Positions 1 to 64,000 of a DNA stretch of 64,000 bases are shown here, in pieces. How positions within the stretch are numbered: the first letter of the stretch is position 1; every line of letters starts with the position of its first letter. The notes beneath the pieces are model-generated. The model saw only the letters and a program-made list of their open reading frames with translations, was not told the origin of the DNA and did no database searches. A program made the position numbers and the translations under genes. The DNA is from Minisyncoccota bacterium. Its GTDB lineage: Bacteria > Patescibacteriota > Minisyncoccia > Phycocordibacterales > UBA5272. The DNA is taken from the NCBI GenBank assembly GCA_018063165.1, contig JAGOQU010000002.1:3048-67047 (forward strand), written 5' to 3'.

Positions 1-2
1 TC

Positions 3-1205
3 TTGCCAAGCATGGGAATACTTTCCATAGCAGAATGCGCAAAAAAAGAAGGGGCATCTGCACTCTATGTCCCAAAAGGAAATGTAGCAGAAGCATCTCT
101 TATAGAAGGACTTACTGTGTATGGGTGTTCTACATTAAAAGAACTAGTTCTTCATCTTGGTGGCACAATAGAAAACGTTACAGATATTGTTACAATAGAA
201 CCAGAAAAACATACACCACTCACATACATACACCCTGATTCTTTTTTAGATTTTAAAGATGTAAGAGGTCAAGAAACAGCTAAAAGAGCTCTTGAAATAG
301 CTGCAGCAGGTGGACACAATATAGCGCTTTATGGACCACCAGGAACAGGTAAAACAATGCTAGCACGAGCATTTACTGGAATACTTCCACCACTTACACA
401 TGATCAAGCAATAGAAGTAACACGTATACATTCAATAACTCACACAAAAACTGCTGTTATTACACACCCACCTTTTAGATCACCACATCACACCTCTTCA
501 TACGTTTCACTTGTTGGAGGTGGAAGTAGTCCAAGGCCAGGCGAAGTAACACTAGCTCATCAAGGTGTTTTATTTCTTGATGAATTTCCTGAATTTGATA
601 AAAAAGTGATCGAGTCATTACGAGAACCTCTTGAAGAAGGTTCGATTACGGTTTCTAGAGCAAAAGGAACATTTCTTTTTCCGGCTTCATGTACATTAAT
701 TGCTTCAATGAATCCTTGTCCTTGTGGATATATGGGGAGCAAATTAAAAAGGTGTGTTTGTAAAGCAGGGGATATAGATAAATATGCCAGAAAATTATCT
801 GGTCCTATTATGGATAGAATAGACATTTGGGTACCAGTACTTCATATTGATTACGATACGTTGTCACATGCTCGTATAGGTGAAAAAAGTGACACAGTAA
901 GAACTCGTGTAGCTCAAGCGAGAACTTTTGCACAAAAAAGATTTACAGAAGCAGGGGATTCACATATAACAAAAAATAAAGATATGAAAGCAAAAGATAT
1001 CGATACATATATACAACTGTCCGAACAAACACTCGCTCTCATGAAAAAACTTTCCACATCATATACATTATCTCCACGAGCGTATCACAGAGTGCTTAGA
1101 CTTGCGAGAACTATTGCAGATTTAAGACAGGGAACACATATAAATGAAGCAGATATTCTAGAAGCATTTCAATATAGACCAAAACTATACCAAGATAGAA
1201 TATAA
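3..1205 (+). CDS. comM: YifB/ComM-family AAA+ ATPase (Mg-chelatase ChlI-like), 5' partial at window edge
   Basis: Walker A 'GPPGTGKTM', Walker B 'LFLDEFPEF', zinc-ribbon-like CPCG...C..C, C-terminal Mg-chelatase-like region; ORF is open at the window start. Confidence 0.8.
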   Translation: MPSMGILSIAECAKKEGASALYVPKGNVAEASLIEGLTVYGCSTLKELVLHLGGTIENVTDIVTIEPEKHTPLTYIHPDSFLDFKDVRGQETAKRALEIAAAGGHNIALYGPPGTGKTMLARAFTGILPPLTHDQAIEVTRIHSITHTKTAVITHPPFRSPHHTSSYVSLVGGGSSPRPGEVTLAHQGVLFLDEFPEFDKKVIESLREPLEEGSITVSRAKGTFLFPASCTLIASMNPCPCGYMGSKLKRCVCKAGDIDKYARKLSGPIMDRIDIWVPVLHIDYDTLSHARIGEKSDTVRTRVAQARTFAQKRFTEAGDSHITKNKDMKAKDIDTYIQLSEQTLALMKKLSTSYTLSPRAYHRVLRLARTIADLRQGTHINEADILEAFQYRPKLYQDRI

Positions 1206-1244
1206 ATACAAGCGTACCCTTACGGGTACGCTTGTATTTATTTT
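1204..1244. terminator. Bidirectional intrinsic terminator between convergent comM and the M23 peptidase
   Basis: Perfect hairpin aaatacaagcgtaccc-ttac-gggtacgcttgtattt flanked by A/T runs. Confidence 0.6.
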
Positions 1245-1262
1245 AATTAGTACACACAAACA

Positions 1263-2273
1263 TTAAAACGGATTCTTTGCTCCACGAACCTCAAAGTGAA
1301 GATGTGGACCTGTTGATCGCCCCGTGTTTCCAAGCTCTCCGATTTGTTCACCCTGATCTACTTGTTGTCCATTTTTTACCCCAACAGAACGAAGGTGGGC
1401 ATACACTGTCTGCACCCCATTATCATGACTTATAATTATCATGTTTCCGTATCCACCATTATATCCACCAACTTTTGCAACAATAACACGACCGGATGCA
1501 GATGCAAGTATTGGTGTTCCTGGTGTTGACGCTATATCTACTCCGTTATGACCATGAATACCTTGAGTTCTTCTTCCACCTACAACAGGTCTAATAAGGA
1601 AGCCGGATGGTGCTGAGTATGAATATGTATTAAGTATTTTTGTTTTAACAACACCATTTTTACTTGTAGTTGTTTTTTGAGGTTGTGCAACCATAGCTAT
1701 TTCACCATCAGGAATAAGCAATGTATCTCCTACCGCCAAATCAGTACCTTCTGTAACACCATTAAATTTAGCAATATCTTCTTTGTCTGCTTTATATTTT
1801 TTTGCCAACGAGACAATACTATCACCCTTTTTTATAGTATGTTTAATTCCAGTCATCGGTAAAATAACAAGAACATCTCCAGGAGAAATACGTTCTGACT
1901 TCATGTCATTTGCCCACATAATTGTATTTTTTGAAACATTAAAAAGTTTTGCTACGGTAACTAACGTATCTCCTTTTTTAACCTCATATACACTAATTGT
2001 ATCTGAAACAGGGAAATCTATATCTTCAGTAGAAATACGAAGAGAGCCTGTTGTCGCTTGCATCATATCTAAGTCATCAGATGAGCTTTCTCCTTCAAAG
2101 ATGGTAGAAGCTTCAACTACAGTAGGTTTAAACACATTCATTGTCTGAGAACTAACAGATTCTACATCTTCTTCTATTTCTTCTTTTACAAAAATAGCTT
2201 TTACTTTGTCGGTAAAAGCAGAAAGAGCTCCAGCATGCGCCTGTGCTGAAGAAAGAAAGAAAACACTACACAT
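1263..2273 (-). CDS. M23-family metallopeptidase with two LysM domains and an N-terminal signal peptide
   Basis: M23 motifs 'HNGVDIAS...G' and 'GNTGRSTGPHLHFEV'; LysM-like 'YEVKKGDTLVTVAKLFNV' and 'HTIKKGDSIVSLAKKY'; N-terminal hydrophobic signal. Confidence 0.8.
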   Translation of the reverse strand: MCSVFFLSSAQAHAGALSAFTDKVKAIFVKEEIEEDVESVSSQTMNVFKPTVVEASTIFEGESSSDDLDMMQATTGSLRISTEDIDFPVSDTISVYEVKKGDTLVTVAKLFNVSKNTIMWANDMKSERISPGDVLVILPMTGIKHTIKKGDSIVSLAKKYKADKEDIAKFNGVTEGTDLAVGDTLLIPDGEIAMVAQPQKTTTSKNGVVKTKILNTYSYSAPSGFLIRPVVGGRRTQGIHGHNGVDIASTPGTPILASASGRVIVAKVGGYNGGYGNMIIISHDNGVQTVYAHLRSVGVKNGQQVDQGEQIGELGNTGRSTGPHLHFEVRGAKNPF

Positions 2274-2528
2274 AAGGAAAGCTGTATATGACGTTACAAA
2301 TAAACGTTTGTTTATATCTACTACTATAAAGAAGGGTATATATTAAAAATCTATTACGATGAGAACCATTTGTAATAAATTCAGATTCCCCGTGGAAAAA
2401 CCACTGGGGAGGTACTAGATAAGTATAGCAAAAAATAGTCCTAAAAACAACAAAAAGTCTTCAAAAATACTGTGGAGAAGTCTCTTAAAAGTCCTTTTAA
2501 ATAAAGTATACTGAAATTACGTTACTTT

Positions 2529-4295
2529 ATGGGTCAACCAATTATTTCCTATTCAAAAAAAGGCTACATTTCGCCTTACAATAATCTCAGTAATGAGCTT
2601 GAAAATGGTACAAAACCTAATAATATTGGCACTTTTTCTCCTTCACAACCAAAAAAAGCTACATATAACTCTTGGACAGAAGCTTACAAAGATGCACATT
2701 TGAACTATGAAAACACACTTAAAAACAACAGAACCGGTAATAAATCTGTAGGAAAAGGTGAAATAGGACAAACAAAAGGTGTTTCTCCTGATATTGATCC
2801 AACAGGTATTGCAAATGTTACAAAATTACGACAAATGGGTTTTACTCCTGAGCAGATTATTACCTACACTAAACTTATTAAGTTTAATAGTGACAGCGTA
2901 CAGGATTTTCTAAAAAATGAAGAAGATAACACATACGTAGAAAAACCAACTGTAGAAAATGTAACAAAAACAGGGTATACAGCAAAACTTGAGCAAAAAA
3001 AAGAGGATACCTCCAAATCTGTTTCTTTTGCTCAAAAATATCGCGATCATGCAATGAAAATTGCCACAAGAACAACAAAAACTGAAAACACACAAAACAA
3101 AAAAGAAGAAGAAACACTTCAAAAAGTAAAGGAATTTATTCCAGAAAATACACCTAGGCCACCTACAAATAAAATACTTCGCGGTAAAAGTACTTCAAAT
3201 ACAACAAACAAAAAAGTTATACAGGAACCTATTGCAATAAATAAAAACAAAACAGAAGAAATTAAAACAACAGACATCCCTAATCCAGAACTAACCTCAA
3301 CTTCATTAGATACTATTTCAACTAATGAAAACATACTTTTACAAAAAGTAGTAACTCCTGTTGTAACAATAGACACAATAAAAGAAGGTGTTAGTACAGA
3401 AGAAACAATACATTCTTCAGGAACTACAGAGAATGTAGAAATTCCTACTTCAGAAAAAATCGATAAAAACCCTTTAACTATTTCACTTAATAACCAAGAA
3501 GAAGTACCTAAACCTGCAACAAATCCATTCTTAAGAAGAATGTTTACTGAGATAAGAGATACAAAAAATCCTATATCACAATCACAAGCTGAAGAATCAC
3601 CTACAGTAAAACCAATTTCTGCACCTGAAGAAACTAAGACAGCGGTAGTTGAAGTCGGTACATCACCACTCAACACTGAAAAAGTGACCGTGCTTACTCC
3701 AAACTTAATAGAACAAACAGTAGGTCAAGAAACAAGGGAGGGGAAAGTTGCCATTGTTCTTGACGTTCTTGTCAAACAAAGACTAAATAATAGCGCGGCT
3801 ATGTCTGGACCTTCAGCTACCAGTGTAAAGATTGAAGATACAACAACTACAATTCTAGAACATGTCGCACATAAAGAAACAATAACTTGGAAAGACTCTT
3901 TACGAGGTAATGAGATGACACTTTCAATTGTTGAAGATTTACAACCATCTATAGAAAAAGATTTTATAACGAAATACGTTCCCTCATATGTAGATCCAAA
4001 CAATCCTTCTTCTTGGGCTTCTATTTCTAACTTTAGTATCTACGAAATTATTCACGGTGCTGAAGCTGTCTACGGACTTAGTGATCAATCACGATCAGAA
4101 ATTAGTCATCTCATAAAACATCTTGGAGCAATAGACCAAGCTACAGATATGTCACAAGATACAAAAAAATATGGAAATGATGGTTTTGCAACATATGAAG
4201 ACTATATACTAAGTAATCAAAAAATGACTATACACGATTATTATAATGAAGTACGTAGTAGGATAGCGTCAGCAGAAAAGAAAGAACATAATTAA
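2529..4295 (+). CDS. Hypothetical protein, 588 aa, Thr/Lys/Glu/Asn-rich low-complexity, no transmembrane segment
   Basis: Long ORF with a strongly biased composition (TTKTENTQNKKEEE, TSTSLDTISTNE); no recognisable catalytic motif. Confidence 0.45.
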   Translation: MGQPIISYSKKGYISPYNNLSNELENGTKPNNIGTFSPSQPKKATYNSWTEAYKDAHLNYENTLKNNRTGNKSVGKGEIGQTKGVSPDIDPTGIANVTKLRQMGFTPEQIITYTKLIKFNSDSVQDFLKNEEDNTYVEKPTVENVTKTGYTAKLEQKKEDTSKSVSFAQKYRDHAMKIATRTTKTENTQNKKEEETLQKVKEFIPENTPRPPTNKILRGKSTSNTTNKKVIQEPIAINKNKTEEIKTTDIPNPELTSTSLDTISTNENILLQKVVTPVVTIDTIKEGVSTEETIHSSGTTENVEIPTSEKIDKNPLTISLNNQEEVPKPATNPFLRRMFTEIRDTKNPISQSQAEESPTVKPISAPEETKTAVVEVGTSPLNTEKVTVLTPNLIEQTVGQETREGKVAIVLDVLVKQRLNNSAAMSGPSATSVKIEDTTTTILEHVAHKETITWKDSLRGNEMTLSIVEDLQPSIEKDFITKYVPSYVDPNNPSSWASISNFSIYEIIHGAEAVYGLSDQSRSEISHLIKHLGAIDQATDMSQDTKKYGNDGFATYEDYILSNQKMTIHDYYNEVRSRIASAEKKEHN

Positions 4296-4304
4296 TTCTT
4301 ATAT

Positions 4305-4601
4305 ATGGATTTTACAAAACTTTACAATGATTTACCAAAAGATTTCAATCTTATAAATCTAAACAATGAAGAGAAAGAAGAGATGCTTTTTGAAATTTCA
4401 AAAACTATACAAAAGCAATTCCTGCTTGATGTATATGATCTTCTTGGTAAAGATAAGTTTGATGCGCTTCAAGCATCAGCTCAAATGGGGGATGAATTTT
4501 ATATCACAACACTTAAACATTTACTTCCAAGCTATGAAGAAGTGTTTGTTACTGCACGAATGAAAATAGTAACAGCGTTTAATAAAAATATAGCATCTTA
4601 A
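4305..4601 (+). CDS. Hypothetical small protein (98 aa)
   Basis: ORF immediately downstream of the previous gene, followed by terminator hairpin aaagggcgaaacc-gaa-ggtttcgcccttttt at 4627-4657. Confidence 0.35.
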   Translation: MDFTKLYNDLPKDFNLINLNNEEKEEMLFEISKTIQKQFLLDVYDLLGKDKFDALQASAQMGDEFYITTLKHLLPSYEEVFVTARMKIVTAFNKNIAS

Positions 4602-4626
4602 ATACATACACTGTTATATATGTGGA

Positions 4627-4657
4627 AAAGGGCGAAACCGAAGGTTTCGCCCTTTTT
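4627..4657 (+). terminator. Intrinsic terminator
   Basis: GC-rich perfect hairpin followed by a T-run. Confidence 0.6.
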
Positions 4658-4710
4658 AATCACACACACCTCACACATATGAATGTATTAGATCTGCTAT
4701 ACTACATGCC

Positions 4711-6645
4711 ATGTCACACGCACATCTCAATGAAAAACAACAAGAAGCTGTTCTTTGCACCGAAGGTCCTCTTCTTATTATTGCAGGAGCTGGTGCAGGA
4801 AAAACAAAAACAATAACTGAAAGAATTGTTGAAATAATTAAAAAAGGAACAGATCCAAGATCAATACTTGCTGTAACATTTACCAACAAAGCAGCAAAAG
4901 AAATGCGTGAACGTATTATAGGTAGATTAGAAGAGGAACATATTATAGAAAAAGAAAATCCGTACCACCCAACACCTGTTATCAAAACATTCCACTCACT
5001 TGGTCTTATGATGCTTTCAGAATACGGCGAACGAATGGGGTTACTTCGTCATCCAACCATACTTGATTCATCTGATTCACTTTCAATTATAAAAAAAGCT
5101 GTCGAACAATTAGGAATAGATCCAAAAGTTAATGACCCTTCAAAAATAAGAAGTATTATAAGTAGAGAAAAAGGTGATTTCGTAAACCAGCAGGCATACA
5201 AACAAAAAGTAGCAACAGCACAAATGGATATAGTTGCTTCTGTATGGCATCTTTATGATGAAGAATTAAAACGACAAAAAGCAGTAGACTTTGACGACCT
5301 CATAGTTCGTGCTGTACACATGCTTGAAGAACATACTGACATACGCAAACAGTATCAAGAGCGTTTCGTATATGTTCATGTTGATGAATACCAAGATACA
5401 AATGGCGCACAATATGCTTTTGTAAAATTACTTGTTAATGAAAAAAATAATAATATTTGTGCGGTTGGTGATACAGACCAAAACATTTATAGCTGGAGAG
5501 GGGCAAACATTCGTAACATTATGAATTTTGAAAAAGATTTTCCAGGAACAAAAACCATACTCCTTGAAGAAAATTACAGATCAACGGGAAATATTCTTTC
5601 TCTAGCAAATACTGCGATTAAAAAAAATACAGTACGACAAGATAAAAATCTTTTTACTTCACAAGGAGTGGGGGACAAAATAGACGTCGTTCCGTGTTGG
5701 GATGAAGGTAGTGAGTCAGAATGGCTTGCAGAAAGATGTAAAACACTTATTCAAGAAGGACAGGATCCAAAAAATATAGCAGTATTATATCGTGCCAACT
5801 TTCAATCAAGAATTTTAGAAGAGGCTTTTATTAGAGCAAATGTTACATACAATTTACTTGGTACAAAATTCTTTGAACGTAAAGAAATAAAAGACGTTAT
5901 GAGTTATCTTCGTTCTGCGGTTAATAGGCTATCTCAAGCAGATCTAAGACGCGTATTTGAAACACCAAAAAGAGGTATAGGGAAAGTAACTGTGGCAAAA
6001 ATTTTTGCAGGGGAGGACATACCAACAAGTGCAAAACTAAAGATTCAAAAAGTGTATGACTTTTTAGATATGATTATGCTAAAACTAGAAACAGAACCAC
6101 TCTCACATGTAATACAGATGATTATTGTAGACAGTGGTATGGAAAAAGAAATGCTTGAAGGTTCAAGCGAAGACAAAGAACGACTCGAGAACGCACGAGA
6201 GCTTGTATCCCTCACACTTTCATACGATCATACAGAAGGAATCAATATACTTACAACATTCCTAGAAGAAACATCACTTCAATCAGATCAAGACAATGAT
6301 ACGAAAGAAAAAAACGGCGTAAGACTTATGACAATACATGCAAGTAAAGGACTTGAATTTGATCATGTGTTTGTGGTTGGACTAGAACAAGATCTTTTCC
6401 CACACAAAAATATAGGTAACCGTAAACGAAGCAAAGAAGAGGAAGAGGAGGAGAGGAGACTTTTTTATGTTGCTGTTACACGTGCCAGAAAGCATCTCTA
6501 TTTAAGTTACGCAGAATTACGTACTATCTTTGGACAAAAACAAATTAATGCTCCAAGTGAATTTTTAGAAGATGTACCCGAAGAGTCAAAAGAATTACAC
6601 GACTTATATTATAAACAAAACGGTGGAAGTATCGTATATATTTAA
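4711..6645 (+). CDS. pcrA: ATP-dependent DNA helicase, UvrD/PcrA family
   Basis: Motif I 'AGAGAGKTKTITERI', 'VDEYQDTN', 'TIHASKGLEFDHVFV', 'YVAVTRAR', spread over a UvrD-like length. Confidence 0.85.
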   Translation: MSHAHLNEKQQEAVLCTEGPLLIIAGAGAGKTKTITERIVEIIKKGTDPRSILAVTFTNKAAKEMRERIIGRLEEEHIIEKENPYHPTPVIKTFHSLGLMMLSEYGERMGLLRHPTILDSSDSLSIIKKAVEQLGIDPKVNDPSKIRSIISREKGDFVNQQAYKQKVATAQMDIVASVWHLYDEELKRQKAVDFDDLIVRAVHMLEEHTDIRKQYQERFVYVHVDEYQDTNGAQYAFVKLLVNEKNNNICAVGDTDQNIYSWRGANIRNIMNFEKDFPGTKTILLEENYRSTGNILSLANTAIKKNTVRQDKNLFTSQGVGDKIDVVPCWDEGSESEWLAERCKTLIQEGQDPKNIAVLYRANFQSRILEEAFIRANVTYNLLGTKFFERKEIKDVMSYLRSAVNRLSQADLRRVFETPKRGIGKVTVAKIFAGEDIPTSAKLKIQKVYDFLDMIMLKLETEPLSHVIQMIIVDSGMEKEMLEGSSEDKERLENARELVSLTLSYDHTEGINILTTFLEETSLQSDQDNDTKEKNGVRLMTIHASKGLEFDHVFVVGLEQDLFPHKNIGNRKRSKEEEEEERRLFYVAVTRARKHLYLSYAELRTIFGQKQINAPSEFLEDVPEESKELHDLYYKQNGGSIVYI

Positions 6646-6699
6646 AATAACAAGATAACAGATATTGATTTTTGTCAATATATATGCTATATTTACTAT

Positions 6700-7530
6700 A
6701 TGATATATCGTGCACCAAAAAAATCTCTCGGTCAAAACTTTCTTACTTCTATTCCTGCACGTATCGCTATAGTTAATGCCGGCAATCTAACAAAAGAAGA
6801 TACAGTTCTTGAAATAGGACCAGGAAGAGGATTCCTCACTAAAGGACTTTTAGAATCTGGTGCACGTGTACTAGCTCTTGAAAAAGATAGAGAGTTAATT
6901 CCTATACTTTCCGAAACTTTTTCAAAAGAAATACAAACAGGACAATTAACACTCGTAGAAGGTGATGTGCTCACTTTTTCTCTCGAAGAATATGTTTCTA
7001 GTCTACAAACAACCTCTAAGATTACAGCAAAAAACTACAAACTTATAGCAAATATTCCTTATTATATAACAGGAGCAATACTGTCAAAATATCTTTCTAG
7101 TACATGTCAGCCATCTCACATGGTTGTTCTTATTCAAAAAGAGGTTGCTGAACGTATTGTGGCACGAGACAAAAAAGAATCTATTCTTTCTCTTGCTGTA
7201 AAAGCATACGGTGATCCAAAAATTGTATATCGTGTTAACAAAGGTAGTTTTAATCCGATTCCATCAGTAGATAGCGCTGTACTTTCTATAGAAAATATTT
7301 CACGTATTAATTTTATAAACAAAACACATGAAGAAACTTTTTTTACACTTGTAAAAGCTGGCTTTGCACATAAAAGAAAATTTACCATTTCCAATATACG
7401 CCAAACATTTCCACATATTGATTGTATATCACTCTTTAATGAATATTCTCTTTCAGAAAAAATCCGTTCTGAAGATATATCTCTTGCTGTATGGCTTTCT
7501 TTATCGAAAAAAATAGCAACTATCCAATAG
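6700..7530 (+). CDS. rsmA: 16S rRNA (adenine1518/1519-N6)-dimethyltransferase RsmA/KsgA
   Basis: 'LGQNFL', SAM motif 'VLEIGPGRGFLT', 'NIPY' motif. Confidence 0.85.
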   Translation: MIYRAPKKSLGQNFLTSIPARIAIVNAGNLTKEDTVLEIGPGRGFLTKGLLESGARVLALEKDRELIPILSETFSKEIQTGQLTLVEGDVLTFSLEEYVSSLQTTSKITAKNYKLIANIPYYITGAILSKYLSSTCQPSHMVVLIQKEVAERIVARDKKESILSLAVKAYGDPKIVYRVNKGSFNPIPSVDSAVLSIENISRINFINKTHEETFFTLVKAGFAHKRKFTISNIRQTFPHIDCISLFNEYSLSEKIRSEDISLAVWLSLSKKIATIQ

Positions 7531-8431
7531 TTCTTCTGTGTAATGAACCACGTTTCCACACAACACCTTCAAGATGATAATGATTAAACGCAAGCATGAT
7601 TCCTATAACAACGAAAAAGAATGAGTGTGATAGTTGCAGTAAAAAAGATACAGTAATAGCAAACACTGGTAAAAATATGTATATATAGTTAGTTGGTATT
7701 CTAAAAAAAGAATATAGTACATTATCTCCATATTTTTTTTGATACAACATATCATGTGTACAATAAATACAAAATGCTGACACGTCGTGAATGAAACGAA
7801 TCATAATAATTCCAATAAGAGGGTACCCCATATACACCGCTATTGAAGCAAAAATAATCGCAATACTAGTACTTCGAGGATAACTTTTATCTCTAAAAAG
7901 ATACAAACTGCTTACAGTAAATACAGTAAGAAAAAGTATTCCTATACTTTTTAATATATAAGCTATGGAAGGATATATAAAAACACCCGATTCTCCACCT
8001 ACAGAAAGAGCTACGGATACCACAGCAAGCGTTCCTACAACACTCCAAAGTAAATACATTCTGGTGTGTTTTGTATATTTTTTACAAATACCAAGCTGTT
8101 GAGAGGCAACATGATACATTGTGTACACTACAAAAAAATAAATGAGGAGTGATGGTAAAAAAAGGATAAACAATAAAAATATTCCACTTGTAAAAAGAAG
8201 GCTTTTTTTGATTTCTTTAGCATAATACGTTATATATTCTTTATTACAATATGCAACATAGGACGCGACTATATGTGGCAATCCAGCCAAAATATAATAC
8301 CAAGCAATTTCATTAAATGTTTTTGGCATTATATGTTTAAACACCCCATGTAAGATAAAAAAATCTACAAGAACAACACCAAACACAGTAATAGCAATCA
8401 TATTAACCAACTTTAATTGTTGTTCTGGCAT
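7520..8431 (-). CDS. Polytopic membrane protein, unknown function
   Basis: 303-aa ORF with about 8 hydrophobic helices. Confidence 0.45.
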   Translation of the reverse strand: MPEQQLKLVNMIAITVFGVVLVDFFILHGVFKHIMPKTFNEIAWYYILAGLPHIVASYVAYCNKEYITYYAKEIKKSLLFTSGIFLLFILFLPSLLIYFFVVYTMYHVASQQLGICKKYTKHTRMYLLWSVVGTLAVVSVALSVGGESGVFIYPSIAYILKSIGILFLTVFTVSSLYLFRDKSYPRSTSIAIIFASIAVYMGYPLIGIIMIRFIHDVSAFCIYCTHDMLYQKKYGDNVLYSFFRIPTNYIYIFLPVFAITVSFLLQLSHSFFFVVIGIMLAFNHYHLEGVVWKRGSLHRRTIG

Positions 8432-8478
8432 ATATAGTTAAAAATATACTAAAAAATCATGATAAACTTGCTCTATAC

Positions 8479-9891
8479 ATGGTAGCAACAATTTTTGAAT
8501 ATAGCTATACAATACTAACTTTTTTTGGTGTTTGGTATACAGTACGAAAAACAATACATATAGATCACTCTCTCAAAAAAAAGATTTTTTCTTGGATACT
8601 ATTTGGATTTGTGTTCAATCTATACAGTCTTTCTTGGGTGTATACCGTGTATCCTGTTCTTTGGATGAAAGAGGGGGTATTACAATTATTAAGCATCACC
8701 ACCTTACTCACACTAAGTGCTTTTACTGCAAGTGTATCTTTTGGTGTTGTTGGTTATGCTATTCATAAACATTCAAAAGAATTACTAAAACCTTTTATTT
8801 TTGCCCTCTCTCTTGTTGTTGCAGAAATAGGAAGATCGTTATTATTATCAGCACTCTATTATGGTAGTGGATCGACTATAGGACTACACTGGACAGCTGG
8901 AACTATTGGTAATGCACTTTCTACAACACCTTTTATAGAATATGCATATTTTGGTGGTACCTTTATGTTAACGGGCGTATTAGGATACATTGTGTATTGT
9001 TTTCTTTCCATAAAAAATATACAGCAATATTACAAACATATTCTTACATTATCTATACTTCTTATAGGTATTCATTATTTACTTCCTGTACATGGACCAG
9101 AAAAGCCTATCTCTGTTGCTGTTATAACAACAAATTTTACCCACAACAGCACTATATCAAAAGAATATATTGATTTATTTTTTAAAGATCAAACAAAAAC
9201 ACTCACAACAATGACACAAAGTCTTATATCTTCTTCTCCAGACATTATTGTATATCCAGAAGACACAAGATACATAGAACATCTAAGCAAAAAAGAGAAA
9301 GCTAATCTTTTTTCTCTTTTTAAAGATACAATTTTTGTAGATAGTACAACATATAAAAAACAGGCAGGTTTATCTGTATATACATTACTTTATTCACCGT
9401 CACAAGAAAAAACCCCCGGGAGAGGTAAAAAGTTTCTTATGCTTTTCAATGAATATATTCCTGTTTTTTTTAACAAATTATTTACTATGTTTATTCATGC
9501 ATATGATTTTGAAAAATATAAAGAACAACATTCATATGAAATAGGTACAGGGAAACAAAGTATTTCTTTGAACGGTATACGTATCGGCACTATTATATGT
9601 TCTGAGATTTTATCTTTTAAAACAATGTCTTCACTTCTAGAAGAAAAGCCAGATATTCTTATCTATCAATCACATTTAAGTGTTTTTCATAACAATCCTT
9701 GGTTTGTTATGCATATGAGATCTTTTACAAAAATAACTTCGGCATATATGAGAACACCTCTTATAGGTAGCTCAAACGGATCTCCTTCTTTTGTTGTTTC
9801 TCCATACGGATCTATAGTTAACACAGATAGTACAGGTTTTAATACATCACTTTATAAAGTATCAAAAGAAGGGATTTATCTCATTAAATAG
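8479..9891 (+). CDS. Apolipoprotein N-acyltransferase (Lnt)-like: N-terminal polytopic region plus C-terminal CN-hydrolase-like domain
   Basis: Multiple N-terminal transmembrane helices; C-terminal region with 'PEDTRYIEH' (Glu), 'IGTIICSEIL' (Cys) reminiscent of the nitrilase E-K-C triad. Confidence 0.4.
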   Translation: MVATIFEYSYTILTFFGVWYTVRKTIHIDHSLKKKIFSWILFGFVFNLYSLSWVYTVYPVLWMKEGVLQLLSITTLLTLSAFTASVSFGVVGYAIHKHSKELLKPFIFALSLVVAEIGRSLLLSALYYGSGSTIGLHWTAGTIGNALSTTPFIEYAYFGGTFMLTGVLGYIVYCFLSIKNIQQYYKHILTLSILLIGIHYLLPVHGPEKPISVAVITTNFTHNSTISKEYIDLFFKDQTKTLTTMTQSLISSSPDIIVYPEDTRYIEHLSKKEKANLFSLFKDTIFVDSTTYKKQAGLSVYTLLYSPSQEKTPGRGKKFLMLFNEYIPVFFNKLFTMFIHAYDFEKYKEQHSYEIGTGKQSISLNGIRIGTIICSEILSFKTMSSLLEEKPDILIYQSHLSVFHNNPWFVMHMRSFTKITSAYMRTPLIGSSNGSPSFVVSPYGSIVNTDSTGFNTSLYKVSKEGIYLIK

Positions 9892-9937
9892 GGGACAAGT
9901 ATGCACCTTCATCTTTTTATACGTTATACTATACATC

Positions 9938-10861
9938 ATGGAAACAGAACACAAAAAAATACACGAGGCGTTTCTTGTCCTTTTTTTTATTATTTTTTTA
10001 GTTGGTATTAGTTTATTCTTACCCGCAAAATGGTTTGGGGTAAAAACAAAATCATACACACCACTAGATTTACAAAAAATATCGAAACCAAAGAATCTAA
10101 ACGAAGACTCAGACAACAACGGTATTCCCGATTGGAGAGATTTAGCACTTTCAACATTAAGCACTTCAACAAAAAATACCTTAGCCTCTCAAAAAGTTGA
10201 CCCTTTGATAAAGCAAAGATTAGAAGATCCTAAGAATATAACTGCTTCTTTTTCAAAAAATATGTATATAAATTCTTCATATGTACAAAAAAATGGCAAT
10301 ATCACTGAAGAAGAAAAGAAAAAAATTATTGCCGAAACTATGAAGCAAGAGATATCCAAAATAGTTATACAAGAATATAAAGTTAACGATCTTATAATAA
10401 CTAGTTCAGATTCCATTGAATCCAAAAAAAAGTATGGTAACGCGCTAGGTTCTCTCATAAAAAAAGCAACAGTTTATGAAATAGGAGGAGGCGATGTAGA
10501 GATTTTAAAAGTATATATAGAAAAAAAAGATACATCTCTATTACAAAACTTTACTGATAAAAAAGAGAATCTTGAAGGTCTTATTAAAACAATGCTAACA
10601 ATTCCTGTACCATATTCTGCAATTCCGTATCATTTGCTTGCTCTTAATAGAATTTCTGAATACAAAACAATACTCGAAGGTTTTGAGACAACTGATTCTG
10701 ATCCAGTTCGTTCGACGATTGCATTTAACATGTATTATCCAAATATCAAAGGACTATTTTTTGCTCTTAATAACATGAGAGACTACTTTAATATAGAAAA
10801 TGTTATCTTTAAAGAAAGTGAAGCTGGTTATGTTTTTACTTCAGGGTATACTATACAATAA
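9938..10861 (+). CDS. Bitopic membrane protein (single N-terminal TM + extracytoplasmic domain), possibly a VirB8/ConB-like T4SS component
   Basis: N-terminal TM 'LVLFFIIFLVGISLFL'; position at the head of the T4SS-like cluster; no sequence motif confirms VirB8. Confidence 0.35.
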   Translation: METEHKKIHEAFLVLFFIIFLVGISLFLPAKWFGVKTKSYTPLDLQKISKPKNLNEDSDNNGIPDWRDLALSTLSTSTKNTLASQKVDPLIKQRLEDPKNITASFSKNMYINSSYVQKNGNITEEEKKKIIAETMKQEISKIVIQEYKVNDLIITSSDSIESKKKYGNALGSLIKKATVYEIGGGDVEILKVYIEKKDTSLLQNFTDKKENLEGLIKTMLTIPVPYSAIPYHLLALNRISEYKTILEGFETTDSDPVRSTIAFNMYYPNIKGLFFALNNMRDYFNIENVIFKESEAGYVFTSGYTIQ

Positions 10862-10871
10862 TTACACTATT

Positions 10872-12563
10872 ATGAAAAAAACTTTTTTTGTTATCTTATC
10901 AATATACATTTCAGTAATTTCTTTGCACAATACAACATATGCAGCTAACCAGGTAGCAGGAGCTCTAGAACCTACTCAAATAATGAACAATGTTGAACTT
11001 GGTATTATTGATTTTGCTACTGTTGACCAACTTATACAAGACACACTCCTTACCCGCAAAACAGTTATTTTAGATGTAATAGAAGCTGGGCTTATATCTT
11101 ATGCACAACAAACAGCTATTGAAGAGATTGTAGCGTGGGCTAATGGTGGTTTCAATGAGAGTGACTCACTTATTGTTTCTAATCCTGAAAAATACATATT
11201 AGGAGAAGGTAGAAAGATAGTCATGAAAAACTTACAAGATATCCCTACTGGCACAGCATTTGGTGATAGTATTTTTAGTGCTATTTTAAATAATTCAAAA
11301 GAAGTGAGCACAGCTAGTCAATTAAAAGAACTTAGTAATTCTCCTTATTTAGCAACACTACAAAAAAATACATGTGATGGTGATACTATTCTAGATATGG
11401 CTCAAAAAGCGGCAGAGTCTGAAGGAGGGTCAGAAGAGGAGATACGTGCAAACTATGACGAGTTTCATGCTAATTATTTTGACTCTTTTTGTAACAATAA
11501 TCCAAACGAAGACCCTAGCACAGCATCTAATCTAGAAGAACTTGCCAAGTATGACTCTTCTGTTTCCGGTTGGGATGGTTGGCTTATTTCAATAAACGAC
11601 AACAAATTCACACGAACACAAGAAGCTTTAAAAATAGTAGAAAACGACAAACAAAAAAAAGAGACATTCGCTACAAAAGAATTATATGATGGCCTAGGTA
11701 CACTTAGTCAAAAAGGGTGTGCAGATGATGTGACCGATATGGCTGAATGTCTTAACCCTATTATTCTTAATCCAGGAAAAGTAGTGCAAGATACTCTTTC
11801 TGCGGCAGCAAATGCACAATTAGAAAGAATTAGTAACTTAACTGGTGCAGATGGTATAGCTGCTCTTATTACAGAATTTATAACAAGCTCCCTAAAAGAA
11901 GGTCTCAATAAAACAATACAAAACAACTTACACTCATCAAATGATGAAGAGACAATAGGTTCTACAGCTCCTCCTACACAAGATTTTTTGAATAACACAG
12001 AAAAGAAAGAACAGATCACTGCACCTATATTAAAACAACTAAATTTTATACTAACAGTACTTACTGATTTAGAAAAAATAGATAATGATTTTTTATCTAG
12101 TATGATTAGTTATGAAAATCGTATACAAGACGGAAGAACTTGCTTCAACACACTTGTTATTGATTATCCATTATTAGCCAATACTACTGATGTTGTTAAT
12201 GCATACGCTTTTTATACAGAAAGACAAGGGAGGGTGGACACTGTCCGAACAGAGGCAACTAATGAAAAAATAAAAATAGGAGAAGCGAGAAGTCTTGTAA
12301 CAGAAACCCAACTAAAAATAGCGTCAACAAACTCATCCCAAGAATTAACCAATATATATAAAGAATACTCTAATGCCTATGAAGATGGAGGATATCCAAC
12401 AAATCAAATCTTAGCAAGAAGAAAAGGTGACTATCAGCAAGCTCAATCAAATGTAAGATTAGATACAGCAACATCACCTTCAGAAGGGGACATGATATTA
12501 CACGAAAAAAAGTGTAAATCATTACGATCTTCTCAGGAGCAAGGTAATGGGGGTAGTAGATAA
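10872..12563 (+). CDS. Secreted protein with signal peptide, unknown function (T4SS-cluster associated)
   Basis: Start chosen at 'MKKTFFVILSIYISVISLHNTTYAANQ' (signal peptide); the six-frame ORF extends upstream to 10800. Confidence 0.45.
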   Translation: MKKTFFVILSIYISVISLHNTTYAANQVAGALEPTQIMNNVELGIIDFATVDQLIQDTLLTRKTVILDVIEAGLISYAQQTAIEEIVAWANGGFNESDSLIVSNPEKYILGEGRKIVMKNLQDIPTGTAFGDSIFSAILNNSKEVSTASQLKELSNSPYLATLQKNTCDGDTILDMAQKAAESEGGSEEEIRANYDEFHANYFDSFCNNNPNEDPSTASNLEELAKYDSSVSGWDGWLISINDNKFTRTQEALKIVENDKQKKETFATKELYDGLGTLSQKGCADDVTDMAECLNPIILNPGKVVQDTLSAAANAQLERISNLTGADGIAALITEFITSSLKEGLNKTIQNNLHSSNDEETIGSTAPPTQDFLNNTEKKEQITAPILKQLNFILTVLTDLEKIDNDFLSSMISYENRIQDGRTCFNTLVIDYPLLANTTDVVNAYAFYTERQGRVDTVRTEATNEKIKIGEARSLVTETQLKIASTNSSQELTNIYKEYSNAYEDGGYPTNQILARRKGDYQQAQSNVRLDTATSPSEGDMILHEKKCKSLRSSQEQGNGGSR

Positions 12564-12629
12564 ATAACAACTTTTATAATTTCTTATATTCCCACTTCAT
12601 TCTTGTCTTAGTCGTGATACACTAAGAAC

Positions 12630-15188
12630 ATGAAACATACGTGGTTTTTTGGTACCCAAGTATCTATAGTAAAGTCTATCGCTTCACTAATATTCTTTTG
12701 TAGTATTATTGTTGGTTTTTTGTCTCCTGTTAAAACATCAGCTCAAACATATACAGATGGTCAACTTATATATTTAAAAGCTTATGTTGAATGTGCTAAT
12801 AGACTTGGTCCAAAATTAGCTGATCCAGCTCACGCAAATGATGATGATGTTAAACGATGTAAAATGAATCAACAGAGTGCAGGTGGGAATACCACAGCAA
12901 CAACAGACGAACTAAGAGCTGTTATTAACCAAGCTTTAACTAACGGAGATGCTGCACGCGATGAGGCAAGAAAAGTACAACAAAACGCAAGTAAATGTTC
13001 TAATATAATAACAACTTTTACAGAATGTATTGATGCTGGTTTTGCTTGGATTGTCAAACATACCTTACTTGCAATAGCAGGATGGTTACTATGGCTCACA
13101 GGAACCATGATGAACTATGCTATTGATATAGGTATACTTCAATTTTCTAAATGGGCACCTGACGCACTCTATCCTATATGGATAATTATACGTCAAATAG
13201 TTTCTCTATTTGTTGTCTTTGCAGGACTTTTTCTTGGTTTCATGTATATCATTAATAAAGGAGATGAATTCAAAAAATATATTCCTTGGGTTGTTATTTT
13301 TGCTCTTTTTGTCAATTTTTCATACCCTATTACACGTGCACTTATAGATGTATCTAATGTTATATCTTTAAATATTTATACTAGTGCTGTAGGGTCAAAC
13401 GCTCTTACTGGAAGCACTTCAATAACAGGAGAACAAACTCCTGGCGCTATCATAAGAAATAAACTAGGTCTTCAAGGTCTAGTTGATTATGCTATTAACG
13501 GTGCAAAAGAAGGCGAAGGTGTTTTAAATAAAATAGACAACACACCTTCAGCGCTTCTTGCTGTTATTTTTATTGCGTATGCTGCATGGATATTTTTTAA
13601 AGTTACCATGCTTCTTGTATCAAGAACAGCTGTACTAGTCTTCCTTATTATTGCTTCTCCTGTACTACTTGTTGATACTGTTATACCGAAACTAGGCCCA
13701 ACAGCAGCAAAACTACGTGAAATGTTCTTTCAGCAACTTTTCCTTGGACCTATTTTTACTATTATGCTTGCTATAACACTCAAATTTCTTGATGTATTTA
13801 AATCATCAGGGGCTCTTGGTGGTAGTGCGACTTTGGATACTATGTCATCTGGAACAGGATCGTCTACTATTGTAATGTTCTTCAATCTCCTAATGATGCT
13901 TGTCATGCTCAAAATAATGATAAATGTAACAGAATCAACGTCAGGAAGTGTAGGGAAGGCAATTTCTGGCGCTGTAGGCACAGTTGGGGGCTTTGCTCTT
14001 GGTGCTGCAACAGGAGGAGCTGGTCTTATAGGTCGCGCAACCATAGGAAGAGCTGCTGCAAAACTAGGGGGTAGCAAGTGGATGCAAAATAGACAAGGTG
14101 GTTTCGTAGGAAGACAGCTTGCAAATATGACAGACTCTGTTGCAAAGAGTAGTTTTGATGGACGTAATTCAAGTATAGTCCAAAGTGGAGCAAAAAGAAT
14201 GGGGCTTAGTTTAGGAATGGGAAGCAAGATGAACTATGAAATGATGCAAGAAAACAGAGCAAAAAATCTAAAAGCACATCTTGAACGAACAGGGACATAC
14301 CAACGAGACACCAAAGATGAGAACGGAATACTACGAAGAAAAGGAGATGTAGACAATAGTACAGAGTCTATAGAAGCACGTAAAAGAATTATAGAAAATT
14401 CTGGTGGTTCAAAATTCTTGTCATCAGAAGCAAATAAAGAGGCTTTAAAAAGAGACTTAGAGAAAGCTAATGTACAGTTAAGCAGGTCACAAGATGAAAA
14501 AATTGTTACGGACATAAATAATATGTCTACAGAAAACAGAGATGCTTTTGAAAAAAATATTTCTAAATATACATCTGATCCAACAATTACATCAGAGATG
14601 AAAGCTAAAATACAAAAAGCCAGAATAAATAAAATTGTTACTGATTATAAAAAACTAGAAAGAGAAGTTGATAAAGATGCATTCAGAAGAATGTATGGAT
14701 CAGAACCTTCTGATGCTGATGTTAAAGATAAGCTAGATGGTGCAGATGTTTCAAAAGCTGAAGAAACCTACAACAGTTTTGATTTGAATACAGAAAAAGG
14801 GAAAGCTGATAAAAGAGCATTTGTTGAAAAATCTACTCAGGGAGGGGTGGATGCTAATATACGCGTAAAAATAATTAACCTTGAATCTGAAAATGCTCTC
14901 AAAAAATATAAAGAAGCTGGCGGAGACAAAACATCAGCTGGAGAAAAAATATTCACTGAAGCTACTTCTGATGTCAGAGCAAAAATTACTGAATACAATA
15001 ATAATATACTAGAACAAAAAGCTAATCAACGTAACGAGAAAAAAGTTATCAACAAAGATTTGGCTGAGGCGATTGTTACTGAATTACAAAAAAATAAACA
15101 AGACCAAACACAACAAGGAGACCAAGAAGAAGAAAAAACATCTAGCAGCGCTAAAGAAAAAGAATTTAGCTGGGACTCTTTTGTATAA
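12630..15188 (+). CDS. VirB6/TrbL/ConG-like large polytopic T4SS channel protein (852 aa)
   Basis: Signal peptide, then 6 or more hydrophobic helices, a Gly-rich segment (GAVGTVGGFALGAATGGAGLIGRATIGRAAAKLGG), and a charged coiled-coil-like C-terminus. The size and architecture are those of ICEBs1 ConG / VirB6, inferred from architecture only. Confidence 0.5.
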   Translation: MKHTWFFGTQVSIVKSIASLIFFCSIIVGFLSPVKTSAQTYTDGQLIYLKAYVECANRLGPKLADPAHANDDDVKRCKMNQQSAGGNTTATTDELRAVINQALTNGDAARDEARKVQQNASKCSNIITTFTECIDAGFAWIVKHTLLAIAGWLLWLTGTMMNYAIDIGILQFSKWAPDALYPIWIIIRQIVSLFVVFAGLFLGFMYIINKGDEFKKYIPWVVIFALFVNFSYPITRALIDVSNVISLNIYTSAVGSNALTGSTSITGEQTPGAIIRNKLGLQGLVDYAINGAKEGEGVLNKIDNTPSALLAVIFIAYAAWIFFKVTMLLVSRTAVLVFLIIASPVLLVDTVIPKLGPTAAKLREMFFQQLFLGPIFTIMLAITLKFLDVFKSSGALGGSATLDTMSSGTGSSTIVMFFNLLMMLVMLKIMINVTESTSGSVGKAISGAVGTVGGFALGAATGGAGLIGRATIGRAAAKLGGSKWMQNRQGGFVGRQLANMTDSVAKSSFDGRNSSIVQSGAKRMGLSLGMGSKMNYEMMQENRAKNLKAHLERTGTYQRDTKDENGILRRKGDVDNSTESIEARKRIIENSGGSKFLSSEANKEALKRDLEKANVQLSRSQDEKIVTDINNMSTENRDAFEKNISKYTSDPTITSEMKAKIQKARINKIVTDYKKLEREVDKDAFRRMYGSEPSDADVKDKLDGADVSKAEETYNSFDLNTEKGKADKRAFVEKSTQGGVDANIRVKIINLESENALKKYKEAGGDKTSAGEKIFTEATSDVRAKITEYNNNILEQKANQRNEKKVINKDLAEAIVTELQKNKQDQTQQGDQEEEKTSSSAKEKEFSWDSFV

Positions 15189-15200
15189 TAGAAGACATAT

Positions 15201-15944
15201 ATGAACCCAACATATCTCGCACAAAACAGAAAAGAACTCTTCGAATCTTCACCTGAAGGTATAAAAAAACTTATTAAAGGTGGGGAATTACAAAAAACAG
15301 CTACATTTCTTGGAGAAAAACATAAACTTCCTATTGGTATGTATGGAAGACTTTCAAATATTATTTCTTTTGTTCTTGTAGGTGCATTACCAACAGAGTA
15401 TGTAGTAACCGCTCTTACAGATGCTATTTCTCTTACAGAAGAAGAGGCGACAGCACTAGCACAAGACCTAGAAACAGGAATATTTGAAAAGGCGAGAATG
15501 ATTACACTAGGAAAAGAAGTTAAAGAAACAACAACACTTGAATTCAAAGGACCACGTTCTCCTGATGAACTAAGAAAAGAAATAATGGATACCACTAAAC
15601 GTGAATCAGCTCTTGTTATACCTCAAACATCCGGTATTCCAAAGAAACCAACAGCAGTAACACCAGGGTCACGATCTCAACTTCTTGAACAATTGCAAAT
15701 TTTAAGTTCTATTCCAAACGATGAAGAGGTAACAGATAGACTAAAAAAAATACAAGAACAAATCAATTCAATAAAAAAAGTTGAGGAAGATAATTCTCTA
15801 CAATCAAATATAGCGCTTAAAAGTTTTATGTTTGGGGACAAAGGAAAAGAAACTGTTCCGGCTATAAAAAAAACAGCTACATATAGTGTTGCTCCTACGA
15901 GATACAACCTTGATCCTTACAGAGAAGTTCCAGAAGAAGAATAG
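15201..15944 (+). CDS. Hypothetical protein (247 aa) within the T4SS-like cluster
   Basis: ORF between the ConG-like and PrgI-like genes; one hydrophobic segment. Confidence 0.4.
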   Translation: MNPTYLAQNRKELFESSPEGIKKLIKGGELQKTATFLGEKHKLPIGMYGRLSNIISFVLVGALPTEYVVTALTDAISLTEEEATALAQDLETGIFEKARMITLGKEVKETTTLEFKGPRSPDELRKEIMDTTKRESALVIPQTSGIPKKPTAVTPGSRSQLLEQLQILSSIPNDEEVTDRLKKIQEQINSIKKVEEDNSLQSNIALKSFMFGDKGKETVPAIKKTATYSVAPTRYNLDPYREVPEEE

Positions 15945-16004
15945 TGTTTTTAAGTTACATTTTCTCTCTATACGTACAAAGAAAGTATCTGCTATACTAT
16001 CTAT

Positions 16005-16439
16005 ATGCAATTTCGAGTACCACAATTTATTGACATGGAAGATAAAATTATTGGACCTCTTACACTTAAACAGTTTGGTTATGTTGTAGGAGCAGGTGGT
16101 GTATCTTTTATTATATGGACTTTTATTCCTATTAAAATACTTGCCATTCTTCTTATTATTCCTATAGCAGGACTTTTTCTTGCTCTTGCTTTCGTTAAAC
16201 ACAACAATAGATCTTTTGGAGAATTTCTTGAAAACGCTTTTGCTTACTACACAAATCCAAAAGTATATACATGGAAACAACCAACACCAGAAGTAAATAC
16301 AAATGAAGCAAATATAGACAAAATAGTTTCTGACACGACAAAACAAATGATTATTTCAAAAACAGACAGAGACAGAATACATGATCTTTCTCTTGGCCTT
16401 GATGTACTTGATAACAATATTCCAAAAGAAGAAAAATAA
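16005..16439 (+). CDS. PrgI/ConD/VirB3-like small membrane protein
   Basis: 144 aa with two adjacent TM helices ('GYVVGAGGVSFIIWTFIPIKILAILLIIPIAGLFLALAFV'), immediately upstream of the VirB4-like ATPase as in Gram-positive conjugation loci. Confidence 0.5.
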   Translation: MQFRVPQFIDMEDKIIGPLTLKQFGYVVGAGGVSFIIWTFIPIKILAILLIIPIAGLFLALAFVKHNNRSFGEFLENAFAYYTNPKVYTWKQPTPEVNTNEANIDKIVSDTTKQMIISKTDRDRIHDLSLGLDVLDNNIPKEEK

Positions 16440-16520
16440 ATACACGCACTTCTAATCTATAACTATCAATAAACACTTTTCACCATTGGAGATACACATT
16501 TCTGTTGTATACTGAGCTAT

Positions 16521-17156
16521 ATGGCAAAAGGTATAGCAACTCAAGAATTCGTACCAATAGAAAGAGTAAGGGATGGTATTATCACTTTAAAAACAGGTGA
16601 GCTTCGTGCCGTTCTCATCACCAATTCTCTTAATCTTGCTCTTAAAAGTGAAGACGAGCAACAAGCTATACTTCTTCAGTTTCAAACATTTCTTAACTCA
16701 CTTGATTTTAATATAGAATTTTTTGTTGAATCAAGAAGACTTAATATCAAACCTTATATTGATATCCTTCAAGCAAGAAGTAAAGAAATAAAAGAAGATC
16801 TTCTAAAAATACAAATACATGAGTACATTGGTTTTATTACCAAATTCACAGAAGAAAGTAACATCATGACAAAACATTTCTTTATTACTATTCCGTATTT
16901 TCAATCAGAACAAACGTCTTCAAATGCTTCATTGTTACCTTTTGGTTCATCTTCGTCTAGTAAAAAAAATGAAGAAACAAATTTTGAAGCATCACGTATA
17001 CAATTAGAGCAAAGAATTTCTACTGTTGTTATGGGGCTTGCACGTTTCGGTCTTCGTGCTCAAAAATTAGGAACAGAAGAAGTTGTTGAACTTTTTTATA
17101 AATTATTTAATCCGAGTGAGCAAAATAGAAAAGCTCCACCAATAACACAACAATAA
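16521..17156 (+). CDS. VirB4/ConE-like ATPase, N-terminal fragment (211 aa), separated from the rest by a stop plus frame change
   Basis: 'VPIERVRDGIITLKTGELRAVLITNSLNLALKSEDEQQAILLQFQTFLNSLDFNIEF' matches the conserved N-terminal segment of Gram-positive VirB4 proteins (Tn916 Orf16/ConE type). Confidence 0.55.
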   Translation: MAKGIATQEFVPIERVRDGIITLKTGELRAVLITNSLNLALKSEDEQQAILLQFQTFLNSLDFNIEFFVESRRLNIKPYIDILQARSKEIKEDLLKIQIHEYIGFITKFTEESNIMTKHFFITIPYFQSEQTSSNASLLPFGSSSSSKKNEETNFEASRIQLEQRISTVVMGLARFGLRAQKLGTEEVVELFYKLFNPSEQNRKAPPITQQ

Positions 17157-17160
17157 CATT

Positions 17161-18984
17161 ATGGGAATTTTTGATTTTTTAAACGCCAACAAAAAAACAG
17201 ATAAACCTGTTGTTTCTCCTGTATTACCAGAACAGGTATATAAAATTGCAGAAATGCAACTAAAAGATGTTATAGCTCCAAGTGCTCTTGGTATCACTTC
17301 AAACGGTCTTAATCTTGGTACAGTTGTTGTTCGTTCTTATTTTGTTATATCATATCCACGTTATCTTACAGACAATTGGCTTTCTCCTATTATTAACCTT
17401 GATAAAGTTTTTAATGTTTCAATACACGTATCTCCACTTAACACCAGTGACGTCATGAAAACGTTTCAAAGAAAAGTTGCAGAAGTTGAAAGTCAGATTA
17501 TTACACGAGAAGAAGAGGGGAAAGTAAGAGACCCTGCTCTTGATGTAGCTTTTGAAGATCTTGAAGATCTTCGTGATGGTCTTATTCAGGCTCAAGAAAA
17601 AATGTTTGAAGTGTCTCTTTATATTTCTTTGTATGGAGAAAATGAAGAGGAGTTAGATAAAGTGGAAAATGAAATGAAAAACATACTTGAAAGTCGTCTT
17701 GTATATATCAAACCAGCTACATATCAACAAGATGTAGGTTTTCTTTCTACACTTCCATTAGGACAAGACAAGCTTGCAATAAAAAATAAAATAAACACAT
17801 CTCCTCTTTCTTCATTTTTCCCTTTTGTTTCTTCTGACCTTTCTTCAGATAAAGGTATTTTATATGGTCTTAATAGACATAACGGTAGTCTTATTCTATT
17901 TGATCGTTTTTCTTTAGAGAATTACAACTCTATCGTGTTTGCAAAATCTGGCTCTGGAAAAAGTTATTTAACAAAATTAGAAATACTACGAACACTCATG
18001 TTCGATACGGAGGTGATCATTATAGATCCAGAACGAGAATATGAATTCCTTGCAGAATCTGTAGGTGGTAGATATTTTGATATTTCTCTTACAAGTGATC
18101 ATCATATTAATCCTTTTGATCTTCCTAATCCAACTGCTGACGAATCTCCTTCTGAAGTTCTTCGTTCAAATATAGTTAATTTAGTTGGACTTTTTCGTGT
18201 TATGCTTGGAGGCCTTAGTCCAGAAGAAGATGCTATCGTTGACCAAGCTATCACCGAAACATATGCACTTAAAGATATAAATGGTGATTCTGATTTTACA
18301 AAACTAGAACCACCACTTCTTTCTGATTTTGAAATGGTATTAGGTGGTATAGATGGATCAGAAGATTTAATACAAAGACTTTCAAAATATACAAGGGGGA
18401 CATGGTCTGGTTTTATCAACAAACCTTCTAATGTTGATATCAATAAAAAACTCGTATGTTTTTCTATACGTGACATGGAAGATGAATTAAAAGCAGTGGC
18501 AATGTATATCATTACTCACTACATTTGGAATTCTGTACGTAAAAATATTAAAAAAAGACTTCTTGTTGTTGATGAAGCATGGATAATGATGAAAAACGAC
18601 GACACTGCATCGTTCTTATTTGGTCTTGCAAAACGTGGAAGAAAATACTATTTAGGTCTTGCTACTATTACGCAAGATGTTGGTGACTTCCTAAAATCAC
18701 CATATGGTCTACCTATTATTACGAACTCATCCATACAAATGCTTTTGAAGCAATCTCCTTCGTCTATCGATGTTATACAAAAAACATTCAACTTAACAGA
18801 TGAAGAGAAGTTTTTACTTCTTGAATCTGGTGTAGGTGAGGGGATATTCTTTGCAGGACTTAAACACGTAGCCATAAAAGTGGTTGCTTCATACACAGAA
18901 GATCAAATCATCACAAGTGACCCGTCTCAGCTTCTCAAAATAAAACAAATGAAGGATGAATTAGCAGAATCAAAAGGTTTATGA
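17161..18984 (+). CDS. VirB4/ConE/TraC-family T4SS ATPase, ATPase portion (607 aa)
   Basis: Walker A 'FAKSGSGKSYL', Walker B 'LLVVDEAWIMM', 'LATITQDV' motif; stop TGA overlaps the next gene's ATG. Confidence 0.8.
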   Translation: MGIFDFLNANKKTDKPVVSPVLPEQVYKIAEMQLKDVIAPSALGITSNGLNLGTVVVRSYFVISYPRYLTDNWLSPIINLDKVFNVSIHVSPLNTSDVMKTFQRKVAEVESQIITREEEGKVRDPALDVAFEDLEDLRDGLIQAQEKMFEVSLYISLYGENEEELDKVENEMKNILESRLVYIKPATYQQDVGFLSTLPLGQDKLAIKNKINTSPLSSFFPFVSSDLSSDKGILYGLNRHNGSLILFDRFSLENYNSIVFAKSGSGKSYLTKLEILRTLMFDTEVIIIDPEREYEFLAESVGGRYFDISLTSDHHINPFDLPNPTADESPSEVLRSNIVNLVGLFRVMLGGLSPEEDAIVDQAITETYALKDINGDSDFTKLEPPLLSDFEMVLGGIDGSEDLIQRLSKYTRGTWSGFINKPSNVDINKKLVCFSIRDMEDELKAVAMYIITHYIWNSVRKNIKKRLLVVDEAWIMMKNDDTASFLFGLAKRGRKYYLGLATITQDVGDFLKSPYGLPIITNSSIQMLLKQSPSSIDVIQKTFNLTDEEKFLLLESGVGEGIFFAGLKHVAIKVVASYTEDQIITSDPSQLLKIKQMKDELAESKGL

Positions 18985-19961
18985 AAATTTTTACACAAAA
19001 AATATATATTCTTTTTTCTCTACTATATGCTATATTCACAATTCATACTGCATATGCAGAACCTCAGGTAAGTTTAAGTCTTATCCCTAAAAACCCCGTA
19101 CCGTATTCTCCTCTTCTTTTACGTGTTTCAAGTTATTCTTTTGACGTAAATACTGCGATGATAACATGGAAATCGAATAATCAAATACTTGAATCAGGGT
19201 TGGGAAAAACTGAATTCACCTTACAAACAGGTGGAGTAGGGGAAGAATCTATTATCAATGTTGTTGTAGAAACAAAAACAGGAATTAGGGTAGAAAAAAG
19301 AATAAAAATTATCCCTGAATCTGTATCTCTTATATACGAAACACCAGAAAGTTATACCCCTCTTTTTTATGAAGGTCTTTCTTTACCAGGAGAACAAGCT
19401 ACTATTCGATTTACAGCATTGCCGTATATGAGTGATGGGGGATCAATCATATCACCAGAAAAAATATCTTTTTCGTGGTATGTAAATGATACTTTAGTTA
19501 AAAAAAATTCTGGTATAAGTAAACAATCTGCAATGATTCCTCTTGATATGTTAACTGAATATACTTCTGTAAAAGTAGTAGCTCGTTCAGAAAATGGTTC
19601 AGTTGCAGAAAAAACAATAAAAATATACCCACACAAAATAACACCACTTTTTTATACCCATGACGAAATACTAGGTACCGCTTATAATCAAGCATATACA
19701 AAACGACTCCAAACAACTAAAGATTTTACTATTTCTTTTGAACCATATTATCTTTCTAGTAAAAACAATACTTCTTATGATGTGGTAACTGTTTGGACAA
19801 TGGATGGTCTTCCTATTACACCACTTGGAGGAAGATTATTATCAATGAAACCAAAAGAAAATAGTTACGGATCAAAAACCCTCTCTGTTACTGTTTCAAA
19901 TACAAAAAAACGTCTACAAAAAGTAACATCGAGTATCGCTCTTATTTTTGATACTCGCTGA
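18981..19961 (+). CDS. Secreted protein with signal peptide, unknown function
   Basis: 'MKIFTQKIYILFSLLYAIFTIHTAYAEPQ' signal peptide; translationally coupled to the VirB4 gene. Confidence 0.45.
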   Translation: MKIFTQKIYILFSLLYAIFTIHTAYAEPQVSLSLIPKNPVPYSPLLLRVSSYSFDVNTAMITWKSNNQILESGLGKTEFTLQTGGVGEESIINVVVETKTGIRVEKRIKIIPESVSLIYETPESYTPLFYEGLSLPGEQATIRFTALPYMSDGGSIISPEKISFSWYVNDTLVKKNSGISKQSAMIPLDMLTEYTSVKVVARSENGSVAEKTIKIYPHKITPLFYTHDEILGTAYNQAYTKRLQTTKDFTISFEPYYLSSKNNTSYDVVTVWTMDGLPITPLGGRLLSMKPKENSYGSKTLSVTVSNTKKRLQKVTSSIALIFDTR

Positions 19962-19992
19962 GTATCTATTATTTGATATACTCTTTAGTATA

Positions 19993-20841
19993 ATGGCTCA
20001 ACCAATATCATACACAGCATTAGAAAGTGATTTTATACGATCAGTTGGAGCTGAAGCACCAACATTCTCAGATGGAACATCTCCAAGTTTTTTTACATCA
20101 TCATCTTTTTTATACGCACTCTTTTTTGTTGTTATTGTTGTAGCTGCATCATATAGATATGCACTTGCTGGTATGCTTCGTATACAAGCTACAGAAGAGG
20201 GGATACGAAAATCAAAAGAAGAGTTTACAAGAGTTACTTATGGATTACTTGGTGTATTTGGTTTATGGCTTATTTTAGCTACTGTTAATAAAGACATGCT
20301 TACTGGTGATGTTGGTCTTGGTGCTTTAAAGAGTACTATAACAAGTGCTGGTGGAGGGTATATTCCGGGGCAGACGCCGGTGACACCACCTGTTACACCA
20401 CCAAATGATCCAGAAACACCTACCGATTCAGAAAACATAAATAGAGTAAGATTAGTTACTGTTGGTATAACTGTTAATAAACCAGCTTGTGTTGGAGCAA
20501 ATACAAGTTGTACAAACCTGGCCAGAATAGATGAATCTATTCTGGTAATGCTTGAAAAATTAGCAAAAGAATGTTCTTCTTGTAAAGGAGAATTAATGGT
20601 AACAGGAGGTACAGAACCTGGACACAGCGCAACATCTAATCATACAAAAGGTAAAGCTGTTGATCTTAGTTTTAAAGAATCTCTTCTAACTTTTCTTAAA
20701 AAGAATGGAGAAAATGTTGGTAATAACACTCGATGTAATACAAAATATAAATGGGGTGGATATGTATTTTGGGATGAAGAACAAGGGTGTGATAGTGTTG
20801 GTGGTGTAAGACATTTTCATATATCTCTTACAGGAAGATAA
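19993..20841 (+). CDS. Membrane-anchored peptidoglycan hydrolase: two-TM module + Pro/Thr linker + M15 (VanY-like) peptidase domain
   Basis: Start taken at 'MAQPISY' (six-frame ORF begins at 19948); TM helices 'FLYALFFVVIVVAASY' and 'TYGLLGVFGLWLILATV'; M15 motifs 'SNHTKGKAVDLS' (SxHxxGxAxD) and C-terminal 'VRHFHIS'. Confidence 0.55.
   Translation: MAQPISYTALESDFIRSVGAEAPTFSDGTSPSFFTSSSFLYALFFVVIVVAASYRYALAGMLRIQATEEGIRKSKEEFTRVTYGLLGVFGLWLILATVNKDMLTGDVGLGALKSTITSAGGGYIPGQTPVTPPVTPPNDPETPTDSENINRVRLVTVGITVNKPACVGANTSCTNLARIDESILVMLEKLAKECSSCKGELMVTGGTEPGHSATSNHTKGKAVDLSFKESLLTFLKKNGENVGNNTRCNTKYKWGGYVFWDEEQGCDSVGGVRHFHISLTGR
20088..20388 (+). repeat. Copy 1 of a ~300-bp near-identical (~98%) direct repeat encoding the shared membrane module
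   Basis: Aligned by eye to 22279..22578; only a few substitutions (e.g. tatacgcac/tatatgcac, gttattgtt/gttatcgtt). Confidence 0.85.
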
Positions 20842-20904
20842 TTTATAGAAATAATAATCTTAATACAATATATTCTATAAAATATCTCTGCTATACTATA
20901 CTAT

Positions 20905-22191
20905 ATGAATCGTCGATTACTTTTTGCTGTAGCTTTTACACTTTTATTCGCTGTTTGTGTTATTATTTGGTTTTTTGTGTATGCAACACCTCGAACTGAA
21001 ACAACATTAGGAAAACCAGTAGATCCTTTTGCTATAAAAGAATTACCTAAAAAATTTCAATTTCTAAAATCAGAAGGTGAGATCCCTGTATCAACATCAA
21101 CAACAGAAATGACATTTGCAAAACCAGAAATACTTACACAAATCTGGAATAGACCAACAACAGGACAAACATTCATAGAAAAATCAATAGTACAAGAAAT
21201 ACAAGCAACAACAACAAAAGGAACAACAACTATTTCTATTAAAAAATTAATACAAGCTACATCAACAACACTTATGTTTGTTGATAGAATAACTGGCTAT
21301 ATATATGGATACAATAGAGAAAGCACAAAAATATACCAAATAAGTAACAGTACTATTCCTGGTATATACGATGCGTATATTTTTAATAATGGAAAACAAA
21401 TACTTTTTAGATACGAAGATACCGATACTAATACCATTGTAACAGAACTTGCCACTATACCTTCTGTTGGTGAAAAAGAAGAACCAAAATCTCTTGAAAA
21501 TAGAAAATTCCTACCAGAAGGGGTAACATCTATTGCGCTTAATTCAAAAAAAACACTTGCTTCATATCTAGTTACAAGTAACGAAGGATCTTCTATATAC
21601 ACAATAAGACCATCTACTACAGATTTTATAGCAAGTAGTCCTCATACATCTTGGAAATTATCATATAGTGGAGATGCACTCTTTGCAACAACCAAACCAT
21701 CAGCATATGTAGAAGGATATACAGTGAAAATTCCATCATTTGAATTTATTATAGGAAACAAAACAGGTTTAGAAAGTAACCCTTCAGAAAAAGGGACTTT
21801 TATATCTAGTATGTGGTCAAACACAGGATTAAAAACTTTTCTTTCATTAAATGGAAATCAAAAAGTTCTTGATATAAAAACATTATCTTCTAAATGTGCT
21901 TGGGGACAAAAAGAATTCCTTGTGTGTGCTGTTCCAAAAACACTTACAAAAAGTGTTGAAGGATTACCTGACGATTGGTTCCAAGGAAGATTTTTCTTTG
22001 ATGACTCTTTTGTAACAGTAGATACAATCACTGGTGAGATTTTACCCTTATATACTTTTGATACAACAGAAAAAGGTATCTTTGATGTAATTAATATCTC
22101 TTTATCAAAAGACAATTCTATGGTTACTTTTTTGAGAAAACAAGACTACACATTATGGTTGCTTGATACTAATCTTTTTAATGCAGAATAA
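20905..22191 (+). CDS. N-terminally anchored membrane protein (428 aa), unknown function
   Basis: N-terminal TM 'LLFAVAFTLLFAVCVIIWFFVYA', Thr-rich extracytoplasmic region. Confidence 0.45.
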   Translation: MNRRLLFAVAFTLLFAVCVIIWFFVYATPRTETTLGKPVDPFAIKELPKKFQFLKSEGEIPVSTSTTEMTFAKPEILTQIWNRPTTGQTFIEKSIVQEIQATTTKGTTTISIKKLIQATSTTLMFVDRITGYIYGYNRESTKIYQISNSTIPGIYDAYIFNNGKQILFRYEDTDTNTIVTELATIPSVGEKEEPKSLENRKFLPEGVTSIALNSKKTLASYLVTSNEGSSIYTIRPSTTDFIASSPHTSWKLSYSGDALFATTKPSAYVEGYTVKIPSFEFIIGNKTGLESNPSEKGTFISSMWSNTGLKTFLSLNGNQKVLDIKTLSSKCAWGQKEFLVCAVPKTLTKSVEGLPDDWFQGRFFFDDSFVTVDTITGEILPLYTFDTTEKGIFDVINISLSKDNSMVTFLRKQDYTLWLLDTNLFNAE

Positions 22192-22195
22192 AAAT

Positions 22196-23203
22196 ATGGA
22201 CTATCAAGCTCTTGAACCAACAATTTCTTCAAGTATAGGAGTAGAACCTGTTTCGTTTAATAATAATTCAAATGTTTCATTTTTTACATCATCATCTTTT
22301 TTATATGCACTCTTTTTTGTTGTTATCGTTGTAGCTGCATCATATAGATATGCACTTGCTGGTATGCTTCGTATACAAGCTACAGAAGAGGGGATACGAA
22401 AATCAAAAGAAGAATTTACAAGAGTTACTTATGGATTACTTGGTGTATTTGGTTTATGGCTTATTTTAGCTACTGTTAATAAAGACATGCTTACTGGTGA
22501 TGTTGGTCTTGGTGCGTTAAAGAGTACTATAACAAGTGCTGGTGGTGGGTATATTCCGGGGCAGACGCCGGTGACACCTCCTACAACAAACCCAACAACA
22601 CCACAAAACACTGAAAAATGTTTATCAGAAAATGAAACAAAATCAGCTCTTTCTTCTTCTGTAGGTATTTGTGGAAATACACGATGTACTACATTTGTTG
22701 GTTGCAATTATAAACAATATGATTCTATTATTATAGAAGAGGCAAAACGTGCAAATATAAACCCAAATCTTATTAGAGTTATTATGTGTAAAGAATCAAG
22801 AGGAAAAAAGGATGTTCAAAATAGTAAAAATAACAACGGTACTTATGATTGTGGTTTAATGCAAATAAATCAAAATAAACCTTGTGATGAAGCTTCATAC
22901 AATGTTACCAACAACATAAGAGCTGGCGCTACTTTAATAAAATCAAAATTATCAGCAGTGAGTGGGGGTGTTACATATCCAGGTATACCAGTTGAAGCTA
23001 AAATGTTTGCTTCATATGCATGTTGTGGTGGTGGAATAAATCCAAATTCAGAAAGTAACGATTGTACAACATCCAGTGGATACCCTTTCACTCCACCAAA
23101 ATGGGCTTGTCCAAAAAATCCTGGACCAACTAATGCTAATATGTGTTTTGTTCGACAAGATGTATGTGGAGCACTTGCTTGCCTTAAAGAATTAGACAGC
23201 TAA
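22196..23203 (+). CDS. Membrane-anchored lytic transglycosylase: same two-TM module as 19993..20841 + Pro/Thr linker + SLT domain
   Basis: Start taken at 'MDYQALEP'; N-terminal ~100 aa nearly identical to 19993..20841; SLT motifs 'IMCKESRG...', 'YDCGLMQIN'. Confidence 0.6.
   Translation: MDYQALEPTISSSIGVEPVSFNNNSNVSFFTSSSFLYALFFVVIVVAASYRYALAGMLRIQATEEGIRKSKEEFTRVTYGLLGVFGLWLILATVNKDMLTGDVGLGALKSTITSAGGGYIPGQTPVTPPTTNPTTPQNTEKCLSENETKSALSSSVGICGNTRCTTFVGCNYKQYDSIIIEEAKRANINPNLIRVIMCKESRGKKDVQNSKNNNGTYDCGLMQINQNKPCDEASYNVTNNIRAGATLIKSKLSAVSGGVTYPGIPVEAKMFASYACCGGGINPNSESNDCTTSSGYPFTPPKWACPKNPGPTNANMCFVRQDVCGALACLKELDS
22279..22578 (+). repeat. Copy 2 of the ~300-bp direct repeat
   Basis: See copy 1. 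It also creates identical spurious reverse-strand ORFs (20238..20438, 22429..22707). Confidence 0.85.
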
Positions 23204-23941
23204 TTATGCGTGTTTAATTTTATCTGGATGAAGATGAGCTGTTACATGTTTCATATATACATCTTGTAAATATCCAATTACATTACTTACCAACCAATAA
23301 AGACCAAGAGCAGAAGGAAGAGCAAATGCAGAAGCACCAATTATAACAGGAAGAATATACAATAATTGTATTTTCATAGATTTCATAAACTGATCTTGAA
23401 ATGTTTGTTCATCTGATCCTTTCTTTGTACCCATATCAACAGTTTGACGACGAGCAAGTGCATATGATGAAAATCCTGTTAGAACAGCTATTACTATATT
23501 ACCTTTTTCCGTTACATCAAATAACCCAAATGCAAGTGTGTGTAATGTTTCAGGAAAACTAACAAAAGAATATAGAGAAAGAGGGTCAGCTTGTAACCCT
23601 TTTGAAAAAACAAAGTATAAAGCAAAGAAAATAGGAATCTGAAGAATAACAGTAAACAAACTAGCAAAAGGATTAACTTTTTCTCGTTTATACATTTCTA
23701 TCATCATTTTTGAAGCTTCTTGTGGTTTTGTTTTTTGAAGTTCTTTAATTTTATTCATTTCTGGTTCAAGACGCTTCATTGCATACTGAGTTCTGAGCGC
23801 AGAAAGATTAAGAGGTAAAAGAAAAAATTTAACAATAAGCGTTACTATAACAATAGCTGTTCCTATATCATGAAGAGGGACAACAGTAAGAACAACAACA
23901 AGGAGGTTATAAATTGGTTCGTAAAATAATGTATGAAACAT
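23204..23941 (-). CDS. yidC: Membrane protein insertase YidC (short Gram-positive/CPR form)
   Basis: Conserved position next to rnpA; polytopic, with 'FFLLPLNLSALRTQYAMKRLEPEMNKIKE...'. Confidence 0.8.
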   Translation of the reverse strand: MFHTLFYEPIYNLLVVVLTVVPLHDIGTAIVIVTLIVKFFLLPLNLSALRTQYAMKRLEPEMNKIKELQKTKPQEASKMMIEMYKREKVNPFASLFTVILQIPIFFALYFVFSKGLQADPLSLYSFVSFPETLHTLAFGLFDVTEKGNIVIAVLTGFSSYALARRQTVDMGTKKGSDEQTFQDQFMKSMKIQLLYILPVIIGASAFALPSALGLYWLVSNVIGYLQDVYMKHVTAHLHPDKIKHA

Positions 23942-23958
23942 AAAAAATATAATTATAG

Positions 23959-24279
23959 TTATAGTGTAGCAAATGCTAGTTTAATTTCATTAGATATTTG
24001 TGTGTAAGAAGTAGAAAGTATTGTAATTTTTGGATATATAACAACTATATAGTTTTTTTCTGGTATATACATCTTTAAAGCATGATACACTTTTCTCTTA
24101 ATCCTATTTCTTTCCACCGCTTTTTTAATACGTTTTTTTGCAATAACACATGAAAAACGAGATAGAGTAGTGTTTGGTGTATATAAAGCAGCAACATCAA
24201 CAAAAGAACCACGAAATATAATCCGTGGTTTAATTCCTTTAAAATCATCTTTTGTAAGTCTTTTTGGTTTTGGAAGCAT
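23959..24279 (-). CDS. rnpA: Ribonuclease P protein component
   Basis: Basic ~106 aa; 'RNRIKRKVYHALK'; position between rpmH and yidC. Confidence 0.8.
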   Translation of the reverse strand: MLPKPKRLTKDDFKGIKPRIIFRGSFVDVAALYTPNTTLSRFSCVIAKKRIKKAVERNRIKRKVYHALKMYIPEKNYIVVIYPKITILSTSYTQISNEIKLAFATL

Positions 24280-24330
24280 ATATAAACACTTTATCTATTC
24301 TTATCTAAAATAAAAGAATAGATTTTTTAT

Positions 24331-24465
24331 CTATATAGAAAGCTTTTTACGGCCCATACTTCTACGACGTGAAATAACTCTACGTCCATCTTTTGTTGAC
24401 ATACGAACGAGAAAACCATGAGTTGTTGATCTTTTCTTTCTTTTTGGGTTATATGTTATTGACAT
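24331..24465 (-). CDS. rpmH: 50S ribosomal protein L34
   Basis: '[44 protein letters not shown]' (44 aa); the six-frame ORF extends upstream to 24531, but the internal Met gives canonical L34. Confidence 0.85.
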
Positions 24466-24660
24466 GGGAAGTATTCTACACGAAACTGTCAATAAAATCA
24501 ACTTTAAAAATAGATACTTTACTAGATACACATCACATCAAAAAATACATAAGATTACGATAATAAATAAAGAAAAAACAGTGTATACAGTTTAATATCT
24601 ATTATGCGTCATTTTGTCAAGTTGTAGAATATAAAGACACGTGTATACTAACAAGTATTT

Positions 24661-25998
24661 ATGGACTATCAACAACTTTGGAACAGTGCTTTATCCCAAA
24701 TTGAGATAGAACTCTCAAGAGTTAACTTTAATACTTGGTTCAAGAATACACGTATTATAGATTATAAAGACGGGGAAGTTACTATCGGTGTTCCTAACGA
24801 ATTTGTTAAAGACTGGCTCAATCAAAAATATCATAAATTTATACTTCGTATATTACGAACAATACACGAAAGCGTTCGTTCTGTTGTGTTTACAGTAGTA
24901 AAACCAGAAACATTACAAAAGAAAGCTCAAAACATAACAATAACAGGTCAAACCCTTCCTCTTCAAGATTTATATGTCAATAAAGATGATGGTCTTAATC
25001 CACGTTACACTTTTGAAACATTTATTGTTGGTTCTTTTAACGAAGTAGCATACGCTTGCTCTCAAGCTGTTATCAATAACCTTGGTATTGTCTATAATCC
25101 TCTTTTTGTATATGGAAATACAGGTCTTGGAAAGACACATATGATGCAAGCAATAGGGAATACTGTAAAGAAAAAATATCCAGACAGAAAAGTATTTTAC
25201 ACGTCACTTGAAAAGTTTTACATGGACTATGTAAATGCTACAAATCTTAACAAGATTAATAGTTTTAAAGAAAAATACAGAAAGTATGATGTCTTTATTA
25301 TGGACGATATTCAATTTATTAATGGAAAAGAAAGAACACAAGATGAACTCTTCCATCTCTTTAATTCTCTTTATGAAATGAATAAGCAGATTATCTTCTC
25401 CTCAGATAAACATCCAAACCTCATTGTTGGCCTAGAAGACCGTCTACGTTCACGATTTAACCAAGGAATGATAGTTGATGTAAACATCCCTCAAGTAGAG
25501 TCAAGGCTCGCAATTTTACAATCAAAAGCAAAAGAGTACAGAGAGAAAATCCCTCAAGAAGTTCTTCAATATATAGCAGAAACAATACAAGGAAATATTC
25601 GAGAACTAGAAGGGGTAATGACGTCAGTACTTGGATATATACAAATTAAACAACAAGCAATAACTCTTCTTGATGTTAAAAACCTTCTTAAAAATAGTGT
25701 ACGAGCAAAAAAGAGTATATCTATTCCTGAAATAGTAAAAATGATTGCTGATTATTATCATATTCCTGATGTGTATATTTATAACAAAACAAGACGAAAA
25801 GATGTTGTAAAACCAAGACAAATTGTCATGTATGTACTTCGTGAAGATTTTGATATTTCGTATCCAATGATAGGTGACAGATTAGGTGGACGTGACCACA
25901 CAACAGTAATACATTCATACGAAAAAATAAAAGGTATGTTAAAAGATAACCCACAACTATCACGTGAAGTTGAAGATATACGAGCAATGCTACTTTAA
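24661..25998 (+). CDS. dnaA: Chromosomal replication initiator DnaA
   Basis: AAA+ 'GNTGLGKTHMMQAIGN', Walker B 'VFIMDDIQF', C-terminal DNA-binding helix-turn-helix 'VMYVLREDFDISYPMIGDRLGGRDHTTVIHSYEKI'. Confidence 0.9.
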   Translation: MDYQQLWNSALSQIEIELSRVNFNTWFKNTRIIDYKDGEVTIGVPNEFVKDWLNQKYHKFILRILRTIHESVRSVVFTVVKPETLQKKAQNITITGQTLPLQDLYVNKDDGLNPRYTFETFIVGSFNEVAYACSQAVINNLGIVYNPLFVYGNTGLGKTHMMQAIGNTVKKKYPDRKVFYTSLEKFYMDYVNATNLNKINSFKEKYRKYDVFIMDDIQFINGKERTQDELFHLFNSLYEMNKQIIFSSDKHPNLIVGLEDRLRSRFNQGMIVDVNIPQVESRLAILQSKAKEYREKIPQEVLQYIAETIQGNIRELEGVMTSVLGYIQIKQQAITLLDVKNLLKNSVRAKKSISIPEIVKMIADYYHIPDVYIYNKTRRKDVVKPRQIVMYVLREDFDISYPMIGDRLGGRDHTTVIHSYEKIKGMLKDNPQLSREVEDIRAMLL

Positions 25999-26010
25999 TT
26001 ACATATAATA

Positions 26011-26041
26011 AAAAAATAGATACAAAAGTATCTATTTTTTA
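26011..26041 (+). terminator. Intrinsic terminator after dnaA
   Basis: aaaaaaatagatac-aaaa-gtatctattttttt. Confidence 0.5.
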
Positions 26042-26281
26042 ATAATTAATACACGCTGTGAATAACTCTGTGGATATAGTTATAACAACATAGTGATAAC
26101 ATACCACTATTTCAACACTCATATATCTTCTAGTGAATGTTATACCCAAAATCTGTACGAGAATAATTCATATAATTAAAATAACTTTCTTTAAAAGATG
26201 TTGTTATATAATAGTAAAAAATGTTTCCCACAGTATGCACAGACCTATACTTAATATTATATTTTATATATACTAGTAACT
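26042..26281. promoter_or_regulatory. Candidate oriC / DnaA-box region between dnaA and dnaN
   Basis: AT-rich ~240 bp with DnaA-box-like 9-mers one mismatch from TGTGGATAA: 'tgtgaataa' (~26058) and 'tgtggatat' (~26070). 'tttcccaca' (~26222) is a weaker match. Confidence 0.45.
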
Positions 26282-27373
26282 ATGAAATTCGAATGCAAAG
26301 GAGATGTATTTATTAAAGCAGTACAACAAGTGTCACGTGCACGTAGTAAAGTTATGTCTTCAAATTATCTTCAAGACATACATTTAGAATTAGATACTCA
26401 TTTATTAACATTACGAGCAACTAATTTAGAATTATTTTGTGAAAAGAGTATTCCTGTAAAAGGTCTTATGAATGGTTCTTGTTTATTACAAGGTGAAACA
26501 TTACTTAGAATTATTTCAACATTTCAATCAAAAGATGTAACTCTTAGTTGTGAAATTATAGATGGAGTTTTTTCTATTACAACAGAGAAAGGGGTTATAG
26601 AAATAAAAACAACTCCATATGAAGATTTTCCTACGTTACCAAAACAAGGAATAACTATAGGAACTCTTTCAAAAGAAAATATAACAATGCTTCTTAGGGA
26701 AGTTTCTTTTTGCGCTGCAACAACTGAAATCAAACCAGAAATATCTTCTGTATATGTATACACAAAAGATGATTATATTTTTTCTGTTTCAACTGATTCA
26801 TATAGGTTAGCAGAAAAGAAAATACCTAACGATAATGAGATAGAGTGTTCTTTACTTATTCCACAAAAACATATAGCAGAAATACTTCAAATAATAAACG
26901 AAGAGACACAAGATCTTGTTTTGTCTGTTAACGAAAGCATACTTTCTATTTCTTCGTCTAATTTAACATTATCCATACATACAATTACAGGGCAGTTCCC
27001 AGATTACACTCAACTTTTTCCAAAAGAATTTACAACAACTGTAGAAATTTCAAAAGAAGAACTTTCAAAAGCTCTTACTCTTACTACGTTTTTTAATGAA
27101 AAATATTCTCAAGTGGAATGTATTTTTACTGATTCAAAATGTACACTTCACAGTAAAAATGAAGCTGTTGGTCAAGTTACTCACACTATTAATGCTACTA
27201 AAAAAGGTGACGATATAGAGATGAAATATAATAATAAATATTTCTTAGATGTTTTTTCTCATATAGAAGGAGATACTCTTACGTGTATGTTTTCTACACC
27301 AAATCGTCCTATGTTTATACGTGGTGTTAAAGATATATCATTTACATATCTTTTAATGCCTTTAAATAGATAA
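26282..27373 (+). CDS. dnaN: DNA polymerase III beta sliding clamp
   Basis: Position immediately after dnaA; ~363 aa, three-domain-length clamp-like ORF. Confidence 0.8.
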   Translation: MKFECKGDVFIKAVQQVSRARSKVMSSNYLQDIHLELDTHLLTLRATNLELFCEKSIPVKGLMNGSCLLQGETLLRIISTFQSKDVTLSCEIIDGVFSITTEKGVIEIKTTPYEDFPTLPKQGITIGTLSKENITMLLREVSFCAATTEIKPEISSVYVYTKDDYIFSVSTDSYRLAEKKIPNDNEIECSLLIPQKHIAEILQIINEETQDLVLSVNESILSISSSNLTLSIHTITGQFPDYTQLFPKEFTTTVEISKEELSKALTLTTFFNEKYSQVECIFTDSKCTLHSKNEAVGQVTHTINATKKGDDIEMKYNNKYFLDVFSHIEGDTLTCMFSTPNRPMFIRGVKDISFTYLLMPLNR

Positions 27374-27405
27374 TTGTTTATAGATGGTAAATAATAGACG
27401 ATAGT

Positions 27406-27444
27406 AAAAAAATGATTCGCTTTGCGAATCATTTTTTGCTTTTT
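27406..27444 (+). terminator. Intrinsic terminator after dnaN
   Basis: aaaaaatgattcgc-ttt-gcgaatcatttttt + T-run. Confidence 0.6.
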
Positions 27445-27472
27445 AGTACTATACGTTATAAGCTTTTAAAGT

Positions 27473-27706
27473 ATGGATGAATCATTTTTTTTAAAGTACT
27501 CTCTTCAAATAAAAAAACAAAAAGATTCTAAAGAAGAGGTTTTGTTATTGATTAAAGAAAAAACAGGAATTCTTTTAGATGACAGTATGATAACTCTTTT
27601 GAAAAAAAATATTACATTTTCTGTTTCTTCTGTTATAAAACAAAAATTATTTCAAAAAGATGTCTCAGGTATACTTAAAGAAAATGGATATACTATTAAA
27701 TTGTAA
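27473..27706 (+). CDS. Hypothetical small protein (77 aa)
   Basis: Short ORF followed by terminator hairpin 27721-27760 (aaaatcgtagct-aag-agctacgatttt). Confidence 0.3.
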   Translation: MDESFFLKYSLQIKKQKDSKEEVLLLIKEKTGILLDDSMITLLKKNITFSVSSVIKQKLFQKDVSGILKENGYTIKL

Positions 27707-27765
27707 TAAATATATTAAGTAAAAATCGTAGCTAAGAGCTACGATTTTATTTATTTTTTTACAGT

Positions 27766-29952
27766 TTAATTAACTGTCGTTGTTGCTATTTCTACTCCTC
27801 CCTCATGTATTAATAACCCTTCTTGATGTGATACATTTTCACATGGTAGAGAATTTTTACTAAGCCAGTTTTGTATTCCTGTTTCCCATAATTCATACTG
27901 AGAATCATTTGTTGGGTTATTTGGATACCCATTATTTGGATTATCTTTTATAACAGAAGTAAGTATTGTGTGAATTCCTTCAGGTGAGCAGTATACACCG
28001 CGTAAAATTGGCTTAGGTGAGGTGTTTGGTAACGGATCAGGGAAATACTCAATAGATGATGTTCCTAGTGCTGTAGCCATAGCTTTATGCCAAATAGGAG
28101 CAAGTACAAGTCCAGCCACCTTTTTATTAATAGGTGAATTATCATTATTACCTCCCCACATACCGATAACTATAGATGGTGTATATCCAATAACCCATAC
28201 ATCTTTGTAATCATTTGTTGTTCCTGTTTTTGAAGCAACAGGTCTTTCACCAAAAAAAAGTGGTGAATTAGCTCCGTATGCAGGTATTTTAGCTTTTTGA
28301 TCAGATAAAACACTGGAAATAAGAGCAGTTACTGATTCTGATAGAACTTCTTTTTCATTTGGTGTAAATTTTTCAATAATTGTGTTATCTCTGTCTCGTA
28401 TTTCTAGTATTCCTTGAGGTTTATGATAAATACCATTATCTGCAAAAACACCATACGCATTTGTTAATTCAAGAAGAGTAATTTCTCCTCCACCTAAAAC
28501 CATAGATAGACCGTAACGTGATGGATCTTTAATAGTAGAAAGTCCCATAGCTTGAGAAAGGTTTACTGCATTTTGTAGTCCTGTTAAATACAGTAATTTT
28601 ACAGCAGGAATATTAAGAGATTGAGCGAGTGCATTACGAAGTGATATTGGTCCACGGAATAGTCCGTCATAATTTTCTGGCATGTAACATACTGATTCAG
28701 ACACACCTTGTCTTATTGGGTTTCCATATGCATCACATAATGTACTGAATTGTGTAGGTACATCAAATAAAACTGTTTCAGGTGTGTATCCAAGAGCAAA
28801 AGCAGCAGCGTATACAATCGGTTTAATAGATGAACCTGGTTGACGTGAAGCTGTTGTGATATTAAATTGTCCAGGTATTTCCGTATCAAAAAAATCACGA
28901 GATCCAACCATTGCAATAATTTGTCCTGTTTTCGGATCACTTGCTACAAGTGCAGCATTTCTTGCTTTAAACTTCTTTTCATTTTCAAGAGCTCCTTCTT
29001 TTACTATGGTTTCTAATTTATTTTGTAAGTCGTAATCGATAGTTGTTATAACTTTTAACCCTCCATTTTGTACAACATCTTCACCATATTTATTTTCAAG
29101 ATATTCACGTATATACATAACAAAATGAAGAGCTTTTCCACTATTTGATGCATCCCTTTCAAAAATAACACGTTCCTCTTGAGCTTGTTTCTTTTCTTGA
29201 TTTGTTATATATCCAAGTTCAAACATTCTTTGAAGCACTAAATTTTTTCTTTTTTCGAGTGCATCTGTATGTTTTCCAAAAGGGGAATAATATGTTGGTG
29301 ATTGAGGTAGTGCTGCTAGATACGCTGCTTCTGTTAAAGTAACATCTTTTGCGTGTTTGTTAAAATATGTAAGAGATGCTTCTTCAACACCATAAATAGT
29401 TCCTCCATAAGGACTTTCATTAAGATATATTTGAAGTATTGTATCTTTTGGTAATTCTTTGTCTAATTTAATTGAAAGAATAATTTCTTTAATTTTTCTT
29501 GTTATTGTTTTTTCTCGAGTAAGAAGGGCATTTTTTACAACCTGTTGATCAATAGTTGACCCTCCTTGGGTGTATCCTCCACTTGTAATATTTGCAATAA
29601 CAGCACGAAGAAAAGATGTTGGTCTAAAACCATAGTGTTCATAAAAATGAGCATCTTCTATTGATATAGTTGCTTGCTGTATATATGTACTCATTTCTGC
29701 AATAGGAACTTCTGTTCTTTTTATATTGTCGTGAATATTGTAAAGCACTATTTTTCCTGTTCTGTCGTATATTTTTGTAGAATTAGCAATATATCTATTT
29801 TCAAAATTATTAAAATCTGGGAGTTGTATTGTAGAAATCCAAACAGTAACAAGAGCAAAAGCTACAACAGCAAGAGAAATAAGTATTAAAAACAGTTCTT
29901 TTAAAAGTCTTCTTTTGAGACGTTTCTGTGGTGTACTATGATGTGTACTCAT
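27766..29952 (-). CDS. Class A penicillin-binding protein (bifunctional glycosyltransferase/transpeptidase, PBP1A)
   Basis: N-terminal TM; GT51 motifs 'IEDAHFYEHYGF', 'GGSTIDQQVVKN'; transpeptidase 'SGSSIKP' (SxxK) and 'KTGTTN' (KTG). Confidence 0.85.
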   Translation of the reverse strand: MSTHHSTPQKRLKRRLLKELFLILISLAVVAFALVTVWISTIQLPDFNNFENRYIANSTKIYDRTGKIVLYNIHDNIKRTEVPIAEMSTYIQQATISIEDAHFYEHYGFRPTSFLRAVIANITSGGYTQGGSTIDQQVVKNALLTREKTITRKIKEIILSIKLDKELPKDTILQIYLNESPYGGTIYGVEEASLTYFNKHAKDVTLTEAAYLAALPQSPTYYSPFGKHTDALEKRKNLVLQRMFELGYITNQEKKQAQEERVIFERDASNSGKALHFVMYIREYLENKYGEDVVQNGGLKVITTIDYDLQNKLETIVKEGALENEKKFKARNAALVASDPKTGQIIAMVGSRDFFDTEIPGQFNITTASRQPGSSIKPIVYAAAFALGYTPETVLFDVPTQFSTLCDAYGNPIRQGVSESVCYMPENYDGLFRGPISLRNALAQSLNIPAVKLLYLTGLQNAVNLSQAMGLSTIKDPSRYGLSMVLGGGEITLLELTNAYGVFADNGIYHKPQGILEIRDRDNTIIEKFTPNEKEVLSESVTALISSVLSDQKAKIPAYGANSPLFFGERPVASKTGTTNDYKDVWVIGYTPSIVIGMWGGNNDNSPINKKVAGLVLAPIWHKAMATALGTSSIEYFPDPLPNTSPKPILRGVYCSPEGIHTILTSVIKDNPNNGYPNNPTNDSQYELWETGIQNWLSKNSLPCENVSHQEGLLIHEGGVEIATTTVN

Positions 29953-30005
29953 ATGTATAATGGTATCACACTACTTAAATAAATCGATGGTATATGGTAG
30001 TATAA

Positions 30006-31205
30006 ATGTATATGGATAAAATCATTACTGATGAAAAAAAGATTGACGAATTACTTTCTCGTGGTGTTGAAGATATTATTGTTAAAGATGATTTAAAAGC
30101 AGCACTGCTTTCTGGAAGACAACTTAGAATTAAATTTGGTATTGATCCAACAGGAGCAAAAATACATATAGGAAGAGCTGTTCCTCTCCGTAAACTTAGA
30201 GAGTTTCAAAAGTTAGGACATCAAATTGTTCTTATTATAGGTGATTTTACTGCGCAAGTTGGGGATGCTTCTGATAAAACAGAAAAACGTCCAATGATTA
30301 CTCGTGCGGAGATTGATGAAAATTTAAAAGATTATAAAAGTCAGATTGCAAAAATACTTGATATTACAAAAACAGAATTTGTATATAATAATGATTGGTT
30401 ATCTAAATTAACTTTTGGGGAACTTACAACACTTGCTGAATGTTTTTCTGTACAACAAATGCTTGCTCGTAGAAATTTTAAAGATAGATATGAAAATGGT
30501 ACAGAAATTTCTCTTAGAGAGTTTTTATATCCAATTATGCAAGGGTATGATTCTGTAGCTGTAAAAGCAGATGTTGAAGTTGGTGGTTTTGATCAATTAT
30601 TTAATCTCAAAGCTGGTCGTATTATTCAAGAATATTATGGAATGCCAAAACAAAGCATAGTAACATTTCAAATGGTTGAAGGTACAGACGGTAGAAAAAT
30701 GTCTACATCGTGGGGGAATATAATTACTATAGTAGATGAACCGTTTGATATGTTTGGAAAAATTATGTCAGTGCACGATGATTTACTTATTAAATATTTT
30801 ATTCTTTGTACTGATGTTTCTCTTGAGGATATACAAAACATGGAAATAGAATTAAAGAATGGTGTAAATCCTAAAGATATAAAAATGCGACTTGCAACAG
30901 AATTTGTAACAATGTATCACACAGAAAAAGATGCATCACTTGCAAAAAATTCTTGGATAGAAACGTTTTCAAAAGGAGGTCTTCCAGAAAATATACAAGA
31001 AGTATCTGTTGATAAAGAAAAAGAAATTGTAGATATTCTTTTAGAAGAAGGAATAGTTGCTTCAAAAACAGAATGGAGAAGACTTGTTGATGATAAGGCT
31101 GTGAGTGATCAAGATGGTGTACATATTACCGATGTAAAAGAAAAAGTAAGAAATGTAACTCTTAAAATAGGGAAGAAAAGATTTATAAAAATAGTTGTCA
31201 TATAA
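30006..31205 (+). CDS. tyrS: Tyrosine--tRNA ligase with C-terminal S4-like domain
   Basis: Class I 'HIGR' (HIGH-like) within 'GIDPTGAKIHIGRAV', 'KMSTS' (KMSKS), C-terminal S4-like 'WRRLVDDKAVSDQDGVHITD'. TrpRS not fully excluded. Confidence 0.65.
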   Translation: MYMDKIITDEKKIDELLSRGVEDIIVKDDLKAALLSGRQLRIKFGIDPTGAKIHIGRAVPLRKLREFQKLGHQIVLIIGDFTAQVGDASDKTEKRPMITRAEIDENLKDYKSQIAKILDITKTEFVYNNDWLSKLTFGELTTLAECFSVQQMLARRNFKDRYENGTEISLREFLYPIMQGYDSVAVKADVEVGGFDQLFNLKAGRIIQEYYGMPKQSIVTFQMVEGTDGRKMSTSWGNIITIVDEPFDMFGKIMSVHDDLLIKYFILCTDVSLEDIQNMEIELKNGVNPKDIKMRLATEFVTMYHTEKDASLAKNSWIETFSKGGLPENIQEVSVDKEKEIVDILLEEGIVASKTEWRRLVDDKAVSDQDGVHITDVKEKVRNVTLKIGKKRFIKIVVI

Positions 31206-31222
31206 CAATATAAATACTATAT

Positions 31223-31254
31223 AAAAAAACGAAAACATTGTTTTCGTTTTTTTA
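31223..31254 (+). terminator. Intrinsic terminator after tyrS
   Basis: aacgaaaaca-t-tgttttcgtt + T-run. Confidence 0.6.
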
Positions 31255-31275
31255 TTTATATAGTTTGATGTACTA

Positions 31276-31458
31276 TTACCAGTATCCTTCGTCATTCGCT
31301 TGGAAGGCGATATCTATTTCATCTGGCTCTTCATCTTCTTCTGTGAATATTTCTATTTCTTCGTCAATGATAATCTCCTCTTCAAAAACAGCATCAAGTG
31401 CATCAGGGTTAATATCACCTAATTTTGTTTCGTCTTTTGGTTCTTCTTCTATTAGCAT
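31276..31458 (-). CDS. Possible small highly acidic protein (60 aa)
   Basis: 'MLIEEEPKDETKLGDINPDALDAVFEEEIIIDEEIEIFTEEDEEPDEIDIAFQANDEGYW'; may be non-coding. Confidence 0.2.
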   Translation of the reverse strand: MLIEEEPKDETKLGDINPDALDAVFEEEIIIDEEIEIFTEEDEEPDEIDIAFQANDEGYW

Positions 31459-31536
31459 ATTATAAGCAAAATACCGTTAATGTATGAAAAGATACCATCT
31501 ATTTAGAATATACGCAAGTGGAAATACACAATAACA

Positions 31537-32049
31537 TTATAAAGTTGTGTTCCAAGAATTACTTTTTCTATGAGCACTATGGGTAAGAGCTATTGCAATT
31601 GCATCTATTTCATCATCAAGAATGCCTATTTTTAAAGGTTTTCCTAATATTTTTGGAACCATAAGAGCTATATCATCTTTTGTTGCTTTACCGTATCCTG
31701 TTACCGCTAATTTTATTTGTGGCGGTGAATATTCATGTATCTTTACGTCATGAATATGTGAAAGATATATACAAATACCACGAACTTCAGCTACTGTAAT
31801 GATTGTTTTTTGATTGGTTGTAAAAAAAAGTGTTTCTATTGCAAGTTCATGAGGTTTATATTTTTTAAGAATTTTTGTGAGTTCTTCTCCTATTTCTGCA
31901 AGTCTTACTTCAAAACTTTCTTTTTTAGACGTTGTTATACATTGTGAATGTATTAAAACTTCTTTGTTTCCTTCTTTATCCAAAATGCAAATACCAAGTC
32001 TGTCAAAACCAGGGTCAATACCAAGAATGCGAATAGGGGTGTTATTCAT
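31537..32049 (-). CDS. ruvC: Holliday junction resolvase RuvC
   Basis: 'IRILGIDPGFDRLGICIL', 'ELAIETLFF' catalytic Asp/Glu pattern; start taken at MNNTPIR. Confidence 0.8.
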   Translation of the reverse strand: MNNTPIRILGIDPGFDRLGICILDKEGNKEVLIHSQCITTSKKESFEVRLAEIGEELTKILKKYKPHELAIETLFFTTNQKTIITVAEVRGICIYLSHIHDVKIHEYSPPQIKLAVTGYGKATKDDIALMVPKILGKPLKIGILDDEIDAIAIALTHSAHRKSNSWNTTL

Positions 32050-32112
32050 GATGTGTAGTATAACAAATTTTTTTATTGACAAAAAGCATATTATGATGTA
32101 GATTTATGAACG

Positions 32113-32664
32113 TTGTTCATTACAATAGAAATGGAGAAATATATGCGTAGTTTAGTTGAGTTTTTCTTTTTAGTTGATGTCTTTATTACAAATACTCTTC
32201 AAAAATTTTGTTGGTGGACAGATAAAAAATATGGTAAAGATAATGTTTGGTGGTCAAAAATAACAATAGCTATTTTTTTTCCAACAACAGAAACAATTGC
32301 ATCTTATTTTTTTTGGCCAAATGAAAATAATACGTCAATGGGTGCTGTTTTTATTACCTTCTTTTTATTTGCATGGATTATTTCATATTTTTTTTATTTT
32401 TTCTCATCTTCAACAAGATCAATAGTTGAAAACGCAAAAGAAATCCCAAACAAAAATAAGACAGATTTCTTTGTTCTTGTTTTTAAAGGAAGTATATTGT
32501 TTGCGTCTATATTTTTTTCTGTATTCCCTATGGTAGGTTTACTAAATCCTAATAGTACAACAGCTTTTGTTTTCCCATTTTTTCTATCAGCAGAGTTAGT
32601 TCTCTATTTTCTTTGTACAGAGATTAGGCCTACTATTAAAACATGTTGGGTTGTAAAAAAATAA
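32113..32664 (+). CDS. Polytopic membrane protein, unknown
   Basis: 183 aa, 4-5 hydrophobic helices; terminator hairpin at 32707-32746. Confidence 0.4.
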   Translation: MFITIEMEKYMRSLVEFFFLVDVFITNTLQKFCWWTDKKYGKDNVWWSKITIAIFFPTTETIASYFFWPNENNTSMGAVFITFFLFAWIISYFFYFFSSSTRSIVENAKEIPNKNKTDFFVLVFKGSILFASIFFSVFPMVGLLNPNSTTAFVFPFFLSAELVLYFLCTEIRPTIKTCWVVKK

Positions 32665-32751
32665 AAGGTTACAGTTTGTACCTCAAAAAAACTGAATGCT
32701 GTAAATAAAAACAGCAACAATATATAGCATTTGTTGCTGTTTTTTTGATCC

Positions 32752-33735
32752 TTATTTTTTGAAATAGTGTATTGCTTTTTCTGTAGCTTTTCTACCTCGT
32801 GGTGTGCGTTCTATCATTCCTATTTGTAGAAGATATGGTTCAGTAACGTCCGCTATAGTTGCTTCTTCTTCACCTGTAGCTGCAGCAAGAGTGCTTATAC
32901 CAACAGGTCCACCATGAAACACATTAACAAGCGATTCAAGAACCATTCTTTCAGAAATACCTATACCAAATTCATCTATTTCAAGGAGTGATAAAGATGT
33001 GTCTATTACTTCTCTATCAATAAGTGCTTTATGCACCTGAGCATAATCTCGAGCTCGTTTTAAATAATAATTTGCAATACGTGGTGTGAATCGTGAACGT
33101 TTTGCTATCTCAAGTGCTGCATCGTGCGGGATTGATATACCTAATACTGTTGCACTATTTTTAACAATAGTTGCTATTTCGTCTTCATTATAATATTGAA
33201 GTCTATATGTTCCACCAGAAAAGCGTGATCTAAGTGGGCTTGAAAGAAGAGATATACGTGTTGTTGCTCCTATAAGAGTAAAAGGTGGTAAGTCTAATTG
33301 TATTGTTCTTGCAGATGGTCCTTTACCGATTACGATATCAAGTTTTCCTGATTCCATTGCTGGGTAGAGTACTTCTTCTATCATTTTGTTTAAACGATGT
33401 ATTTCATCGATAAAAAGAATATCACCAGGGGAGAGGTTGGTTAATATTGCAGCAAGATCACCGACTTTCATAATAGCTGGTCCTGAAGAAAGTTTTAAAT
33501 TAGCATTTAATTCTTTTGCTATAAGATGGGCTAGAGTAGTTTTTCCAAGTCCTGGCGGACCATACAATAGTATGTGTTCAGGAGGTGTATTACGCTCCTT
33601 TGCAGCGGTAAGAAGTATATGTAAATTCTTTTTAATAACTTCTTGACCTATATAATCAGAAAATTTTTCAGGTCTAAGAGTACTGTCTAAATGGCGTGTT
33701 TCTTCAAGGGTAATAATTGGGTCGTGTGCTTGCAT
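32752..33735 (-). CDS. ruvB: Holliday junction branch-migration helicase RuvB
   Basis: 'LLYGPPGLGKTTLAHLIAKEL', 'ILFIDEIHRLN', winged-helix C-terminus. Confidence 0.9.
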   Translation of the reverse strand: MQAHDPIITLEETRHLDSTLRPEKFSDYIGQEVIKKNLHILLTAAKERNTPPEHILLYGPPGLGKTTLAHLIAKELNANLKLSSGPAIMKVGDLAAILTNLSPGDILFIDEIHRLNKMIEEVLYPAMESGKLDIVIGKGPSARTIQLDLPPFTLIGATTRISLLSSPLRSRFSGGTYRLQYYNEDEIATIVKNSATVLGISIPHDAALEIAKRSRFTPRIANYYLKRARDYAQVHKALIDREVIDTSLSLLEIDEFGIGISERMVLESLVNVFHGGPVGISTLAAATGEEEATIADVTEPYLLQIGMIERTPRGRKATEKAIHYFKK

Positions 33736-34089
33736 AATAAGGGTCTTTAGGAAATATTTGACAAAAGTTTTTTATGTGATATAATTGATATAGTTTATAC
33801 AGATTTTGTCAATACGCTTTATCTGTATAACTATTTGTCAGAACGTATATATCTCTAAACAATCGGGATTTATCTCATATTCTAAGTCGAAGGACAGTCT
33901 GGTTATACTTGTTATATACTGTGCTTATCCTTACGGAGGAATATTCTTCACCAAGGGGTTGCTTAGAGGTATATGTGTTTTTGCGAATATAATAAACGTT
34001 TGTAATATATAGACCTTTTAAAGGGTCTATATTTTTTTATAGTAAGAATATTACTTACTATAAATATACAGAATACTAAAAAAGTATTA

Positions 34090-35793
34090 CTATAGTTCTG
34101 CGTACAAATCAACCGCACGAGAAACTTCTTCAAAAGATGTTAATCCTTCTAACACTTTTAGTATAGCATCTTCACGTAAGCTTGGTATTCCTTGATTTTT
34201 TGAAGCATTTACAATTTCTCGTTCGCTTGGATTTGTAATTAATATGGTTTCTATTGCAGAATTCATAACAACAGCTTCAAAAATACCAATACGACCACTA
34301 TATCCTGTACCTCCACAATGTTCACATCCTACAGCATGAAAAATAGTGTAATTAGTTTTAGGAACATGTGAAAGCATTGATTCTTCTTTTTTTGATATTT
34401 TCATGTCACCTAATATATTAGTGATAACCCTTGATTCTTTTTCATTTGTTTCATATACAGCTTTACATTCATTACATAACTTTCTTACAAGTCGTTGTGC
34501 GATGGCAAGAGAGAGGGCACTTGCAATCACTTTTGCATTAACGCCTAAATCAATAAGTCGAGGTATAGTTCCTGCGGCTGTATTTGTGTGCAGTGTTGAA
34601 AATACAAGGTGACCAGTAAGAGCAGCATTGATTGCTACTTTTGCAGTGTCTTCATCTCGTATTTCTCCAACCATGATTACGTCAGGATCTTGTCGTAACG
34701 CAGCACGTAACCCTGATACGAACGTATACCCTTTTTTAATATCAACTTGTGTCTGTGTGATACCTTCAAGATGATATTCTATTGGGTCTTCTATGGTTAT
34801 TATTTTAATTTCTTCTGAATAAGTAGTGTGAAGAAATGCATAGAGGGTGGTAGTTTTTCCACTTCCTGTAGGGCCTGTTGTTAAAATAACTCCATTTGGT
34901 TTACCGAGTGCATAATCGATAGTTTCGCGTAATTTTTTTGGAAATGCTATTTTACTCAAATCTGTTACTGCATTTCTTGGATCAAGTAATCTCATAACAA
35001 AATTCTCACCATAATTACCAGGAATAATAGATACACGTATATCAACCTCTGCTTCACCTAAATTAATACTAAATCTACCATCTTGTGCGTTTGCACTAGT
35101 AGAAAGTTTTAATCCACTTAATAATTTAAATCTACTTGTAATATTTTTAAGATCGTTAAAATCAATAAATGCAATATCTTCAAGAATACCATTTAAACGA
35201 TATCGTACACGCACCTTTTTTTCTTCAGGTTCTATGTGTATATCACTTGCATTAAATTTTAATGCACCAGCCATAATTAATTCTATGATACGTGTTGTTT
35301 TGTAGAGTATTGCTGATTTAGTTAACTCATCAAAAACATTTGTGAGTTGTTCTACATTAGAAAACCGGCTCATAAGTGTTGTCATTTTTTCTGGTGTAAG
35401 CTCAAGCATTCCATTTTCAACTTTTTGCCCAGCATGTAAATCTGCATAACGTGAATACACATGTTGAAGCGATGCATGAGAACACATAAAAAGAAGTATT
35501 TCGTAATGTTGTTCTTCTAGTGGTTTAACAATACTTTCTAGCTTTTCATTTTCAGGAGAAAGTGTAGCAATATATAGTTTTTTACCAACGGTTTTAAAAG
35601 CAGCAACACCTGCCCCTCTTGATTCTTCCTCTTTAAGTAAAAGCATTGCATCTGGTTCTGGTGCTATTCCACGAAGATCAATATAAGGGAGATTATATTT
35701 ATCAGAGAGTATTTTTACTAATGATTCCTCTTCCTCCTTTCGTAAATCTTCAAGTTCTAGTTTTTGTTTTTCGTCATTAAAAATAATCGTCAT
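34090..35793 (-). CDS. Type IV pilus assembly / type II secretion ATPase, PilB/GspE family
   Basis: Walker A 'GPTGSGKTTTLYA', 'VIMVGEIRD', His-box, tetracysteine 'CNECK...CEHCGGTGY'; start taken at MTIIFNDEKQ (the ORF extends to 35850). Confidence 0.8.
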   Translation of the reverse strand: MTIIFNDEKQKLELEDLRKEEEESLVKILSDKYNLPYIDLRGIAPEPDAMLLLKEEESRGAGVAAFKTVGKKLYIATLSPENEKLESIVKPLEEQHYEILLFMCSHASLQHVYSRYADLHAGQKVENGMLELTPEKMTTLMSRFSNVEQLTNVFDELTKSAILYKTTRIIELIMAGALKFNASDIHIEPEEKKVRVRYRLNGILEDIAFIDFNDLKNITSRFKLLSGLKLSTSANAQDGRFSINLGEAEVDIRVSIIPGNYGENFVMRLLDPRNAVTDLSKIAFPKKLRETIDYALGKPNGVILTTGPTGSGKTTTLYAFLHTTYSEEIKIITIEDPIEYHLEGITQTQVDIKKGYTFVSGLRAALRQDPDVIMVGEIRDEDTAKVAINAALTGHLVFSTLHTNTAAGTIPRLIDLGVNAKVIASALSLAIAQRLVRKLCNECKAVYETNEKESRVITNILGDMKISKKEESMLSHVPKTNYTIFHAVGCEHCGGTGYSGRIGIFEAVVMNSAIETILITNPSEREIVNASKNQGIPSLREDAILKVLEGLTSFEEVSRAVDLYAEL

Positions 35794-35856
35794 ACTAGTA
35801 GTATATAAGGCATATGACGAAGGTGATAGTGGATAGGGGTTTAAAAACAAATAAAA

Positions 35857-37119
35857 TCAAGAAAGTCTTTTTTGTAATTCTTCACGAGTTACCGTCGCGT
35901 CGTCCCATATTTCCTTTGTTCCAGAAGGTCCCATAATATAAGGATCTGTTCCTTTACCTGTAATAAGTATAGTATCACCAGTTTTTGCAAGAGAGATAGC
36001 GTGTGCTATAGCTTGTCTTCTGTCGACTATGATATGTGGTGTATGTGTAGTAACTCCAGAAGCAACTTCATTGATTATTTTAAGAGGGTCTTCATCATAA
36101 GGGTCTTCGTTAGTAATAATAATTTCATTACAATACTCATCTGCTATTTTTCCAAGTACAGGTCTTTTCCACCCATCACGTCCACCACCAGTAGAACCAA
36201 GTACTGCTATTTTTCTAGATGAATCGAATGTTTCATATAGTTTTCGAAGTGAATCATCTGTATGTGCGTAATCAACAATAACTGTAAAATCTTGACCACA
36301 TTCTATTTTTTCAACTCTTCCACGTATAAGAGAAAGTGACTCGATACCTTTTTTTGATTCATTGATACTTAAACCAAGTTCTTGAGCGAGTGATAATGCA
36401 GCAAGTGCGTTTGATATATTGAATTTTCCAGGAAGAGGTATAACTATAATATTTCCTTTGTAATCAATAATACTTGAATCACTTGTTTCAGAAATAATGC
36501 GAACATGTTTAAGAGAATAACCAATATTTTTTTCTATAGGTTGGGTAAGAAATGAATATGCGTGTTCGTTATCAATATTTGCAATAGAAAGGCGTATAGG
36601 TTTTTTACTCTTTGAAAGATGTTTAACAAGACGAAGCTTTGCCTTTTTATATTTTTCAAAAGAACCATGACTTTCTATATGTTCTGGAGATAAATTAGTA
36701 AAAATAAGAGCATCCATCTCAACACCAGTATGACGGAAAAAGCGAGCACCTTCTGAAGTCATTTCAATAATTGCATATTCGCAACCAGCATCTACTGCGT
36801 CACGAAGAAATTTTTGTGTAAAAAATCTCCCTGGCATTGTCATTTTAAATTTATTTGGACGAGTAGTGTCTCCAACTTTAAAACGTATTGTTGAAAGTAT
36901 CGCTGTTTTCTTTCCCGCACCTTCAAGTGCTGCGCTTACGAATTCTGTGGTAGACGATTTTCCTTTTGTTCCTGTGATACCTATAACATAGATATGTCTT
37001 GATGGTTTACGATAAATAATAGTACCCAATAAAGCAAGGGTAAAATGATAATACGGTTGAAGTGCTTTATAGACTTTTCTCGGTATTATCTTTTCTGTTG
37101 TGCGTAGTATTTTTTCCAT
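35857..37119 (-). CDS. Mur ligase family protein (MurE/MurT-like, short N-terminus)
   Basis: 'GITGTKGKSSTTE' P-loop, 'EMTSEGARFFR', 'FTNLSPEHIESHGSFEKYKKAK'. Confidence 0.6.
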   Translation of the reverse strand: MEKILRTTEKIIPRKVYKALQPYYHFTLALLGTIIYRKPSRHIYVIGITGTKGKSSTTEFVSAALEGAGKKTAILSTIRFKVGDTTRPNKFKMTMPGRFFTQKFLRDAVDAGCEYAIIEMTSEGARFFRHTGVEMDALIFTNLSPEHIESHGSFEKYKKAKLRLVKHLSKSKKPIRLSIANIDNEHAYSFLTQPIEKNIGYSLKHVRIISETSDSSIIDYKGNIIVIPLPGKFNISNALAALSLAQELGLSINESKKGIESLSLIRGRVEKIECGQDFTVIVDYAHTDDSLRKLYETFDSSRKIAVLGSTGGGRDGWKRPVLGKIADEYCNEIIITNEDPYDEDPLKIINEVASGVTTHTPHIIVDRRQAIAHAISLAKTGDTILITGKGTDPYIMGPSGTKEIWDDATVTREELQKRLS

Positions 37120-37120
37120 G

Positions 37121-37681
37121 TTATTGAAGTTGTTGTAATGCTTCTTTAATAAGTGTGCTTGTTGTTTTTCCTTCAGTGTGTAATTCTTTTATTGCATGTT
37201 GAATTTCTTTTGCAGAATAACCTAGTGTTTCTAGTGCTAGTTTTACTTCAAAAGTAGAGTCATCCTCTTCTTCTCCAAGAAGATGAGATAATTTTCCTTT
37301 TAATTCAATAATTATTTTTTCTGCAGTTTTTTTACCTACACCTGGTGTACTTGAAAGTGCTCCTGCGTCTCCATTTTCTACAGCATGAGCTATAGAAGAC
37401 GGAGAATGAACAGAAAGCATAGAGAGTGCACTTTTTGGTCCTATACCAGAAACACTTGTTAATTTTTCAAATAAAAATAAGTCGTGCTCATCTTTAAAAC
37501 CAAATAACGTTATTTGATCTTCTCGTACATGTGTATGTATATGAATTGAAAGCTCTTCATTTACAGAAAGAGAGAGTAATAAGGGGAGTGGTGCAAGTAT
37601 TTTGTAGCCAACACCACCTACGTCTAATAGTAGTATATTTTCTTTAACTATGAGCACTTTACCGCGAAGAAATCCAATCAT
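37121..37681 (-). CDS. ruvA: Holliday junction DNA helicase RuvA
   Basis: 'MIGFLRGKV', HhH 'VSGIGPKSALSMLS' and 'TPGVGKKTAEKII'. Confidence 0.8.
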   Translation of the reverse strand: MIGFLRGKVLIVKENILLLDVGGVGYKILAPLPLLLSLSVNEELSIHIHTHVREDQITLFGFKDEHDLFLFEKLTSVSGIGPKSALSMLSVHSPSSIAHAVENGDAGALSSTPGVGKKTAEKIIIELKGKLSHLLGEEEDDSTFEVKLALETLGYSAKEIQHAIKELHTEGKTTSTLIKEALQQLQ

Positions 37682-37688
37682 AAATATA

Positions 37689-38051
37689 TTAAAAAGAAAG
37701 AGCTATATAAAGAACTAATCCAATAAAAACAATAACGGAAGCAAATATTATTATACTAAAAAAAGAAAGTGTGTTTTTTACTAGATTAGAATTAACTTCT
37801 TGATTAGTATCTTGAAATTTTTTATTAATAATTTTTGAAGCTATTATTATAGGTATAATTGTTATAAAAAAGAATATTTCAAAAAGGTAAGATAAAAAGT
37901 CAAATATAGTTGTATTTTCATTTCCTGGTTTAATAAAACCATTCTTGAAAAGAATATCAAATATAGGAAAAACAGAAATTCCTCCAATAATCATTATTAG
38001 TATAAAACTAGAATAAAGTAAGTTTTTTCTTTTTTGTTGTTTGTTTTCCAT
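37689..38051 (-). CDS. Small membrane protein (120 aa)
   Basis: 3-4 hydrophobic helices. Confidence 0.35.
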   Translation of the reverse strand: MENKQQKRKNLLYSSFILIMIIGGISVFPIFDILFKNGFIKPGNENTTIFDFLSYLFEIFFFITIIPIIIASKIINKKFQDTNQEVNSNLVKNTLSFFSIIIFASVIVFIGLVLYIALSF

Positions 38052-38339
38052 ATTTAATTATTAATATAAAGTATATCATTATTTATAGTGATAGTATTAG
38101 TATTTAGAGTCTATTTTTGTCAGGATTATGTTTCTTATATAAAGTTTTTTTATTATTAGGTTATTAATATAAAGGGTTTTTATGAATAATTTATTTTATG
38201 ATTTGTTTTAAACTATAAGTTTAGGTGTTTTAGGGGTTAGTATAAAATCTTCATTAAAGAAATTTTAAAATCTTTTATAGAATATTACCCTTGAAAAGAG
38301 TCTTCTGTTGTGGTATAGTGATACACACAAATAAAAGAT

Positions 38340-38609
38340 ATGGCAATTACAAAAAATGCAAAAAGAGGAGTACGTGTAAGCGAAAGAAAGAGAGTTGTTA
38401 ATGACAAACTTCGTCGCACACTAAAAGAAGCAGTAAAAACCGTTCGTAAGGACGTTATTGCAAAAGATAAAAAAGCTACAAAAACTGATTTATCTCTAGC
38501 TTTTAAAGCTCTTGATAAAGCAGCAAAGCGTGGAACAATAAAGAAGGGTACAGCTGACCGTAAGAAGTCACGTTTAGCTAAAGCTGTAGCAAAACTAGAC
38601 ACGAAGTAG
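38340..38609 (+). CDS. rpsT: 30S ribosomal protein S20
   Basis: Basic 89 aa, 'KNAKRGVRVSERKRVVNDKLRRTLKEAVK...'. Confidence 0.85.
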   Translation: MAITKNAKRGVRVSERKRVVNDKLRRTLKEAVKTVRKDVIAKDKKATKTDLSLAFKALDKAAKRGTIKKGTADRKKSRLAKAVAKLDTK

Positions 38610-38642
38610 TTTAAAAACACCACATAGTTGTGTGGTGAGTAT

Positions 38643-38714
38643 GCTCTCGTAGTTCAATGGATAGAATTCAAGTTTGCGGTACTTGCGATGCAGGTTCGAT
38701 TCCTGCCGAGAGCA
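38643..38714 (+). tRNA. tRNA, manual fold gives anticodon GCG (Arg); identity needs tRNAscan confirmation
   Basis: Acceptor GCTCTCG/CGAGAGC, anticodon stem CAAGT/ACTTG with loop TTGCGGT, T-arm CAGGTTCGATTCCTG. Confidence 0.65.
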
Positions 38715-38758
38715 CAAATACAAAACAACGACACCAAAGTGTCGTTGTTTTGTATTTG
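38715..38758 (+). terminator. Long perfect hairpin immediately 3' of the tRNA
   Basis: caaatacaaaacaacgacac-caaa-gtgtcgttgttttgtatttg (20-bp stem). Confidence 0.6.
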
Positions 38759-38856
38759 TGATCGAGAGAAAGCCAACTACTTGGCTTTCGTGTAAGAATC
38801 GAATAGGGGTCGAGGAGTCTCCTGTTTTATGTATTCATAAAACGAGACGAGGTGAC

Positions 38857-38872
38857 CGATTCCTGCCGAGAG
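38857..38872 (+). repeat. Direct copy of the tRNA 3' end (cgattcctgccgagag), ~160 bp downstream of the original at 38697..38712
   Basis: 16/16 nt identity; the similarity extends into the following 'acaaatacaaa'. Confidence 0.75.
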
Positions 38873-38909
38873 ACAAAATACAAATAACTTACTTTTAACA
38901 GTAGGGGTT

Positions 38910-39509
38910 TTAATCGTTGTTTTTCTTTGAATTATTTTCTTTCTGATCAATGTACCTTCTGAGTAGGAAGCTTCCAGTTTTGCCAAGTATATTAATTCCT
39001 CCGATGATTACTATTGCAGTAGCAATAATACCAAACTCATAACGTTTAACTTTACCGAGTATTTCTTCTAATAAATCACCAAACATATATCCTGCTCCAC
39101 CTACAACAATAACCCATACAATGGCAGCCAAAAAATTCCAAAATATAAACTTTTTAACCGGTAATGATGACATACCTAATCCAAAAGGAATTACGTGTCT
39201 AAACCCATACATGAACCGTAAAGCAAAAGCTGTTACTTCTGGTTTTGCATGGATAACTTTAAGTGGCTTACCCATATATTTTCTAAACCATTCATATTTA
39301 TGCATGAGTTTGTGACCTTTGTATCTTCCAAGTAAAAACCATGCCATATCACCGGTTACAGCACCTAAAAATGCAGCTATAAAAAGAGGTGTGATGGATA
39401 AGTAACCTTCGTATACAGCAAATCCTCCTAGAATAAGAACGCTTTCACCTTCAAATATTGAAACAAAAAAAACAGCAAGATATCCATATGTGATAATAAG
39501 TTGAATCAT
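38910..39509 (-). CDS. DedA/SNARE-associated family membrane protein
   Basis: 'VFFVSIFEGESVLILGGFAV' DedA signature, ~200 aa polytopic. Confidence 0.65.
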   Translation of the reverse strand: MIQLIITYGYLAVFFVSIFEGESVLILGGFAVYEGYLSITPLFIAAFLGAVTGDMAWFLLGRYKGHKLMHKYEWFRKYMGKPLKVIHAKPEVTAFALRFMYGFRHVIPFGLGMSSLPVKKFIFWNFLAAIVWVIVVGGAGYMFGDLLEEILGKVKRYEFGIIATAIVIIGGINILGKTGSFLLRRYIDQKENNSKKNND

Positions 39510-39542
39510 ATTAAGTGAGGTGATTTTATAAACATAATTATA

Positions 39543-41984
39543 TTAACTATTTTCAGTAGAATGTAAGTAAGGAATTTTCTTACTTAATATCTTCTTGTAT
39601 ACATAATCAGCAATTAAAATAATAAAACCAAGAAGAATGAGAGTAAAGACCAGTATGAGGTCTAAATCTGTTGTATGAAGAAGTCTATTTCCAATAGGTG
39701 AATAAATACTGCCAATCAAGACCAACGCTTCGAAACATACTGCAAATGTGATAAACATATTACTAAAAATAGAATATGTATTTATTGTGTCATAATTTTT
39801 TCTTACATTGAAAGCATGGAGCCAGATACCAACAGAAAAAAGAAGAATAAGTGCGGTTCTAACTTCTTCAATTGGTATACGATTTTTAAGAACAAACATA
39901 ACTGAAATAGAGATAAAACCTAATGTTAAACCAGAAACAAGAATTCTGTATATATCGTAACGATTAAGAAGTCCTCCTTTATACCGTTTAAATGTATATG
40001 ACGCATATTTTTCTTCAGGATTTTCTGTTGCTATTGCTACGTCAAGTAATCCCGCTGTAACAAAGTTAAGCCATAAAATCTGAACAGGTAAAAGTGGAAG
40101 TGGTTGATTAAGAATTGATGAACCTATAATTAAAACAAGAACACCTGAAGCTGAAGTCATTAAAAATACAAGTGCTTTTCTTATGTTTTCTGCAACTGTT
40201 CGTGCTTGAAAAATTGCTAGAACAATATCTGAAAAGTCATCATTGAGAAGTACAAGATCTGATGCTTCACGAGCCACGTCTGTCCCAGATTTACCCATAG
40301 ATATTCCAATGTCTGCAAGCGATAGAGCTGGGCCATCATTAACACCATCACCTGTCATTGCGACAACTTCACCTTTTTCTTGAAGTAATGAAACAATCCT
40401 TTCTTTGTTTGATGGTGTTACACGTGCAATAACTTTAATTAATTCTATTTTATTTTTAATTTCCTCATCAGTAAAATTATCTAATTCTTGTCCTGTAAGA
40501 CAAATATCTTGTTCTGAACTAAGAATACCAACCTCATGAGCTACATGCTTTGCTGTGAGAATGTTGTCACCAGTCATCATGATGATCTTAATACCTGTTT
40601 TTTTACAGTTAGATATTGATTCTTTTACTTCTTCTCGTATTTTATCTTCAAAAATAACAAGAGAAAGAGGTAATACATTTTCTGTTGAAAATTCCTCTTG
40701 TTCGTCTAGTAATTTGAATCCAACAAAAAGAACTCTGTATCCTTCTTTTGCATATTTATCAACACCTGGATGGTTAATTTTAAATACTTCACTTGCACCT
40801 TTATAGAGATGTAAAAACTTCCCATTATAACTGTATTCTTTCGCATTAAATTTAGACTCACTTGTAAAAGGTCTTTCTTTAGTTTCTTTATAAATAAATT
40901 CTTTAGATAAGAAAGACTCCATGACAATTTCAAGGACATCACCATTTTTTTTACCAGCTATATTTTTAATATCAAGACTGTGATAAATAAGTGAATCTTT
41001 TTCTTCTTGAGAAAAAGTTGATGTGTCTATATATATAATTTCTTTAACAGAAACATCACCATAGGTAAGTGTTCCTGTTTTGTCAGTACAAATGGTAGAA
41101 ACAGATGCGAGTGTTGCACCTGAAGGAAGATTGCGTAACAGTGCACGTGCCTTACTAATTTGGAGAGCTCCAATAGAAAGAACAACAGTAATGACAATTG
41201 GTAGGCCTTCTGGAATAACAGCTACACCCATTGCAGCGATTGTTTTTATGGTTGTTATAAATGATAAATCTCTATACATTGCAATAAGGAAAAAGATTAA
41301 AGAAGACACACCTAAAACAATAAGAAGAGTGAAAGAGAAAGAAGATATTTTCTTTTGAAGTTCAAGTATTTTATTTTTGTTTTTATCCATGTCTAATGCA
41401 AGTGTTCCAATCATTGTACTGTGTCCAACTTTTTCTACTTTTATAAATCCTTTTCCTGATACAACAACTGTACTTTTATATACAATTTCATCTTTATTTT
41501 CTTTAATAACAGGAAGCGATTCACCGTTAATACTACTCTCGTTAATTCCAAGATAATCTGAAGATATAACAATACCGTCTGCAGGAACAACATCTCCAGG
41601 TTCAAGATATACAACATCATCAACAGTTATATCAGAAGTGTGAACAGAAGTAAGTTTACCGTCCCGAATAACTTTTGTTTTTGGTTGAGAAAGTTTTTTG
41701 AGGGCAGACACAGCATTGTTTGCTCTATATTCTTGTATTGTTCCAACAAGAGCGTTAACAACAAGGACGCTAAAAATAACAATAGCATCCGTGTATTCTT
41801 TAGTTATTGTTGATATTAAAGCAACAAATAAAAGAATATAAACAAAAGGACTTTTAAACTGTTTTAAAAAAAGAATAAAAATAGTCTCTTTATTTTTTTC
41901 ATGGAGAGTGTTTTTACCATATAGACTTAGATTTTCTGAAGCTTCTTTTTGGGAAAGTCCAGATAGTTGAATTTCCTTTTGCAT
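39543..41984 (-). CDS. P-type cation-transporting ATPase (type II, Ca2+/Mg2+-like)
   Basis: 'CTDKTGTLT' phosphorylation motif, 'MTGDN', 'TGDGVNDGPAL', 10 TM arrangement. Confidence 0.85.
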   Translation of the reverse strand: MQKEIQLSGLSQKEASENLSLYGKNTLHEKNKETIFILFLKQFKSPFVYILLFVALISTITKEYTDAIVIFSVLVVNALVGTIQEYRANNAVSALKKLSQPKTKVIRDGKLTSVHTSDITVDDVVYLEPGDVVPADGIVISSDYLGINESSINGESLPVIKENKDEIVYKSTVVVSGKGFIKVEKVGHSTMIGTLALDMDKNKNKILELQKKISSFSFTLLIVLGVSSLIFFLIAMYRDLSFITTIKTIAAMGVAVIPEGLPIVITVVLSIGALQISKARALLRNLPSGATLASVSTICTDKTGTLTYGDVSVKEIIYIDTSTFSQEEKDSLIYHSLDIKNIAGKKNGDVLEIVMESFLSKEFIYKETKERPFTSESKFNAKEYSYNGKFLHLYKGASEVFKINHPGVDKYAKEGYRVLFVGFKLLDEQEEFSTENVLPLSLVIFEDKIREEVKESISNCKKTGIKIIMMTGDNILTAKHVAHEVGILSSEQDICLTGQELDNFTDEEIKNKIELIKVIARVTPSNKERIVSLLQEKGEVVAMTGDGVNDGPALSLADIGISMGKSGTDVAREASDLVLLNDDFSDIVLAIFQARTVAENIRKALVFLMTSASGVLVLIIGSSILNQPLPLLPVQILWLNFVTAGLLDVAIATENPEEKYASYTFKRYKGGLLNRYDIYRILVSGLTLGFISISVMFVLKNRIPIEEVRTALILLFSVGIWLHAFNVRKNYDTINTYSIFSNMFITFAVCFEALVLIGSIYSPIGNRLLHTTDLDLILVFTLILLGFIILIADYVYKKILSKKIPYLHSTENS

Positions 41985-42082
41985 AATAGAGAATATTTTA
42001 ATTATAGCAAAGAAAAGAAATTCTTATTTGTTATTTTTTAAGTAATGTACTTATCTGTTTTATTTAAGTAAAATTAAAACGA

Positions 42083-43211
42083 CTAACGGATAGCATTTTG
42101 AAGTATGGATTTTATTTGTTCGTTTACTAGTTCTGGATCTAATAATTTTCTTAACGCATTTATTTGTTTCGGTAAAATAGATTGACCGCATAATTCTTTG
42201 ATTCTTTCCGTAACAAGTGGAATATCTTTAAAAGATATTACCATATTAGATAATCCTACTTTATTTAGAATTTCAGAACACCCCATTGTTTCACTTACTA
42301 AAACAGGAATACCAAGACATACTGCTTCCATAGGAACATTACCAAAAGTTTCAAAATGAGAAGGGGATATTATCAAACCTTGGGATAAATAAAACCTCTT
42401 AATTCCTAATGTGTCCATTGGAGGTAATACAGTGACTGTTTTTGGTATTTTTTTCTCTATATTCGATACAAAAAAAACATTCATGGTCCCATTTTTGCTG
42501 TAAAAGTTTTTTATGGATTTCAAAAAAAGTATCAAAATTTTTAATGTAGGTATATCTTCCAACTCCAGCAATTCTTCTGGAAACACTAAAATCAACAGAA
42601 ACATCACTAAGAAAATCTTTATTTACAGCATTCGGTATAACGTATGTTTTTGCGGTTAAATGTTTATGAAATAATTCCTCAACAGTAGTCTTACATATTT
42701 TTGAAGGAAATATTATTTTTTTTGCTCTTTTAATAATACTTAACTCCATTAGATAAAAAAGTTTTCTATCTTTTTCTTTATAATGTTCAACTTCTTTTGT
42801 CAGGATTCCTGAGTACCAAAGAACGATAGGAATACCAGCTTTTTTGGCTGCGACAGAAAGTATCCAAGGAATGTAATAGGTGCCACTAATAAGAAATACA
42901 TCAGGTTTTGTTTCTTTTAAAATTAAATATACATCATTAATAACATCAGAAAAATAAGATTCTAAATCTTTTAAAATATTTGATGAATCAAGTGCTTCTT
43001 TTAAATTATAATTATGAATATTAATAATATTATGATCAAACAGAGCTGGGTTAAGCTGTCTAAAAATTACTGGTCCTTTCATAACACGTCGAGCATTTAT
43101 TTCAATTGCCACTGTTTGAATGTCTTGACCATAAATATGTTTAATAAAACTAAGATTAGAAGCCGTAATTCCTCCAAGAAACTCGCGAGAAACATTGATA
43201 GCAATTTTCAT
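42083..43211 (-). pseudogene. Family-1 glycosyltransferase split by a frameshift (N-terminal ORF 42399..43211, C-terminal ORF 42083..42607)
   Basis: C-terminal ORF carries the GT1 motif 'SHFETFGNVPMEAVCLGIPVLV'; the two ORFs overlap by ~209 nt in different frames. Confidence 0.5.
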
Positions 43212-43325
43212 AATAACTATAATTCTACCATTTTTAAACTATTTATTATAGAAATTTTATGAGATATTAGAACCTAAAGTACAAATACAAAAATGACACC
43301 ATGTAGTGTCATTTTTGTATTTTGA

Positions 43326-43620
43326 GTTATAAAGACTACTTATTGAGTGGTAACAAAAGTACCATTTAGATTCCAAATACTTACATTACCTTGTAAATCA
43401 GTAGCTACTATAACATAGTAATACTGAGTATTAGGAGAAAGGTTGTTTATAATAACTTGTTGTGATTGACGTGCAACTGAATCATTTGTAACAGAATAAC
43501 CATTTTTTGAACCAAAACCTACTTAGTTAATATCTCCTTCATTCATAGTTATTAGTCCTGAATTATAAAATACTTTTGCGGAAGCTAGTCATTTGTATTC
43601 CATGTAAAAGTAACAGCGGT
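43326..43620 (-). pseudogene. Remnant of a fibronectin-type-III-like domain protein gene
   Basis: Reverse-strand translation reads '...NNLSPNTQYYYVIVATDLQGNVSIWNLNGTFVTTQ*' but the region has in-frame stops upstream, and no ORF of 60 aa or more is present. Confidence 0.3.
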
Positions 43621-43689
43621 ATTTCTTACATATCTAGTTACATTAAAATTTGAAAGAATTTTCCTCTATTTTTCGTATATACTAGTGGT

Positions 43690-44256
43690 GTGCTTCATAT
43701 AACAACTCTCACAGATGAAGAATTGGCAAAACAAAGTGTTTTAGACACACTGTGTTTTGGTGAGCTTGTTGAAAGATATGATACTGTTTTACTTCGTTAT
43801 GTGATGAGACGTTCTCATGCTACAAAAGAAGATGCTGAAGATATAGTTCAAAATAGTTTTATTAAAATGTATCGTAACATTAATGATTTTGATCCTTCTT
43901 TAAAATTTTCTTCATGGGCATATCGTATTACTCATAATGAGCTTATTGACTGGTATCGTAAACAAAAAAGTAGACCGCAGATAAGTATTTCTAGTGGAGA
44001 TGAGGATGTTTTTTCTTCTATTGCAGGGGATATAAATATAGAAAAAGAAGCAATAGAACAAGAAACAAAAAAAGAAATTAAAAAAGTGGTAGAAACATTA
44101 GATCCAAAATATCAAGAAGTAGTCATGTTACGTTTTTTTGAAGAAAAAAGTTATGACGAAATAGCAGATATTTTACAAATTCCATCCGGTACAGTTGCTA
44201 TACGATTATCACGTGCAAAAAAGATTTTAGAAGAAAGTTTACAACCTTATTCATAA
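43690..44256 (+). CDS. ECF-type RNA polymerase sigma-70 family factor
   Basis: Region 2 'DIVQNSFIKMYRNINDFDP...FSSWAYRITHNELIDWYRKQ', region 4 'VVMLRFFEEKSYDEIADILQIPSGTVAIRLSRAKKIL'. Confidence 0.8.
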   Translation: MLHITTLTDEELAKQSVLDTLCFGELVERYDTVLLRYVMRRSHATKEDAEDIVQNSFIKMYRNINDFDPSLKFSSWAYRITHNELIDWYRKQKSRPQISISSGDEDVFSSIAGDINIEKEAIEQETKKEIKKVVETLDPKYQEVVMLRFFEEKSYDEIADILQIPSGTVAIRLSRAKKILEESLQPYS

Positions 44257-44263
44257 AATATAT

Positions 44264-45103
44264 ATGAATACAAAGATTTCACAAACAATTTTACATAAAA
44301 TAGAGAAAGAAAATATTAAACCAAAAGCAAGATGGTATTTTGTGCTTGAACATGGAATACTCTGGGTTCCAGGTATTCTTGTTACATTACTCGGAGCTGT
44401 TGCTGTAGCAGGTATAGTATATGCAGTAATGCATTCTGGTTGGGAATATAATGAATTTGTATATAAAACAAAAGTAGATTTTTTAATTGCTACTACTCCA
44501 TTTTTATGGGTGATTTCTTTTGCCCTTTTTAACTCTCTTATTGTTAAAGCTTTACGTACTACTCATTTGGGGTACAGGATGTCTGCTAAAAAAATAATTA
44601 TAGGAAGCTTTACTACAAGTATTATTCTTGGATGTTCTGTATATGTATTTGATGAAAAGTTTGAAGTAGATAGTCTTATACGTTATCCTGTACATATAAG
44701 AGAAAAAGGTGTTTGGTCTTCTCCGGAACAAGGAAGAATGTCTGGTATAGTAGAAAAGAAATATGAAAAAGCTTTACTTGTAAGAGATTTTGAAAATAGA
44801 CTTTGGATTGTTGATATGTCTGGTTTTGGTTCAACAACATTTCCTTTTGTAGAAGAAGGAAAAAGTATACGAGTTCTTGGTACAACTACAGAAAATGTAT
44901 CAATAAATACTGACGTTAATAAAGAATATTCTTTTGTTGCATGTGCTCTATTTCCTTGGGAAATAGGAGGTAGAATGCATAAGCAGATACCACCTAAAGG
45001 TGAATTTAATAAACCAAAATTTCGTTTAAATAATCAAAACCCAGATTGTGAAAGTATTTTAGAAGAAATGAAAGGAAAAGTAAGAATGAGTGAAAGAAAG
45101 TAA
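44264..45103 (+). CDS. Membrane protein, candidate anti-sigma factor (by position only)
   Basis: Immediately downstream of the ECF sigma gene; several TM helices. Confidence 0.35.
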   Translation: MNTKISQTILHKIEKENIKPKARWYFVLEHGILWVPGILVTLLGAVAVAGIVYAVMHSGWEYNEFVYKTKVDFLIATTPFLWVISFALFNSLIVKALRTTHLGYRMSAKKIIIGSFTTSIILGCSVYVFDEKFEVDSLIRYPVHIREKGVWSSPEQGRMSGIVEKKYEKALLVRDFENRLWIVDMSGFGSTTFPFVEEGKSIRVLGTTTENVSINTDVNKEYSFVACALFPWEIGGRMHKQIPPKGEFNKPKFRLNNQNPDCESILEEMKGKVRMSERK

Positions 45104-45190
45104 AAGATGTCTTCGTAGTACTAGATGTTAACAGGGAGGCAGATTATGAATGATGTTAACATTTATTAACTATAATTCTACACACTCAAT

Positions 45191-45862
45191 ATGAAATCAA
45201 AACGTAAACATTTTCTCGCTTTATCACTCGCAAGTATTGGAGCTATTGGTGCATTTGCTTCGGTAAGTGCTGCATCGATACAATCAGGTTTAACAAATAA
45301 AGACAGAGACGAAGTAAGAACAGCTATTAAGCAGGCTGTAACAGCAGGTGACTATCAGGCATATCTTGCAACCACTAAAGAATATAAAATTGGTGTACCT
45401 GTTTTAACAGAATCTCAATTTTCAGTAATGGTGCAAGCACATAAACTTAGAGCATTAGGTGATAATGCAGGTGCAAAAAAATTACTAGATGATGCAAAAA
45501 TAACACCACCACAATCAAAAGAAGGAAATGGTGGAATGGGTTCAAAGCTTGGAAAAAGAAAAGATATGACAGCTTTTACAGATACACAGAAAACAGTAAT
45601 GAGACAAGCTCTTCTATTAAGAAAGGAGGGTAAAACAACAGAAGCAGATACTCTCCTTAAAAATGCTGGAATAAATACTCCTTTTCATAAAGGAGGAAAA
45701 GGAGGAGAAGGAATGAAAACATTTATGAGTGGTTTAACTGATACTCAGAAAGCGATAATGGATCAAGCTCACACACTTATGGAAAACGGAAAGAAAGATG
45801 AAGCTAGTGTTCTTATAAAAAATGCAGGCATAACACTTCCTCTTAGATCACAACTACAATAA
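45191..45862 (+). CDS. Secreted protein with internal tandem repeats
   Basis: Signal peptide; repeated units '...TDTQK.VM.QA..L...GK..EA..LLKNAGI.TP'. Confidence 0.45.
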   Translation: MKSKRKHFLALSLASIGAIGAFASVSAASIQSGLTNKDRDEVRTAIKQAVTAGDYQAYLATTKEYKIGVPVLTESQFSVMVQAHKLRALGDNAGAKKLLDDAKITPPQSKEGNGGMGSKLGKRKDMTAFTDTQKTVMRQALLLRKEGKTTEADTLLKNAGINTPFHKGGKGGEGMKTFMSGLTDTQKAIMDQAHTLMENGKKDEASVLIKNAGITLPLRSQLQ

Positions 45863-45907
45863 CATACATACATTAAATTGTATTTGTTCATATAGTATTT
45901 CTATCTT

Positions 45908-45941
45908 AAAAAAATACCAGTCATAACGACTGGTATTTTTA
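45908..45941. terminator. Bidirectional terminator hairpin
   Basis: aaaaataccagtc-ataa-cgactggtattttt. Confidence 0.55.
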
Positions 45942-46499
45942 TTATGTAAACATTTTCGTAAGTTCCGTGAGACATTCTGGTAGCTTTGTAAAACCAGCAC
46001 TACCGTTTAAATGTTTACCTTCATGAATAACAACCAAATCACAGTGTAATTTTTCTGCCAAGAATCCAGCATTTTGAATTGGTACAACAGGATCATCATC
46101 ACCATGAATAATTGCAAATCTAGATACTTTTGTATTTATTACATCAAAATTAATTGGTGTATTAAGAAAATGAGTAACTTTTTCATTTGTTGTTTTTTCA
46201 GCTGGACCAGACACAAGCACAGCTCCTTTAATGTGTATACCTTCTTTCATGGTTTCAAGATATTTAAGAATAGTAGGTACGCCAAGACTATGTCCAACCA
46301 AAAATAGTTCATCTTCTTGATTACGTTCTACATGTCTTTCTATTTCTTCAATCCATTCTGATAAAACAGGTGCCCCATGTTTTGGCATTGAAAGTGCACA
46401 TGCATAGACATCAATTTTTTGTAGTTCACTCATAAGCCAAGGTCTCCATCCACCATTAGGTGTTCCTTCTAGTCCATGAATAATAAATACTTTTTTCAT
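45942..46499 (-). CDS. Alpha/beta hydrolase, YdeN/RBBP9-like serine hydrolase
   Basis: 'VFIIHGLEG', nucleophile elbow 'LVGHSLGV', ~185 aa. Confidence 0.6.
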   Translation of the reverse strand: MKKVFIIHGLEGTPNGGWRPWLMSELQKIDVYACALSMPKHGAPVLSEWIEEIERHVERNQEDELFLVGHSLGVPTILKYLETMKEGIHIKGAVLVSGPAEKTTNEKVTHFLNTPINFDVINTKVSRFAIIHGDDDPVVPIQNAGFLAEKLHCDLVVIHEGKHLNGSAGFTKLPECLTELTKMFT

Positions 46500-46513
46500 A
46501 TTAGGGTAGTATT

Positions 46514-46777
46514 TTAAATTAAGCTAATTAAGAATACCCCAACAACTAAAACTAACAACCACATAAAAATAGTATTTTCAAATTTTAATAAGAGTAAACC
46601 CCAAAAATAAAACAAAATGGAGGATATTAAAGAACTAATAACAATAGCCAGAAAACTTTTTTTAGAAGAAAGGCTTGTTACTATAGATAAGATAAAAAAG
46701 AAAAAAGAAAGATATCTAACACCTTTCTCATCATGAATAAATTTCATAATAGCACCCATAAAAATAAGTAAAAACAT
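46514..46777 (-). CDS. Small membrane protein (87 aa)
   Basis: Three hydrophobic helices. Confidence 0.3.
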   Translation of the reverse strand: MFLLIFMGAIMKFIHDEKGVRYLSFFFFILSIVTSLSSKKSFLAIVISSLISSILFYFWGLLLLKFENTIFMWLLVLVVGVFLISLI

Positions 46778-46898
46778 GATTTTAAAATTAAGTTACAAGA
46801 ATTTTTAAATAAGTAGTTTAATTGTAACATGAATCATTTTTAATAAGAGATACTAAATTTGTAGAAAATGTAGCATTATTATTTGTTGTAAAAATGTG

Positions 46899-47045
46899 AG
46901 ATTCGATTACAAAAGCAATCACTTCGTTCGAGAAGTTTTCGCATTTGTTCAAGTCCAAGACATAACCTTGCTAGGTTAGAACCGAATCTGCTGATTCGCC
47001 TATTCGAATCTCACACGAAAGTGACGCAGGTCACTTGCTTTCTAC
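46899..47045. repeat. tRNA-T-arm-derived palindromic repeat and GCAG-loop hairpin module
   Basis: Inverted copies 'gtgagattcga' (46899) and 'tcgaatctcac' (47003), which match the T-arm of nearby tRNAs. Internal segment 'caagtccaagacataacc...' homologous to 56128-56225 with compensatory changes. Hairpin aagtgac-gcag-gtcactt. Confidence 0.6.
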
Positions 47046-47177
47046 TTCTTCACTGTCAAAATAAAAATAGAGTAAGAAGCTCTGTTTTTATTTTGATGCA
47101 GGCACTGTGGGACGAAATTGGAATATTGCTATACATGAATAACACACCATAAAAACTTATCATTGTTTATATATAAA

Positions 47178-47798
47178 TTAAAGAAGTCTAGATATTGTAT
47201 TATAAATACTAGTTTCTATAACATCTATAATATTTCGCCTCAAAGATTTTTTCTTCTTTAATACATCAAAAATGATATGAATTCTTGTTTCATTACTTCT
47301 GTTTTCAACGTGATGCATTTTTTTATTATCAAACCACCAGAGTTCTCCAGTGTTATAGATTTGATTCTCACTTCCACAAAAATTAATACTGTTGTTTGTT
47401 TTTAAAACAAGATGATACCTGTCTCTTGTAAGGTAGTATGAGCCTTCATCTATATGTGGCTTAACATTAGAATTACCATCTAATGTGACTATCATCACTC
47501 GTTCAAGTTGACCACCAAGTTCCTTTTCAAAAATTTTTAATAGACTAATTGTTTTTGTAAAATATGGAGCATTTTGTGGAACAGTAATTATATTCCCTGA
47601 ATTTCTATAATATTCTACAGTATTATCTTTTCTATTAATCTTATGCTCCCTTAAACTAACATGTTTTGTGTTCTCGTGATATGAAATATTTTTTGAGCGA
47701 ACATTACTCCATGTGTTTTTTTCTAGAAAATTAGAAAGTTCTAAGAGTGTCGTGGATACGTCTACATCCTTTTTTATTAATTTAAAATTTTGTTTCAT
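47178..47798 (-). CDS. Aspartyl/asparaginyl beta-hydroxylase-like 2OG-Fe(II) oxygenase (cupin fold)
   Basis: 'KPHIDEG' (HxD) and downstream 'HHVEN' His; length and spacing fit the Asp_Arg_Hydrox family. Confidence 0.45.
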   Translation of the reverse strand: MKQNFKLIKKDVDVSTTLLELSNFLEKNTWSNVRSKNISYHENTKHVSLREHKINRKDNTVEYYRNSGNIITVPQNAPYFTKTISLLKIFEKELGGQLERVMIVTLDGNSNVKPHIDEGSYYLTRDRYHLVLKTNNSINFCGSENQIYNTGELWWFDNKKMHHVENRSNETRIHIIFDVLKKKKSLRRNIIDVIETSIYNTISRLL

Positions 47799-47825
47799 TT
47801 TATAATTCTAGTGTATACTTATTGT

Positions 47826-47957
47826 ATGAATGATACCACTAAAAATAGAACTAAAAAAATACTGATTTACTTATTGTACGCAGTTTTATCGTGCTTCTAT
47901 TTTTTTCTTGGTTATGGATTTGTAGGCAGTATGATGGGTATTGGACAAGGTGATTAA
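47826..47957 (+). CDS. Possible small TM peptide (43 aa)
   Basis: 'MNDTTKNRTKKILIYLLYAVLSCFYFFLGYGFVGSMMGIGQGD'; below the ORF-track threshold, speculative. Confidence 0.2.
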   Translation: MNDTTKNRTKKILIYLLYAVLSCFYFFLGYGFVGSMMGIGQGD

Positions 47958-47962
47958 ACACT

Positions 47963-48121
47963 ATGATTAAAAATGCTCTTAAATTTATAGGCGTTAACGT
48001 TATTCTACTCGTTGTCTTTTTCTTATTAGGTGGACTCTCAGCTTTTTTAGTGTTGCAAAAACAAATTATTCACCAAAAGATACTAGTGACTCCACTCACA
48101 TCAACCAGCACTACTGATTAA
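47963..48121 (+). CDS. Possible small TM peptide (52 aa)
   Basis: 'MIKNALKFIGVNVILLVVFFLLGGLSAFLVLQKQ...'; speculative. Confidence 0.2.
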   Translation: MIKNALKFIGVNVILLVVFFLLGGLSAFLVLQKQIIHQKILVTPLTSTSTTD

Positions 48122-48202
48122 ACAAAATAACCACCGATTTTGGTGGTTATTTCTATGTGTGTTGCGGAGGCATATTCATAGTCGCGAGTACGTTCCTGAA
48201 TT
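48121..48202 (+). repeat. Repeat R1 copy A (hairpin aaataaccacc-gatttt-ggtggttattt + ~50 nt), followed by a ~95-bp insertion absent from copy B
   Basis: Aligned by eye to 50961..51040, with 3-4 substitutions over ~80 bp. Confidence 0.8.
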
Positions 48203-48299
48203 AGCAAATTCATGTCTTAGACCGATTTCTTAGATTGTAATCAATCTTCAATTAGCAAATTGACCTATCGGGTTTGAAATCGCAATCTTGTGGACTCCT
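48203..48299 (+). mobile_element. ~95-bp insertion/MITE-like element interrupting R1 copy A
   Basis: Copy B reads 'gtacgctccttgaaatgcactgcgcaaa' contiguously. Copy A has 'gtacgttcct|gaattagcaaatt...gtggac|tccttgaaatgcactgcgcaaa', with internal duplicated 'aattagcaaatt' and possible 'tcct' target duplication. Confidence 0.5.
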
Positions 48300-48387
48300 T
48301 GAAATGCACTGCGCAAATTATAGTCGCTCGATTACGAACTCCTTAATTTGTGGGGACTTTGGGACGAAGTTGGAATTTTAATTAATC

Positions 48388-48933
48388 TTAAACAAATCTA
48401 ACTCTTTTAGCTTCTTCCAAAAGAAACAATGTCCTTCTTGTTATAAAACTATCCTTTTGATTTTTAAGACATCTTATGGCTTCTTCTAAAGATAGCCATA
48501 CAACAGTAAGACCATCATGAACATCCTCTTTTGTAAACTGGGGGTTATTTTTTTCTCCATCAACATCAGCAGTAAAGCAATAGTTGAACTGAACCCTTCT
48601 TTTATTGAACTCATTACCAATTCCTCGTTCTTCTATAGTTCCTAATTCTTGAATATTTTTAATCTTACAACCGGTTTCTTCTAACGCTTCACGAATAAGA
48701 GCATCTTCAATTAGTTCACCTTCATCAATTCCACCACCGATTATAGAATATCTAAATGTATCATTGCCTTCATTAACAGCCCCTAATGCAACATTTCCTT
48801 CTGTATCAAAAATAACAATGCGAGTAGTTCTACGAGACTTTAGATATTCACTTTCTGGTGTTATTTCATTATTTGGATAAATATCTCTTTCTATTAAAGT
48901 TAAAATGGTTTTCATGTTATTTTTTAAATTCAC
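48388..48933 (-). CDS. NUDIX hydrolase
   Basis: NUDIX box 'GGGIDEGELIEDALIREALEETGCKI'. Confidence 0.8.
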   Translation of the reverse strand: MNLKNNMKTILTLIERDIYPNNEITPESEYLKSRRTTRIVIFDTEGNVALGAVNEGNDTFRYSIIGGGIDEGELIEDALIREALEETGCKIKNIQELGTIEERGIGNEFNKRRVQFNYCFTADVDGEKNNPQFTKEDVHDGLTVVWLSLEEAIRCLKNQKDSFITRRTLFLLEEAKRVRFV

Positions 48934-49447
48934 TCTTTAATTTACTATATATTAAGACGTCATAATATTTATTACCAATCTTCTTATCATCTCTTAATGT
49001 TCCTTCATATATAAACCCATTCTTTTCTGCTAATTTCTTAGATCTTTCATTATAAGAATATGTGCCATACTGCAATCTGTGTAATTTAAATTTTGTAAAA
49101 GCTGTTTTACATAAAAAATTTAACGCTTCTGACCCATAACCATTACCCCAAAATTCTTCCTTAATAGATAATGAAATCTTTGCGCTATTATTTTTCTTAT
49201 CAAATCTGTTTATGCTACATCTACCAATATATTCTTTATTTTTATTGAGAATTAAAAAAGTTGCTCTATTACCAATCTTTTCTTCTTTAATAATCTTTTT
49301 ATGATCTTCTAGATATTTTTTAAAAGTTAAATAATCAAATTCCTTCTTTAAAGTTCCGGATGAAAAATATATAACATTTTCTTCAAGGTTATCAAAACAT
49401 AATCTTGCATCTTTTAATTCTAATGGCTTAAAAGTTAATTTATACAT
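48917..49447 (-). CDS. GNAT-family N-acetyltransferase (RimJ/RimL-like)
   Basis: 'EEFWGNGYGSEALNFLCKTAF' acetyl-CoA binding motif; overlaps the NUDIX gene by 17 nt, suggesting an operon. Confidence 0.75.
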   Translation of the reverse strand: MYKLTFKPLELKDARLCFDNLEENVIYFSSGTLKKEFDYLTFKKYLEDHKKIIKEEKIGNRATFLILNKNKEYIGRCSINRFDKKNNSAKISLSIKEEFWGNGYGSEALNFLCKTAFTKFKLHRLQYGTYSYNERSKKLAEKNGFIYEGTLRDDKKIGNKYYDVLIYSKLKSEFKK

Positions 49448-49470
49448 AATTTTTTATTTTATACTAAAAA

Positions 49471-50013
49471 TTAAATCTCAATAATATACTTTTTATGCAA
49501 AACGATAGGCAAACCACTCTTAGACGCCTTGTCTATCGTGTCTTGAGTTCCTGTACTGTTATTAACTTGAAAAGCATACACTTCATCTGAGATCTTTACT
49601 TCCTCATCATGACGGTCATTATAATGATCTTGTGTGATAATATCATTTGGCATTTCAGATAAAGATTCAGGATTAGCATCTTTTATTTTTTGAAGAAGCT
49701 TTTCAAGGTTATTAACATTTTCTGTAGTAATTGGTGCTATTGTCCAATTAGTGTGATAGTCATACACATAACTCTTAAACATTGCTGGAATAATAACTTT
49801 TAATCGTGAAGCATCAGGATATAGCCTCATTGCTTCATCCATAGCAAAGTAATCCACCCCTGTAGCTCCACCTGTTACGATTCCATCGCCACGAGAAAGT
49901 ACTTCCCGAGTTGCTTCACGAACATCATTCTCAACTTCTTGATTTGTAAGTTTCCAAGTTCCTGTAAATAGTATCCATTTCATAGTTACTATTTTAACAT
50001 GGTATGGGTTCAT
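49471..50013 (-). CDS. SLOG/DprA-LOG-like Rossmann-fold nucleotide-binding protein
   Basis: 'VTGGATGVDYFAMDEA' glycine-rich motif reminiscent of DprA/LOG/YpsA (SLOG) families; assignment tentative. Confidence 0.35.
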   Translation of the reverse strand: MNPYHVKIVTMKWILFTGTWKLTNQEVENDVREATREVLSRGDGIVTGGATGVDYFAMDEAMRLYPDASRLKVIIPAMFKSYVYDYHTNWTIAPITTENVNNLEKLLQKIKDANPESLSEMPNDIITQDHYNDRHDEEVKISDEVYAFQVNNSTGTQDTIDKASKSGLPIVLHKKYIIEI

Positions 50014-50195
50014 TGTATAAAATTTTTCTGTAAATGACTGCCCCGTTTAAACTACATGTTTATATGCAATATATAAATGAAAATTGAAAATTGTATTGGA
50101 GCAACACATAATTTTCTAGATTGAAAACTACTCTTTAGTTTCTTGTTTGAGTTAAAATAAAAACAAAAACCGCTAACGCAGTTTTTGCGTAGCGG

Positions 50196-50489
50196 TTATT
50201 TAAGCCGTTCAATGGGGATGTTCACGTCATTGAGACACGCAACGGATACACCAGCAGTAACAAGGGTGTTAGGTGGGTAAAGTTTGAATGTTCCAAGAGA
50301 CCGACGAATCAACCTTTCAAGGTCCTGTGTTTGACCTTCGATAAAAACATTGGAAATGTGCTCAAGCGTAGGTGTCGAGATTTCTGAGGTCTCTTTTTTT
50401 ACGTACCGTAAATAAGAATCAGGGTTTTTGGTATCAAGAACCGTAGATATTTTAGCAATACATAATTGCCGTTTCTCTCTATCCTTCAT
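50196..50489 (-). CDS. Hypothetical protein (97 aa), second gene of a two-gene pair
   Basis: ORF; terminator hairpin overlapping the stop (50168-50198). Confidence 0.35.
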   Translation of the reverse strand: MKDREKRQLCIAKISTVLDTKNPDSYLRYVKKETSEISTPTLEHISNVFIEGQTQDLERLIRRSLGTFKLYPPNTLVTAGVSVACLNDVNIPIERLK

Positions 50490-50510
50490 TAGACGCTCCT
50501 AAGTTGAGAA

Positions 50511-50735
50511 TTATTTACTTGTATTTCGATATGAACCACCACGATAGCGGTTGTAACGTTTTGCATAGTAGGGAACTTTGGTTGTTTCGACTCTGCAACA
50601 CATTTGCTGAGGAACGAAAATTTTAGAAATTTGACCAAGAAGTTTTTCCTCCTGAATTGAATTGAATTCCTCAAAATCTGAGGATAAGTAAGCAGCTACA
50701 GTTGGGGTATGGCTGACAACAGTAAGAGTACACAC
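50511..50735 (-). CDS. Hypothetical small basic protein (74 aa), first gene of the pair
   Basis: ORF 22 nt upstream of the previous gene; C-terminus Arg/Tyr-rich. Confidence 0.3.
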   Translation of the reverse strand: MCTLTVVSHTPTVAAYLSSDFEEFNSIQEEKLLGQISKIFVPQQMCCRVETTKVPYYAKRYNRYRGGSYRNTSK

Positions 50736-50960
50736 CTTTTTATTTCCTTAAGTTAAAAGAGCCACTTCCTGAAAGAGATTTTTAGTATCTTTAAGGATGT
50801 TACAAGTATACACGAAATACATATTTTGTCAAGTATCACCATTGACGACTTGTAAATTAAGTGTTTTCGTGTTAGTGTCCTCTGTAATGGATAAAAACCA
50901 TTAAAAACTCATATTCATTCTGTAAGAACAGAACTGAGAAACAATACAAGTACCGAGAAA

Positions 50961-51040
50961 TAACCACCGATTTTGGTGGTTATTTTTATGTGTGTTGCGG
51001 AGGCATATTCATAGTCGCGAGTACGCTCCTTGAAATGCAC
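50961..51040 (+). repeat. Repeat R1 copy B
   Basis: See copy A; together they bracket ~2.8 kb. Confidence 0.8.
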
Positions 51041-51079
51041 TGCGCAAAATATGTCTTTTGTTTACAAAAGACTATTTTG

Positions 51080-51170
51080 CGGAGAATGTGAGATTCGAAC
51101 TCACGGGCCTAATAAAAGGCCGACGGTTTAGTAAACCGTTGATTTAAGCCACTCATCCAATTCTCCTGTA
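51080..51170 (-). tRNA. Type-II (long variable arm) Ser-like tRNA with atypical anticodon arm; manual fold gives anticodon ACU
   Basis: Minus-strand fold: acceptor GGAGAAT/ATTCTCC, T-arm GTGAGTTCGAATCTCAC, variable arm CGGCCTTTTATTAGGCCCG, anticodon arm ACGGT-TTACTAA-ACCGT that is part of a perfect palindrome ACGGTTTA-C-TAAACCGT. Confidence 0.5.
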
Positions 51171-51224
51171 CAAGCAATAATACCAAAATAAATAGCTTTA
51201 GTCACTGTTTTATAAAAAAACTTT

Positions 51225-51572
51225 TTATTTTGAAAGTGTGCCTATTCTGAGTTCTTGTAATAAAGATTGAGCTTCTCCTTTTGTGTGTTTTCTTTCACTT
51301 GTAAACATGGTGGTTGCATCATGTCCACAACCACGAAGTATTTCTGGGTTATGTTTTCCAGAAGCTATGAAAGATGTTGCATCGATAACAGAAGAATCTA
51401 TCGCTATCCAACAATCTTCTTTTGTAGCATGTTTTGCTACTTCTTCTAAGGTAAAGGTTTTGTTGTTTGTTGTTGTATTTGTAGTAACAGTAGTTGTTTG
51501 TTTTCTTAGTGTAAAAAACATAGTAATACTAATAATGATTACAATAAGTATAACGAGCATTGTTTTATTCAT
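51225..51572 (-). CDS. Membrane-anchored cytochrome b5-like domain protein (HPGG replaced by GKHNPE)
   Basis: 'TLEEVAKHATKEDCWIAIDSSVIDATSFI...GCGHDATTMFTSERKH...LLQELRIGTL' follows the cyt-b5 domain pattern; N-terminal TM. Confidence 0.45.
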   Translation of the reverse strand: MNKTMLVILIVIIISITMFFTLRKQTTTVTTNTTTNNKTFTLEEVAKHATKEDCWIAIDSSVIDATSFIASGKHNPEILRGCGHDATTMFTSERKHTKGEAQSLLQELRIGTLSK

Positions 51573-51678
51573 ATACTGGAGTATACGAATAGTTTGTTAT
51601 TTTTCTTTCATATACTATATATAAAGTAAATATAGTATATAATGGTGTGTAACTTATTAGATATAGTATTTAAAATGT

Positions 51679-52686
51679 ATGAATAAACATAAAATTCTAG
51701 CCATAATAATGGCAGGGGGTATAGCTTTAACAGGAATATATGTTTCTTTTGCTGAAGAAAATGACGAACTTTCTTTTGATTTAAAGTTTGGACAAAGGGG
51801 AACACAAATTACTAAACTTCAAGATTTTCTTATAGAAAAGGGATATCTTAACACAAATTCTACAGGGTATTTTGGAAGAATGACTGCAAACGCCGTAGCT
51901 CGTTATCAAAAAGAAAATAACTTAGATTCTGTTGGTCGTGTCGGCCCACTTACACGTAAAGCTATGAATAAAGACATGCGAACTTTAAAAGAATTTAAGA
52001 AAAAAGGAGATGACCACTCTACACAAAATTCTCTTGATGTAGATGGTGTATATTCAGGAACACTTCCTTGTGCATCATGTTCTGGAATAGAGACAACACT
52101 TGAACTTAACAAAGGAACGTACACTCTTGTTGAAAAGTATCTAAAGAGTGACACTCTTGTATCTACTACAACAGGTTCGTTTACTTGGAAAGATAAAAAT
52201 GTAATCCAATTAACCGGTATAGCAACCGGAACACGATCGGTAATGTATAAAGTTGGTGAAAATACAATAACACAGCTTAATATGGATGGTAATATGGTTA
52301 CAGGAGAAACTGCTCCTTTCTATACGTTAAAGAAAGTTGTTGCGACAGGGTATTTTGTTGAAGATAAGAAGTGGAAAATGGTAGAACTTGAAGGAAAACC
52401 AATAACTGGTTCTGTTGAGACGTATTACATAGTGCTTCACTCAAAAGAGAAAAGATTAGAAACAAAAGCGGGATGTAATCAAATGGGTGGTATGTATACA
52501 TTAGATGGATATAGATTCAAAACATCAGGAGTATTTTCTACAATGATGGCATGTGAGAATATGAATGATGAGCAAGCATTTTCAAAAGTATTAGAACTTG
52601 CTGATAACATTTCATATTCTGAAACTAACCTATCTTTCAACAAAGCTAGAATGGCTCCACTTGCGAGATTTGAACTAGTGAAGTAA
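51679..52686 (+). CDS. Peptidoglycan-binding domain + NlpE-N-like + META/HslJ-like domain protein
   Basis: PG_binding_1 pattern 'GTQITKLQDFLIEKGYLN...GYFGRMTANAVARYQKENNLDSVGRVGPLT'; 'LPCASCSGIETTLEL' NlpE-like. Confidence 0.55.
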   Translation: MNKHKILAIIMAGGIALTGIYVSFAEENDELSFDLKFGQRGTQITKLQDFLIEKGYLNTNSTGYFGRMTANAVARYQKENNLDSVGRVGPLTRKAMNKDMRTLKEFKKKGDDHSTQNSLDVDGVYSGTLPCASCSGIETTLELNKGTYTLVEKYLKSDTLVSTTTGSFTWKDKNVIQLTGIATGTRSVMYKVGENTITQLNMDGNMVTGETAPFYTLKKVVATGYFVEDKKWKMVELEGKPITGSVETYYIVLHSKEKRLETKAGCNQMGGMYTLDGYRFKTSGVFSTMMACENMNDEQAFSKVLELADNISYSETNLSFNKARMAPLARFELVK

Positions 52687-52708
52687 TTTGAAGTTTCTTG
52701 TTTAAAAG

Positions 52709-52740
52709 AAAAACAGAGCTTGAATGCTCTGTTTTTCTTT
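52709..52740 (+). terminator. Terminator hairpin
   Basis: aaaaacagagc-ttgaat-gctctgttttt. Confidence 0.55.
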
Positions 52741-52745
52741 TGATG

Positions 52746-52832
52746 CGGAGGAGGTGAGATTCGAACTCACGGTCCGATTACTCAGACTCCTGTTTTCAAG
52801 ACAGGTGCAATCGACCACTCTGCCACTCCTCC
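52746..52832 (-). tRNA. tRNA-Ser (anticodon TGA), type II
   Basis: Minus-strand fold: GGAGGAGTGGCAGAGTGG..., anticodon arm CCTGT-CTTGAAA-ACAGG, long variable arm, T-arm GTGAGTTCGAATCTCAC. Confidence 0.75.
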
Positions 52833-52919
52833 ATATTATTATCGATTGATACCTATTCTAACATACATATTTTGTTTTTTAAAGGTATCACTATATACTA
52901 GTATGATTACAATAAATAT

Positions 52920-53978
52920 ATGCAAAAAGAAGTACATACTACTACATTGCTTAGTGTCATAAAATATAAATATGCCCCATTTTTTATAATAGTACTATCT
53001 GGTATTATTTTTGGTGCCGGATATATAACATCTTCTTTAATTACTGAAGATAAATACCAAGATTTTTTGAGTAATTTTAAGAACATCCGTGAAGATACAT
53101 CAAAATATACGTTTATTAACCCACTCGTTGGTAACATAAGTGCACCAGCGACAGATGTTGGTATATATACAGATATTAAAGAAGATATAGATTCTTATTT
53201 GGAAAAACAAAAGAAAAAAGGTGAATTGTTTAATTATTCTTTTTATTTTAGAGATTTGAATTCTGGTCTTTGGTTTGGTTCTAACGAATTAGAATCTTTT
53301 TTTCCTGCTAGTTTATTTAAATTACCTATTGCTCTTGCAGCATACAAACAAACAGAAGATAAGCCTGGTTTCATTAATACAATGGTTGTATATACAGAGG
53401 ATATAGCAAAAAGAAATGAGGTAGTACAAATAAATGCAGTGAGTACTCTTACTATAGGGAAAGCATATTCAATAGAGTATCTAATAGAAAGAATGTTAAT
53501 TGACTCTGATAACGGAGCAAAAGATTTAATACTTTCTGTTCTTGATATGAAATATTTTGATGATCTTTTTCAGACTGTATCTTTTGTTGATTATAATACA
53601 GATAATAAGTATTCACTTTCTTCTTGTAAATATTCTTTGTTTCTAAGAGTTCTTTATGGGTCATCGTATGTTAATGAAACACATTCAGAACTTATTATGT
53701 CTTTACTAACTAAAAGTGAATATAAAGATGGTTTGGTAGGAGGTATACCAGGTTCTGTTAAGGTAGCTCATAAGTTTGGTACGTATCAGTTTGATGAAGA
53801 GGAAAAAGGTGTAACAGTTTCTTCAAGACAGTTACATGATTGTGGTGTTGTGTACCATTTAGAAAATCCATATGTTATTTGTTTCATGACAAAAGGAAAA
53901 GATCTTGAAACGTTACAAAAAATAATTGGACATATTTCTTCCTTAGTATATCAATATCAATCAGAAGGAGATCATTAA
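52920..53978 (+). CDS. Beta-lactamase class A-like / penicillin-binding serine hydrolase fold protein
   Basis: 'ASLFK' (SxxK), 'DSDN' (SDN), 'HKFGT' (K[T/F]G); N-terminal TM. Confidence 0.55.
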   Translation: MQKEVHTTTLLSVIKYKYAPFFIIVLSGIIFGAGYITSSLITEDKYQDFLSNFKNIREDTSKYTFINPLVGNISAPATDVGIYTDIKEDIDSYLEKQKKKGELFNYSFYFRDLNSGLWFGSNELESFFPASLFKLPIALAAYKQTEDKPGFINTMVVYTEDIAKRNEVVQINAVSTLTIGKAYSIEYLIERMLIDSDNGAKDLILSVLDMKYFDDLFQTVSFVDYNTDNKYSLSSCKYSLFLRVLYGSSYVNETHSELIMSLLTKSEYKDGLVGGIPGSVKVAHKFGTYQFDEEEKGVTVSSRQLHDCGVVYHLENPYVICFMTKGKDLETLQKIIGHISSLVYQYQSEGDH

Positions 53979-53986
53979 ATATATAT

Positions 53987-54448
53987 ATGAAATATCTTGG
54001 TTTAGATTTTGGTTCTAAAAAAGTTGGATTTGCTCAGTCAGATGATGAAGGAAGACTTGCTTTTCCTCTCATGATTGCACCAAATGATACTTCTTTGTTA
54101 AAAGATACACTTGAACTTATTCGTGAAATGAAGTTTTCTGTTGTTGTAATAGGGGAGAGTGTTGATGGTAATGGAACATTAAATCCAATAGCAAAAGAAG
54201 CTAGAGCTTTTGGTGCAAAAATTGAAAATGGAATAGATGTTATTGTAAAATTTGAAAAGGAGTGGTATTCGACAGTGGAAGCTCGTAAACAACCTGGTAA
54301 TGAAGGTAATCATGAAGTTGACGATCAAGCCGCTGCTATTGTTCTTCAAAGATATCTTGATAAGATTAACGGTCCACAAATATCTGAAGAAACATTTGGT
54401 GATGAAGAAGATTTGGATGAAGTAGAACAAACTTCTGATTCTTGGTAA
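53987..54448 (+). CDS. ruvX: YqgF/RuvX-like Holliday-junction-resolvase-family nuclease
   Basis: 'YLGLDFGSKKVGFAQSDDEGRLAFPL', 'VVVIGESVDGNG' RNase H-fold pattern. Confidence 0.7.
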   Translation: MKYLGLDFGSKKVGFAQSDDEGRLAFPLMIAPNDTSLLKDTLELIREMKFSVVVIGESVDGNGTLNPIAKEARAFGAKIENGIDVIVKFEKEWYSTVEARKQPGNEGNHEVDDQAAAIVLQRYLDKINGPQISEETFGDEEDLDEVEQTSDSW

Positions 54449-54458
54449 TATAGTATAT

Positions 54459-54839
54459 ATGGATAATAAAGATACACAAGATAATAAAAGCGTTGTTAAT
54501 GAAACAGAAAAAGAATATATAACTATTGATGATTTTGTAAAAATTGATATCAGAGTAGGGGAGGTGCTTTCTGTTTCTGTTGTTGAAGGTGCTGATAAAT
54601 TATATATTCTTTCTGTTGATTTAGGTGAAGAAAAACCAAGACAAATCCTTTCAGGTATTAGAGAATTTATAGAGAGTGTAGACCTTGTTGGAAAACAGTT
54701 TCCATTTATTACAAATTTAGCACCTCGTATGTTAAGGGGGCATGAATCACAAGGGATGATATTAGCAGGAAGTGACGAACATGGTTTAGCTCTTTTTAAT
54801 CCTTCTAAAACACTTAAAAACGGAACAAGACTTAGATAG
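54459..54839 (+). CDS. tRNA-binding (EMAP/Myf/CsaA-like) domain protein
   Basis: 'DFVKIDIRVGEVLSV...KLYILSVDLGEE..RQILSGI...FITNLAPRMLRGHESQGMILA'. Confidence 0.7.
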   Translation: MDNKDTQDNKSVVNETEKEYITIDDFVKIDIRVGEVLSVSVVEGADKLYILSVDLGEEKPRQILSGIREFIESVDLVGKQFPFITNLAPRMLRGHESQGMILAGSDEHGLALFNPSKTLKNGTRLR

Positions 54840-54869
54840 AAAACAAAAAAAGATTAAAAATCTTTATTT

Positions 54870-55469
54870 TTGATATGGTATGATTACACTATGATACAAA
54901 AGTTAGTTTCTTGGACAGAGGCATTCGCTAAACACAAACACAATGAATTATATTTATTTGCTGTAGCTTTTACAGAATCTTCTTTTTTTCTTATACCTCC
55001 TGATGTTCTTATTATAGCCATTCTTTCACATGGTATAAAAGTTTCTTGGCTTCGTATAGCGTCTATTTCAACCGTTGGATCAGTTCTGGGAGGTATTTTT
55101 GGATACTTAATAGGAAGTTTTTTTTATACACATATAGGAGAACCTGTCGTTGTTATGTATGGTCTTCAGGAAGAAGTGCTGTATGTTGGTGAACAGTTCA
55201 AAAAAAATGCTTTCCTTTCTATTTTAGTAGCTGCTTTTACTCCTATTCCTTATAAAGTCTTCACTATTTCTGCTGGTCTTTTTTCACTTAATTTATTTAC
55301 ATTTATTGGTGCGTCAATTGTTGGTCGTGGTGCTCGTTTTTTTCTGGTAGCTTTTTTAGCAGATAGATACGGAGAGAAAACAAAAGAGTTTATAGTAAAA
55401 AAATTTGATGCTGTCTTTTTTGTTATAGGTATATTAATTCTTTTTTTACTTTATTTTGTTAATAAGTAG
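54870..55469 (+). CDS. DedA/YqaA-family membrane protein
   Basis: 'LFAVAFTESSFFLIPPDVLIIAIL'. Confidence 0.6.
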   Translation: MIWYDYTMIQKLVSWTEAFAKHKHNELYLFAVAFTESSFFLIPPDVLIIAILSHGIKVSWLRIASISTVGSVLGGIFGYLIGSFFYTHIGEPVVVMYGLQEEVLYVGEQFKKNAFLSILVAAFTPIPYKVFTISAGLFSLNLFTFIGASIVGRGARFFLVAFLADRYGEKTKEFIVKKFDAVFFVIGILILFLLYFVNK

Positions 55470-55483
55470 AGTATACTTTCTAT

Positions 55484-55717
55484 ATGAATCACCACATATG
55501 TATACATGATGAATATAGTACTTTTGATGGAGAGTTTGTACCTATTGGAAAACAACTTATTGAAAAAGATATAACGCAAGCTATTAATGAAGTGCTTGAT
55601 ATGATTGTTCACAAAATTGGAAAAGGGAATGTGGTTGTTTGTGGAAAAGGTGATGCAAAAAGAATGTTAGGTAGAAAACTCGAAGATAGATTAGGGAGAA
55701 AAGTGGAGTACGAATAA
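55484..55717 (+). CDS. Hypothetical small protein (77 aa)
   Basis: ORF only. Confidence 0.3.
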   Translation: MNHHICIHDEYSTFDGEFVPIGKQLIEKDITQAINEVLDMIVHKIGKGNVVVCGKGDAKRMLGRKLEDRLGRKVEYE

Positions 55718-55754
55718 AACAAAATACGTTTTATTTAAATAGTTTTTTGTAGAT

Positions 55755-55772
55755 GTGCCCTCGCGTGGAATC
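55755..55772 (+). repeat. Direct copy of the tRNA-Arg(TCT) 3' end (gtgccctcgcgtggaatc), ~145 bp beyond the gene
   Basis: 18/18 nt identical to 55919..55936. Confidence 0.75.
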
Positions 55773-55869
55773 TGTCACAAATCTGCCTCGCTTTGCTCGA
55801 AGCAGATTCGCGATCCCGTATTCGCTTCCACCGTAAGTGACGAAGGTCACTTACTTTCTGTTGACATTG

Positions 55870-55917
55870 TTAATATAAAAAGTACCCACTGATTACAGTC
55901 GGTACTTTTTATATTAA
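55870..55917. terminator. Long perfect hairpin adjacent to the tRNA-Arg(TCT) 3' end
   Basis: ttaatataaaaagtacc-(14 nt)-ggtactttttatattaa. Confidence 0.55.
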
Positions 55918-55919
55918 TG

Positions 55920-55991
55920 TGCCCTCGCGTGGAATCGAACCACGAATAACGGCTTAGAAGTCCGCAGTTATATCCATTTAACTACAAGGGC
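55920..55991 (-). tRNA. tRNA, manual fold gives anticodon TCT (Arg); weak 27:43/31:39 pairs
   Basis: Minus-strand: GCCCTTG-TA-GTTA...TAAC-T-GCGGA-CTTCTAA-GCCGT-...CGTGGTTCGATTCCACG-CGAGGGC-A. Confidence 0.6.
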
Positions 55992-56127
55992 GTAAAGCAC
56001 AGTATATATACTATCAGAAATTTTAAAAAGAGGCGAGAAGTATAGTAAGTACACCTTGTTGTTTTATCGGAATCGGTCACGTAAACAATTTTTGATTACA
56101 AAAAATAGAAGTCTACCCTTGATTCCA

Positions 56128-56225
56128 AGTCCAAGACATAACTTTACTAAGTTAGAATTGAACTTGCTAGTTCTCCGCATTCGAATCCTCACGTACGACA
56201 CGCAGGTGTCGTACTTATTTCCCAC
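56128..56225. repeat. Structured repeat module homologous to 46951-47045
   Basis: Shared 'caagtccaagacataac'; three consecutive hairpins with compensatory changes relative to the 46.9-kb copy (aacc..ggtt vs aact..agtt; gaatc-tgct-gattc vs gaact-tgct-agttc; N9-gcag-N9'). Confidence 0.6.
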
Positions 56226-56274
56226 TAAAATACAAAAACAGAATCATTTGATTCTGTTTTTGTATTTTAGTGGG
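56221..56274. terminator. 26-bp perfect hairpin overlapping the tRNA-Val 3' end
   Basis: cccactaaaatacaaaaacagaatca-tt-tgattctgtttttgtattttagtggg. Confidence 0.6.
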
Positions 56275-56343
56275 AAATAGAGGATTCGAACCTCTGACCT
56301 TCGCTGTGTAAAAGCGCTGCTCTACCAACTGAGCTAATCTCCC
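56271..56343 (-). tRNA. tRNA-Val (anticodon TAC)
   Basis: Minus-strand: GGGAGATTAGCTCAGTTGGTAGAGC..., loop TTTACAC, T-arm GAGGTTCGAATCCTC. Confidence 0.7.
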
Positions 56344-56439
56344 TTATGAATATAATACTATCACATCTTTGTATATTTACACAAGTCATCTAAGATGTTC
56401 TTATTAGTAAAAAAGTCATGTTTCTGCTAGTATGGTCTT

Positions 56440-57174
56440 ATGAAATTCCCAATTCTTTTTGAGAACAAGCACGCTGTTATTATTAATAAGCCAGCGGGTA
56501 TTATTGTGCATCCAGATGAAAGACAAGAAGAATACACTGTTGCAGAATGGGTGAAAGAAACCTACGGTGCTTTAGGGGTTGGTGAAATTGGTAGAGAAGG
56601 TGTTGTGCATAGACTAGATAGAAACACCACAGGTGTACTTGTGTTGGCAAAAGATAATATTGCATACACAACATTTAAAAAACAATTTAGAGATCATACA
56701 GCCCGCAAAGTATACAGAGCTATTGTAGAAGGACATATTAGACATGACACAGGAATGATTAGTCTTCCTATAGCGCGAGCTAAAAGTGATTTTCGTAAAA
56801 GAACAACGGTAGATATGTTTTCACAAGATCAACGAGGAGAAGAAAGAGATGCAATTACACGATATAAAGTTCTTGAGAGGGTAACAGCTTCAAATGGTCA
56901 ACATTATTCTTATGTTGAATGTTATCCTTTAACTGGCCGAACACATCAAATAAGGGCGCATTTTCGAGGTATTCGTCATCCTATTATAGGAGATGATCTC
57001 TATGGGTCTTTTAAGGGCAAAGATATGGCTCCTAGATCTATGCTTCATGCTTATTCTATTACAATAGACATTCCAAATGAGAACGAAGGTAAAACTAATG
57101 AAACAATTCTTGCAGAAATTCCTAAAGATTTTAAAGATACCTTAAAAGCTCTTACTTTTAGTTTCAAATCCTAA
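56440..57174 (+). CDS. RluA-family pseudouridine synthase
   Basis: Catalytic 'HRLDRNTTGVLVLAKD'. Confidence 0.85.
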   Translation: MKFPILFENKHAVIINKPAGIIVHPDERQEEYTVAEWVKETYGALGVGEIGREGVVHRLDRNTTGVLVLAKDNIAYTTFKKQFRDHTARKVYRAIVEGHIRHDTGMISLPIARAKSDFRKRTTVDMFSQDQRGEERDAITRYKVLERVTASNGQHYSYVECYPLTGRTHQIRAHFRGIRHPIIGDDLYGSFKGKDMAPRSMLHAYSITIDIPNENEGKTNETILAEIPKDFKDTLKALTFSFKS

Positions 57175-57279
57175 AAAATCAATAAAATCTGTATTTTGAA
57201 GATAGTTTCATAGGGAATAGTTTAAATCTCTTGCGAAATATCATTTTTTATGATATTATCTCTCTACTAAGATATTTCT

Positions 57280-57708
57280 ATGAAAACAACGATTACTTTT
57301 ACACCAGTTGATATTGAAGCCCGCAAATCATTAGATTTTTCATCTGGTGATGTTGTTCGTGTATGGAACAAGATTAAAGAAGCTGATGGAAAGACACGTC
57401 TTCAGGCTTTTGAAGGTATGGTTCTTGCTCGTAAGCATGGTACAGAAATAGGGGCCACATTTACTATTCGTCGTGTTGCTTCAGGTGTTGGGGTTGAACG
57501 TGTATTTCCACTTTTTGGTGTAATGATTGATAAAATAGAAATTGTTCGTCGTGCTCGTACACGTCGTAGTAAACTTTACTATGTTCGCGACAAAGCTCTT
57601 CGTGATGTACGTCGTAAGCTTAAGAAAGATACTCGTGTTGTTAAGAAAGGAAGTACAACAACAATGGAGGCTGTTGTAGAAGAAATTTCAGAAGAAGTAA
57701 CAGCATAA
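57280..57708 (+). CDS. rplS: 50S ribosomal protein L19
   Basis: 'FSSGDVVRVWNKIKEADGKTRLQAFEGMVLARKHGTEIGATFTIRRVASGVGVERVFPL'. Confidence 0.85.
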   Translation: MKTTITFTPVDIEARKSLDFSSGDVVRVWNKIKEADGKTRLQAFEGMVLARKHGTEIGATFTIRRVASGVGVERVFPLFGVMIDKIEIVRRARTRRSKLYYVRDKALRDVRRKLKKDTRVVKKGSTTTMEAVVEEISEEVTA

Positions 57709-57710
57709 TA

Positions 57711-57747
57711 AAAAAACCTCAATCAGAAACGATTGAGGTTTTTTTTA
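57711..57747 (+). terminator. Intrinsic terminator after rplS
   Basis: aaacctcaatc-agaaac-gattgaggttt + T-run. Confidence 0.6.
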
Positions 57748-57919
57748 TTTTGTTTGATTTACTAGATGAGCTAATAATATCGGGAATTGGTCATCAAATA
57801 TACATAATACGAAATAGGAGGACTTGATCACAAAGTCTATTTTGATTACAAAAATATAGGACTTTGCGATCCCTACTCAAGTCCATATAAAAGTGATAGA
57901 AGAACTAACAATATCGGGA

Positions 57920-57992
57920 CTTGGTCACCTCGTCTCGTTTCAGGATTATCTGAAACAGTAGACTCCTCGACCCCTATTCAAGTCCTCACGCA
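57920..57992. repeat. Structured repeat module, inverted homolog of 38795-38856
   Basis: Reverse complement reads 'gaataggggtcgaggagtctactg-tttcag..ctgaaa-cgagacgaggtgacc' versus 38801 'gaataggggtcgaggagtctcctg-ttttatg..cataaaa-cgagacgaggtgacc' (the hairpin stem differs, with compensatory changes). Confidence 0.6.
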
Positions 57993-58014
57993 TGACACGC
58001 AGGTGTCATGCTTC

Positions 58015-58074
58015 CTGGGCACCAATGTAAAAAAGCAACATCATTTGATGTTGCTTTTTTACATTGGTGCCCAG
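58015..58074. terminator. 29-bp perfect hairpin incorporating the tRNA-Leu 3' end
   Basis: ctgggcaccaatgtaaaaaagcaacatca-tt-tgatgttgcttttttacattggtgcccag. Confidence 0.6.
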
Positions 58075-58151
58075 GAGAGGACTTGAACCTCCATGCCGTT
58101 GCCAGCGCTACCACCTCAAGGTAGTGCGTCTACCAGTTTCGCCACCTGGGC
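58065..58151 (-). tRNA. tRNA-Leu (anticodon GAG), type II, with genomically encoded CCA
   Basis: Minus-strand: GCCCAGGTGGCGAAACTGGTAGACGCA-CTACC-TTGAGGT-GGTAG-variable arm-GGAGGTTCAAGTCCTCT-CCTGGGC-A-CCA. Confidence 0.7.
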
Positions 58152-58243
58152 ATATATACTTTTTCTCCTTCGTGAGGTACTTAAAATACTACCATAAAAA
58201 CAAGAAAAATAAAATGGCTTCATTTAAGAAGCCATTTAACTAC

Positions 58244-58693
58244 TTAATACAAATCTTTGAAAGTGACTTTGTATAAAAGCATTGTTTTTTCACCTAAGTG
58301 AAGAATTTTAAGAGAACCGTATTCATTTTTAAAATGAATATACGGTATAAGCGCAAATGTTAATAATTTGTATTTTTCTTGCGATTCAAGATAATAACTG
58401 ATCAATTCATCAGGTTGCATGAACATGGGTTTACCGGAATTACTGAGATTAATTGCCGTATCTTTTTCAGAAAAATTTCTTTTTTGTAATGCTGTTAAAG
58501 CAAAACCCGAAGAAATAGAATATTCTACTTGTTGATATGGTTTATCATGAAAAGAATATGAATAGTTTTTTTCTGTTTGTTTTTCGATAAGCGAATAGTC
58601 TATGTAAAGACTGTTTTCGGCAAAAACGAGTGCTGGGTTTATGGTAAGAATTACAGAAAAAATAACAAAAAAGAGGGATCTGAATACTTGCAT
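58244..58693 (-). CDS. Secreted hypothetical protein (149 aa)
   Basis: Signal peptide 'MQVFRSLFFVIFSVILTINPALVFA'. Confidence 0.4.
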   Translation of the reverse strand: MQVFRSLFFVIFSVILTINPALVFAENSLYIDYSLIEKQTEKNYSYSFHDKPYQQVEYSISSGFALTALQKRNFSEKDTAINLSNSGKPMFMQPDELISYYLESQEKYKLLTFALIPYIHFKNEYGSLKILHLGEKTMLLYKVTFKDLY

Positions 58694-58959
58694 TATGTAT
58701 CTCCTTTTGTGGTGGTTGTGATATTTAAAAAGAACAGAACTTTATACTAGCACTTTGCTTAGTATAAAGCACTCTTCAAAAAAATAGAAATATGTGTTAG
58801 AGTAAAGACCTGATTCTGTGGTCCACACATGGAATTAGCGTTTCCTAATCCTTCTATTTAGAAGTGTATTATTTGTTAGGAATTTAGATGAGATTTTACT
58901 TCCTGTGTTTTGTGTAATGAAAGTAAATTCTCACTCAGAATATAACTGAGAATTAAGAT

Positions 58960-59032
58960 GGTGCCTATAGTGTAATGGTTAGCACTAGGGTTTGTGGAAC
59001 CCTCAGTTCGGGTTCAAATCCCGATAGGCACA
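58960..59032 (+). tRNA. tRNA-His (anticodon GTG) with extra 5' G
   Basis: G-GTGCCTA...anticodon arm AGGGT-TTGTGGA-ACCCT, T-arm CGGGTTCAAATCCCG, acceptor TAGGCAC-A. Confidence 0.7.
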
Positions 59033-59080
59033 CACGTGAAAAAAGACAGCTTTGGCTGTCTTTTTTCGTGTGTGCCTATC
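59023..59080 (+). terminator. Long hairpin incorporating the tRNA-His 3' end
   Basis: gataggcacacacgtgaaaaaagacagc-tttg-gctgtcttttttcgtgtgtgcctatc. Confidence 0.55.
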
Positions 59081-59398
59081 GAGTAACAAAACCAAAGTTT
59101 TGTTGCGTGGATTTGAAGCGAAAAAGTGGCTACGAAATAACTACAAAGAAAAGCTGAACCCCTGACTTTTCTTTGTAATTATTTTGTCACTTTTTCTGGG
59201 GGTCGAGGAGCAATGTTTTTATTGAGCACAAAATGTGAAAAGAGAAACATGTGCGAGGTGACCAAATCCCGATTGAATTTTACACCAGAAACCTCCTTAT
59301 CAAAAAAAAGGGTTTAGTTCTCACATTTTGGTACCCTTTAGAGAATTACAGAGGAGATTGGAACTGTACAATAATTTTATTCTGAGTATAATAAAATC
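59033..59398 (+). repeat. Cassette-array structured repeat unit U1 (between tRNA-His and the cupin gene)
   Basis: Contains the inverted tRNA-His 3' copy 'gtgtgcctatc...ggatttgaa', the 'ctacgaaa' box, a covarying hairpin, the 'tgggggtcgagg...gaggtgaccaaatcccgat' module and a promoter-like box at 59341-59392. Confidence 0.6.
59341..59392 (+). promoter_or_regulatory. Conserved promoter-like box upstream of the cupin gene
   Basis: 'gagaattacagaggagattggaactgtacaat', shared with 62206-62238; -35-like ttacag, -10-like tacaat; second 'tataat' at 59387. Confidence 0.4.
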
Positions 59399-59785
59399 AT
59401 GAAAGGATATATTATAAATATTGAAGAAGAGACATTAAAAAATACAGATTATAGACGTGTTTTATATACAAGTAAACACAGCCAGCTTGTACTCATGTGT
59501 GTTATGCCGGGTGATGAAATTGGTGAAGAGATCCATCACTTAGATCAATTTATTCGTTTTGAAGAAGGTGAAGGAAAAGTTATTTTTGATGGTGTCGAAT
59601 ATGGTGTTTCTGCTGATATGGCTGTTGTTATTCCACAAGGTATGAAACATAATGTTATAAATACGAGCACTGTACCACTTAAACTTTACAGCATTTACTC
59701 TCCACCTGAGCATAAAGATGGCATAGTTGAAAAAACAAAAGCAGACGAAGTTGAAGAACATTTTGATGGAGTGACTACAGAGTAA
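59399..59785 (+). CDS. Cupin-domain protein (128 aa)
   Basis: 'PGDEIGEEIHHLDQFIRFEEGEGKV...AVVIPQGMKHNVINTS' two-motif cupin pattern. Confidence 0.7.
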   Translation: MKGYIINIEEETLKNTDYRRVLYTSKHSQLVLMCVMPGDEIGEEIHHLDQFIRFEEGEGKVIFDGVEYGVSADMAVVIPQGMKHNVINTSTVPLKLYSIYSPPEHKDGIVEKTKADEVEEHFDGVTTE

Positions 59786-60105
59786 AGTAATTTATATTCT
59801 TATTATCTGAGTTCTAACCTCATCTACGACAGTACACACGTGAAAATAGACGGCTTCGGCCGTCTATTTTCGTGTGTGCCTATCAGTAATAATGTCCAAA
59901 CATTGTTACGTGGGATTTGAACGAAACGTCGGTCTACGAAAATGAGATGTAAAAATTGGGTGCAGTATTTTTAGATTTCATTTTTGTCGACGTTTCCCGG
60001 GGTCGAGACTTTGAGACTTTGTTTGAGTCGCAAGACGAAAAAGAAAGTCCAAAGTGGTGACCAAATATCCCGATAGGCATACTAAAGGTGTATACTTGAT
60101 TTATA
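59786..60105 (+). repeat. Cassette-array structured repeat unit U2
   Basis: Box A 'tgagttctaacctcatctacgacagtacac' (59808-59837), hairpin H1, 'gtgtgcctatcag', H2 'taataatgtccaaacattgtta', 'gggatttgaacgaaacgtcggtctacgaaa', H3, 'cccggggtcgag', H4, 'ggtgaccaaatatcccgataggca'. Confidence 0.65.
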
Positions 60106-60398
60106 TGAAAACTTTAAAAACATTTATAATTGTTTCTATTCTTACACTTGGGATGACCACATCAGTTTTTGCGGCTTGGTGGAACCCTTTTACGTGGTTT
60201 CAAAAGAAAGTTGTACCAACACAACAAGTAAAACAAAATACAGTACCGATAAATTTAACCAAAGAGGTAGCGTCAAGTACTAATATTTTAACTAAAAATT
60301 CCAACGCCCAAGTTAAGCAGGCATTTAATTTAAAAAAATTTGGAATATCTTTTGAGTACCCAAATAGTATCTTAGATATAAATATAAAGCCGAACTAA
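60106..60398 (+). CDS. Small secreted/anchored protein with conserved 'AAWWNPFTWFQKKV' N-terminal motif
   Basis: Start taken at 'MKTLKTFIIVSILTLG' (the ORF track begins at 60054 inside the repeat); paralogous N-terminus to 61141..61962. Confidence 0.45.
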
Positions 60399-60440
60399 CT
60401 TCCACTTCAGGGTGATGAGAGTGGATTATCAGAAAGTGTT

Positions 60441-60857
60441 TTGATTACGGAGAATACTATCTCTAGCCCGAGCGAAGGAAATATTAAATATGGAAATAAT
60501 TTTACTTTAGGGGTAAATATTACCATGAGTGGAGATATTGAGTTTGCTAAAAAATCTACCGAAATGAAAAGAATAGTCATTGATAACCCTAATCTAGAGG
60601 TATATTTAACGTTAGAAAATCCTGAAATAAATAACAGAGTTATCTACCACATTTATGACACTAAGAGAAACTGGCATATGTACATTACCTCTAGTTACAG
60701 TATTGATAATACTAAATTGTCGTCAGATCAAATTTCCTATACAAGAAATGTTTATAAAGAATCCATTAAATCAATATTACCAATTATAAATAGTATTAAA
60801 AATACCAATAATGTTGTATATCCTATTGGTACCAAGCTTAAAGCCGGAGGGGTTTAG
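60441..60857 (+). CDS. Hypothetical protein (138 aa)
   Basis: ORF only. Confidence 0.4.
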   Translation: MITENTISSPSEGNIKYGNNFTLGVNITMSGDIEFAKKSTEMKRIVIDNPNLEVYLTLENPEINNRVIYHIYDTKRNWHMYITSSYSIDNTKLSSDQISYTRNVYKESIKSILPIINSIKNTNNVVYPIGTKLKAGGV

Positions 60858-61140
60858 AATTTAAACTACAACAATAGATGTGAGTATTGTGCGGGTTGTT
60901 TTTCATTTGGTATGCCTATCAGTAATAATGTCCAAACATTGTTACGTGGGATTTGAACGAAACGTCGGTCTACGAAATTATTATTCAAAAATTGAGTGCA
61001 GTATTTTTGAATAATATTTTTGTCACTTTTTCTGGAGGGCGAGGAGCAATGTTTTTATTGAGCACTAAGTACGAAAAGAAAAACATATGCGAGGTGACCA
61101 AATCATAAATGAGTTATTTAAAATGGTATACTGTATCAAT
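60858..61140 (+). repeat. Cassette-array structured repeat unit U3 (5'-truncated: box A and the left arm of H1 missing)
   Basis: 'ttttcatttggtatgcctatcagtaataatgtccaaacattgttacgtgggatttgaacgaaacgtcggtctacgaaa', then covarying hairpin aattattattcaaaaa...tttttgaataatattt, 'ggagggcgaggagcaatg...gaggtgaccaaat'. Confidence 0.6.
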
Positions 61141-61962
61141 ATGAAAATAATAAAAACATTCACCATTATTTCTGTTCTCACCATCGGTATTACTCAATCA
61201 GCTTTTGCTTTATGGTGGAACCCATTTACGTGGTTTCAGAAGAAGGTGATATCAGTACAGCAAGTGCAACAAAATAACACAAATACTCATGTTCAGAATG
61301 TTTCGAGTACATTAAATGAATCTCTCTCTACAGATAATACAAGACCAGATAATGAAGTTAGTTTTAAAATTATCAAATGTAATCCAAAAACATATGATGA
61401 AAATTATTTCATTAAAGAAAAACCTTGCGTATCTGATGTTAATTCTATTGATAAAGAAAGAGAATTTAAAGCTTCAAAAATAATCAAAGAAATTGAACCA
61501 GAAGGATCGCCTTGGAGGGAGGGGGTGACGCTTTATGTTTCTGATGAGAGATATCAGTTGCTTAACGTCAACTTTGGTCCAAAAATTGGATATATAGTCG
61601 TTGATACTGTTAATAATAAAGTTTCAGATCGTTTAGTGTTTAGGGGCTCTGATTTTGTTCATAAGGATAATAAAAGAATTATTTTTACTTCAGGTCTTCG
61701 TTCTAATCCCTCAGTTTCATTAATGCAATATATATATGGAACAGAAAAACTTGTTACAATAAAGGATTCAGAAATAGTGGAACCAAAAACATATCTCGAT
61801 GGACAATCTTTAGAAACTGATAATGGAATAAAAGTTCTGGCATCATCTACTGATTCTATAACACTTGGTATCTATGATAAAAATGAAGCTATTAAAAAAC
61901 CAGAAATATATTGGGTGTCATATAAGCAAATAGGGACAAAAGTTATTGATTTGAATAAATAA
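61141..61962 (+). CDS. Secreted protein (274 aa), paralog of 60106..60398 at its N-terminus
   Basis: Start at 'MKIIKTFTIISVLTIGITQSAFALWWNPFTWFQKKV'. Confidence 0.5.
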   Translation: MKIIKTFTIISVLTIGITQSAFALWWNPFTWFQKKVISVQQVQQNNTNTHVQNVSSTLNESLSTDNTRPDNEVSFKIIKCNPKTYDENYFIKEKPCVSDVNSIDKEREFKASKIIKEIEPEGSPWREGVTLYVSDERYQLLNVNFGPKIGYIVVDTVNNKVSDRLVFRGSDFVHKDNKRIIFTSGLRSNPSVSLMQYIYGTEKLVTIKDSEIVEPKTYLDGQSLETDNGIKVLASSTDSITLGIYDKNEAIKKPEIYWVSYKQIGTKVIDLNK

Positions 61963-62244
61963 TTTGAGTTCTAATCCCGTCTACGACAGTACACAATTTT
62001 AACAAAAGACATAAACTAACAGTTTGTGTCTTTTGTTTTAAAAATTGTAGTGCCTATCGGGATTTGAACCGCGGACCGCAAGTTACGATCAGCAACTGAA
62101 GGTTTCGAGCCTAGCAAGGCGAGAGGCAAATCCCATTAAATGGTTTGAATAAAATCTCTTTATTAAACGGGGGGATTTTTAATCACAACTTTTACATACC
62201 TAATCGAGAATTACAAACGAGGTTGGAACTGGTATAATGTACTA
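61963..62244 (+). repeat. Cassette-array structured repeat unit U4
   Basis: Box A 'tgagttctaatcccgtctacgacagtacac', hairpin, then uninterrupted inverted tRNA-His 3' copy 'gtgcctatcgggatttgaacc' (21/21), and the promoter-like box 62206-62238. Confidence 0.6.
62206..62238 (+). promoter_or_regulatory. Promoter-like box upstream of the HIT gene
   Basis: -35 'ttacaa' (62211-62216), 16-nt spacer, extended -10 'tggtataat' (62230-62238). Confidence 0.45.
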
Positions 62245-62742
62245 ATGTCAAATTATGAAGCTACAACAAAAGAAGGTAAGTGTGTTTTTTGTGGAATAGT
62301 TACTGGAACGATTCCGGTTGCAGGTAAGTTTTGGGAGAATGATGAGTTTATGGCATTTTTAGCTATAGATCCAAATACAGAGGGTTTTACATGTGTAATA
62401 CCAAAAGAACATTATGGGAGTGATGTATTAAAAATGCCTGACGAGGTATTATCGAGATTTGTAATCGCTTCAAAAGAAGTTGTTCAATTACTAGAAAAAT
62501 ATTTTACAGATGTAGGTCGTGTTGGCCTTATGATGGAGGGGACAGGAATTGATCATGCTCATATCAAGTTAGCCCCATTTCATGGTACAGAAAATTTAAA
62601 GGATGGAGGTTGGCAACAATATCTAAGTGGTAAAGAATTTTGGTTTGATAAGTATGAAGGATGGATTTGTTCTGGCGGTGGGCCAAAAGCTGATCCAGAG
62701 AAATTAAAAATTCTTGCTGAGGGAATTAGAAAAGTTAGTTAG
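62245..62742 (+). CDS. HIT (histidine triad) family hydrolase
   Basis: 'CVFCGIV' zinc-like N-terminus and HIT motif 'GIDHAHIKL'. Confidence 0.7.
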   Translation: MSNYEATTKEGKCVFCGIVTGTIPVAGKFWENDEFMAFLAIDPNTEGFTCVIPKEHYGSDVLKMPDEVLSRFVIASKEVVQLLEKYFTDVGRVGLMMEGTGIDHAHIKLAPFHGTENLKDGGWQQYLSGKEFWFDKYEGWICSGGGPKADPEKLKILAEGIRKVS

Positions 62743-63047
62743 TTGAGTTCTAATCCCGTCTACGACAGTACACCAAATGTAAAATCGCCGTTTAGGCGAT
62801 TTTTCATTTGGTGTACCTATCAGTAATAATGTCTAAACATTGTTACGTGGGATTTGAACGAAACGTCGGTCTACGAAAATGAGATGTAAAAATTGGGTGC
62901 AGTATTTTTAGATTTCATTTTTGTCGACGTTTCCCGGGGTCGAGGTTAAGAGGTTTTGTTTGAATCCAGAGGACGAAAAAGAAAACCCTTAACGGTGACC
63001 AAATCCTGACGAACTTTTTTAAATAACAGATGGTATACTATTTAAAT
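62743..63047 (+). repeat. Cassette-array structured repeat unit U5
   Basis: Box A; H1 (different sequence from U2 but same flanks); ~110 bp identical to U2 (H2 through H3 to 'cccggggtcgag'); H4 with a compensatory stem (gttaagagg...cccttaac vs U2 actttg...caaagt); 'ggtgaccaaatcc'. Confidence 0.65.
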
Positions 63048-63953
63048 ATGAAAAAAATAATTTTATCAGTTTCTATACTTCTTTCTTGCTGTTTTAATCT
63101 TTATGCTGAAAATGCATCTACTACAGACAAGGAAAAAGTGATGGAAAAAATGGAAATATTTGATAAAGCAATCAATCAAGGGGATGTATCGAAAGTACAG
63201 TCACTTATTTCTTCTAGTAACACTAATTTACAAATAGCAGTTAAAGATAGAATTAGATATCCAATCAAGTTCAATTTTTACGTTAGTTCTGCTGATGAAG
63301 ATGTTCAAGCAATTAGTCCAAACGTATTTAAATATGTAGGAGCTTTCGATGCAAAAACAGACGAGATAGAAATAAAAAATTTCCCTGTTTATTTTACTTT
63401 TGAAAAAACAACAAATGGAGAATTTTTTATTGTTGATACTGACTTTGTTGATAAATTAAATTCAGGTCCAGGAGATGTTGTTAACGAAGTATTTTCACAA
63501 GCAAATATTCAAGATGTTGATAATTTTTTTAAAAATTCAAAACATTTTTTAGTTATTTTTATACTACTTATATTTTTTTGGCTCTTCATGTTTAATGATT
63601 GTCTAAAAAGAGATTTTGAAAATAAATGGCTATGGGTATTATCTTTTATAATAGGAAGTATAGCAACTGCATTTTTGTATTACTTCACAATTAAGAAAAA
63701 GGATATTGATCAAAATAGTTCAAGTAAACAAGATTTAAAAAATATTTCAAGTGAAGAAGGCTTAACAGTTAAGGAAAAAACAGTTTTAATATTTTTAAGT
63801 TTATTTATTCTTGGTTTACCTGGTGCTATTATGTACTATGTTTGGCGTAAAAAGTATCCAACAAAAGCAGAACAAGCAAAGCATATTTCGAGAGTAACGC
63901 TTTTCATTCTGTTTGTTATTTCTATTTTTATTCTAATAAAAATAAGCCCTTAG
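63048..63953 (+). CDS. Membrane protein with signal peptide and C-terminal TM helices (302 aa)
   Basis: Start at 'MKKIILSVSILLSCCFNLYA'; C-terminal hydrophobic helices. Confidence 0.45.
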   Translation: MKKIILSVSILLSCCFNLYAENASTTDKEKVMEKMEIFDKAINQGDVSKVQSLISSSNTNLQIAVKDRIRYPIKFNFYVSSADEDVQAISPNVFKYVGAFDAKTDEIEIKNFPVYFTFEKTTNGEFFIVDTDFVDKLNSGPGDVVNEVFSQANIQDVDNFFKNSKHFLVIFILLIFFWLFMFNDCLKRDFENKWLWVLSFIIGSIATAFLYYFTIKKKDIDQNSSSKQDLKNISSEEGLTVKEKTVLIFLSLFILGLPGAIMYYVWRKKYPTKAEQAKHISRVTLFILFVISIFILIKISP

Positions 63954-64000
63954 AGGAATTTAAGAAGATGAAGCTATCCCAATTCTAACCCCGTCCAAGA
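63954..64000 (+). repeat. Start of a further repeat unit (U6, truncated by the window end)
   Basis: 'ccaattctaaccccgtccaaga' resembles box A (ttctaa[ct]ccc[ga]tc). Confidence 0.4.

Follow-up and report, generated by a model that had tools for sequence, protein, structure and literature searches.

Direct repeats around an accessory gene segment beside tRNA-Ser(ACT) in a Minisyncoccota bacterium combine an intrinsic terminator with a putative tRNA-Ser trailer hairpin

Known systems and the present locus

In tRNA-linked att-type islands, an accessory block lies directly 3' of a tRNA between direct repeats and is absent or replaced in relatives. The segment described here, located in a 64,000-nucleotide stretch of DNA (the window), shows the same organization, and a degenerate tRNA-like 3' end (X1) is found at its distal border. 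In contrast to such islands, its repeat R1 lies outside the tRNA and is composed of a covarying hairpin (M) and a terminator, no integrase accompanies it, X1 is no copy of the adjacent tRNA, and the block is nested in a larger variable region that includes the tRNA itself.

A second comparison concerns integron cassettes. There, too, the cargo is followed by an imperfect hairpin of conserved structure (attC), whose ends are conserved, whose centre and length vary and which contains bulged bases, and such hairpins bracket different cargo in different genomes. On the other hand, no IntI-type integrase, attI or cassette array was seen at our locus, the ends of M do not fit the R''/R' consensus RYYYAAC/GTTRRRY when the sequence is read, and M is anchored to tRNA-Ser genes, with which it is apparently co-transcribed.

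In plant mitochondria, t-elements and tRNA punctuation rely on tRNA-like structures as transcript-processing signals. Similarly, mimics of the tRNA 3' end are found here at the 3' ends of tRNA genes and protein-coding units, the 3' strand of M (..UGCCUCCGCAA) being like the 3' end of tRNA-Ser. However, M has no T-arm and the host is bacterial; the likeness is an analogy only and a processing role would be hypothetical here.

As far as they are summarized in PMC6459960, the YpsA/DprA clades of SLOG proteins have a Rossmannoid fold, a GxD signature and scattered links to nucleotide/NAD salvage (Burroughs et al. 2015), GxD being the mark of the YpsA clade. One protein of the segment shares the fold, the signature and a scattered association with salvage genes but, unlike these clades, consists of a single domain of 170 aa and belongs to a family restricted to Paceibacteria-like genomes.

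The repeats and the trailer of tRNA-Ser genes

The two repeat copies and the structures next to the right one are organized as follows.

50958..51052, no strand assigned: R1-right, T1 (50958-50985) plus the M hairpin (50995-51052, minus strand); covariance model 78.7 bits
48125..48197, no strand assigned: R1-left part a, T1 and, in the minus-strand reading, the 3' half of M; repeat family D1
48125..48152, no strand assigned: T1-left, bidirectional intrinsic-terminator hairpin AAATAACCACCGATTTTGGTGGTTATTT, first part of R1-left; from inverted repeat and fold
48198..48294, no strand assigned: hairpin-rich 97-nt insertion splitting the left M, with flanks TTCCT/CTCCT; from alignment
48295..48321, no strand assigned: R1-left part b, 5' half of M; repeat family D19
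51053..51072, minus strand: hairpin S, next to the tRNA 3' end and followed by M, with an outer stem reaching into CGCAAAAUA/UAUUUUGCG; fold z-scores -7.6 and -5.9
51079..51166, minus strand: tRNA-Ser(ACT) with the trailer S-M-T1; ARAGORN and Rfam

Each R1 copy is composed of a bidirectional terminator hairpin, T1, and a hairpin of roughly 52 nt, M. R1-right is an intact, contiguous unit of 95 nt, and in R1-left this unit is interrupted by 97 nt. Positions 48125-48197 match 50958-51030 over 73 nt with 2 mismatches (48153 and 48193; 97% identity) and positions 48295-48321 match 51026-51052 over 27 nt with 1 mismatch (48318; 96% identity), giving 3 differing positions in total. The direct repeats of ~80 bp, which an earlier note on this DNA had described as bracketing the segment, are thus real, with a true unit of 95 nt. 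The copy number in the window is two: a 32-mer and a 27-mer from the repeat have exactly two occurrences each in the 64 kb, where shuffles expect 0, and T1 is represented by an exact 27-mer that occurs twice. The arrangement is identical in an independent assembly, GCA_017992935.1 (locus L001), which agrees base for base with the window's contig across both junctions, and short Logan contigs end inside R1, as expected for a true two-copy repeat. The 97-nt insertion has exact matches of 27 and 14 nt to an intergenic hairpin of another genome (L008, 16943-16982).

The motif 'tgcggagg', previously seen in both copies, is indeed present at 48163-48170 and 50996-51003, and the likeness of R1 to tRNA-Ser ends is limited to about 8-9 nt (GCGGAGG). 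The distance from R1-right to the tRNA, given before as 40 bp, is 26 nt when counted from the true repeat end to the 3' end of tRNA-Ser(ACT), and this gap is occupied by hairpin S.

Comparison between genomes indicates that M, together with the preceding S, is the standard 3' trailer of tRNA-Ser genes (GCT, ACT and GGA) in a Paceibacteria subclade. Indeed, 14 M copies in metagenome loci follow a tRNA-Ser (GCT, ACT or GGA) on the same strand at a distance of 21-52 nt, and M was found behind no non-Ser tRNA among these loci, which were retrieved with a pattern outside the tRNA. S keeps an unchanged position in all S-M trailers seen, and the anticodon arm of tRNA-Ser(ACT) is found in at least 120 species representatives. 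Furthermore, orphan X-S-M modules are found behind protein genes in other genomes.

The ends of M are UUUGCGCAGUGCA and UGCCUCCGCAA, and the M of another locus, L142, differs from that of the window at only 4 positions. The 31 instances that we aligned come from the window, from 16 metagenome contigs and from five GTDB species-representative genomes; two or more of the contigs are apparently copies of such genomes or of each other, and a sixth GTDB representative gave a weak partial match. In this alignment the paired cells make up 91.5%, and both partners vary in 10 of the 18 pairs; these counts are somewhat inflated by the fitting of the alignment to its model. Covariation scores 0.343, where shuffles give 0.10 and sliding the partners gives no more than 0.075. 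This covariation supports the fold and marks M as a selected structure. Rfam gave no match for the M/S trailer at E <= 1 over 44000-56000, nothing meaningful at E <= 10 over 48100-48400, and tRNA matches only in the M-carrying loci. The earlier note named, as a refutation of its own reading, that R1 be a common terminator-containing repeat found at many unrelated loci; the window has two copies only, and M recurs behind tRNA-Ser in other genomes.

At the left border, R1-left is part of a relic module, composed of the degenerate tRNA-like 3' end X1, the hairpin S2, the broken M and T1.

47963..48121, plus strand: p52, small membrane ORF, the last conserved gene of the left flank, converging on R1-left; ORF list
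48314..48350, minus strand: S2, S/M-core-type hairpin (CAAAUUA-AGGAG-hairpin-CGACUAU-AAUUUG), equivalent to the S at the tRNA but diverged from it; covariance match and folds
48351..48377, minus strand: X1, degenerate tRNA-like 3' end TTCCAACTTCGTCCCAAAGTCCCCA, between the NUDIX stop and S2; pattern search

S2 matches the covariance model with 16.8 bits over model positions 16-48, and its layout parallels those of L047 and L062. A near-copy of X1 follows the AspHyd stop (47108-47123, minus strand); X1-type ends precede orphan S-M modules in L138 and L062, and other degenerate tRNA-like ends take the equivalent position in L141, L143 and L033. Since X1 is not closely similar to either neighbouring tRNA-Ser, it is not a fresh displaced 3' end. 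The identity of the two modules is limited to M and T1; S and S2, as well as X1 and the tRNA end, have diverged. The N-terminal 23 aa of p52 are 61% identical to an ORF at the equivalent place in a relative, L155.

Variability of the locus and origin of the segment

The right part of the variable region carries three further features.

51225..51572, minus strand: cyt-b5-like gene, in the larger variable block; present in L013, absent from L155
51679..52686, plus strand: PG_binding-NlpE-META gene, in the larger variable block; present in L013, absent from L155
52745..52832, minus strand: tRNA-Ser(TGA), conserved right anchor of the variable block in the L155 flank comparison

The segment is conserved in neither position nor content in any relative examined. 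L155 retains both flanks, p52, p55 and AspHyd to the left and blac and tRNA-Ser(TGA) to the right, and lacks 48122-52744; between its flanks lie only a terminator, two so-called Y units and a 244-aa ORF, with no tRNA-Ser(ACT). Relative to L155, the variable block is therefore larger than the segment, which is nested in it. L013 has NlpE, cyt-b5 and tRNA-Ser(ACT) in common with the window, followed by a large serine recombinase abutting tRNA-Ser(ACT), a placement observed in 8 of 112 species. Similar brackets surround other cargo: in L062, S-M-M' is followed by NTP_transf_2 and WGR genes and then by X-S-M-M', the two M copies being identical at 52 of 55 positions, and in L033 tRNA-Ser(ACT) and a distal X-S-M-M enclose TOTE-primase and helicase fragments, Fic and SWIM genes.

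These comparisons show a hypervariable locus, in which the segment appears as accessory DNA at a tRNA-linked variable site; the earlier note had likewise called the segment accessory, and the closest relatives, L155 and L013, do carry other DNA there. As for the empty site that it proposed to look for, L155 provides the flanks without the segment, but a strictly empty site (p52-T1-M-S-tRNA with nothing between) was not found among the relatives examined. The insertion is inferred from the lack of conservation in relatives and was not seen directly.

The explanation that we consider probable is that R1 is part of a tRNA-Ser trailer and that the ~2.7 kb between its copies are cargo within a trailer array, nested in 48122-52744 at a recombination hot spot of the clade, with genes for nucleotide house-cleaning or salvage. 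The full module would be transcribed in the order tRNA 3' end, hairpin S, hairpin M and intrinsic terminator, R1 being its distal half. R1-right would act as the working trailer and terminator of tRNA-Ser(ACT), and R1-left, its M broken by the 97-nt insertion, would now serve only as a terminator shared by the NUDIX-GNAT-SLOG operon and the convergent p52. The cargo could have entered or been shuffled through recombination in or beside the module, by a recombinase that was lost afterwards or supplied in trans; today the segment would not be self-mobile. The 97% identity of M and T1 could reflect recent recombination of this kind, or gene conversion that started later from the conserved M. The duplication includes T1 as well as M, and a genome-specific terminator is unexpected from a foreign donor, which favours an intragenomic event or gene conversion.

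A wider reading, which we put forward tentatively and hold to be unlikely, unites the S-M hairpins and the larger Y units in one uncatalogued family mimicking tRNA 3' ends. In each element the interior would vary and the two arms would repeat the 3' end of the neighbouring tRNA, the 5' arm in inverted and the 3' arm in direct orientation. Such elements could be recombination sites, inserting promoter-bearing gene cassettes behind tRNA-Ser in an integron-like manner with a recombinase in trans, or tRNA-like punctuation directing 3' processing of tRNA-Ser and neighbouring mRNAs. If so, R1 would be a working part of this system and not a scar.

It is unlikely that no insertion took place, the five genes being old residents and M and T1 having been copied by local duplication or gene conversion between two older, diverged trailer modules. 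The restriction of identity to M and T1, the genome-specific T1, the typical composition of NUDIX and SLOG and a conservation of M between genomes sufficient to seed conversion, as with the M of L142, would all fit this history. However, L155 has no gene block at the locus and L013 has other DNA there, the SLOG gene is located elsewhere in all seven other genomes examined, and the repeats of L062 bracket unrelated genes.

The classical island, with R1 copies as attL and attR left by a circular element carrying R1 as attP and its integrase lost or supplied in trans, is quite unlikely. It would account for a unique segment between direct repeats beside a tRNA 3' end, for the like bracket around different cargo in L062 and for the atypical composition of p74 and p97, and in relatives, serine-recombinase elements have an integration hot spot at this tRNA end. 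However, large serine recombinases leave a 2-bp overlap only, for which repeats of 95 bp are too long, and the repeat boundaries match a functional hairpin and terminator, not the tRNA. No integrase or recombinase was found in the segment (Pfam, all five ORFs) or among the annotated genes of L001 within about 8 kb on each side, and tblastn with the clade's serine recombinase revealed none of the serine type in the 64-kb window. Neither a circular nor an empty form was found, nor was M detected in IMG/VR viral contigs. The genomic-island signature proposed earlier thus stands for the site at a tRNA 3' end and the absence from relatives, but not for att repeats made of a tRNA fragment or for an integrase. 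R1 as a tRNA-3'-fragment att site was rejected, being a structured trailer motif with a terminator that recurs behind tRNA-Ser elsewhere.

The cargo genes

Between the repeats, all the genes listed before are present: NUDIX and GNAT, overlapping by 17 nt, SLOG, and the pair of 97 and 74 aa.

48388..48933, minus strand: NUDIX hydrolase, 181 aa; Pfam PF00293, E = 1.5e-17
48917..49447, minus strand: GNAT acetyltransferase of the RimJ/RimL-like Acetyltransf_3 type, 176 aa; Pfam PF13302, E = 2e-19
49471..49983, minus strand: YpsA/DprA-like protein with a stand-alone SLOG fold, 170 aa when counted from the conserved start; the ORF reaches 50013
50163..50188, minus strand: intrinsic terminator of the p74-p97 transcription unit; terminator scan
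50196..50489, minus strand: p97, orphan ORF; ORF list
50511..50735, minus strand: p74, orphan ORF missing from the NCBI annotation; ORF list
50805..50832, minus strand: promoter-like site TTGACA-16-TATACT upstream of p74; consensus match only, 11/12

The Nudix box GX5EX7REUXEEXGU is intact (GGIDEGELIEDALIREALEETGC, read from the translation), and no NCBIfam equivalog reached its cut-off for this protein. For 49471..50013, read earlier as SLOG/DprA-LOG-like, the Pfam DprA and cpYpsA models match below their thresholds, and the AlphaFold model (pLDDT 93.9) confirms the SLOG fold as predicted, with a YpsA/DprA-like character: Foldseek retrieved DprA (4ljr, E = 5.6e-07, TM 0.68), as well as YpsA (2nx2), ShosA (8zva), LOG and the SLOG of ThsA. 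The protein has 578 homologues at 65-89% identity, and residues G38, G39, G42, V43 and D44 of its loop TGGATGVD are invariant in an alignment of 25 of them.

In seven other contexts, the neighbours of the SLOG gene include NUDIX, His_Phos_1, dCMP deaminase, NTPase_I-T, HIT and MGMT; NUDIX is beside it in only one of the seven and GNAT in none, and the trio is not conserved. Because these neighbours are salvage and house-cleaning enzymes, nucleotide house-cleaning or salvage is the most likely role of the three annotated genes, which are not defence-like. NUDIX would be the hydrolase and the SLOG protein a YpsA/DprA-like nucleotide binder or processor, with GNAT as the third annotated gene.

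The small pair is more obscure. p97 has no family in Pfam, PHROGs, PADLOC or NCBIfam and, except for two matches to long repeat proteins, no homologue in 1.84 billion representative proteins; p74 has no toxin-antitoxin, PADLOC or PHROG match. A toxin-antitoxin pair, for which the earlier note proposed a check, was thus not borne out by any of these collections. Compositionally, the GC of the region lies inside the window's range. NUDIX is typical and SLOG ordinary to borderline, its GC3 being about 1.9 sd above the mean; GNAT has a low GC (0.235), with codon usage about 2.5 sd off the window mean, and p97 and p74 have GC3 values 3-5.5 sd above the mean (0.367, or 5.5 sd, for p97 and 0.28 for p74).

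A defence islet, on which SLOG, NUDIX, GNAT and the small pair would work together as a nucleotide-based module for defence, conflict or toxin-antitoxin action, is very improbable; this reading is close to the conflict or signalling role first proposed for the SLOG, NUDIX and acetyltransferase combination. SLOG domains do occur in ThsA of Thoeris and ShosA of Shosta, both among the fold matches, PADLOC gave weak matches to ShosA (E = 1e-3) and PsyrA (2e-3), and the cargo at equivalent sites of L033 and L062 is conflict-like (TOTE, Fic, NTase). However, these PADLOC matches are insignificant, there is no effector domain, and neither the Thoeris nor the Shosta partners (TIR/ThsB; ShosT PRTase) are present at the locus. 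Furthermore, SLOG belongs to a highly conserved single-domain family with salvage and house-cleaning neighbours and has no relatives in viral contigs, and no toxin-antitoxin or defence model recognizes p97 or p74. As for a mis-join of two loci sharing a terminator, conceivable in a metagenome-assembled genome whose short-read contigs break at the repeat, its probability is negligible, since the two assemblies agree at both junctions, the 97-nt insertion and 3 further positions distinguish the copies, and both junctions are biologically coherent.

A small accessory block beside a tRNA is ordinary. The repeat that brackets it is less so: a covarying hairpin, absent from Rfam, which lies behind tRNA-Ser of several anticodons in ultra-small (CPR) bacteria and recurs in other genomes, accompanied by a pseudo-tRNA end, at the distal edge of unrelated cargo. 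The SLOG proteins constitute a newly defined, tightly conserved family of 578 members in Paceibacteria-like genomes. Should gene insertion or transcript processing depend on these modules, they would offer a concrete, testable handle on gene exchange at tRNA loci in the reduced, patchwork genomes of CPR bacteria.

Repeat R1 and the trailer module of tRNA-Ser(ACT)

This low-GC (about 32%) segment of a Paceibacteria (CPR) genome has a counterpart in GCA_017992935.1 (locus L001), which carries the identical locus, base for base. The direct repeat R1, reported in the earlier note at both borders of a five-gene segment, is real and its boundaries could be refined. Positions 48125-48197 match 50958-51030 (73 nt, 2 mismatches), and similarity resumes between 48295-48321 and 51026-51052 (27 nt, 1 mismatch); thus, the right copy is one contiguous 95-nt unit, 50958-51052, and on the left this unit is split by 97 nt (48198-48294; borders TTCCT/CTCCT). 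Long sub-strings of R1 are present in exactly two copies in the window, against 0 expected by chance. An exact 30-mer of R1 had no match in JGI metagenomes, and Logan contigs ending inside R1 were uninformative on an empty site. A diversity-generating retroelement TR/VR pair was ruled out, since a reverse transcriptase is lacking and the mismatches are not restricted to adenines.

The tRNA-Ser(ACT), located 26 nt past the right repeat, and all five segment genes are encoded by the minus strand, on which the border elements are read.

Elements of the two border modules (minus-strand reading)
51079-51166, minus: tRNA-Ser(ACT), 3' end ..AUUCUCCGCA
51072-51053, minus: hairpin S, stem reaching into CGCAAAAUA/UAUUUUGCG
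right R1 copy, minus: hairpin M, 52 nt, UUUGCGCAGUGCA ... UGCCUCCGCAA
after M: T1, bidirectional intrinsic terminator
48377-48351, minus: X1, TTCCAACTTCGTCCCAAAGTCCCCA, degenerate T-arm and acceptor 3' strand
48314-48350, minus: hairpin S2, CAAAUUA-AGGAG-hairpin-CGACUAU-AAUUUG

R1 corresponds exactly to M+T1 of this tRNA-Ser trailer module, and the tRNA-side S-M-T1 stretch folds far better than shuffles (z = -7.6 and -5.9). At its 3' end, M reproduces that of tRNA-Ser genes, which explains why the 'tgcggagg' of the repeats had been seen to match a tRNA end.

The left border is a second, decayed trailer module. Indeed, the minus strand 3' of the NUDIX stop successively carries X1, S2, the 5' half of M, the 97-nt insert, the 3' half of M and T1. 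The left and tRNA-side modules are homologous along their whole length, at very unequal levels: M+T1 are 97% identical, S and S2 have only the outer stem in common, and X1 and the tRNA 3' end are roughly half identical, by eye. Elements of the X1 type also stand ahead of orphan S-M modules that follow protein genes in L138 and L062; in L141, L143 and L033, this place is taken by degenerate tRNA-like ends of other types. A second X-like copy is present in the window at 47108-47123, after the AspHyd stop. Today, the left R1 copy is probably only a terminator, common to the NUDIX operon and to p52, the small membrane ORF that ends the conserved left flank.

The 97-nt insert and an intergenic hairpin of L008 (16920-17010, between convergent genes) have 27 + 14 exact bases in common, suggesting a small mobile hairpin; judged from this sequence match, the insert (48198-48294) may be a miniature mobile element. 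A 24-nt nested piece of it (CAATTAGCAAATTGACCTATCGGG) resembles an insert inside a Y unit, another tRNA-adjacent element, of L044.

Cargo genes of the segment

The gene content between the two copies is as the earlier note described it, including the 17-nt overlap.

Genes of the segment, with composition (window genes average GC 0.322, GC3 0.167)
48388-48933, minus: NUDIX, Nudix box intact; ordinary composition
48917-49447, minus: GNAT, overlapping NUDIX by 17 nt; GC 0.235
49471-50013, minus: SLOG-like, 170 aa from the conserved start; GC3 0.234, about 1.9 sd above the mean
50196-50489, minus: p97, small ORF; GC3 0.367, 5.5 sd above the mean
50511-50735, minus: p74, small ORF; GC3 0.28

The SLOG-like protein has 578 homologues with 65-89% identity, all from Paceibacteria-like sources, and no relative was found in IMG/VR viral contigs. 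Its structural model is confident (pLDDT 93.9), with DprA, YpsA, ShosA, TM1055, LOG and the ThsA SLOG domain as best matches, and the GxD signature of SLOG proteins (PMC6459960) is invariant. The location of the gene varies among the seven further contexts examined, where its neighbours include His_Phos_1 (two), dCMP deaminase (two), MGMT (three), NTPase_I-T, HIT and MsrB. NUDIX adjoins it in only one of them (L010) besides the window, and GNAT in none of the seven. Such neighbours suggest a role of the SLOG gene in nucleotide salvage or house-cleaning. The conflict module previously proposed is not borne out, since PADLOC matches for the segment proteins are marginal and the SLOG neighbours elsewhere are of the house-cleaning type.

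The p74-p97 unit possesses its own near-consensus promoter-like site and its own terminator. No defence or toxin-antitoxin match was obtained for either ORF, so the suggested toxin-antitoxin pair found no support. p97 is an orphan among 1.84 billion representative proteins, apart from residues 27-71, which weakly match a repeat of two long repeat proteins, and the p74/p97 region gave no tblastx match in any of the loci collected. Both ORFs (50196-50735, minus) are orphans whose GC3 exceeds the genome mean by 3-5.5 sd. The unit could be of foreign origin, it could be a remnant, or it may not code for protein. Altogether, the composition check proposed for the segment gave a divided answer: p97 and p74 are high in GC3 and GNAT stands at GC 0.235, whereas NUDIX is ordinary.

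A hypervariable locus anchored on tRNA-Ser genes

L155, a 59-kb JGI contig with an AspHyd 70% identical to that of the window, keeps both flanks, namely L19, PseudoU synthase, VTT, tRNA_bind, RuvX, a beta-lactamase-like gene and tRNA-Ser(TGA) on one side, and p52, p55, AspHyd, Ser-hydrolase ... S20 and RuvA on the other. From tRNA-Ser(TGA) to p52, it contains only a terminator, two Y units and a 244-aa membrane ORF; NlpE-META, cyt-b5, tRNA-Ser(ACT), all five segment genes and M are absent from this interval. The closer relative L013 (71-98% identity) has NlpE-META, cyt-b5 and tRNA-Ser(ACT) in common with the window, and the C-terminus of a large serine recombinase lies directly at the tRNA-Ser(ACT) 3' end (L013 2-349), a partial ORF identified via the full-length gene of L123 (502 aa; oriented 3100-4605). 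These comparisons delimit 48122-52744 as a variable block of nested structure, with tRNA-Ser genes as its anchors and the five-gene segment as its inner layer. Among 112 species representatives, tRNA-Ser(ACT) adjoins this recombinase in 8, Y units in 22, S-M in 3 and something else in 79, and none of about 120 species with that tRNA has SLOG, NUDIX or GNAT near it. The segment is not conserved and the locus is hypervariable. The view of an accessory segment at a tRNA is thus supported by L155 and L013; as for the empty site to be sought in relatives, the segment is absent at the locus but a strictly empty site was not found among them.

Several other features of this region were observed. The 502-aa serine recombinase gene converges on tRNA-Ser(ACT), and its final codons overlap the 3' end of the tRNA. 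A large serine recombinase occupies this position in L013, L123, L116, L060, L020, L016, L017 and L034; L123 has, in addition, an inverted partial copy of the C-terminal coding end of this gene directly against another tRNA. The tRNA-Ser(ACT) (A34; 51079-51166, minus) is no oddity of the window genome, the exact sequence of its anticodon arm being shared by at least 120 GTDB species (Paceibacteria, Nomurabacteria and relatives; loci L015-L134, L136-L151). It is often found beside tRNA-Ser(GCT), giving those genomes two tRNAs for AGY codons. The PG_binding-NlpE-META lipoprotein (51679-52686, plus) has only about 3 close CPR relatives, and a protein search of genome contigs gave no match. Since its next-best homologues (about 50% identity) are mainly from Bacteroidota (Chitinophagales) and some Proteobacteria, horizontal acquisition is suggested. 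A second variable block extends from Ser-hydrolase to S20 (window 38910-45862, L155 12500-15900), with an ECF sigma factor, two unknown ORFs, glycosyltransferases, a P-type ATPase and a VTT protein in the window, and a YkuD/Peptidase_S11 protein and a 368-aa ORF in L155.

Trailer elements across genomes and origin of the bracket

Parts of R1 were found in other species, always in the order S then M. A covariance model built from 8 copies recognises in the window one intact M (78.7 bits), the left copy with its split, and S2 (48314-48350), a hairpin resembling the M core. With a search pattern located outside the tRNA, 17 JGI/ENA metagenome loci were obtained; they contain 14 M copies positioned 21-52 nt 3' of a tRNA-Ser and on its strand (anticodons GCT, ACT and GGA; in one case tRNA-Ser(CGA) is the next gene), and none lies behind a non-Ser tRNA. 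Across 31 instances, in an alignment fitted to the model, 91.5% of cells are paired and 10/18 pairs show changes on both sides; the covariation score reaches 0.343, compared with 0.10 in shuffles and no more than 0.075 with slid partners. Since its usual 3' neighbour is a terminator or the next tRNA-Ser, M appears to belong to the tRNA-Ser transcript. No M was found in IMG/VR viral contigs.

Y units in the window
46893-47060, minus: after the pseudo-tRNA end downstream of AspHyd
55745-55875, minus: after tRNA-Arg(TCT)

Y units are also present in L155 (8457-8860) and many other loci, including L111, L075, L102, L044, L025 and L062. They are 110-230 nt long, strongly folded (z about -5.3 to -5.6) and frequently tandem. 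Their 5' arm is an inverted copy of the T-stem and acceptor 3' strand of the adjacent tRNA, their 3' arm is a direct copy, and the interior is conserved (..GAGAUUCGAAUAGGGGUCGCGAA-hairpin-UUGUGACCGAAUCUCAC). The repeat D13 (55743-55772 and 55907-55936) exists because a Y unit follows tRNA-Arg(TCT). M looks like a minimised Y. The motif GAUUCGAA and GGUGCC-like motifs had prompted consideration of Y as tmRNA or RNase P, which was rejected: the units are too short and have no T-arm, tag ORF or model match. ARAGORN detected neither tmRNA nor hidden tRNA in X elements and Y units.

The same bracket surrounds other cargo. In L062, a Y-unit 3' end is followed by S-M-M', NTP_transf_2 and WGR-domain genes (5999-7357) and X-S-M-M'; M is 52/55 identical between its two copies and S has diverged, as in the window. 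In L033, tRNA-Ser(ACT) is followed by TOTE primase-helicase fragments, Fic and SWIM genes (300-4100) and X-S-M-M. Direct-orientation modules thus bracket unrelated cargo in independent genomes. Cargo is conflict-like in L033 (fragmented TOTE AEP-primase/helicase, Fic/DOC and SWIM protein) and in L062 (NTP_transf_2 and WGR-domain proteins). In the metagenome contig L139 (oriented 3839-4894 and neighbours), a reverse-transcriptase-like ORF and a putative methylase/helicase pair, assigned by reading the sequence only, sit 2-6 kb upstream of tRNA-Ser(ACT)-S-M-M.

A classic att/integrase island is not supported: R1 is the trailer M+T1, and no recombinase was found in the segment or among annotated genes within about 8 kb either side, nor any serine recombinase in the 64-kb window. 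Large serine recombinases leave only 2-bp overlaps, so the 95-nt repeat needs a different origin. The cargo would rather have entered the trailer array via recombination in or beside a module. The repeat itself could stem from a Campbell-type crossover between two M+T1 copies or from gene conversion, with the highly conserved M as its seed. Since the genome-specific T1 is duplicated and S and S2 have diverged, an intragenomic event or conversion is favoured, and the 97-nt insertion into the left copy would be a later event.

Rfam scans of the window locus and of M- or Y-carrying loci returned tRNAs only, and no description of S-M/Y trailers was found in the literature searched. Absent from Rfam, the S-M trailer elements and the related Y units, which mimic tRNA 3' ends, are the most interesting product of this analysis.

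Follow-up and report, generated by a model that had tools for sequence, protein, structure and literature searches.

The near-total lack of anticodons that start with A, above all in two-fold codon boxes, is an old puzzle. Unmodified A34 is known from reduced genomes: tRNA-Thr(AGU) of Mollicutes and tRNA-Arg(ACG) of yeast mitochondria are the cases in point, and the genomes concerned are small and AT-rich, with reduced modification sets. A 2021 review, which also covers Mollicutes and the loss of tadA, holds that the eight split-box ANN anticodons are 'prohibited' and occur nowhere, phages included, on the basis of a bacterial sample without CPR (PMC8007984). A 2026 preprint that used 4047 bacteria from GtRNAdb finds two-fold-box ANN genes to be sporadic and always accompanied by the GNN gene; it calls the absence of ANN tRNAs a mystery, describes such tRNAs engineered in E. 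coli, and does not mention CPR or phages (bioRxiv 10.64898/2026.05.15.725136). Our full-text literature search found no description of a bacterial or phage tRNA-Ser(ACU) family, although annotation pipelines must already label such genes and others may have noticed them. As a molecule, the tRNA considered here is an ordinary serine tRNA; it is the isoacceptor class that current accounts treat as absent or only sporadic.

The gene lies in a 64-kb window, by which we mean the whole stretch of DNA that was analysed. Its main features, and the serine tRNA used as an internal reference for serine identity and a normal T arm, are:

51079..51166, minus strand, tRNA-Ser(ACU) gene (ARAGORN, Rfam, covariance-model alignment, sequence, family covariation)
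51130..51132, minus strand, anticodon A34-C35-U36, with T at 51132 as the complement of A34
51123..51139, minus strand, anticodon arm, a near-palindromic 17-mer (ACGGTTTACTAAACCGT), palindromic except for the central base
52745..52832, minus strand, tRNA-Ser(UGA), 1.6 kb from the ACU gene

A sequence-only reading had placed a class-II tRNA at 51080-51170. The tRNA is present, and its location is corrected to 51079-51166 on the minus strand. ARAGORN calls this 88-nt class-II gene (GGAGAAUUGGAUGAGUGGCUUAAAUCAACGGUUUACUAAACCGUCGGCCUUUUAUUAGGCCCGUGAGUUCGAAUCUCACAUUCUCCGC) as tRNA-Ser with anticodon ACT. The Rfam tRNA model RF00005 matches it over model positions 1-71, without truncation, at 53.5 bits versus a gathering threshold of 29 (E ~1e-8 for the whole window), which is inside the range of the six other tRNAs of the window (51-69 bits). 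Covariance-model alignment yields the anticodon arm ACGGU-UUACUAA-ACCGU, with a 7-nt loop in the standard register at high posterior probability. The ACU anticodon and the register of the earlier manual fold are thus upheld, and the checks on isotype and integrity that had been proposed returned a Ser(ACT) call with neither a standard anticodon nor a pseudogene score. The palindrome that had been noticed is also there, central base aside, and exists because the 5-bp stem is joined by the combinations U33/A37, U32/A38 and A34/U36. The ends of two Logan contigs coincide at window position 51132, that is, at A34; they may reflect either an assembly-graph branch from the common arm of related species or real heterogeneity.

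The remainder of the cloverleaf is regular. The acceptor stem consists of 7 perfect pairs (GGAGAAU/AUUCUCC) followed by discriminator G73, the D stem has 3 bp, and the D-region TGGATGAGTGG is found as described in the earlier reading. The long variable arm contains a paired stem (GGCCU-UUUAUU-AGGCC) that covaries across the family presented below. The T arm, GUGAG-UUCGAAU-CUCAC (CCGUGAGUUCGAAUCUCAC), is identical to that of tRNA-Ser(UGA), and CCA is not encoded. Altogether the ACU tRNA and tRNA-Ser(UGA) have in common an identical 19-nt T-arm region, G73, and the GGAG acceptor start with its G1-C72/G2-C71/A3-U70 pairs (GGAG...CUCC-G). Ser isoacceptors in related loci all begin with GGAG or GGAA. 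The predicted serine identity is supported by the long paired variable arm, G73, the GGAG start and the T-arm identity.

We scanned species-representative genomes for a pattern that combined a serine-type D loop, the loop YTACTAA, a long variable region and the T loop GTTCRAATC. At least 120 genome loci carry it, and 119 of the 120 listed hold an ARAGORN tRNA-Ser(ACT). The U33-A34-C35-U36 loop is invariant in the family by construction of the search pattern and is also present in all ARAGORN calls. At least 87 of the 120 listed loci bear labels of Patescibacteria groups, including Paceibacteria, Saccharibacteria, Microgenomates, Levy-, Nomura-, Magasanik-, Woese-, Falkow- and Gottesmanbacteria. 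The remaining listed loci comprise 16 third-party MAGs labelled Gammaproteobacteria/Pseudomonadales, 10 loci from other phyla and 7 from bacteria without a group label. The 16 MAGs look CPR-like, judging from their tRNA bodies, Arg(GCG) neighbours and ~1 Mb contigs. Four other-phylum genes (Flavobacteriales, Pirellulales, Polynucleobacter and Phycisphaerales) are 88-100% identical to ACU tRNAs of viral contigs and are therefore probably prophage or contaminant DNA. Here and below, family counts are lower bounds from the matches listed in genome, viral and metagenomic scans and do not represent absolute prevalence.

RNAalifold folded 84 family sequences into a cloverleaf with double compensatory changes in 18 of 26 pairs, three anticodon-stem pairs among them. 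The anticodon arm hardly varies at G30-C40, U31-A39, U32 and A38 (82 of 84 members have U32/A38), and its pairs 27-43, 28-42 and 29-41 covary. When the anticodon arm was removed, the nearest neighbour of an ACU body was another ACU body in 116 of 121 cases, with a mean body identity of 0.71 among ACU tRNAs versus 0.63 between ACU and GCU tRNAs. As ACU bodies are nearest to each other, we regard them as orthologues and not as recurrent G34A mutants. By these comparisons, the gene is intact, is under purifying selection as a tRNA, and carries serine-type identity features.

A tRNA-Ser(GCU) gene is also found in 65 of the 120 listed genome loci (8-kb block), mostly less than 500 nt upstream. A metagenome scan was anchored on a Paceibacteria-type GCU tRNA, so that loci were picked without regard to ACU. 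At least 113 GCU loci were listed, and 54 of them contain ACU; when only GCU loci flanked by 300 nt or more on each side are counted, ACU is present in 40 of 79, usually divergent and 63-130 nt away. This points to a linked GCU and ACU pair in at least about half of the lineages sampled through GCU, and ACU in CPR is an addition to GCU, not a replacement. No tRNA-Ser(GCU) was found within the 64-kb window. The example in the window sits elsewhere and shows that the ACU gene is not always beside GCU. We looked for a conserved partner gene among ORFs within 2.5 kb of the 120 listed ACU genes and found no dominant family; the commonest neighbours are ComFC-like proteins (21), RecG (14), PilM (11), ABC proteins (10) and histidine kinases (9).

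Around the tRNA, the window contains putative expression signals and a repeat:

51177..51205, minus strand, promoter-like site with -35 GTGACT, a 17-nt spacer and a TG-extended -10 TATTAT
51053..51072, minus strand, terminator-like hairpin (GTCTTTTGTAAACAAAAGAC, tail ATATTTTG) lying a few nt past the ACU tRNA
50958..51052, unstranded, right copy of a conserved ~95-nt element, downstream of the ACU tRNA
48125..48321, unstranded, left copy of the same element, interrupted by a 97-nt insert (sequence comparison)

The -10 TATTAT, a consensus match, ends 11 nt upstream of the tRNA 5' end. A related locus, L094, has TGTATAAT at the same distance from its own ACU tRNA, and a -10-like TANNNT is located 6-13 nt upstream in 92 of 175 family genes versus 50 ± 5.6 in shuffles. 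A second terminator-like hairpin lies at 50956-50987, in the right repeat copy. The pseudo-tRNA that the earlier reading had considered is contradicted by the intact cloverleaf, the promoter-like and terminator-like sites, and a large family with compensatory changes. A tRNA pseudogene was rejected on the above-threshold score, whole stems, conservation, and a 100% identical copy in an independent MAG.

The repeat-bounded segment described beside the tRNA is real. Its direct repeats pair 48125-48197 with 50958-51030 (97% identical) and 48295-48321 with 51026-51052 (27 nt, 96%). Between the copies lies a 2.8-kb accessory segment with NUDIX, GNAT and small ORFs, among which no recombinase or integrase was found. 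The right copy stops 27 nt beyond the tRNA 3' end, and the repeat therefore holds no part of the tRNA. A blastn-short search of the window with the tRNA recovered only the T arm of tRNA-Ser(UGA), with no tRNA fragment at the left repeat (48.1-48.4 kb). NUDIX and GNAT homologues are also found downstream of the ACU tRNA in a Nomurabacteria MAG (L040). Given a repeat without tRNA, no tRNA fragment, no recombinase found, and the NUDIX and GNAT genes of L040, the anticodon is therefore not a by-product of integration. An att-site duplication, or a tRNA rebuilt by an element, was rejected for the window since the tRNA lies outside the repeat and the segment's ORFs yielded no recombinase; with the far repeat free of any partial tRNA as well, the earlier suggestion of an integration-target copy falls away. 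In L094, the ACU tRNA is intact, and behind it lie first a 4-kb island that encodes a SWIM protein, a TOTE-type primase-helicase and a Fic protein, and then a decayed copy of the tRNA 3' third joined to a homologue of the window's downstream element. This arrangement reads as the classic signature of an element inserted at the ACU tRNA, and the ACU locus can therefore be an integration hot spot in the lineage.

The window is bacterial, has 32% G+C and carries dnaA, murE, PBP1A, pilB and a VirB4-like ATPase. Positions 45225-54443, tRNA included, match a contig of MAG GCA_017992935.1 at 100% identity, and the closest relatives of the tRNA come from Paceibacterota and Nomurabacteria MAGs (90-94% identity without the anticodon arm). 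The source of the window is therefore very probably one of the Patescibacteria (CPR). Two arginine tRNAs of the window bear on decoding:

38643..38715, plus strand, tRNA-Arg(GCG) (ARAGORN, Rfam), with G34 where bacteria usually have A34 (ACG)
55919..55991, minus strand, tRNA-Arg(UCU) (ARAGORN), cognate reader of AGA, which is in the same AGN box as AGU/AGC

The genetic code of the window is standard, with AGU = Ser and AGA = Arg. In the window, AGT codes for the nucleophile of a GHSLG hydrolase, the Walker-A Ser of PilB and an SxxK Ser. In alignments to CPR homologues, AGT codons of the window stand mostly opposite TCN-Ser and AGA codons opposite CGN-Arg. Of 584 Arg codons, 284 are AGA, more than any other. 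A suppressor or recoding tRNA that would use a shifted-register CUA was rejected: the 7-nt loop is standard, table 11 ORFs are long, and AGU and AGA keep their standard meanings. The remark on CUA in the loop, made in the sequence-only reading, is thus not supported, register and code both being standard. The AGU fraction of 0.85 in the window is within the 0.73-0.89 of other NNY boxes, which means no AGU-specific bias, and pooled CPR loci revealed no AGU-specific codon adaptation either. Codon usage does not establish a gain of ACU over G-U wobble reading by GCU.

Overall, we consider it likely that the gene encodes a functional elongator tRNA-Ser(ACU) that belongs to an old, vertically inherited CPR isoacceptor family and is extra to tRNA-Ser(GCU). 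The earlier reading had listed a decoding oddity among its options, and what emerges goes beyond that guess: a conserved A34 isoacceptor, rather than an isolated case, in a split codon box. The gene would be transcribed from its own promoter and the transcript would end at its own hairpin, both sites being consensus matches. SerRS recognises the long variable arm, the acceptor stem and G73, and ignores the anticodon. Charging by SerRS via the same three elements is predicted for the ACU tRNA, and Ser would therefore be the sole NNY split box in which a change of G34 to A34 keeps charging. The AGU codons at catalytic Ser positions offer indirect support for the predicted serine charging. On the ribosome, A34 would form a Watson-Crick pair with the U of AGU and perhaps pair weakly with the C of AGC. 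'Superwobble' has been proposed for unmodified A34 (bioRxiv 10.64898/2026.05.15.725136). A superwobbling A34 would misread the abundant AGA, and this counts against the elongator reading. E. coli tolerated an engineered Ser-tRNA(ACU) and even grew better with it, and ANN tRNAs proved translationally active (bioRxiv 10.64898/2026.05.15.725136).

Under the elongator reading, A34 probably stays un-deaminated. The alternative is that TadA or a retargeted relative converts A34 to inosine, so that ICU reads both AGU and AGC, as I34 tRNAs of eukaryotes and Lactobacillales do. We consider this improbable. TadA is reportedly specific for positions 33-36, with U33-A34-C35-G36 as the substrate loop in the work of Wolf and colleagues from 2002. 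U33-A34-C35 of the ACU tRNA fits three of these four determinants; however, position 36 is U where TadA requires G. A split-box Phe-tRNA(AAA) did become I34 in E. coli (bioRxiv 10.64898/2026.05.15.725136), and some ACU-bearing phage arrays include tRNA-Arg(ACG), which implies TadA-positive hosts. Against this, an ICU anticodon would extend to AGA, the most used Arg codon of the window, which stands opposite CGN-Arg in homologues and is already served by a dedicated tRNA-Arg(UCU). In addition, the lineage has Arg(GCG) instead of Arg(ACG), and the presence of an ACG tRNA gene correlates with tadA (PMC8007984). The 120 listed genome loci contain no other A34 tRNA, with Arg(GCG) present 8 times and Arg(ACG) 0 times. 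The lineage may thus lack a substrate for a tRNA A34 deaminase. A search with E. coli TadA (tblastn) and the zinc-deaminase motif in the window and ~1.6 Mb of related loci (1.65 Mb of mostly CPR sequence), where 1-2 TadA genes are expected at most, found no TadA and one Cdd-like ORF.

The same Ser(ACU) pattern is present in at least 120 loci of IMG/VR viral contigs, and ARAGORN calls Ser(ACT) in 120 of the 120 listed. These genes are mostly found inside tRNA arrays of up to 27 genes, and Ser(GCU) occurs alongside ACU in 1 of the 120 listed viral loci. A cultured example is Ralstonia phage RP13 (LC554890.1, 138609-138698). In a viral sample anchored on tRNA-Ser(UGA), the 120 loci listed contain GCU in 30, ACU in 3 and both in 0, from which ACU would make up roughly one tenth of phage AGY decoders. 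We propose that phages evolved or acquired ACU independently, usually replacing GCU. Measured against the other NNY boxes, the bias between AGU and AGC is the same in ACU phages as in GCU phages (p = 0.84). As raw fractions, AGY accounts for 0.44 of Ser codons in ACU phages and 0.36 in GCU phages.

The phage distribution suits another explanation, in which the G34 change hides an AGY decoder from anticodon-loop nucleases or toxins that recognise the GCU loop, the tRNA being a defence-proof spare. Only Ser would tolerate such a change, because SerRS ignores the anticodon. ACU nearly replaces GCU in phage arrays, with the two never together in the UGA-anchored sample, and phage codon usage gives no reason to prefer ACU over GCU. 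Phage tRNAs have been proposed to evade anticodon nucleases by loop changes (PMC10264068), and the island that adjoins the ACU tRNA in L094 is a conflict-system island. However, CPR chromosomes hold GCU and ACU adjacent to each other, often with a common promoter region, which looks like housekeeping. No defence gene is conserved near ACU genes in the 120 listed loci, and the literature we examined contains no tRNA-Ser(GCU)-specific nuclease. We know of no nuclease with this specificity. A role as defence spare is about as doubtful as inosine formation.

It is very unlikely that the tRNA is charged with Ser and then used mainly outside the ribosome, such as in the aminoacylation of cell wall or lipids, with an anticodon that is irrelevant or excludes it from the ribosome. 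Staphylococci do have dedicated non-proteinogenic tRNAs, and the ACU gene is redundant with GCU for decoding. However, the T arm, which holds EF-Tu affinity determinants, is identical to that of the proteinogenic tRNA-Ser(UGA), phage tRNA arrays hold ACU genes among ordinary decoders, and the neighbourhood shows no conserved tRNA-dependent enzyme, whether of Fem/MprF type or another (the top neighbours reach at most 21 of the 120 listed loci). A functionless product of decay or accident, either a G34A mutant of tRNA-Ser(GCU) or a copy rebuilt by an element, can practically be discounted: one G-to-A change does turn GCU into ACU, and the gene adjoins a repeat-flanked accessory segment, with integration at the ACU tRNA seen in L094, but the ACU bodies form their own family (0.71 within versus 0.63 to GCU), compensatory changes keep the structure, an independent MAG holds a 100% identical gene, and the window has a repeat without tRNA and no tRNA fragment at its other copy.

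Returning to the elongator tRNA-Ser(ACU), we tentatively suggest, at somewhat less than even confidence, that Patescibacteria as a group and about one tenth of phage AGY decoders keep a split-box A34 where AGA is the main Arg codon. If this is true, either unmodified A34, in the sequence context of this tRNA, discriminates well against purine-ending codons, or an unknown A34 modification restricts reading. The rule of no ANN anticodons in two-fold boxes would then be contingent on synthetase identity and TadA and would not represent a ribosomal constraint. Conserved through much of a superphylum, and with a large reservoir in phages as well, the family provides a natural test bed for A34 avoidance in genomes where misreading would be costly. 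The modification state of A34, the discrimination of AGU/AGC versus AGA/AGG and the benefit of the tRNA become measurable in real organisms, with Ralstonia phage RP13 and, if the gene is present, cultivated Saccharibacteria as candidate systems. For annotation, ACU genes should not be flagged as pseudogenes or errors, and their presence in non-CPR phyla may mark prophage or contaminant DNA (the matches compared are 88-100% viral-like).

Among known systems, the closest is the canonical bacterial tRNA-Ser(GCU), which is likewise a class-II tRNA with G73, a GGAG start and a U-U-N-C-U-A-A loop, serves the same AGY box, presumably has the A37 modification of other ANN-codon readers, and is usually the neighbour of ACU in CPR. 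The two differ in A34 versus G34, and their bodies cluster apart: the D arm is GGAUGAGUGGYUUAAAUCA in ACU and GUGUCAGAGUGGUCUAACGUA in GCU, and the anticodon stem has G30-C40 in ACU versus C30-G40 in GCU. The Thr(AGU) of Mollicutes and the Arg(ACG) of yeast mitochondria resemble the ACU tRNA in having A34 in small, AT-rich genomes. However, they serve four-fold boxes, where extra reading is harmless, whereas ACU belongs to a split box that also contains Arg AGA/AGG. Lactobacillales Leu-AAG and Thr-AGU are likewise lineage-wide non-ACG ANN tRNA genes of AT-rich bacteria. There, the boxes are four-fold, the GNN tRNA has been replaced and A34 is edited to I34 by TadA; the ACU tRNA serves a two-fold box and coexists with GCU, and inosine in it would do harm. 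In E. coli, AGA/AGG are rare codons. The Ser-tRNA(ACU) engineered there has the same anticodon on a serine body, and the benefit of its overexpression was ascribed to a low likelihood of mistranslation (Raval et al. 2026 preprint, bioRxiv 10.64898/2026.05.15.725136). That tRNA is artificial, whereas the natural ACU tRNA faces AGA as the dominant Arg codon, which is a harder test. Finally, the phage tRNAs proposed to evade host tRNases also occur in phage arrays and have a loop that differs from the host-type isoacceptor; their changes lie outside the anticodon, whereas in the ACU tRNA the anticodon itself is altered and the family is also chromosomal in CPR (PMC10264068 for the phage tRNAs).

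Two independent short-read Logan contigs overlapping the window, from SRR11088409 and SRR11088410, both terminate exactly at window position 51132, which is position 34 of the tRNA-Ser(ACU). This shared end could be an assembly-graph branch arising from an anticodon arm common to related species, or genuine heterogeneity at the ACU anticodon. Opposite the 3' half of the tRNA, window 51080-51131 (+ strand) scores 43.7 bits against the Rfam family 'Plastid-psbI-rps4 3'UTR RNA', under the threshold of 68. Since the match spans the reverse complement of the T arm, the family consensus may itself be mostly antisense to a plastid serine tRNA.

A conserved non-coding element, approximately GCGCAGTGCA...GGAGCGTAYYCGCGAC...GCCTCCGC with a terminator-like hairpin after it, has two copies in the window, and a related Paceibacterota MAG carries it as a tandem pair. 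In each of these cases it lies downstream of a serine-tRNA 3' end, and comparison with Rfam gave no significant match. Its positions, with those of an island in a relative (locus L094) and of a repeat at another tRNA, are as follows.

Positions of the conserved element, the island and the tRNA-associated repeat
Window 48125-48321: conserved non-coding element
Window 50958-51052: conserved non-coding element
L094, about 4215-4385: conserved non-coding element
L099 (a species-representative genome match), 91-143: conserved non-coding element
L094, 187-4200: 4-kb island with the intact ACU tRNA on one side and a degraded copy of the tRNA 3' third on the other
Window 55743-55772 and 55907-55936: repeat of the tRNA-Arg(UCU) 3' end

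The L094 island encodes a SWIM zinc-finger protein, a TOTE-type archaeo-eukaryotic primase fused to a helicase, and a Fic/DOC protein. Flanked by the intact tRNA and the decayed 3'-third copy, it has the appearance of a defence or conflict island that integrated at the ACU tRNA. The final ~20 nt of tRNA-Arg(UCU), GATTCCACGCGAGGGCACA, recur 164 nt downstream, past the terminator hairpin of the gene, and may mark an integration or excision scar at that tRNA.

tRNA-Arg(ACG) is near-universal in bacteria; the window genome has Arg(GCG) instead.

Window 38643-38715, + strand: tRNA-Arg(GCG), also in L052, L065, L090 and L100

Related genome loci, among the matches listed, carry Arg(GCG) eight times and Arg(ACG) never. 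This replacement suggests that the TadA/I34 system may be wholly missing from CPR. Phage tRNA arrays among the viral matches listed (L124-L364) hold further A34 genes besides Arg(ACG), namely Leu(AAG), Thr(AGU), Gly(ACC), Pro(AGG), Phe(AAA) and His(AUG), together with several CUA ('Pyl'-called) suppressor-like tRNAs. tRNA-Ile(UAU) often adjoins the CPR Ser(GCU)/(ACU) pair (16 in metagenome loci L365-L484 and four in genome loci L004-L123, among the matches listed), a frequency hinting that AUA in CPR is read by a U34 tRNA, not a lysidine tRNA.

Among the matches listed, at least 16 third-party MAGs that bear the taxonomic label 'uncultured Gammaproteobacteria' or 'Pseudomonadales' (genome loci L008, L012, L037, L052, L057, L065, L100 and others) have Arg(GCG), Microgenomates-type serine tRNAs and ~1 Mb contigs; these labels are probably wrong.

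The window also encodes a conjugal-transfer ATPase, set in a run of mostly unannotated ORFs, all on one strand.

Window 17161-18984 and surroundings: VirB4-like ATPase (CD1110 family, 379 bits)

A monoderm-type type IV secretion system has been described for Patescibacteria, and the predicted ATPase may be part of such a system.

Follow-up and report, generated by a model that had tools for sequence, protein, structure and literature searches.

A gene array with tRNA-end-bearing spacers behind tRNA-His in Candidatus Pacebacteria, possibly part of a tRNA-seeded gene island

In the genome of an uncultured Candidatus Pacebacteria (CPR), we found small same-strand genes alternating with repeated spacers from tRNA-His (58961-59033) to the end of the analysed stretch of 64,000 nucleotides (the window). 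The spacers carry copies of the tRNA end and fold best on one strand, the gene content behind the tRNA is hypervariable among related loci, and no recombinase is encoded nearby. We tentatively read the locus as the tRNA-proximal part of a flexible, tRNA-seeded gene island whose spacers were copied from a tRNA-trailer element, and we put the probability of this reading at about 45%.

Layout of the array

The spacers are mosaics of four modules. Box A stands at the stop codon, and after it come an intrinsic terminator, a structured element (SE) of ~200 nt and, a few bases 5' of the next ATG, an extended -10 promoter. The initial annotation had described an array of single genes with repeated spacers after tRNA-His; the array is real and its coordinates were confirmed. 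Whole units are confined to 59.0-63.05 kb of the window by blastn. Two NCBI assemblies and a Logan contig carry the window sequence without any difference, so the repeats are already unlikely to be assembly artefacts. The array runs ~1.8 kb past the window end, where an identical contig (L001) has the order membrane gene, box A, ddl, box A, 155-aa gene, box A. The contigs of close relatives break at the tRNA-His island locus (fragmented assemblies).

All array features lie on the plus strand. tRNA-His(GTG), the proximal island anchor, was found by ARAGORN and scores 66.4 bits with the Rfam tRNA model. Unit U1 stands directly behind it. Repeat analysis placed an intrinsic terminator hairpin at 59031-59072, its stem reaching into the tRNA 3' end, followed by the His-type SE-1 at 59072-59276 (T'a 59072-59081, H2 hairpin 59082-59107, T'b 59108-59118, P2 59119-59198, P3 core 59199-59263, right arm 59264-59276). 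A box C-like module (hairpin and conserved upstream region, 59289-59392) carries a TATAAT -10 box 6 nt 5' of the ATG of a 128-aa Cupin_2 gene (59399-59785; Pfam E = 3.5e-15). Box A copy 1 (59809-59837, one mismatch) is located 23 nt 3' of the cupin stop codon, and the U2 terminator hairpin (59834-59877) and the His-type SE-2 (59876-60079) follow. An extended -10 box TGTATACT (60089-60096), read directly from the sequence, precedes by 8 nt the ATG of a predicted leaderless secreted-protein gene (60105-60857). Of the genes listed earlier, cupin and HIT were confirmed by Pfam; the 97-aa and 138-aa ORFs turned out to be one frame split by a TAA at 60396-60398.

The U3 hairpin (60880-60911) has no box A ahead of it. 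SE-3 (60912-61104) is a chimera of a U2-like 5' part and a U1-like 3' part, and the base of its P2 is therefore mispaired. An extended -10 box TGGTATACT (61124-61132; sequence and direct repeat) leads into a gene for a 273-aa secreted protein (61141-61962), whose promoter and signal-peptide region duplicates 60083-60240 in tandem. Box A copy 2 (61966-61994, exact, 3 nt 3' of the stop codon) and the U4 terminator hairpin (61993-62048) are followed by SE-4 (62050-62134), a short type with an undivided tRNA-His end complement, a 56-nt interior and then GGCAAATCCC. Next is a box C (62151-62238), a terminator-like hairpin plus TTGGAACTGGTATAAT promoter common to many related loci, ahead of the 165-aa HIT-family gene (62245-62742); this gene and its box C recur in another locus (L009) at 83% nucleotide identity. 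Box A copy 3 (62745-62773, exact, 2 nt 3' of the stop codon) overlaps the U5 terminator (62768-62816), whose 3' arm GGTGTAC is complementary to the box A end. The His-type SE-5 (62813-63006) shows 85-94% identity to SE-2 with compensatory changes in P3, and a second TGGTATACT box (63031-63039), also read directly, precedes the gene for a 301-aa membrane protein (63048-63953). Box A copy 4, a variant (ATTCTAACCCCGTCCAAGAcagtacac, 63982-64000), is cut off by the window end; L001 continues with a terminator and ddl. The array genes thus have an extended -10 promoter 6-9 nt ahead of ATG, from which leaderless mRNAs are predicted, and close with box A at the stop codon and an intrinsic terminator behind it.

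After each box A, a hairpin of 15-20 bp is followed by GTGCCTATC...GGGATTTGAAC, the complement of the tRNA-His 3' end. This inverted copy is undivided in U4 (21/21 match) and interrupted by a hairpin of ~25 nt in U1, U2, U3 and U5, in agreement with the initial annotation. The unit ends, ..GGTGACCAAATC.., are the direct partial copies of the tRNA-His end that it had also noted.

The box A pattern GAGTTCTAAYCCCRTCTACGACAGTACAC occurs three times in the window (59809, 61966, 62745) and not at all in shuffled sequence. Box A had been described as opening each full unit, which holds for the three pattern copies but not for U3, where it is missing, or for U1, which follows the tRNA. Among 47 copies, 38 have a same-strand stop codon no more than 80 nt away; box A is also found behind the housekeeping gene ddl, about 15 copies have a TATAAT box ~55 nt upstream, and long forms carry insertions inside box A. 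The proposal that box A is a tRNA T-loop plus 3' half is not convincing (a pyrimidine at T-loop position 57, no T-stem pairing). A search elsewhere in the genome for a tRNA with a box A-like 3' half had been suggested; in the 24 genome-scan loci, box A was never found inside a tRNA gene. Some 24 of its nucleotides hardly vary, which the island model leaves unexplained.

A structured element behind tRNA genes

The SE has three parts. The last ~20 nt of the neighbouring tRNA are present in antisense, with a small hairpin interrupting this copy where acceptor and T stem meet; there are one or two hairpins that include the conserved core GGGGTCGAG-hairpin-GGTGACC; and a sense copy of the tRNA end begins in the T loop. 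On folding, the sense strand forms several helices, the closing one of which mirrors the acceptor and T stems of that tRNA. Of the seven tRNA genes in the window, five have behind them a terminator and an SE with arms that match their own tRNA. Besides tRNA-His, these are terminator plus SE-Leu (57771-58064, minus strand; arms matching tRNA-Leu, with two further partial SE right ends in tandem after it), SE-Val (56061-56269, minus strand; arms matching tRNA-Val), SE-Arg(tct) (55755-55918, minus strand; right arm copying the tRNA end 18/18, left arm decayed) and SE-Arg(gcg) (38716-38874, plus strand; the same P3 core as SE-Leu and a 16-nt copy of the tRNA end as right arm). Arms have also decayed in U3, in U5 and in the Arg-gcg copy. 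In related loci, counting at least 9 nt of a tRNA's own 3' end within 400 nt downstream, an inverted copy was found for 37 of 59 tRNA genes and a direct copy for 27 of 59, compared to ~8% in mismatched tRNA/downstream pairs. Because inverted and direct arms trail most tRNA genes, each matching its own tRNA, the SE is not cassette-specific. Its arms vary together with the resident tRNA-His between genomes, and orthologous tRNA sites retain an SE between genomes only ~80% identical. The element is best read as an undescribed, lineage-wide tRNA-trailer element.

Covariation and a strong sense-strand bias mark the fold. The unit containing SE-2 (59800-60090) has a folding energy of -112.9 kcal/mol (z = -9.3), and the two other z-scores are -14.0 and -11.4. 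Of the cells in the P3 helix, 93% pair and 38 are double changes, versus 12.8 ± 2.7 double changes in shuffles. The sense strand is the more stable one in 22 of 23 SEs (G.U pairs 98 versus 28, p = 3e-5), and this bias follows the direction of transcription though neighbouring tRNAs sit on opposite strands. All 38 distinct P3 cores end at GGTGACC with T-loop-derived sequence directly after; arms of Arg, His and Val type all occur with one identical P3 core. SE-2 and SE-5 cease to be homologous right after CAAAT(C), and so do SE-1 and SE-3. The SE of one related locus (L040) has acceptor-like ends when folded, and its ACCA is single-stranded. In 58.9 kb of the window, SE copies were found nowhere but at tRNA genes or in the island. 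Rfam contains no matching family, and no SE scored under its tRNA and mascRNA models.

Gene turnover and its possible causes

A comparison of 12 syntenic loci shows cassette-like behaviour: downstream of tRNA-His, 10 of 69 ORFs have a homologue in any other locus, compared to 22 of 27 upstream. The tRNA-His site is empty in one locus (L006) and filled in two others (L040, L041), where the filling is flanked by 19-21-nt direct repeats; in L019, terminator-SE units stand in tandem. A strain 98.6-99.3% identical (L051) has a 580-bp segment with a gene in place of 40 bp of the window, the divergence starting directly after GATGACCAA at the SE-Leu region. Modules are also reshuffled: U3 is chimeric, and U2-gene/U3-gene forms a tandem duplication. 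HIT, cupin and ddl recur in different surroundings in other loci, and the ends of HIT and cupin differ between genomes. Many island genes in other genomes have box C only, or box A without an SE. No strain pair was found in which a single cassette was gained or lost with both ends defined. Breakpoints at module edges are ambiguous, since homology simply ends there; they would also be expected under plain homologous replacement.

The initial annotation noted no integrase in the window, and indeed neither a recombinase nor a transposase was found there; the search beyond the window that it had proposed gave none either, as no tyrosine, integrase or Xer-type recombinase was found in 388 kb (window and related loci). 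The joining enzyme is therefore hypothetical. Its suggestion of repeated integration at the tRNA was partly borne out: direct tRNA copies, the L019 tandems and the empty and filled sites (L006 and L040) look like traces of an element integrating more than once in a tRNA T loop; no recombinase was found in the 388 kb. Its other suggestion, attC-like cassette sites, was dropped and an integron was rejected: unlike attC, the spacers are multi-hairpin elements of ~200 nt, a promoter accompanies each gene and no integrase appears in the 388 kb. No attC features and no phage or plasmid matches were found.

Under the island reading, each small accessory gene would be its own transcription unit, and the long spacers would be copies of the SE, whose normal place is just behind tRNA genes. 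The His-type SE, box A and terminator would have been propagated between island genes. Genes may enter and leave by recombination with breakpoints at tRNA-end-like junctions (GGTGACC|T-loop and the box A edges), where an enzyme would act; this turnover would follow the logic of tRNA-seeded additive islands, with homologous and unequal recombination between repeated modules then reshuffling them. Joining may proceed either site-specifically, at T-loop-like junctions, or by module-to-module recombination. An element integrating in the T loop would have to supply, for every type of tRNA, a 3' end that matches it, and the same interior at different tRNAs is hard to reconcile with this.

The fixed junction and strand-biased fold also bear on a new integron-like system acting on folded single strands, which we consider rather unlikely. 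The SE would be the analogue of attC and the tRNA gene that of attI; antisense and sense arms would fold into a duplex mimicking the double-stranded tRNA 3' end, and a recombinase encoded elsewhere would bind the P3 core, exchange strands at the T-loop junction and insert or excise promoter-gene-box A-terminator-SE units. Selected one-strand folding, an orientation fixed relative to the tRNA, the invariant junction after GGTGACC in 38 copies, the abrupt end of homology after CAAAT(C), an SE behind every array gene of the window save the last ones, tandem accretion, empty and filled sites and variable gene content all suit such a system, and the target-mimicking arms may recall CTX-phage attP(+) and attC folding. 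It is opposed by the lack of a recombinase in 388 kb, the cassettes' own promoters, the many island genes with box C only or box A without SE, SEs behind Arg, Val and Leu tRNAs without a cassette, and HIT and cupin without identical ends between genomes; in addition, the junction is at the inner end of the closing helix, while that of attC is at the outer end. Persistence of SEs at orthologous sites and the strand-biased fold could instead mean that the SE functions mainly as an RNA and plays no part in mobility. SE and box A would then act at the RNA level, the SE as a tRNA-like trailer (an acceptor/T-stem minihelix mimic, its best copies with a free 3' ACCA) transcribed by terminator read-through and then cleaved by tRNA-processing enzymes. 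It might serve as an insulator, processing signal or decoy, with box A as a 3'-UTR tag or small-RNA core, and the island would vary only by ordinary homologous replacement after DNA uptake. The sense bias tracking transcription, covariation in P3 and the hairpins, the L040 fold, retention across genomes, the TATAAT boxes upstream of ~15 box A copies (as for an independent small RNA) and the missing recombinase are consistent with this, yet we judge it rather unlikely. With intrinsic terminators ahead of it and promoters only after it, the SE has a merely putative transcription; the arms of window Arg-gcg, U3 and U5 are decayed, no Rfam family matches, and a processing signal has no obvious reason to copy the cognate tRNA. 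Homologous exchange would not easily yield the fixed junction or one interior combined with different arms, because only ~7 nt of sequence are common at the right edge.

A pile-up of MITE-like non-autonomous selfish elements (the SEs, perhaps also box A and its long forms), with tRNA T loops or tRNA-end-like sequences as preferred targets and a transposase encoded elsewhere, appears very unlikely. Inverted-repeat arms, the ~200 nt size and hairpin-rich interior, nested and tandem elements, insertions inside box A, fresh and decayed copies side by side, reassorting interiors and arms, and an IS200/IS605-type TnpA-like ORF in one island (L017) point that way. A MITE brings its own terminal repeats, however, whereas the SE arms are target-specific; 58.9 kb of the window hold no copies other than those at tRNA genes or in the island, no transposase was found in the window, and box A and SE are absent from viral, phage and plasmid collections.

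Comparison with known systems

Like integron arrays and CALINs (attC arrays without integrase), the locus consists of same-strand, mostly single-gene units with variable content between relatives and an imperfectly palindromic repeat behind each, which begins at the stop codon and has its more stable fold on one strand. It differs in its ~200-nt multi-helix spacers without R''/R' boxes (attC sites are hairpins of 57-141 nt), in genes with their own promoters, in lacking IntI, attI and Pc, and in palindrome arms that copy the tRNA end, the same element being found behind cassette-free tRNA genes. CTX-phage attP(+), a forked hairpin, and folded attC are single-stranded sites that mimic a duplex target. 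The inverted SE segments may likewise fold, strand-specifically, into a target-sequence duplex, a resemblance only; there is no phage or recombinase context here, and the target would be a tRNA 3' end, not dif or attI. REP/BIME, Correia and other MITE-like palindromes are also structured, mosaic or nested intergenic repeats between terminators and promoters. Unlike them, SEs are not dispersed in the window and occur only behind tRNA genes and in the island, with arms specific to the neighbouring tRNA and no associated RAYT or transposase.

tRNA-like structures serve as processing signals in plant mitochondrial t-elements, mascRNA and viral TLS. The SE would resemble these as a predicted acceptor/T-stem minihelix mimic between transcription units, its best copies with a 3' ACCA; its T loop is replaced by two long hairpins, and its expression and processing are putative. 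RtT RNA is an Rfam family from the 178-bp repeats downstream of E. coli tyrT, which stand directly behind the tRNA gene and each carry a direct copy of the tRNA 3' end. The units described here share both traits and gave no RtT match in Rfam; the tyrT repeats are not known to have the inverted copy, the conserved core hairpin or intervening genes. Prochlorococcus tycheposon islands are tRNA-seeded additive genomic islands, most of which have no integrase at any given time (bioRxiv 10.1101/2020.12.28.424599). Our locus would likewise be tRNA-seeded, and in none of ~40 loci was an integrase seen. Tycheposons are multi-gene elements with integrase and replication modules; the units behind tRNA-His are single-gene ones, in which the partial tRNA copies are paired with an inverted copy and conserved hairpins.

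Gene array and spacers behind tRNA-His

The tRNA-His(GTG) gene (58961–59033, + strand; ARAGORN and Rfam) is followed by small genes on the same strand that alternate with repeated spacers. The initial annotation had described this array, and five of its spacers, U1 to U5, were confirmed by repeat finding, alignment and blastn, which located whole units only at 59.0–63.05 kb in the window. The genes, all on the + strand, encode a cupin (59399–59785; Pfam Cupin_2), a single reading frame split by one TAA (60396–60398) into ORFs of 97 aa (60105–60398) and 138 aa (60441–60857), a secreted protein (61141–61962), a HIT-family protein (62245–62742; Pfam) and a membrane protein (63048–63953). The split frame (60105–60857) is either a pseudogene or the product of a recent nonsense mutation. 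The promoter and signal-peptide region of this frame recurs in the next gene as a tandem duplicate with 75% identity across 158 nt. The 138-aa ORF shows no similarity to the 273-aa secreted protein, and the idea that it is the C-terminal end of a paralogue of that protein was dropped. The tRNA-His gene itself (58960–59036) has A at discriminator position 73 and an encoded G at −1; it is followed by CAC in the window vs an encoded CCA in the close relatives L006, L022 and L041. An assembly artefact was ruled out, because independent assemblies carry the same sequence. A variant copy of box A, the repeat found at stop codons, runs past the window end, and a 10.9-kb contig from another assembly (L001) with identical sequence shows the pattern going on: the membrane protein gene is followed by box A and a terminator, ddl, box A, a gene for a 155-aa protein, and box A with a terminator; beyond these lie housekeeping genes (CDP-alcohol phosphatidyltransferase family, cdsA and acpS). 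Other neighbors of the array are rplS, rluA and a 149-aa ORF without Pfam match.

Four modules make up each mosaic unit: box A, an intrinsic terminator hairpin whose 3′ arm reaches into the module behind it, a structured element (SE) and a promoter. Box A starts 2–23 nt past the stop codon in the window. The regular layout first proposed for the units stands only in part: the box A pattern occurs three times vs none in 100 shuffles, but U3 has no box A and U1 lies directly behind tRNA-His. Two promoter types were found, a short TG-extended −10 box (TGGTATACT or TGTATACT) and box C, which is a terminator-like hairpin followed by TTGGAACTGGTATAMT. With both types the −10 box lies 6–9 nt ahead of the ATG in every island gene (intervals from −10 box to ATG at 59387–59401, 60089–60107, 61124–61143, 62231–62247 and 63031–63050, + strand); it is TG-extended at 60089, 61124, 62231 and 63031 and a plain TATAAT at 59387. 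Every island gene has its own terminator and its own −10 promoter. Given this spacing and the lack of a Shine-Dalgarno sequence in the island genes, their mRNAs would be leaderless.

Structured elements matched to the adjacent tRNA

The SE is about 85–215 nt long and has three or four helices. Its 5′ part consists of T′a, which is complementary to the 3′ strand of the tRNA acceptor, the hairpin H2 of about 25 nt, and T′b, which is complementary to T stem and T loop. Its 3′ part consists of an optional long hairpin P2, the conserved core P3 and a copy of the tRNA 3′ end in sense orientation, beginning inside the T loop. The P3 core reads GGGGTCGAG, variable hairpin, GGTGACC. GGTGACC ends all 38 distinct P3 cores (one mismatch allowed in the search pattern) and T-loop-derived sequence comes directly next, placing the junction between tRNA positions 56 and 57. 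The SE-2 unit (59800–60090) in spacer U2 has a predicted folding energy of −112.9 kcal/mol on the + strand (z = −9.3) and −91.4 kcal/mol on the − strand. The best-preserved copy, in the related locus L040, folds at −91.8 kcal/mol (z = −11.4); in the predicted structure its closing helix corresponds to the acceptor stem and T stem of tRNA-His, with a free 3′ ACCA. In an alignment of 20 P3 cores, the base helix GGUCG/UGACC is invariant. The second helix above it is 93% paired with 38 double-change cells vs 12.8 ± 2.7 in shuffled alignments (0 of 500 shuffles reached 38), and the P3 pairing was lost when the partner columns were slid as a control. With terminators left out, the tRNA-sense strand folds better in 22 of 23 SEs (mean difference 9.6 kcal/mol, Wilcoxon p = 3e-5), and there are 98 G·U pairs on this strand vs 28 on the other. 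This bias argues that the fold is selected on a single strand. Orientation does not separate RNA from sense-strand DNA, since SE and tRNA are always co-oriented. A second SE type has a G-tract run directly after the antisense arm, for example GGGAGAGGGGTCGGGAGAACGGG (L038 11900–11925, L022 near 3960–3985, L004 and L043). In a genome that is otherwise AT-rich, this run fits a G-quadruplex motif.

The SE is a tRNA-trailer element rather than a site specific to cassettes. In the window, a terminator and an SE with tRNA-matched arms lie behind the Arg(gcg), Arg(tct), Val, Leu and His tRNA genes; both tRNA-Ser genes lack an SE. The right arm of SE-Arg(tct) is an 18/18 copy of the tRNA end, and the left arm of SE-Leu is complementary to TTCAAGTCCTCTCCTGGGCACCA and interrupted by H2. 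Across the window and related loci, 37 of 59 tRNA genes are followed by an inverted copy of their own 3′ end and 27 of 59 by a direct copy, vs 8.2% and 8.5%, respectively, in mismatched tRNA/downstream pairs (exact match of at least 9 nt of the last 26 nt of the tRNA, within 400 nt downstream). The arms also track changes of tRNA-His across genomes (CCGG in L003, TTCGAAT in L023 and GCC to GCT... in L036). SE-Leu and SE-Arg(gcg) of the window have the P3 base in common, and near-identical SE interiors are found with different tRNA arms in different genomes (Arg-gcg in L036 and L044, His in L040 and Val in L047). Ordinary homologous exchange is a poor explanation for this reassortment, since only about 7 nt are conserved at the right edge.

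U1 to U5 each end in a direct copy of CAAATC(CCGAT..), and the full direct copy of 19–21 nt is present in L040, L041 and L023. In L006, tRNA-His is directly followed by ACCAAT and box C; in L040 and L041 two copies of CAAAT(AT)CCCGATAGGCAC enclose a terminator and an SE. Two terminator-SE units are found in tandem in L019, and three successive SE right ends behind tRNA-Leu in the window. A perfect 19+19-nt palindrome in which the 3′ end of tRNA-His meets its complement (GTTCAAATCCCGATA.GTA|TAC.TATCGGGATTTGAAC) occurs directly behind tRNA-His in L015 (1775–1812) and L019 (777–814), in the usual place of the terminator hairpin. An orphan fragment resembling a tRNA 3′ end (AGTTCAAATCTCGCAAGTGGAGCCA, 52652–52676, − strand) lies about 70 nt downstream of the SE-less tRNA-Ser(tga) and may be the remnant of an older event at this gene. 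ARAGORN also called a tRNA-Ser with the anticodon ACT (A at position 34) at 51079–51166 (− strand). This anticodon is unusual; the bacterial tRNA-Ser that reads AGY normally has GCU.

Box A and variation between genomes

In a scan of one genome per species, box A was confined to metagenome-assembled genomes of Patescibacteria and was never inside a tRNA gene. It was also not found in IMG/VR. Thirty-eight of 47 distinct copies lie between −6 and +80 nt relative to the stop of an ORF on the same strand, and what follows the 47 copies is a hairpin and SE-like sequence (12), box C (14), a hairpin only (5) or something else (16). In one family of 96-aa genes, box A is fused to the stop codon in L020 and L038 and not in L006, and the homology breaks exactly at the stop codon. 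The sequence after box A is the same as that after the tRNA-His 3′ end (ACCAATCAATAAA.ACT-boxC), and GTTC(A/T)AATCCCG is common to both. It was concluded from these two features that box A occupies the place of a tRNA end. The initial annotation had read box A as a tRNA T loop plus 3′ half, which did not hold up: the loop TTCTAAT has a pyrimidine at position 57 and no consistent stem was found in 43 copies. Reading box A as the 3′ end of a tRNA gene or pseudogene (..GTCTACGACA, ..GTTCTAATCCCGTCTACGACA) was rejected, as there is no T-arm pairing and no tRNA was called at any box A in the 24 genome-scan loci. Likewise rejected was a palindrome half or antisense target, with no antisense partner in the window or the related loci. 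Long forms of box A carry 58–135 nt inserted between the halves TTCTAATCCCGT and CTACGACAGTAC (L017 1324–1427; L006 4886–4990 and 6293–6373; L036 12695, 13194 and 15409; L018 1213; L005 1331), and several have the interior ..CACAAGGGTATTGCTAAAAACATAGTCGC... in common. About 15 copies are preceded by a conserved motif of about 50 nt beginning with a TATAAT box. The long form with this upstream motif was discarded as a structured RNA because of a weak consensus fold (−9 kcal/mol) and little covariation.

Gene content behind tRNA-His varies between relatives. Twelve loci with the order rluA, rplS, tRNA-Leu, tRNA-His were compared over the first 6 kb or less downstream: 10 of 69 ORFs downstream of tRNA-His have a homologue in another locus vs 22 of 27 upstream. 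A conserved GH15-family gene lies about 1.4 kb (L041) to more than 9 kb beyond tRNA-His, and the genes in between are accessory in character (GNAT acetyltransferases, methyltransferases, type I restriction-modification, NADAR, TspO, cupin and HAD proteins). HIT, cupin and ddl genes recur in other genomes in different surroundings and with non-identical ends. Type I restriction-modification operons flanked by box A and box C modules (L010 613–7459 and L024 1655–7522) suggest that defense genes belong to the same flexible pool. An IS200/IS605-type TnpA-like ORF (MKREYIRADHSVYLCDYHLVLVTKYRR..) lies inside the island in L017 (2842–3300, − strand) and is the only transposase-like ORF in about 40 loci. 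In the window, U3 is a chimera of U2 and U1, and U2 with its gene and U3 with its gene form a tandem duplication, indicating that modules also recombine with one another.

Assembled sequences from close relatives break off at or close to tRNA-His or an SE, and these repeats explain the assembly breaks at tRNA loci in these organisms. No clean single-cassette strain polymorphism was found among the close-relative contigs, and one strain difference was informative. The strain-level relative L051 (GCA_020050275.1; 98.6–99.3% identical) has a 580-bp segment (L051 1219–1798) in place of 40 bp (window 57747–57786), between rplS and the SE-Leu series. The segment contains a gene of about 100 aa and its own SE-like right end GACCGATTCCGAAC, and the divergence from the window starts directly after GATGACCAA. 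The empty and filled sites, the tandem units, the serial SE ends and the L051 difference are signs of discrete events.

Origin of the island and comparison with known systems

The best-supported reading, to which we give a probability of about 0.45, is a flexible island seeded at tRNA-His, with spacers copied from a tRNA-trailer element that occurs throughout the lineage. Genes would turn over through joins at tRNA-end-like junctions, and repeated modules would be reshuffled afterwards. The tRNA anchor, the partial copies and the empty and filled sites fit the earlier proposal of tRNA-targeted integration; its alternative, attC-like sites, does not hold. Against the island reading, no joining enzyme was found in the 388 kb searched, no single-cassette polymorphism came to light, each target tRNA would demand its own matching end from an integrating element, and the near-invariance of box A is not accounted for. 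An integron-like system that acts on the folded strand, with an as yet hypothetical recombinase, would suit the selection on a single strand, but we consider it unlikely. The absence of an integrase from the window was confirmed: neither the motif scan nor a Pfam search of 124 ORFs found an IntI or other tyrosine recombinase, and queries with lambda Int, P4 Int and XerD had no match at E ≤ 10 (phmmer/hmmsearch, six-frame, 387.6 kb of window and related loci). One serine recombinase ORF was picked up by motif scan in L023, on the far side of rluA and outside the island.

The same strand bias is compatible with SE and box A acting purely at the RNA level while the island varies by ordinary homologous replacement; we regard this as improbable, the reassortment of interiors and arms being hard to produce by homologous exchange. 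Rfam 15 gave only tRNAs above the gathering threshold and nothing credible at E ≤ 5 in 58900–64000 or in 19 related loci. MITE-like selfish elements are the least probable explanation. A dispersed REP-like repeat was not borne out, as copies in window 1–58900 lie only directly behind tRNA genes. REP/BIME or MITE elements have element-specific terminal inverted repeats, whereas the SE arms change with the neighboring tRNA. The window has no transposase or RAYT, and the related loci have the single IS200-like ORF of L017. Phage and plasmid collections gave no match to array elements; in IMG/VR, SE arm 16-mer matches were due to chance and no SE was found by blastn.

A bolder reading, possible although doubtful, is that an element class copying each tRNA 3′ end in antisense and sense around a hairpin core represents a new mechanism. 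It would be either a recombinase-light, tRNA-templated cassette system in which the folded strand mimics the tRNA gene target, or a family of RNAs that mimic tRNAs, each tRNA having its own member with acceptor/T-stem ends and an ACCA tail. Such a mechanism would mean that CPR (Patescibacteria) have a new mode either of genome plasticity or of RNA biology linked to tRNAs. These bacteria have tiny genomes and few recognizable mobile elements, so that their exchange of accessory genes is largely obscure. The recurring architecture to work from is a tRNA-anchored hypervariable island, box A as a 3′-end tag and a tRNA-matched SE with a fixed T-loop junction. If SEs are recombination sites, they would constitute a new cassette system in CPR; if they are RNAs, a new family of tRNA mimics. 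The repeats could also mark flexible islands in metagenome-assembled genomes.

Compared with known systems, the island resembles integrons in its variable cassette content between related genomes, but the integron reading fails on the integrase (none in the 387.6 kb searched), the attC form and the promoterless cassettes. Integron attC sites are imperfect hairpins of 57–141 nt with R″ (RYYYAAC) and R′ (GTTRRRY) boxes, whereas the spacer elements here are 85–215 nt long and form three or four helices. On visual inspection the arm sequence GGGATTTGAAC mismatches RYYYAAC and no GTTRRRY partner was seen. Integron cassettes are promoterless and expressed from the common Pc promoter, whereas the island genes each have their own −10 box and terminator. 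The nearest concept is the tRNA-seeded islands of Prochlorococcus, in which partial tRNA copies mark past integrations and most of which are without an integrase at any given time (bioRxiv 10.1101/2020.12.28.424599). As in such tycheposon-like islands, an intact tRNA-His stands at one end with direct partial 3′ copies inside, and the site is empty in L006 and occupied in L040 and L041 with an att-like duplication; some tycheposon-like elements carry an integrase, whereas none was found in the islands of about 40 loci here. A tRNA-anchored variable island is an already known kind of feature. Full-text literature searches found no description of tRNA-trailing elements of this sort in CPR, and what is new relative to Rfam and the searched literature is a tRNA-matched antisense/sense element with a conserved core that lies behind most tRNA genes and is reused as the spacer of an island.
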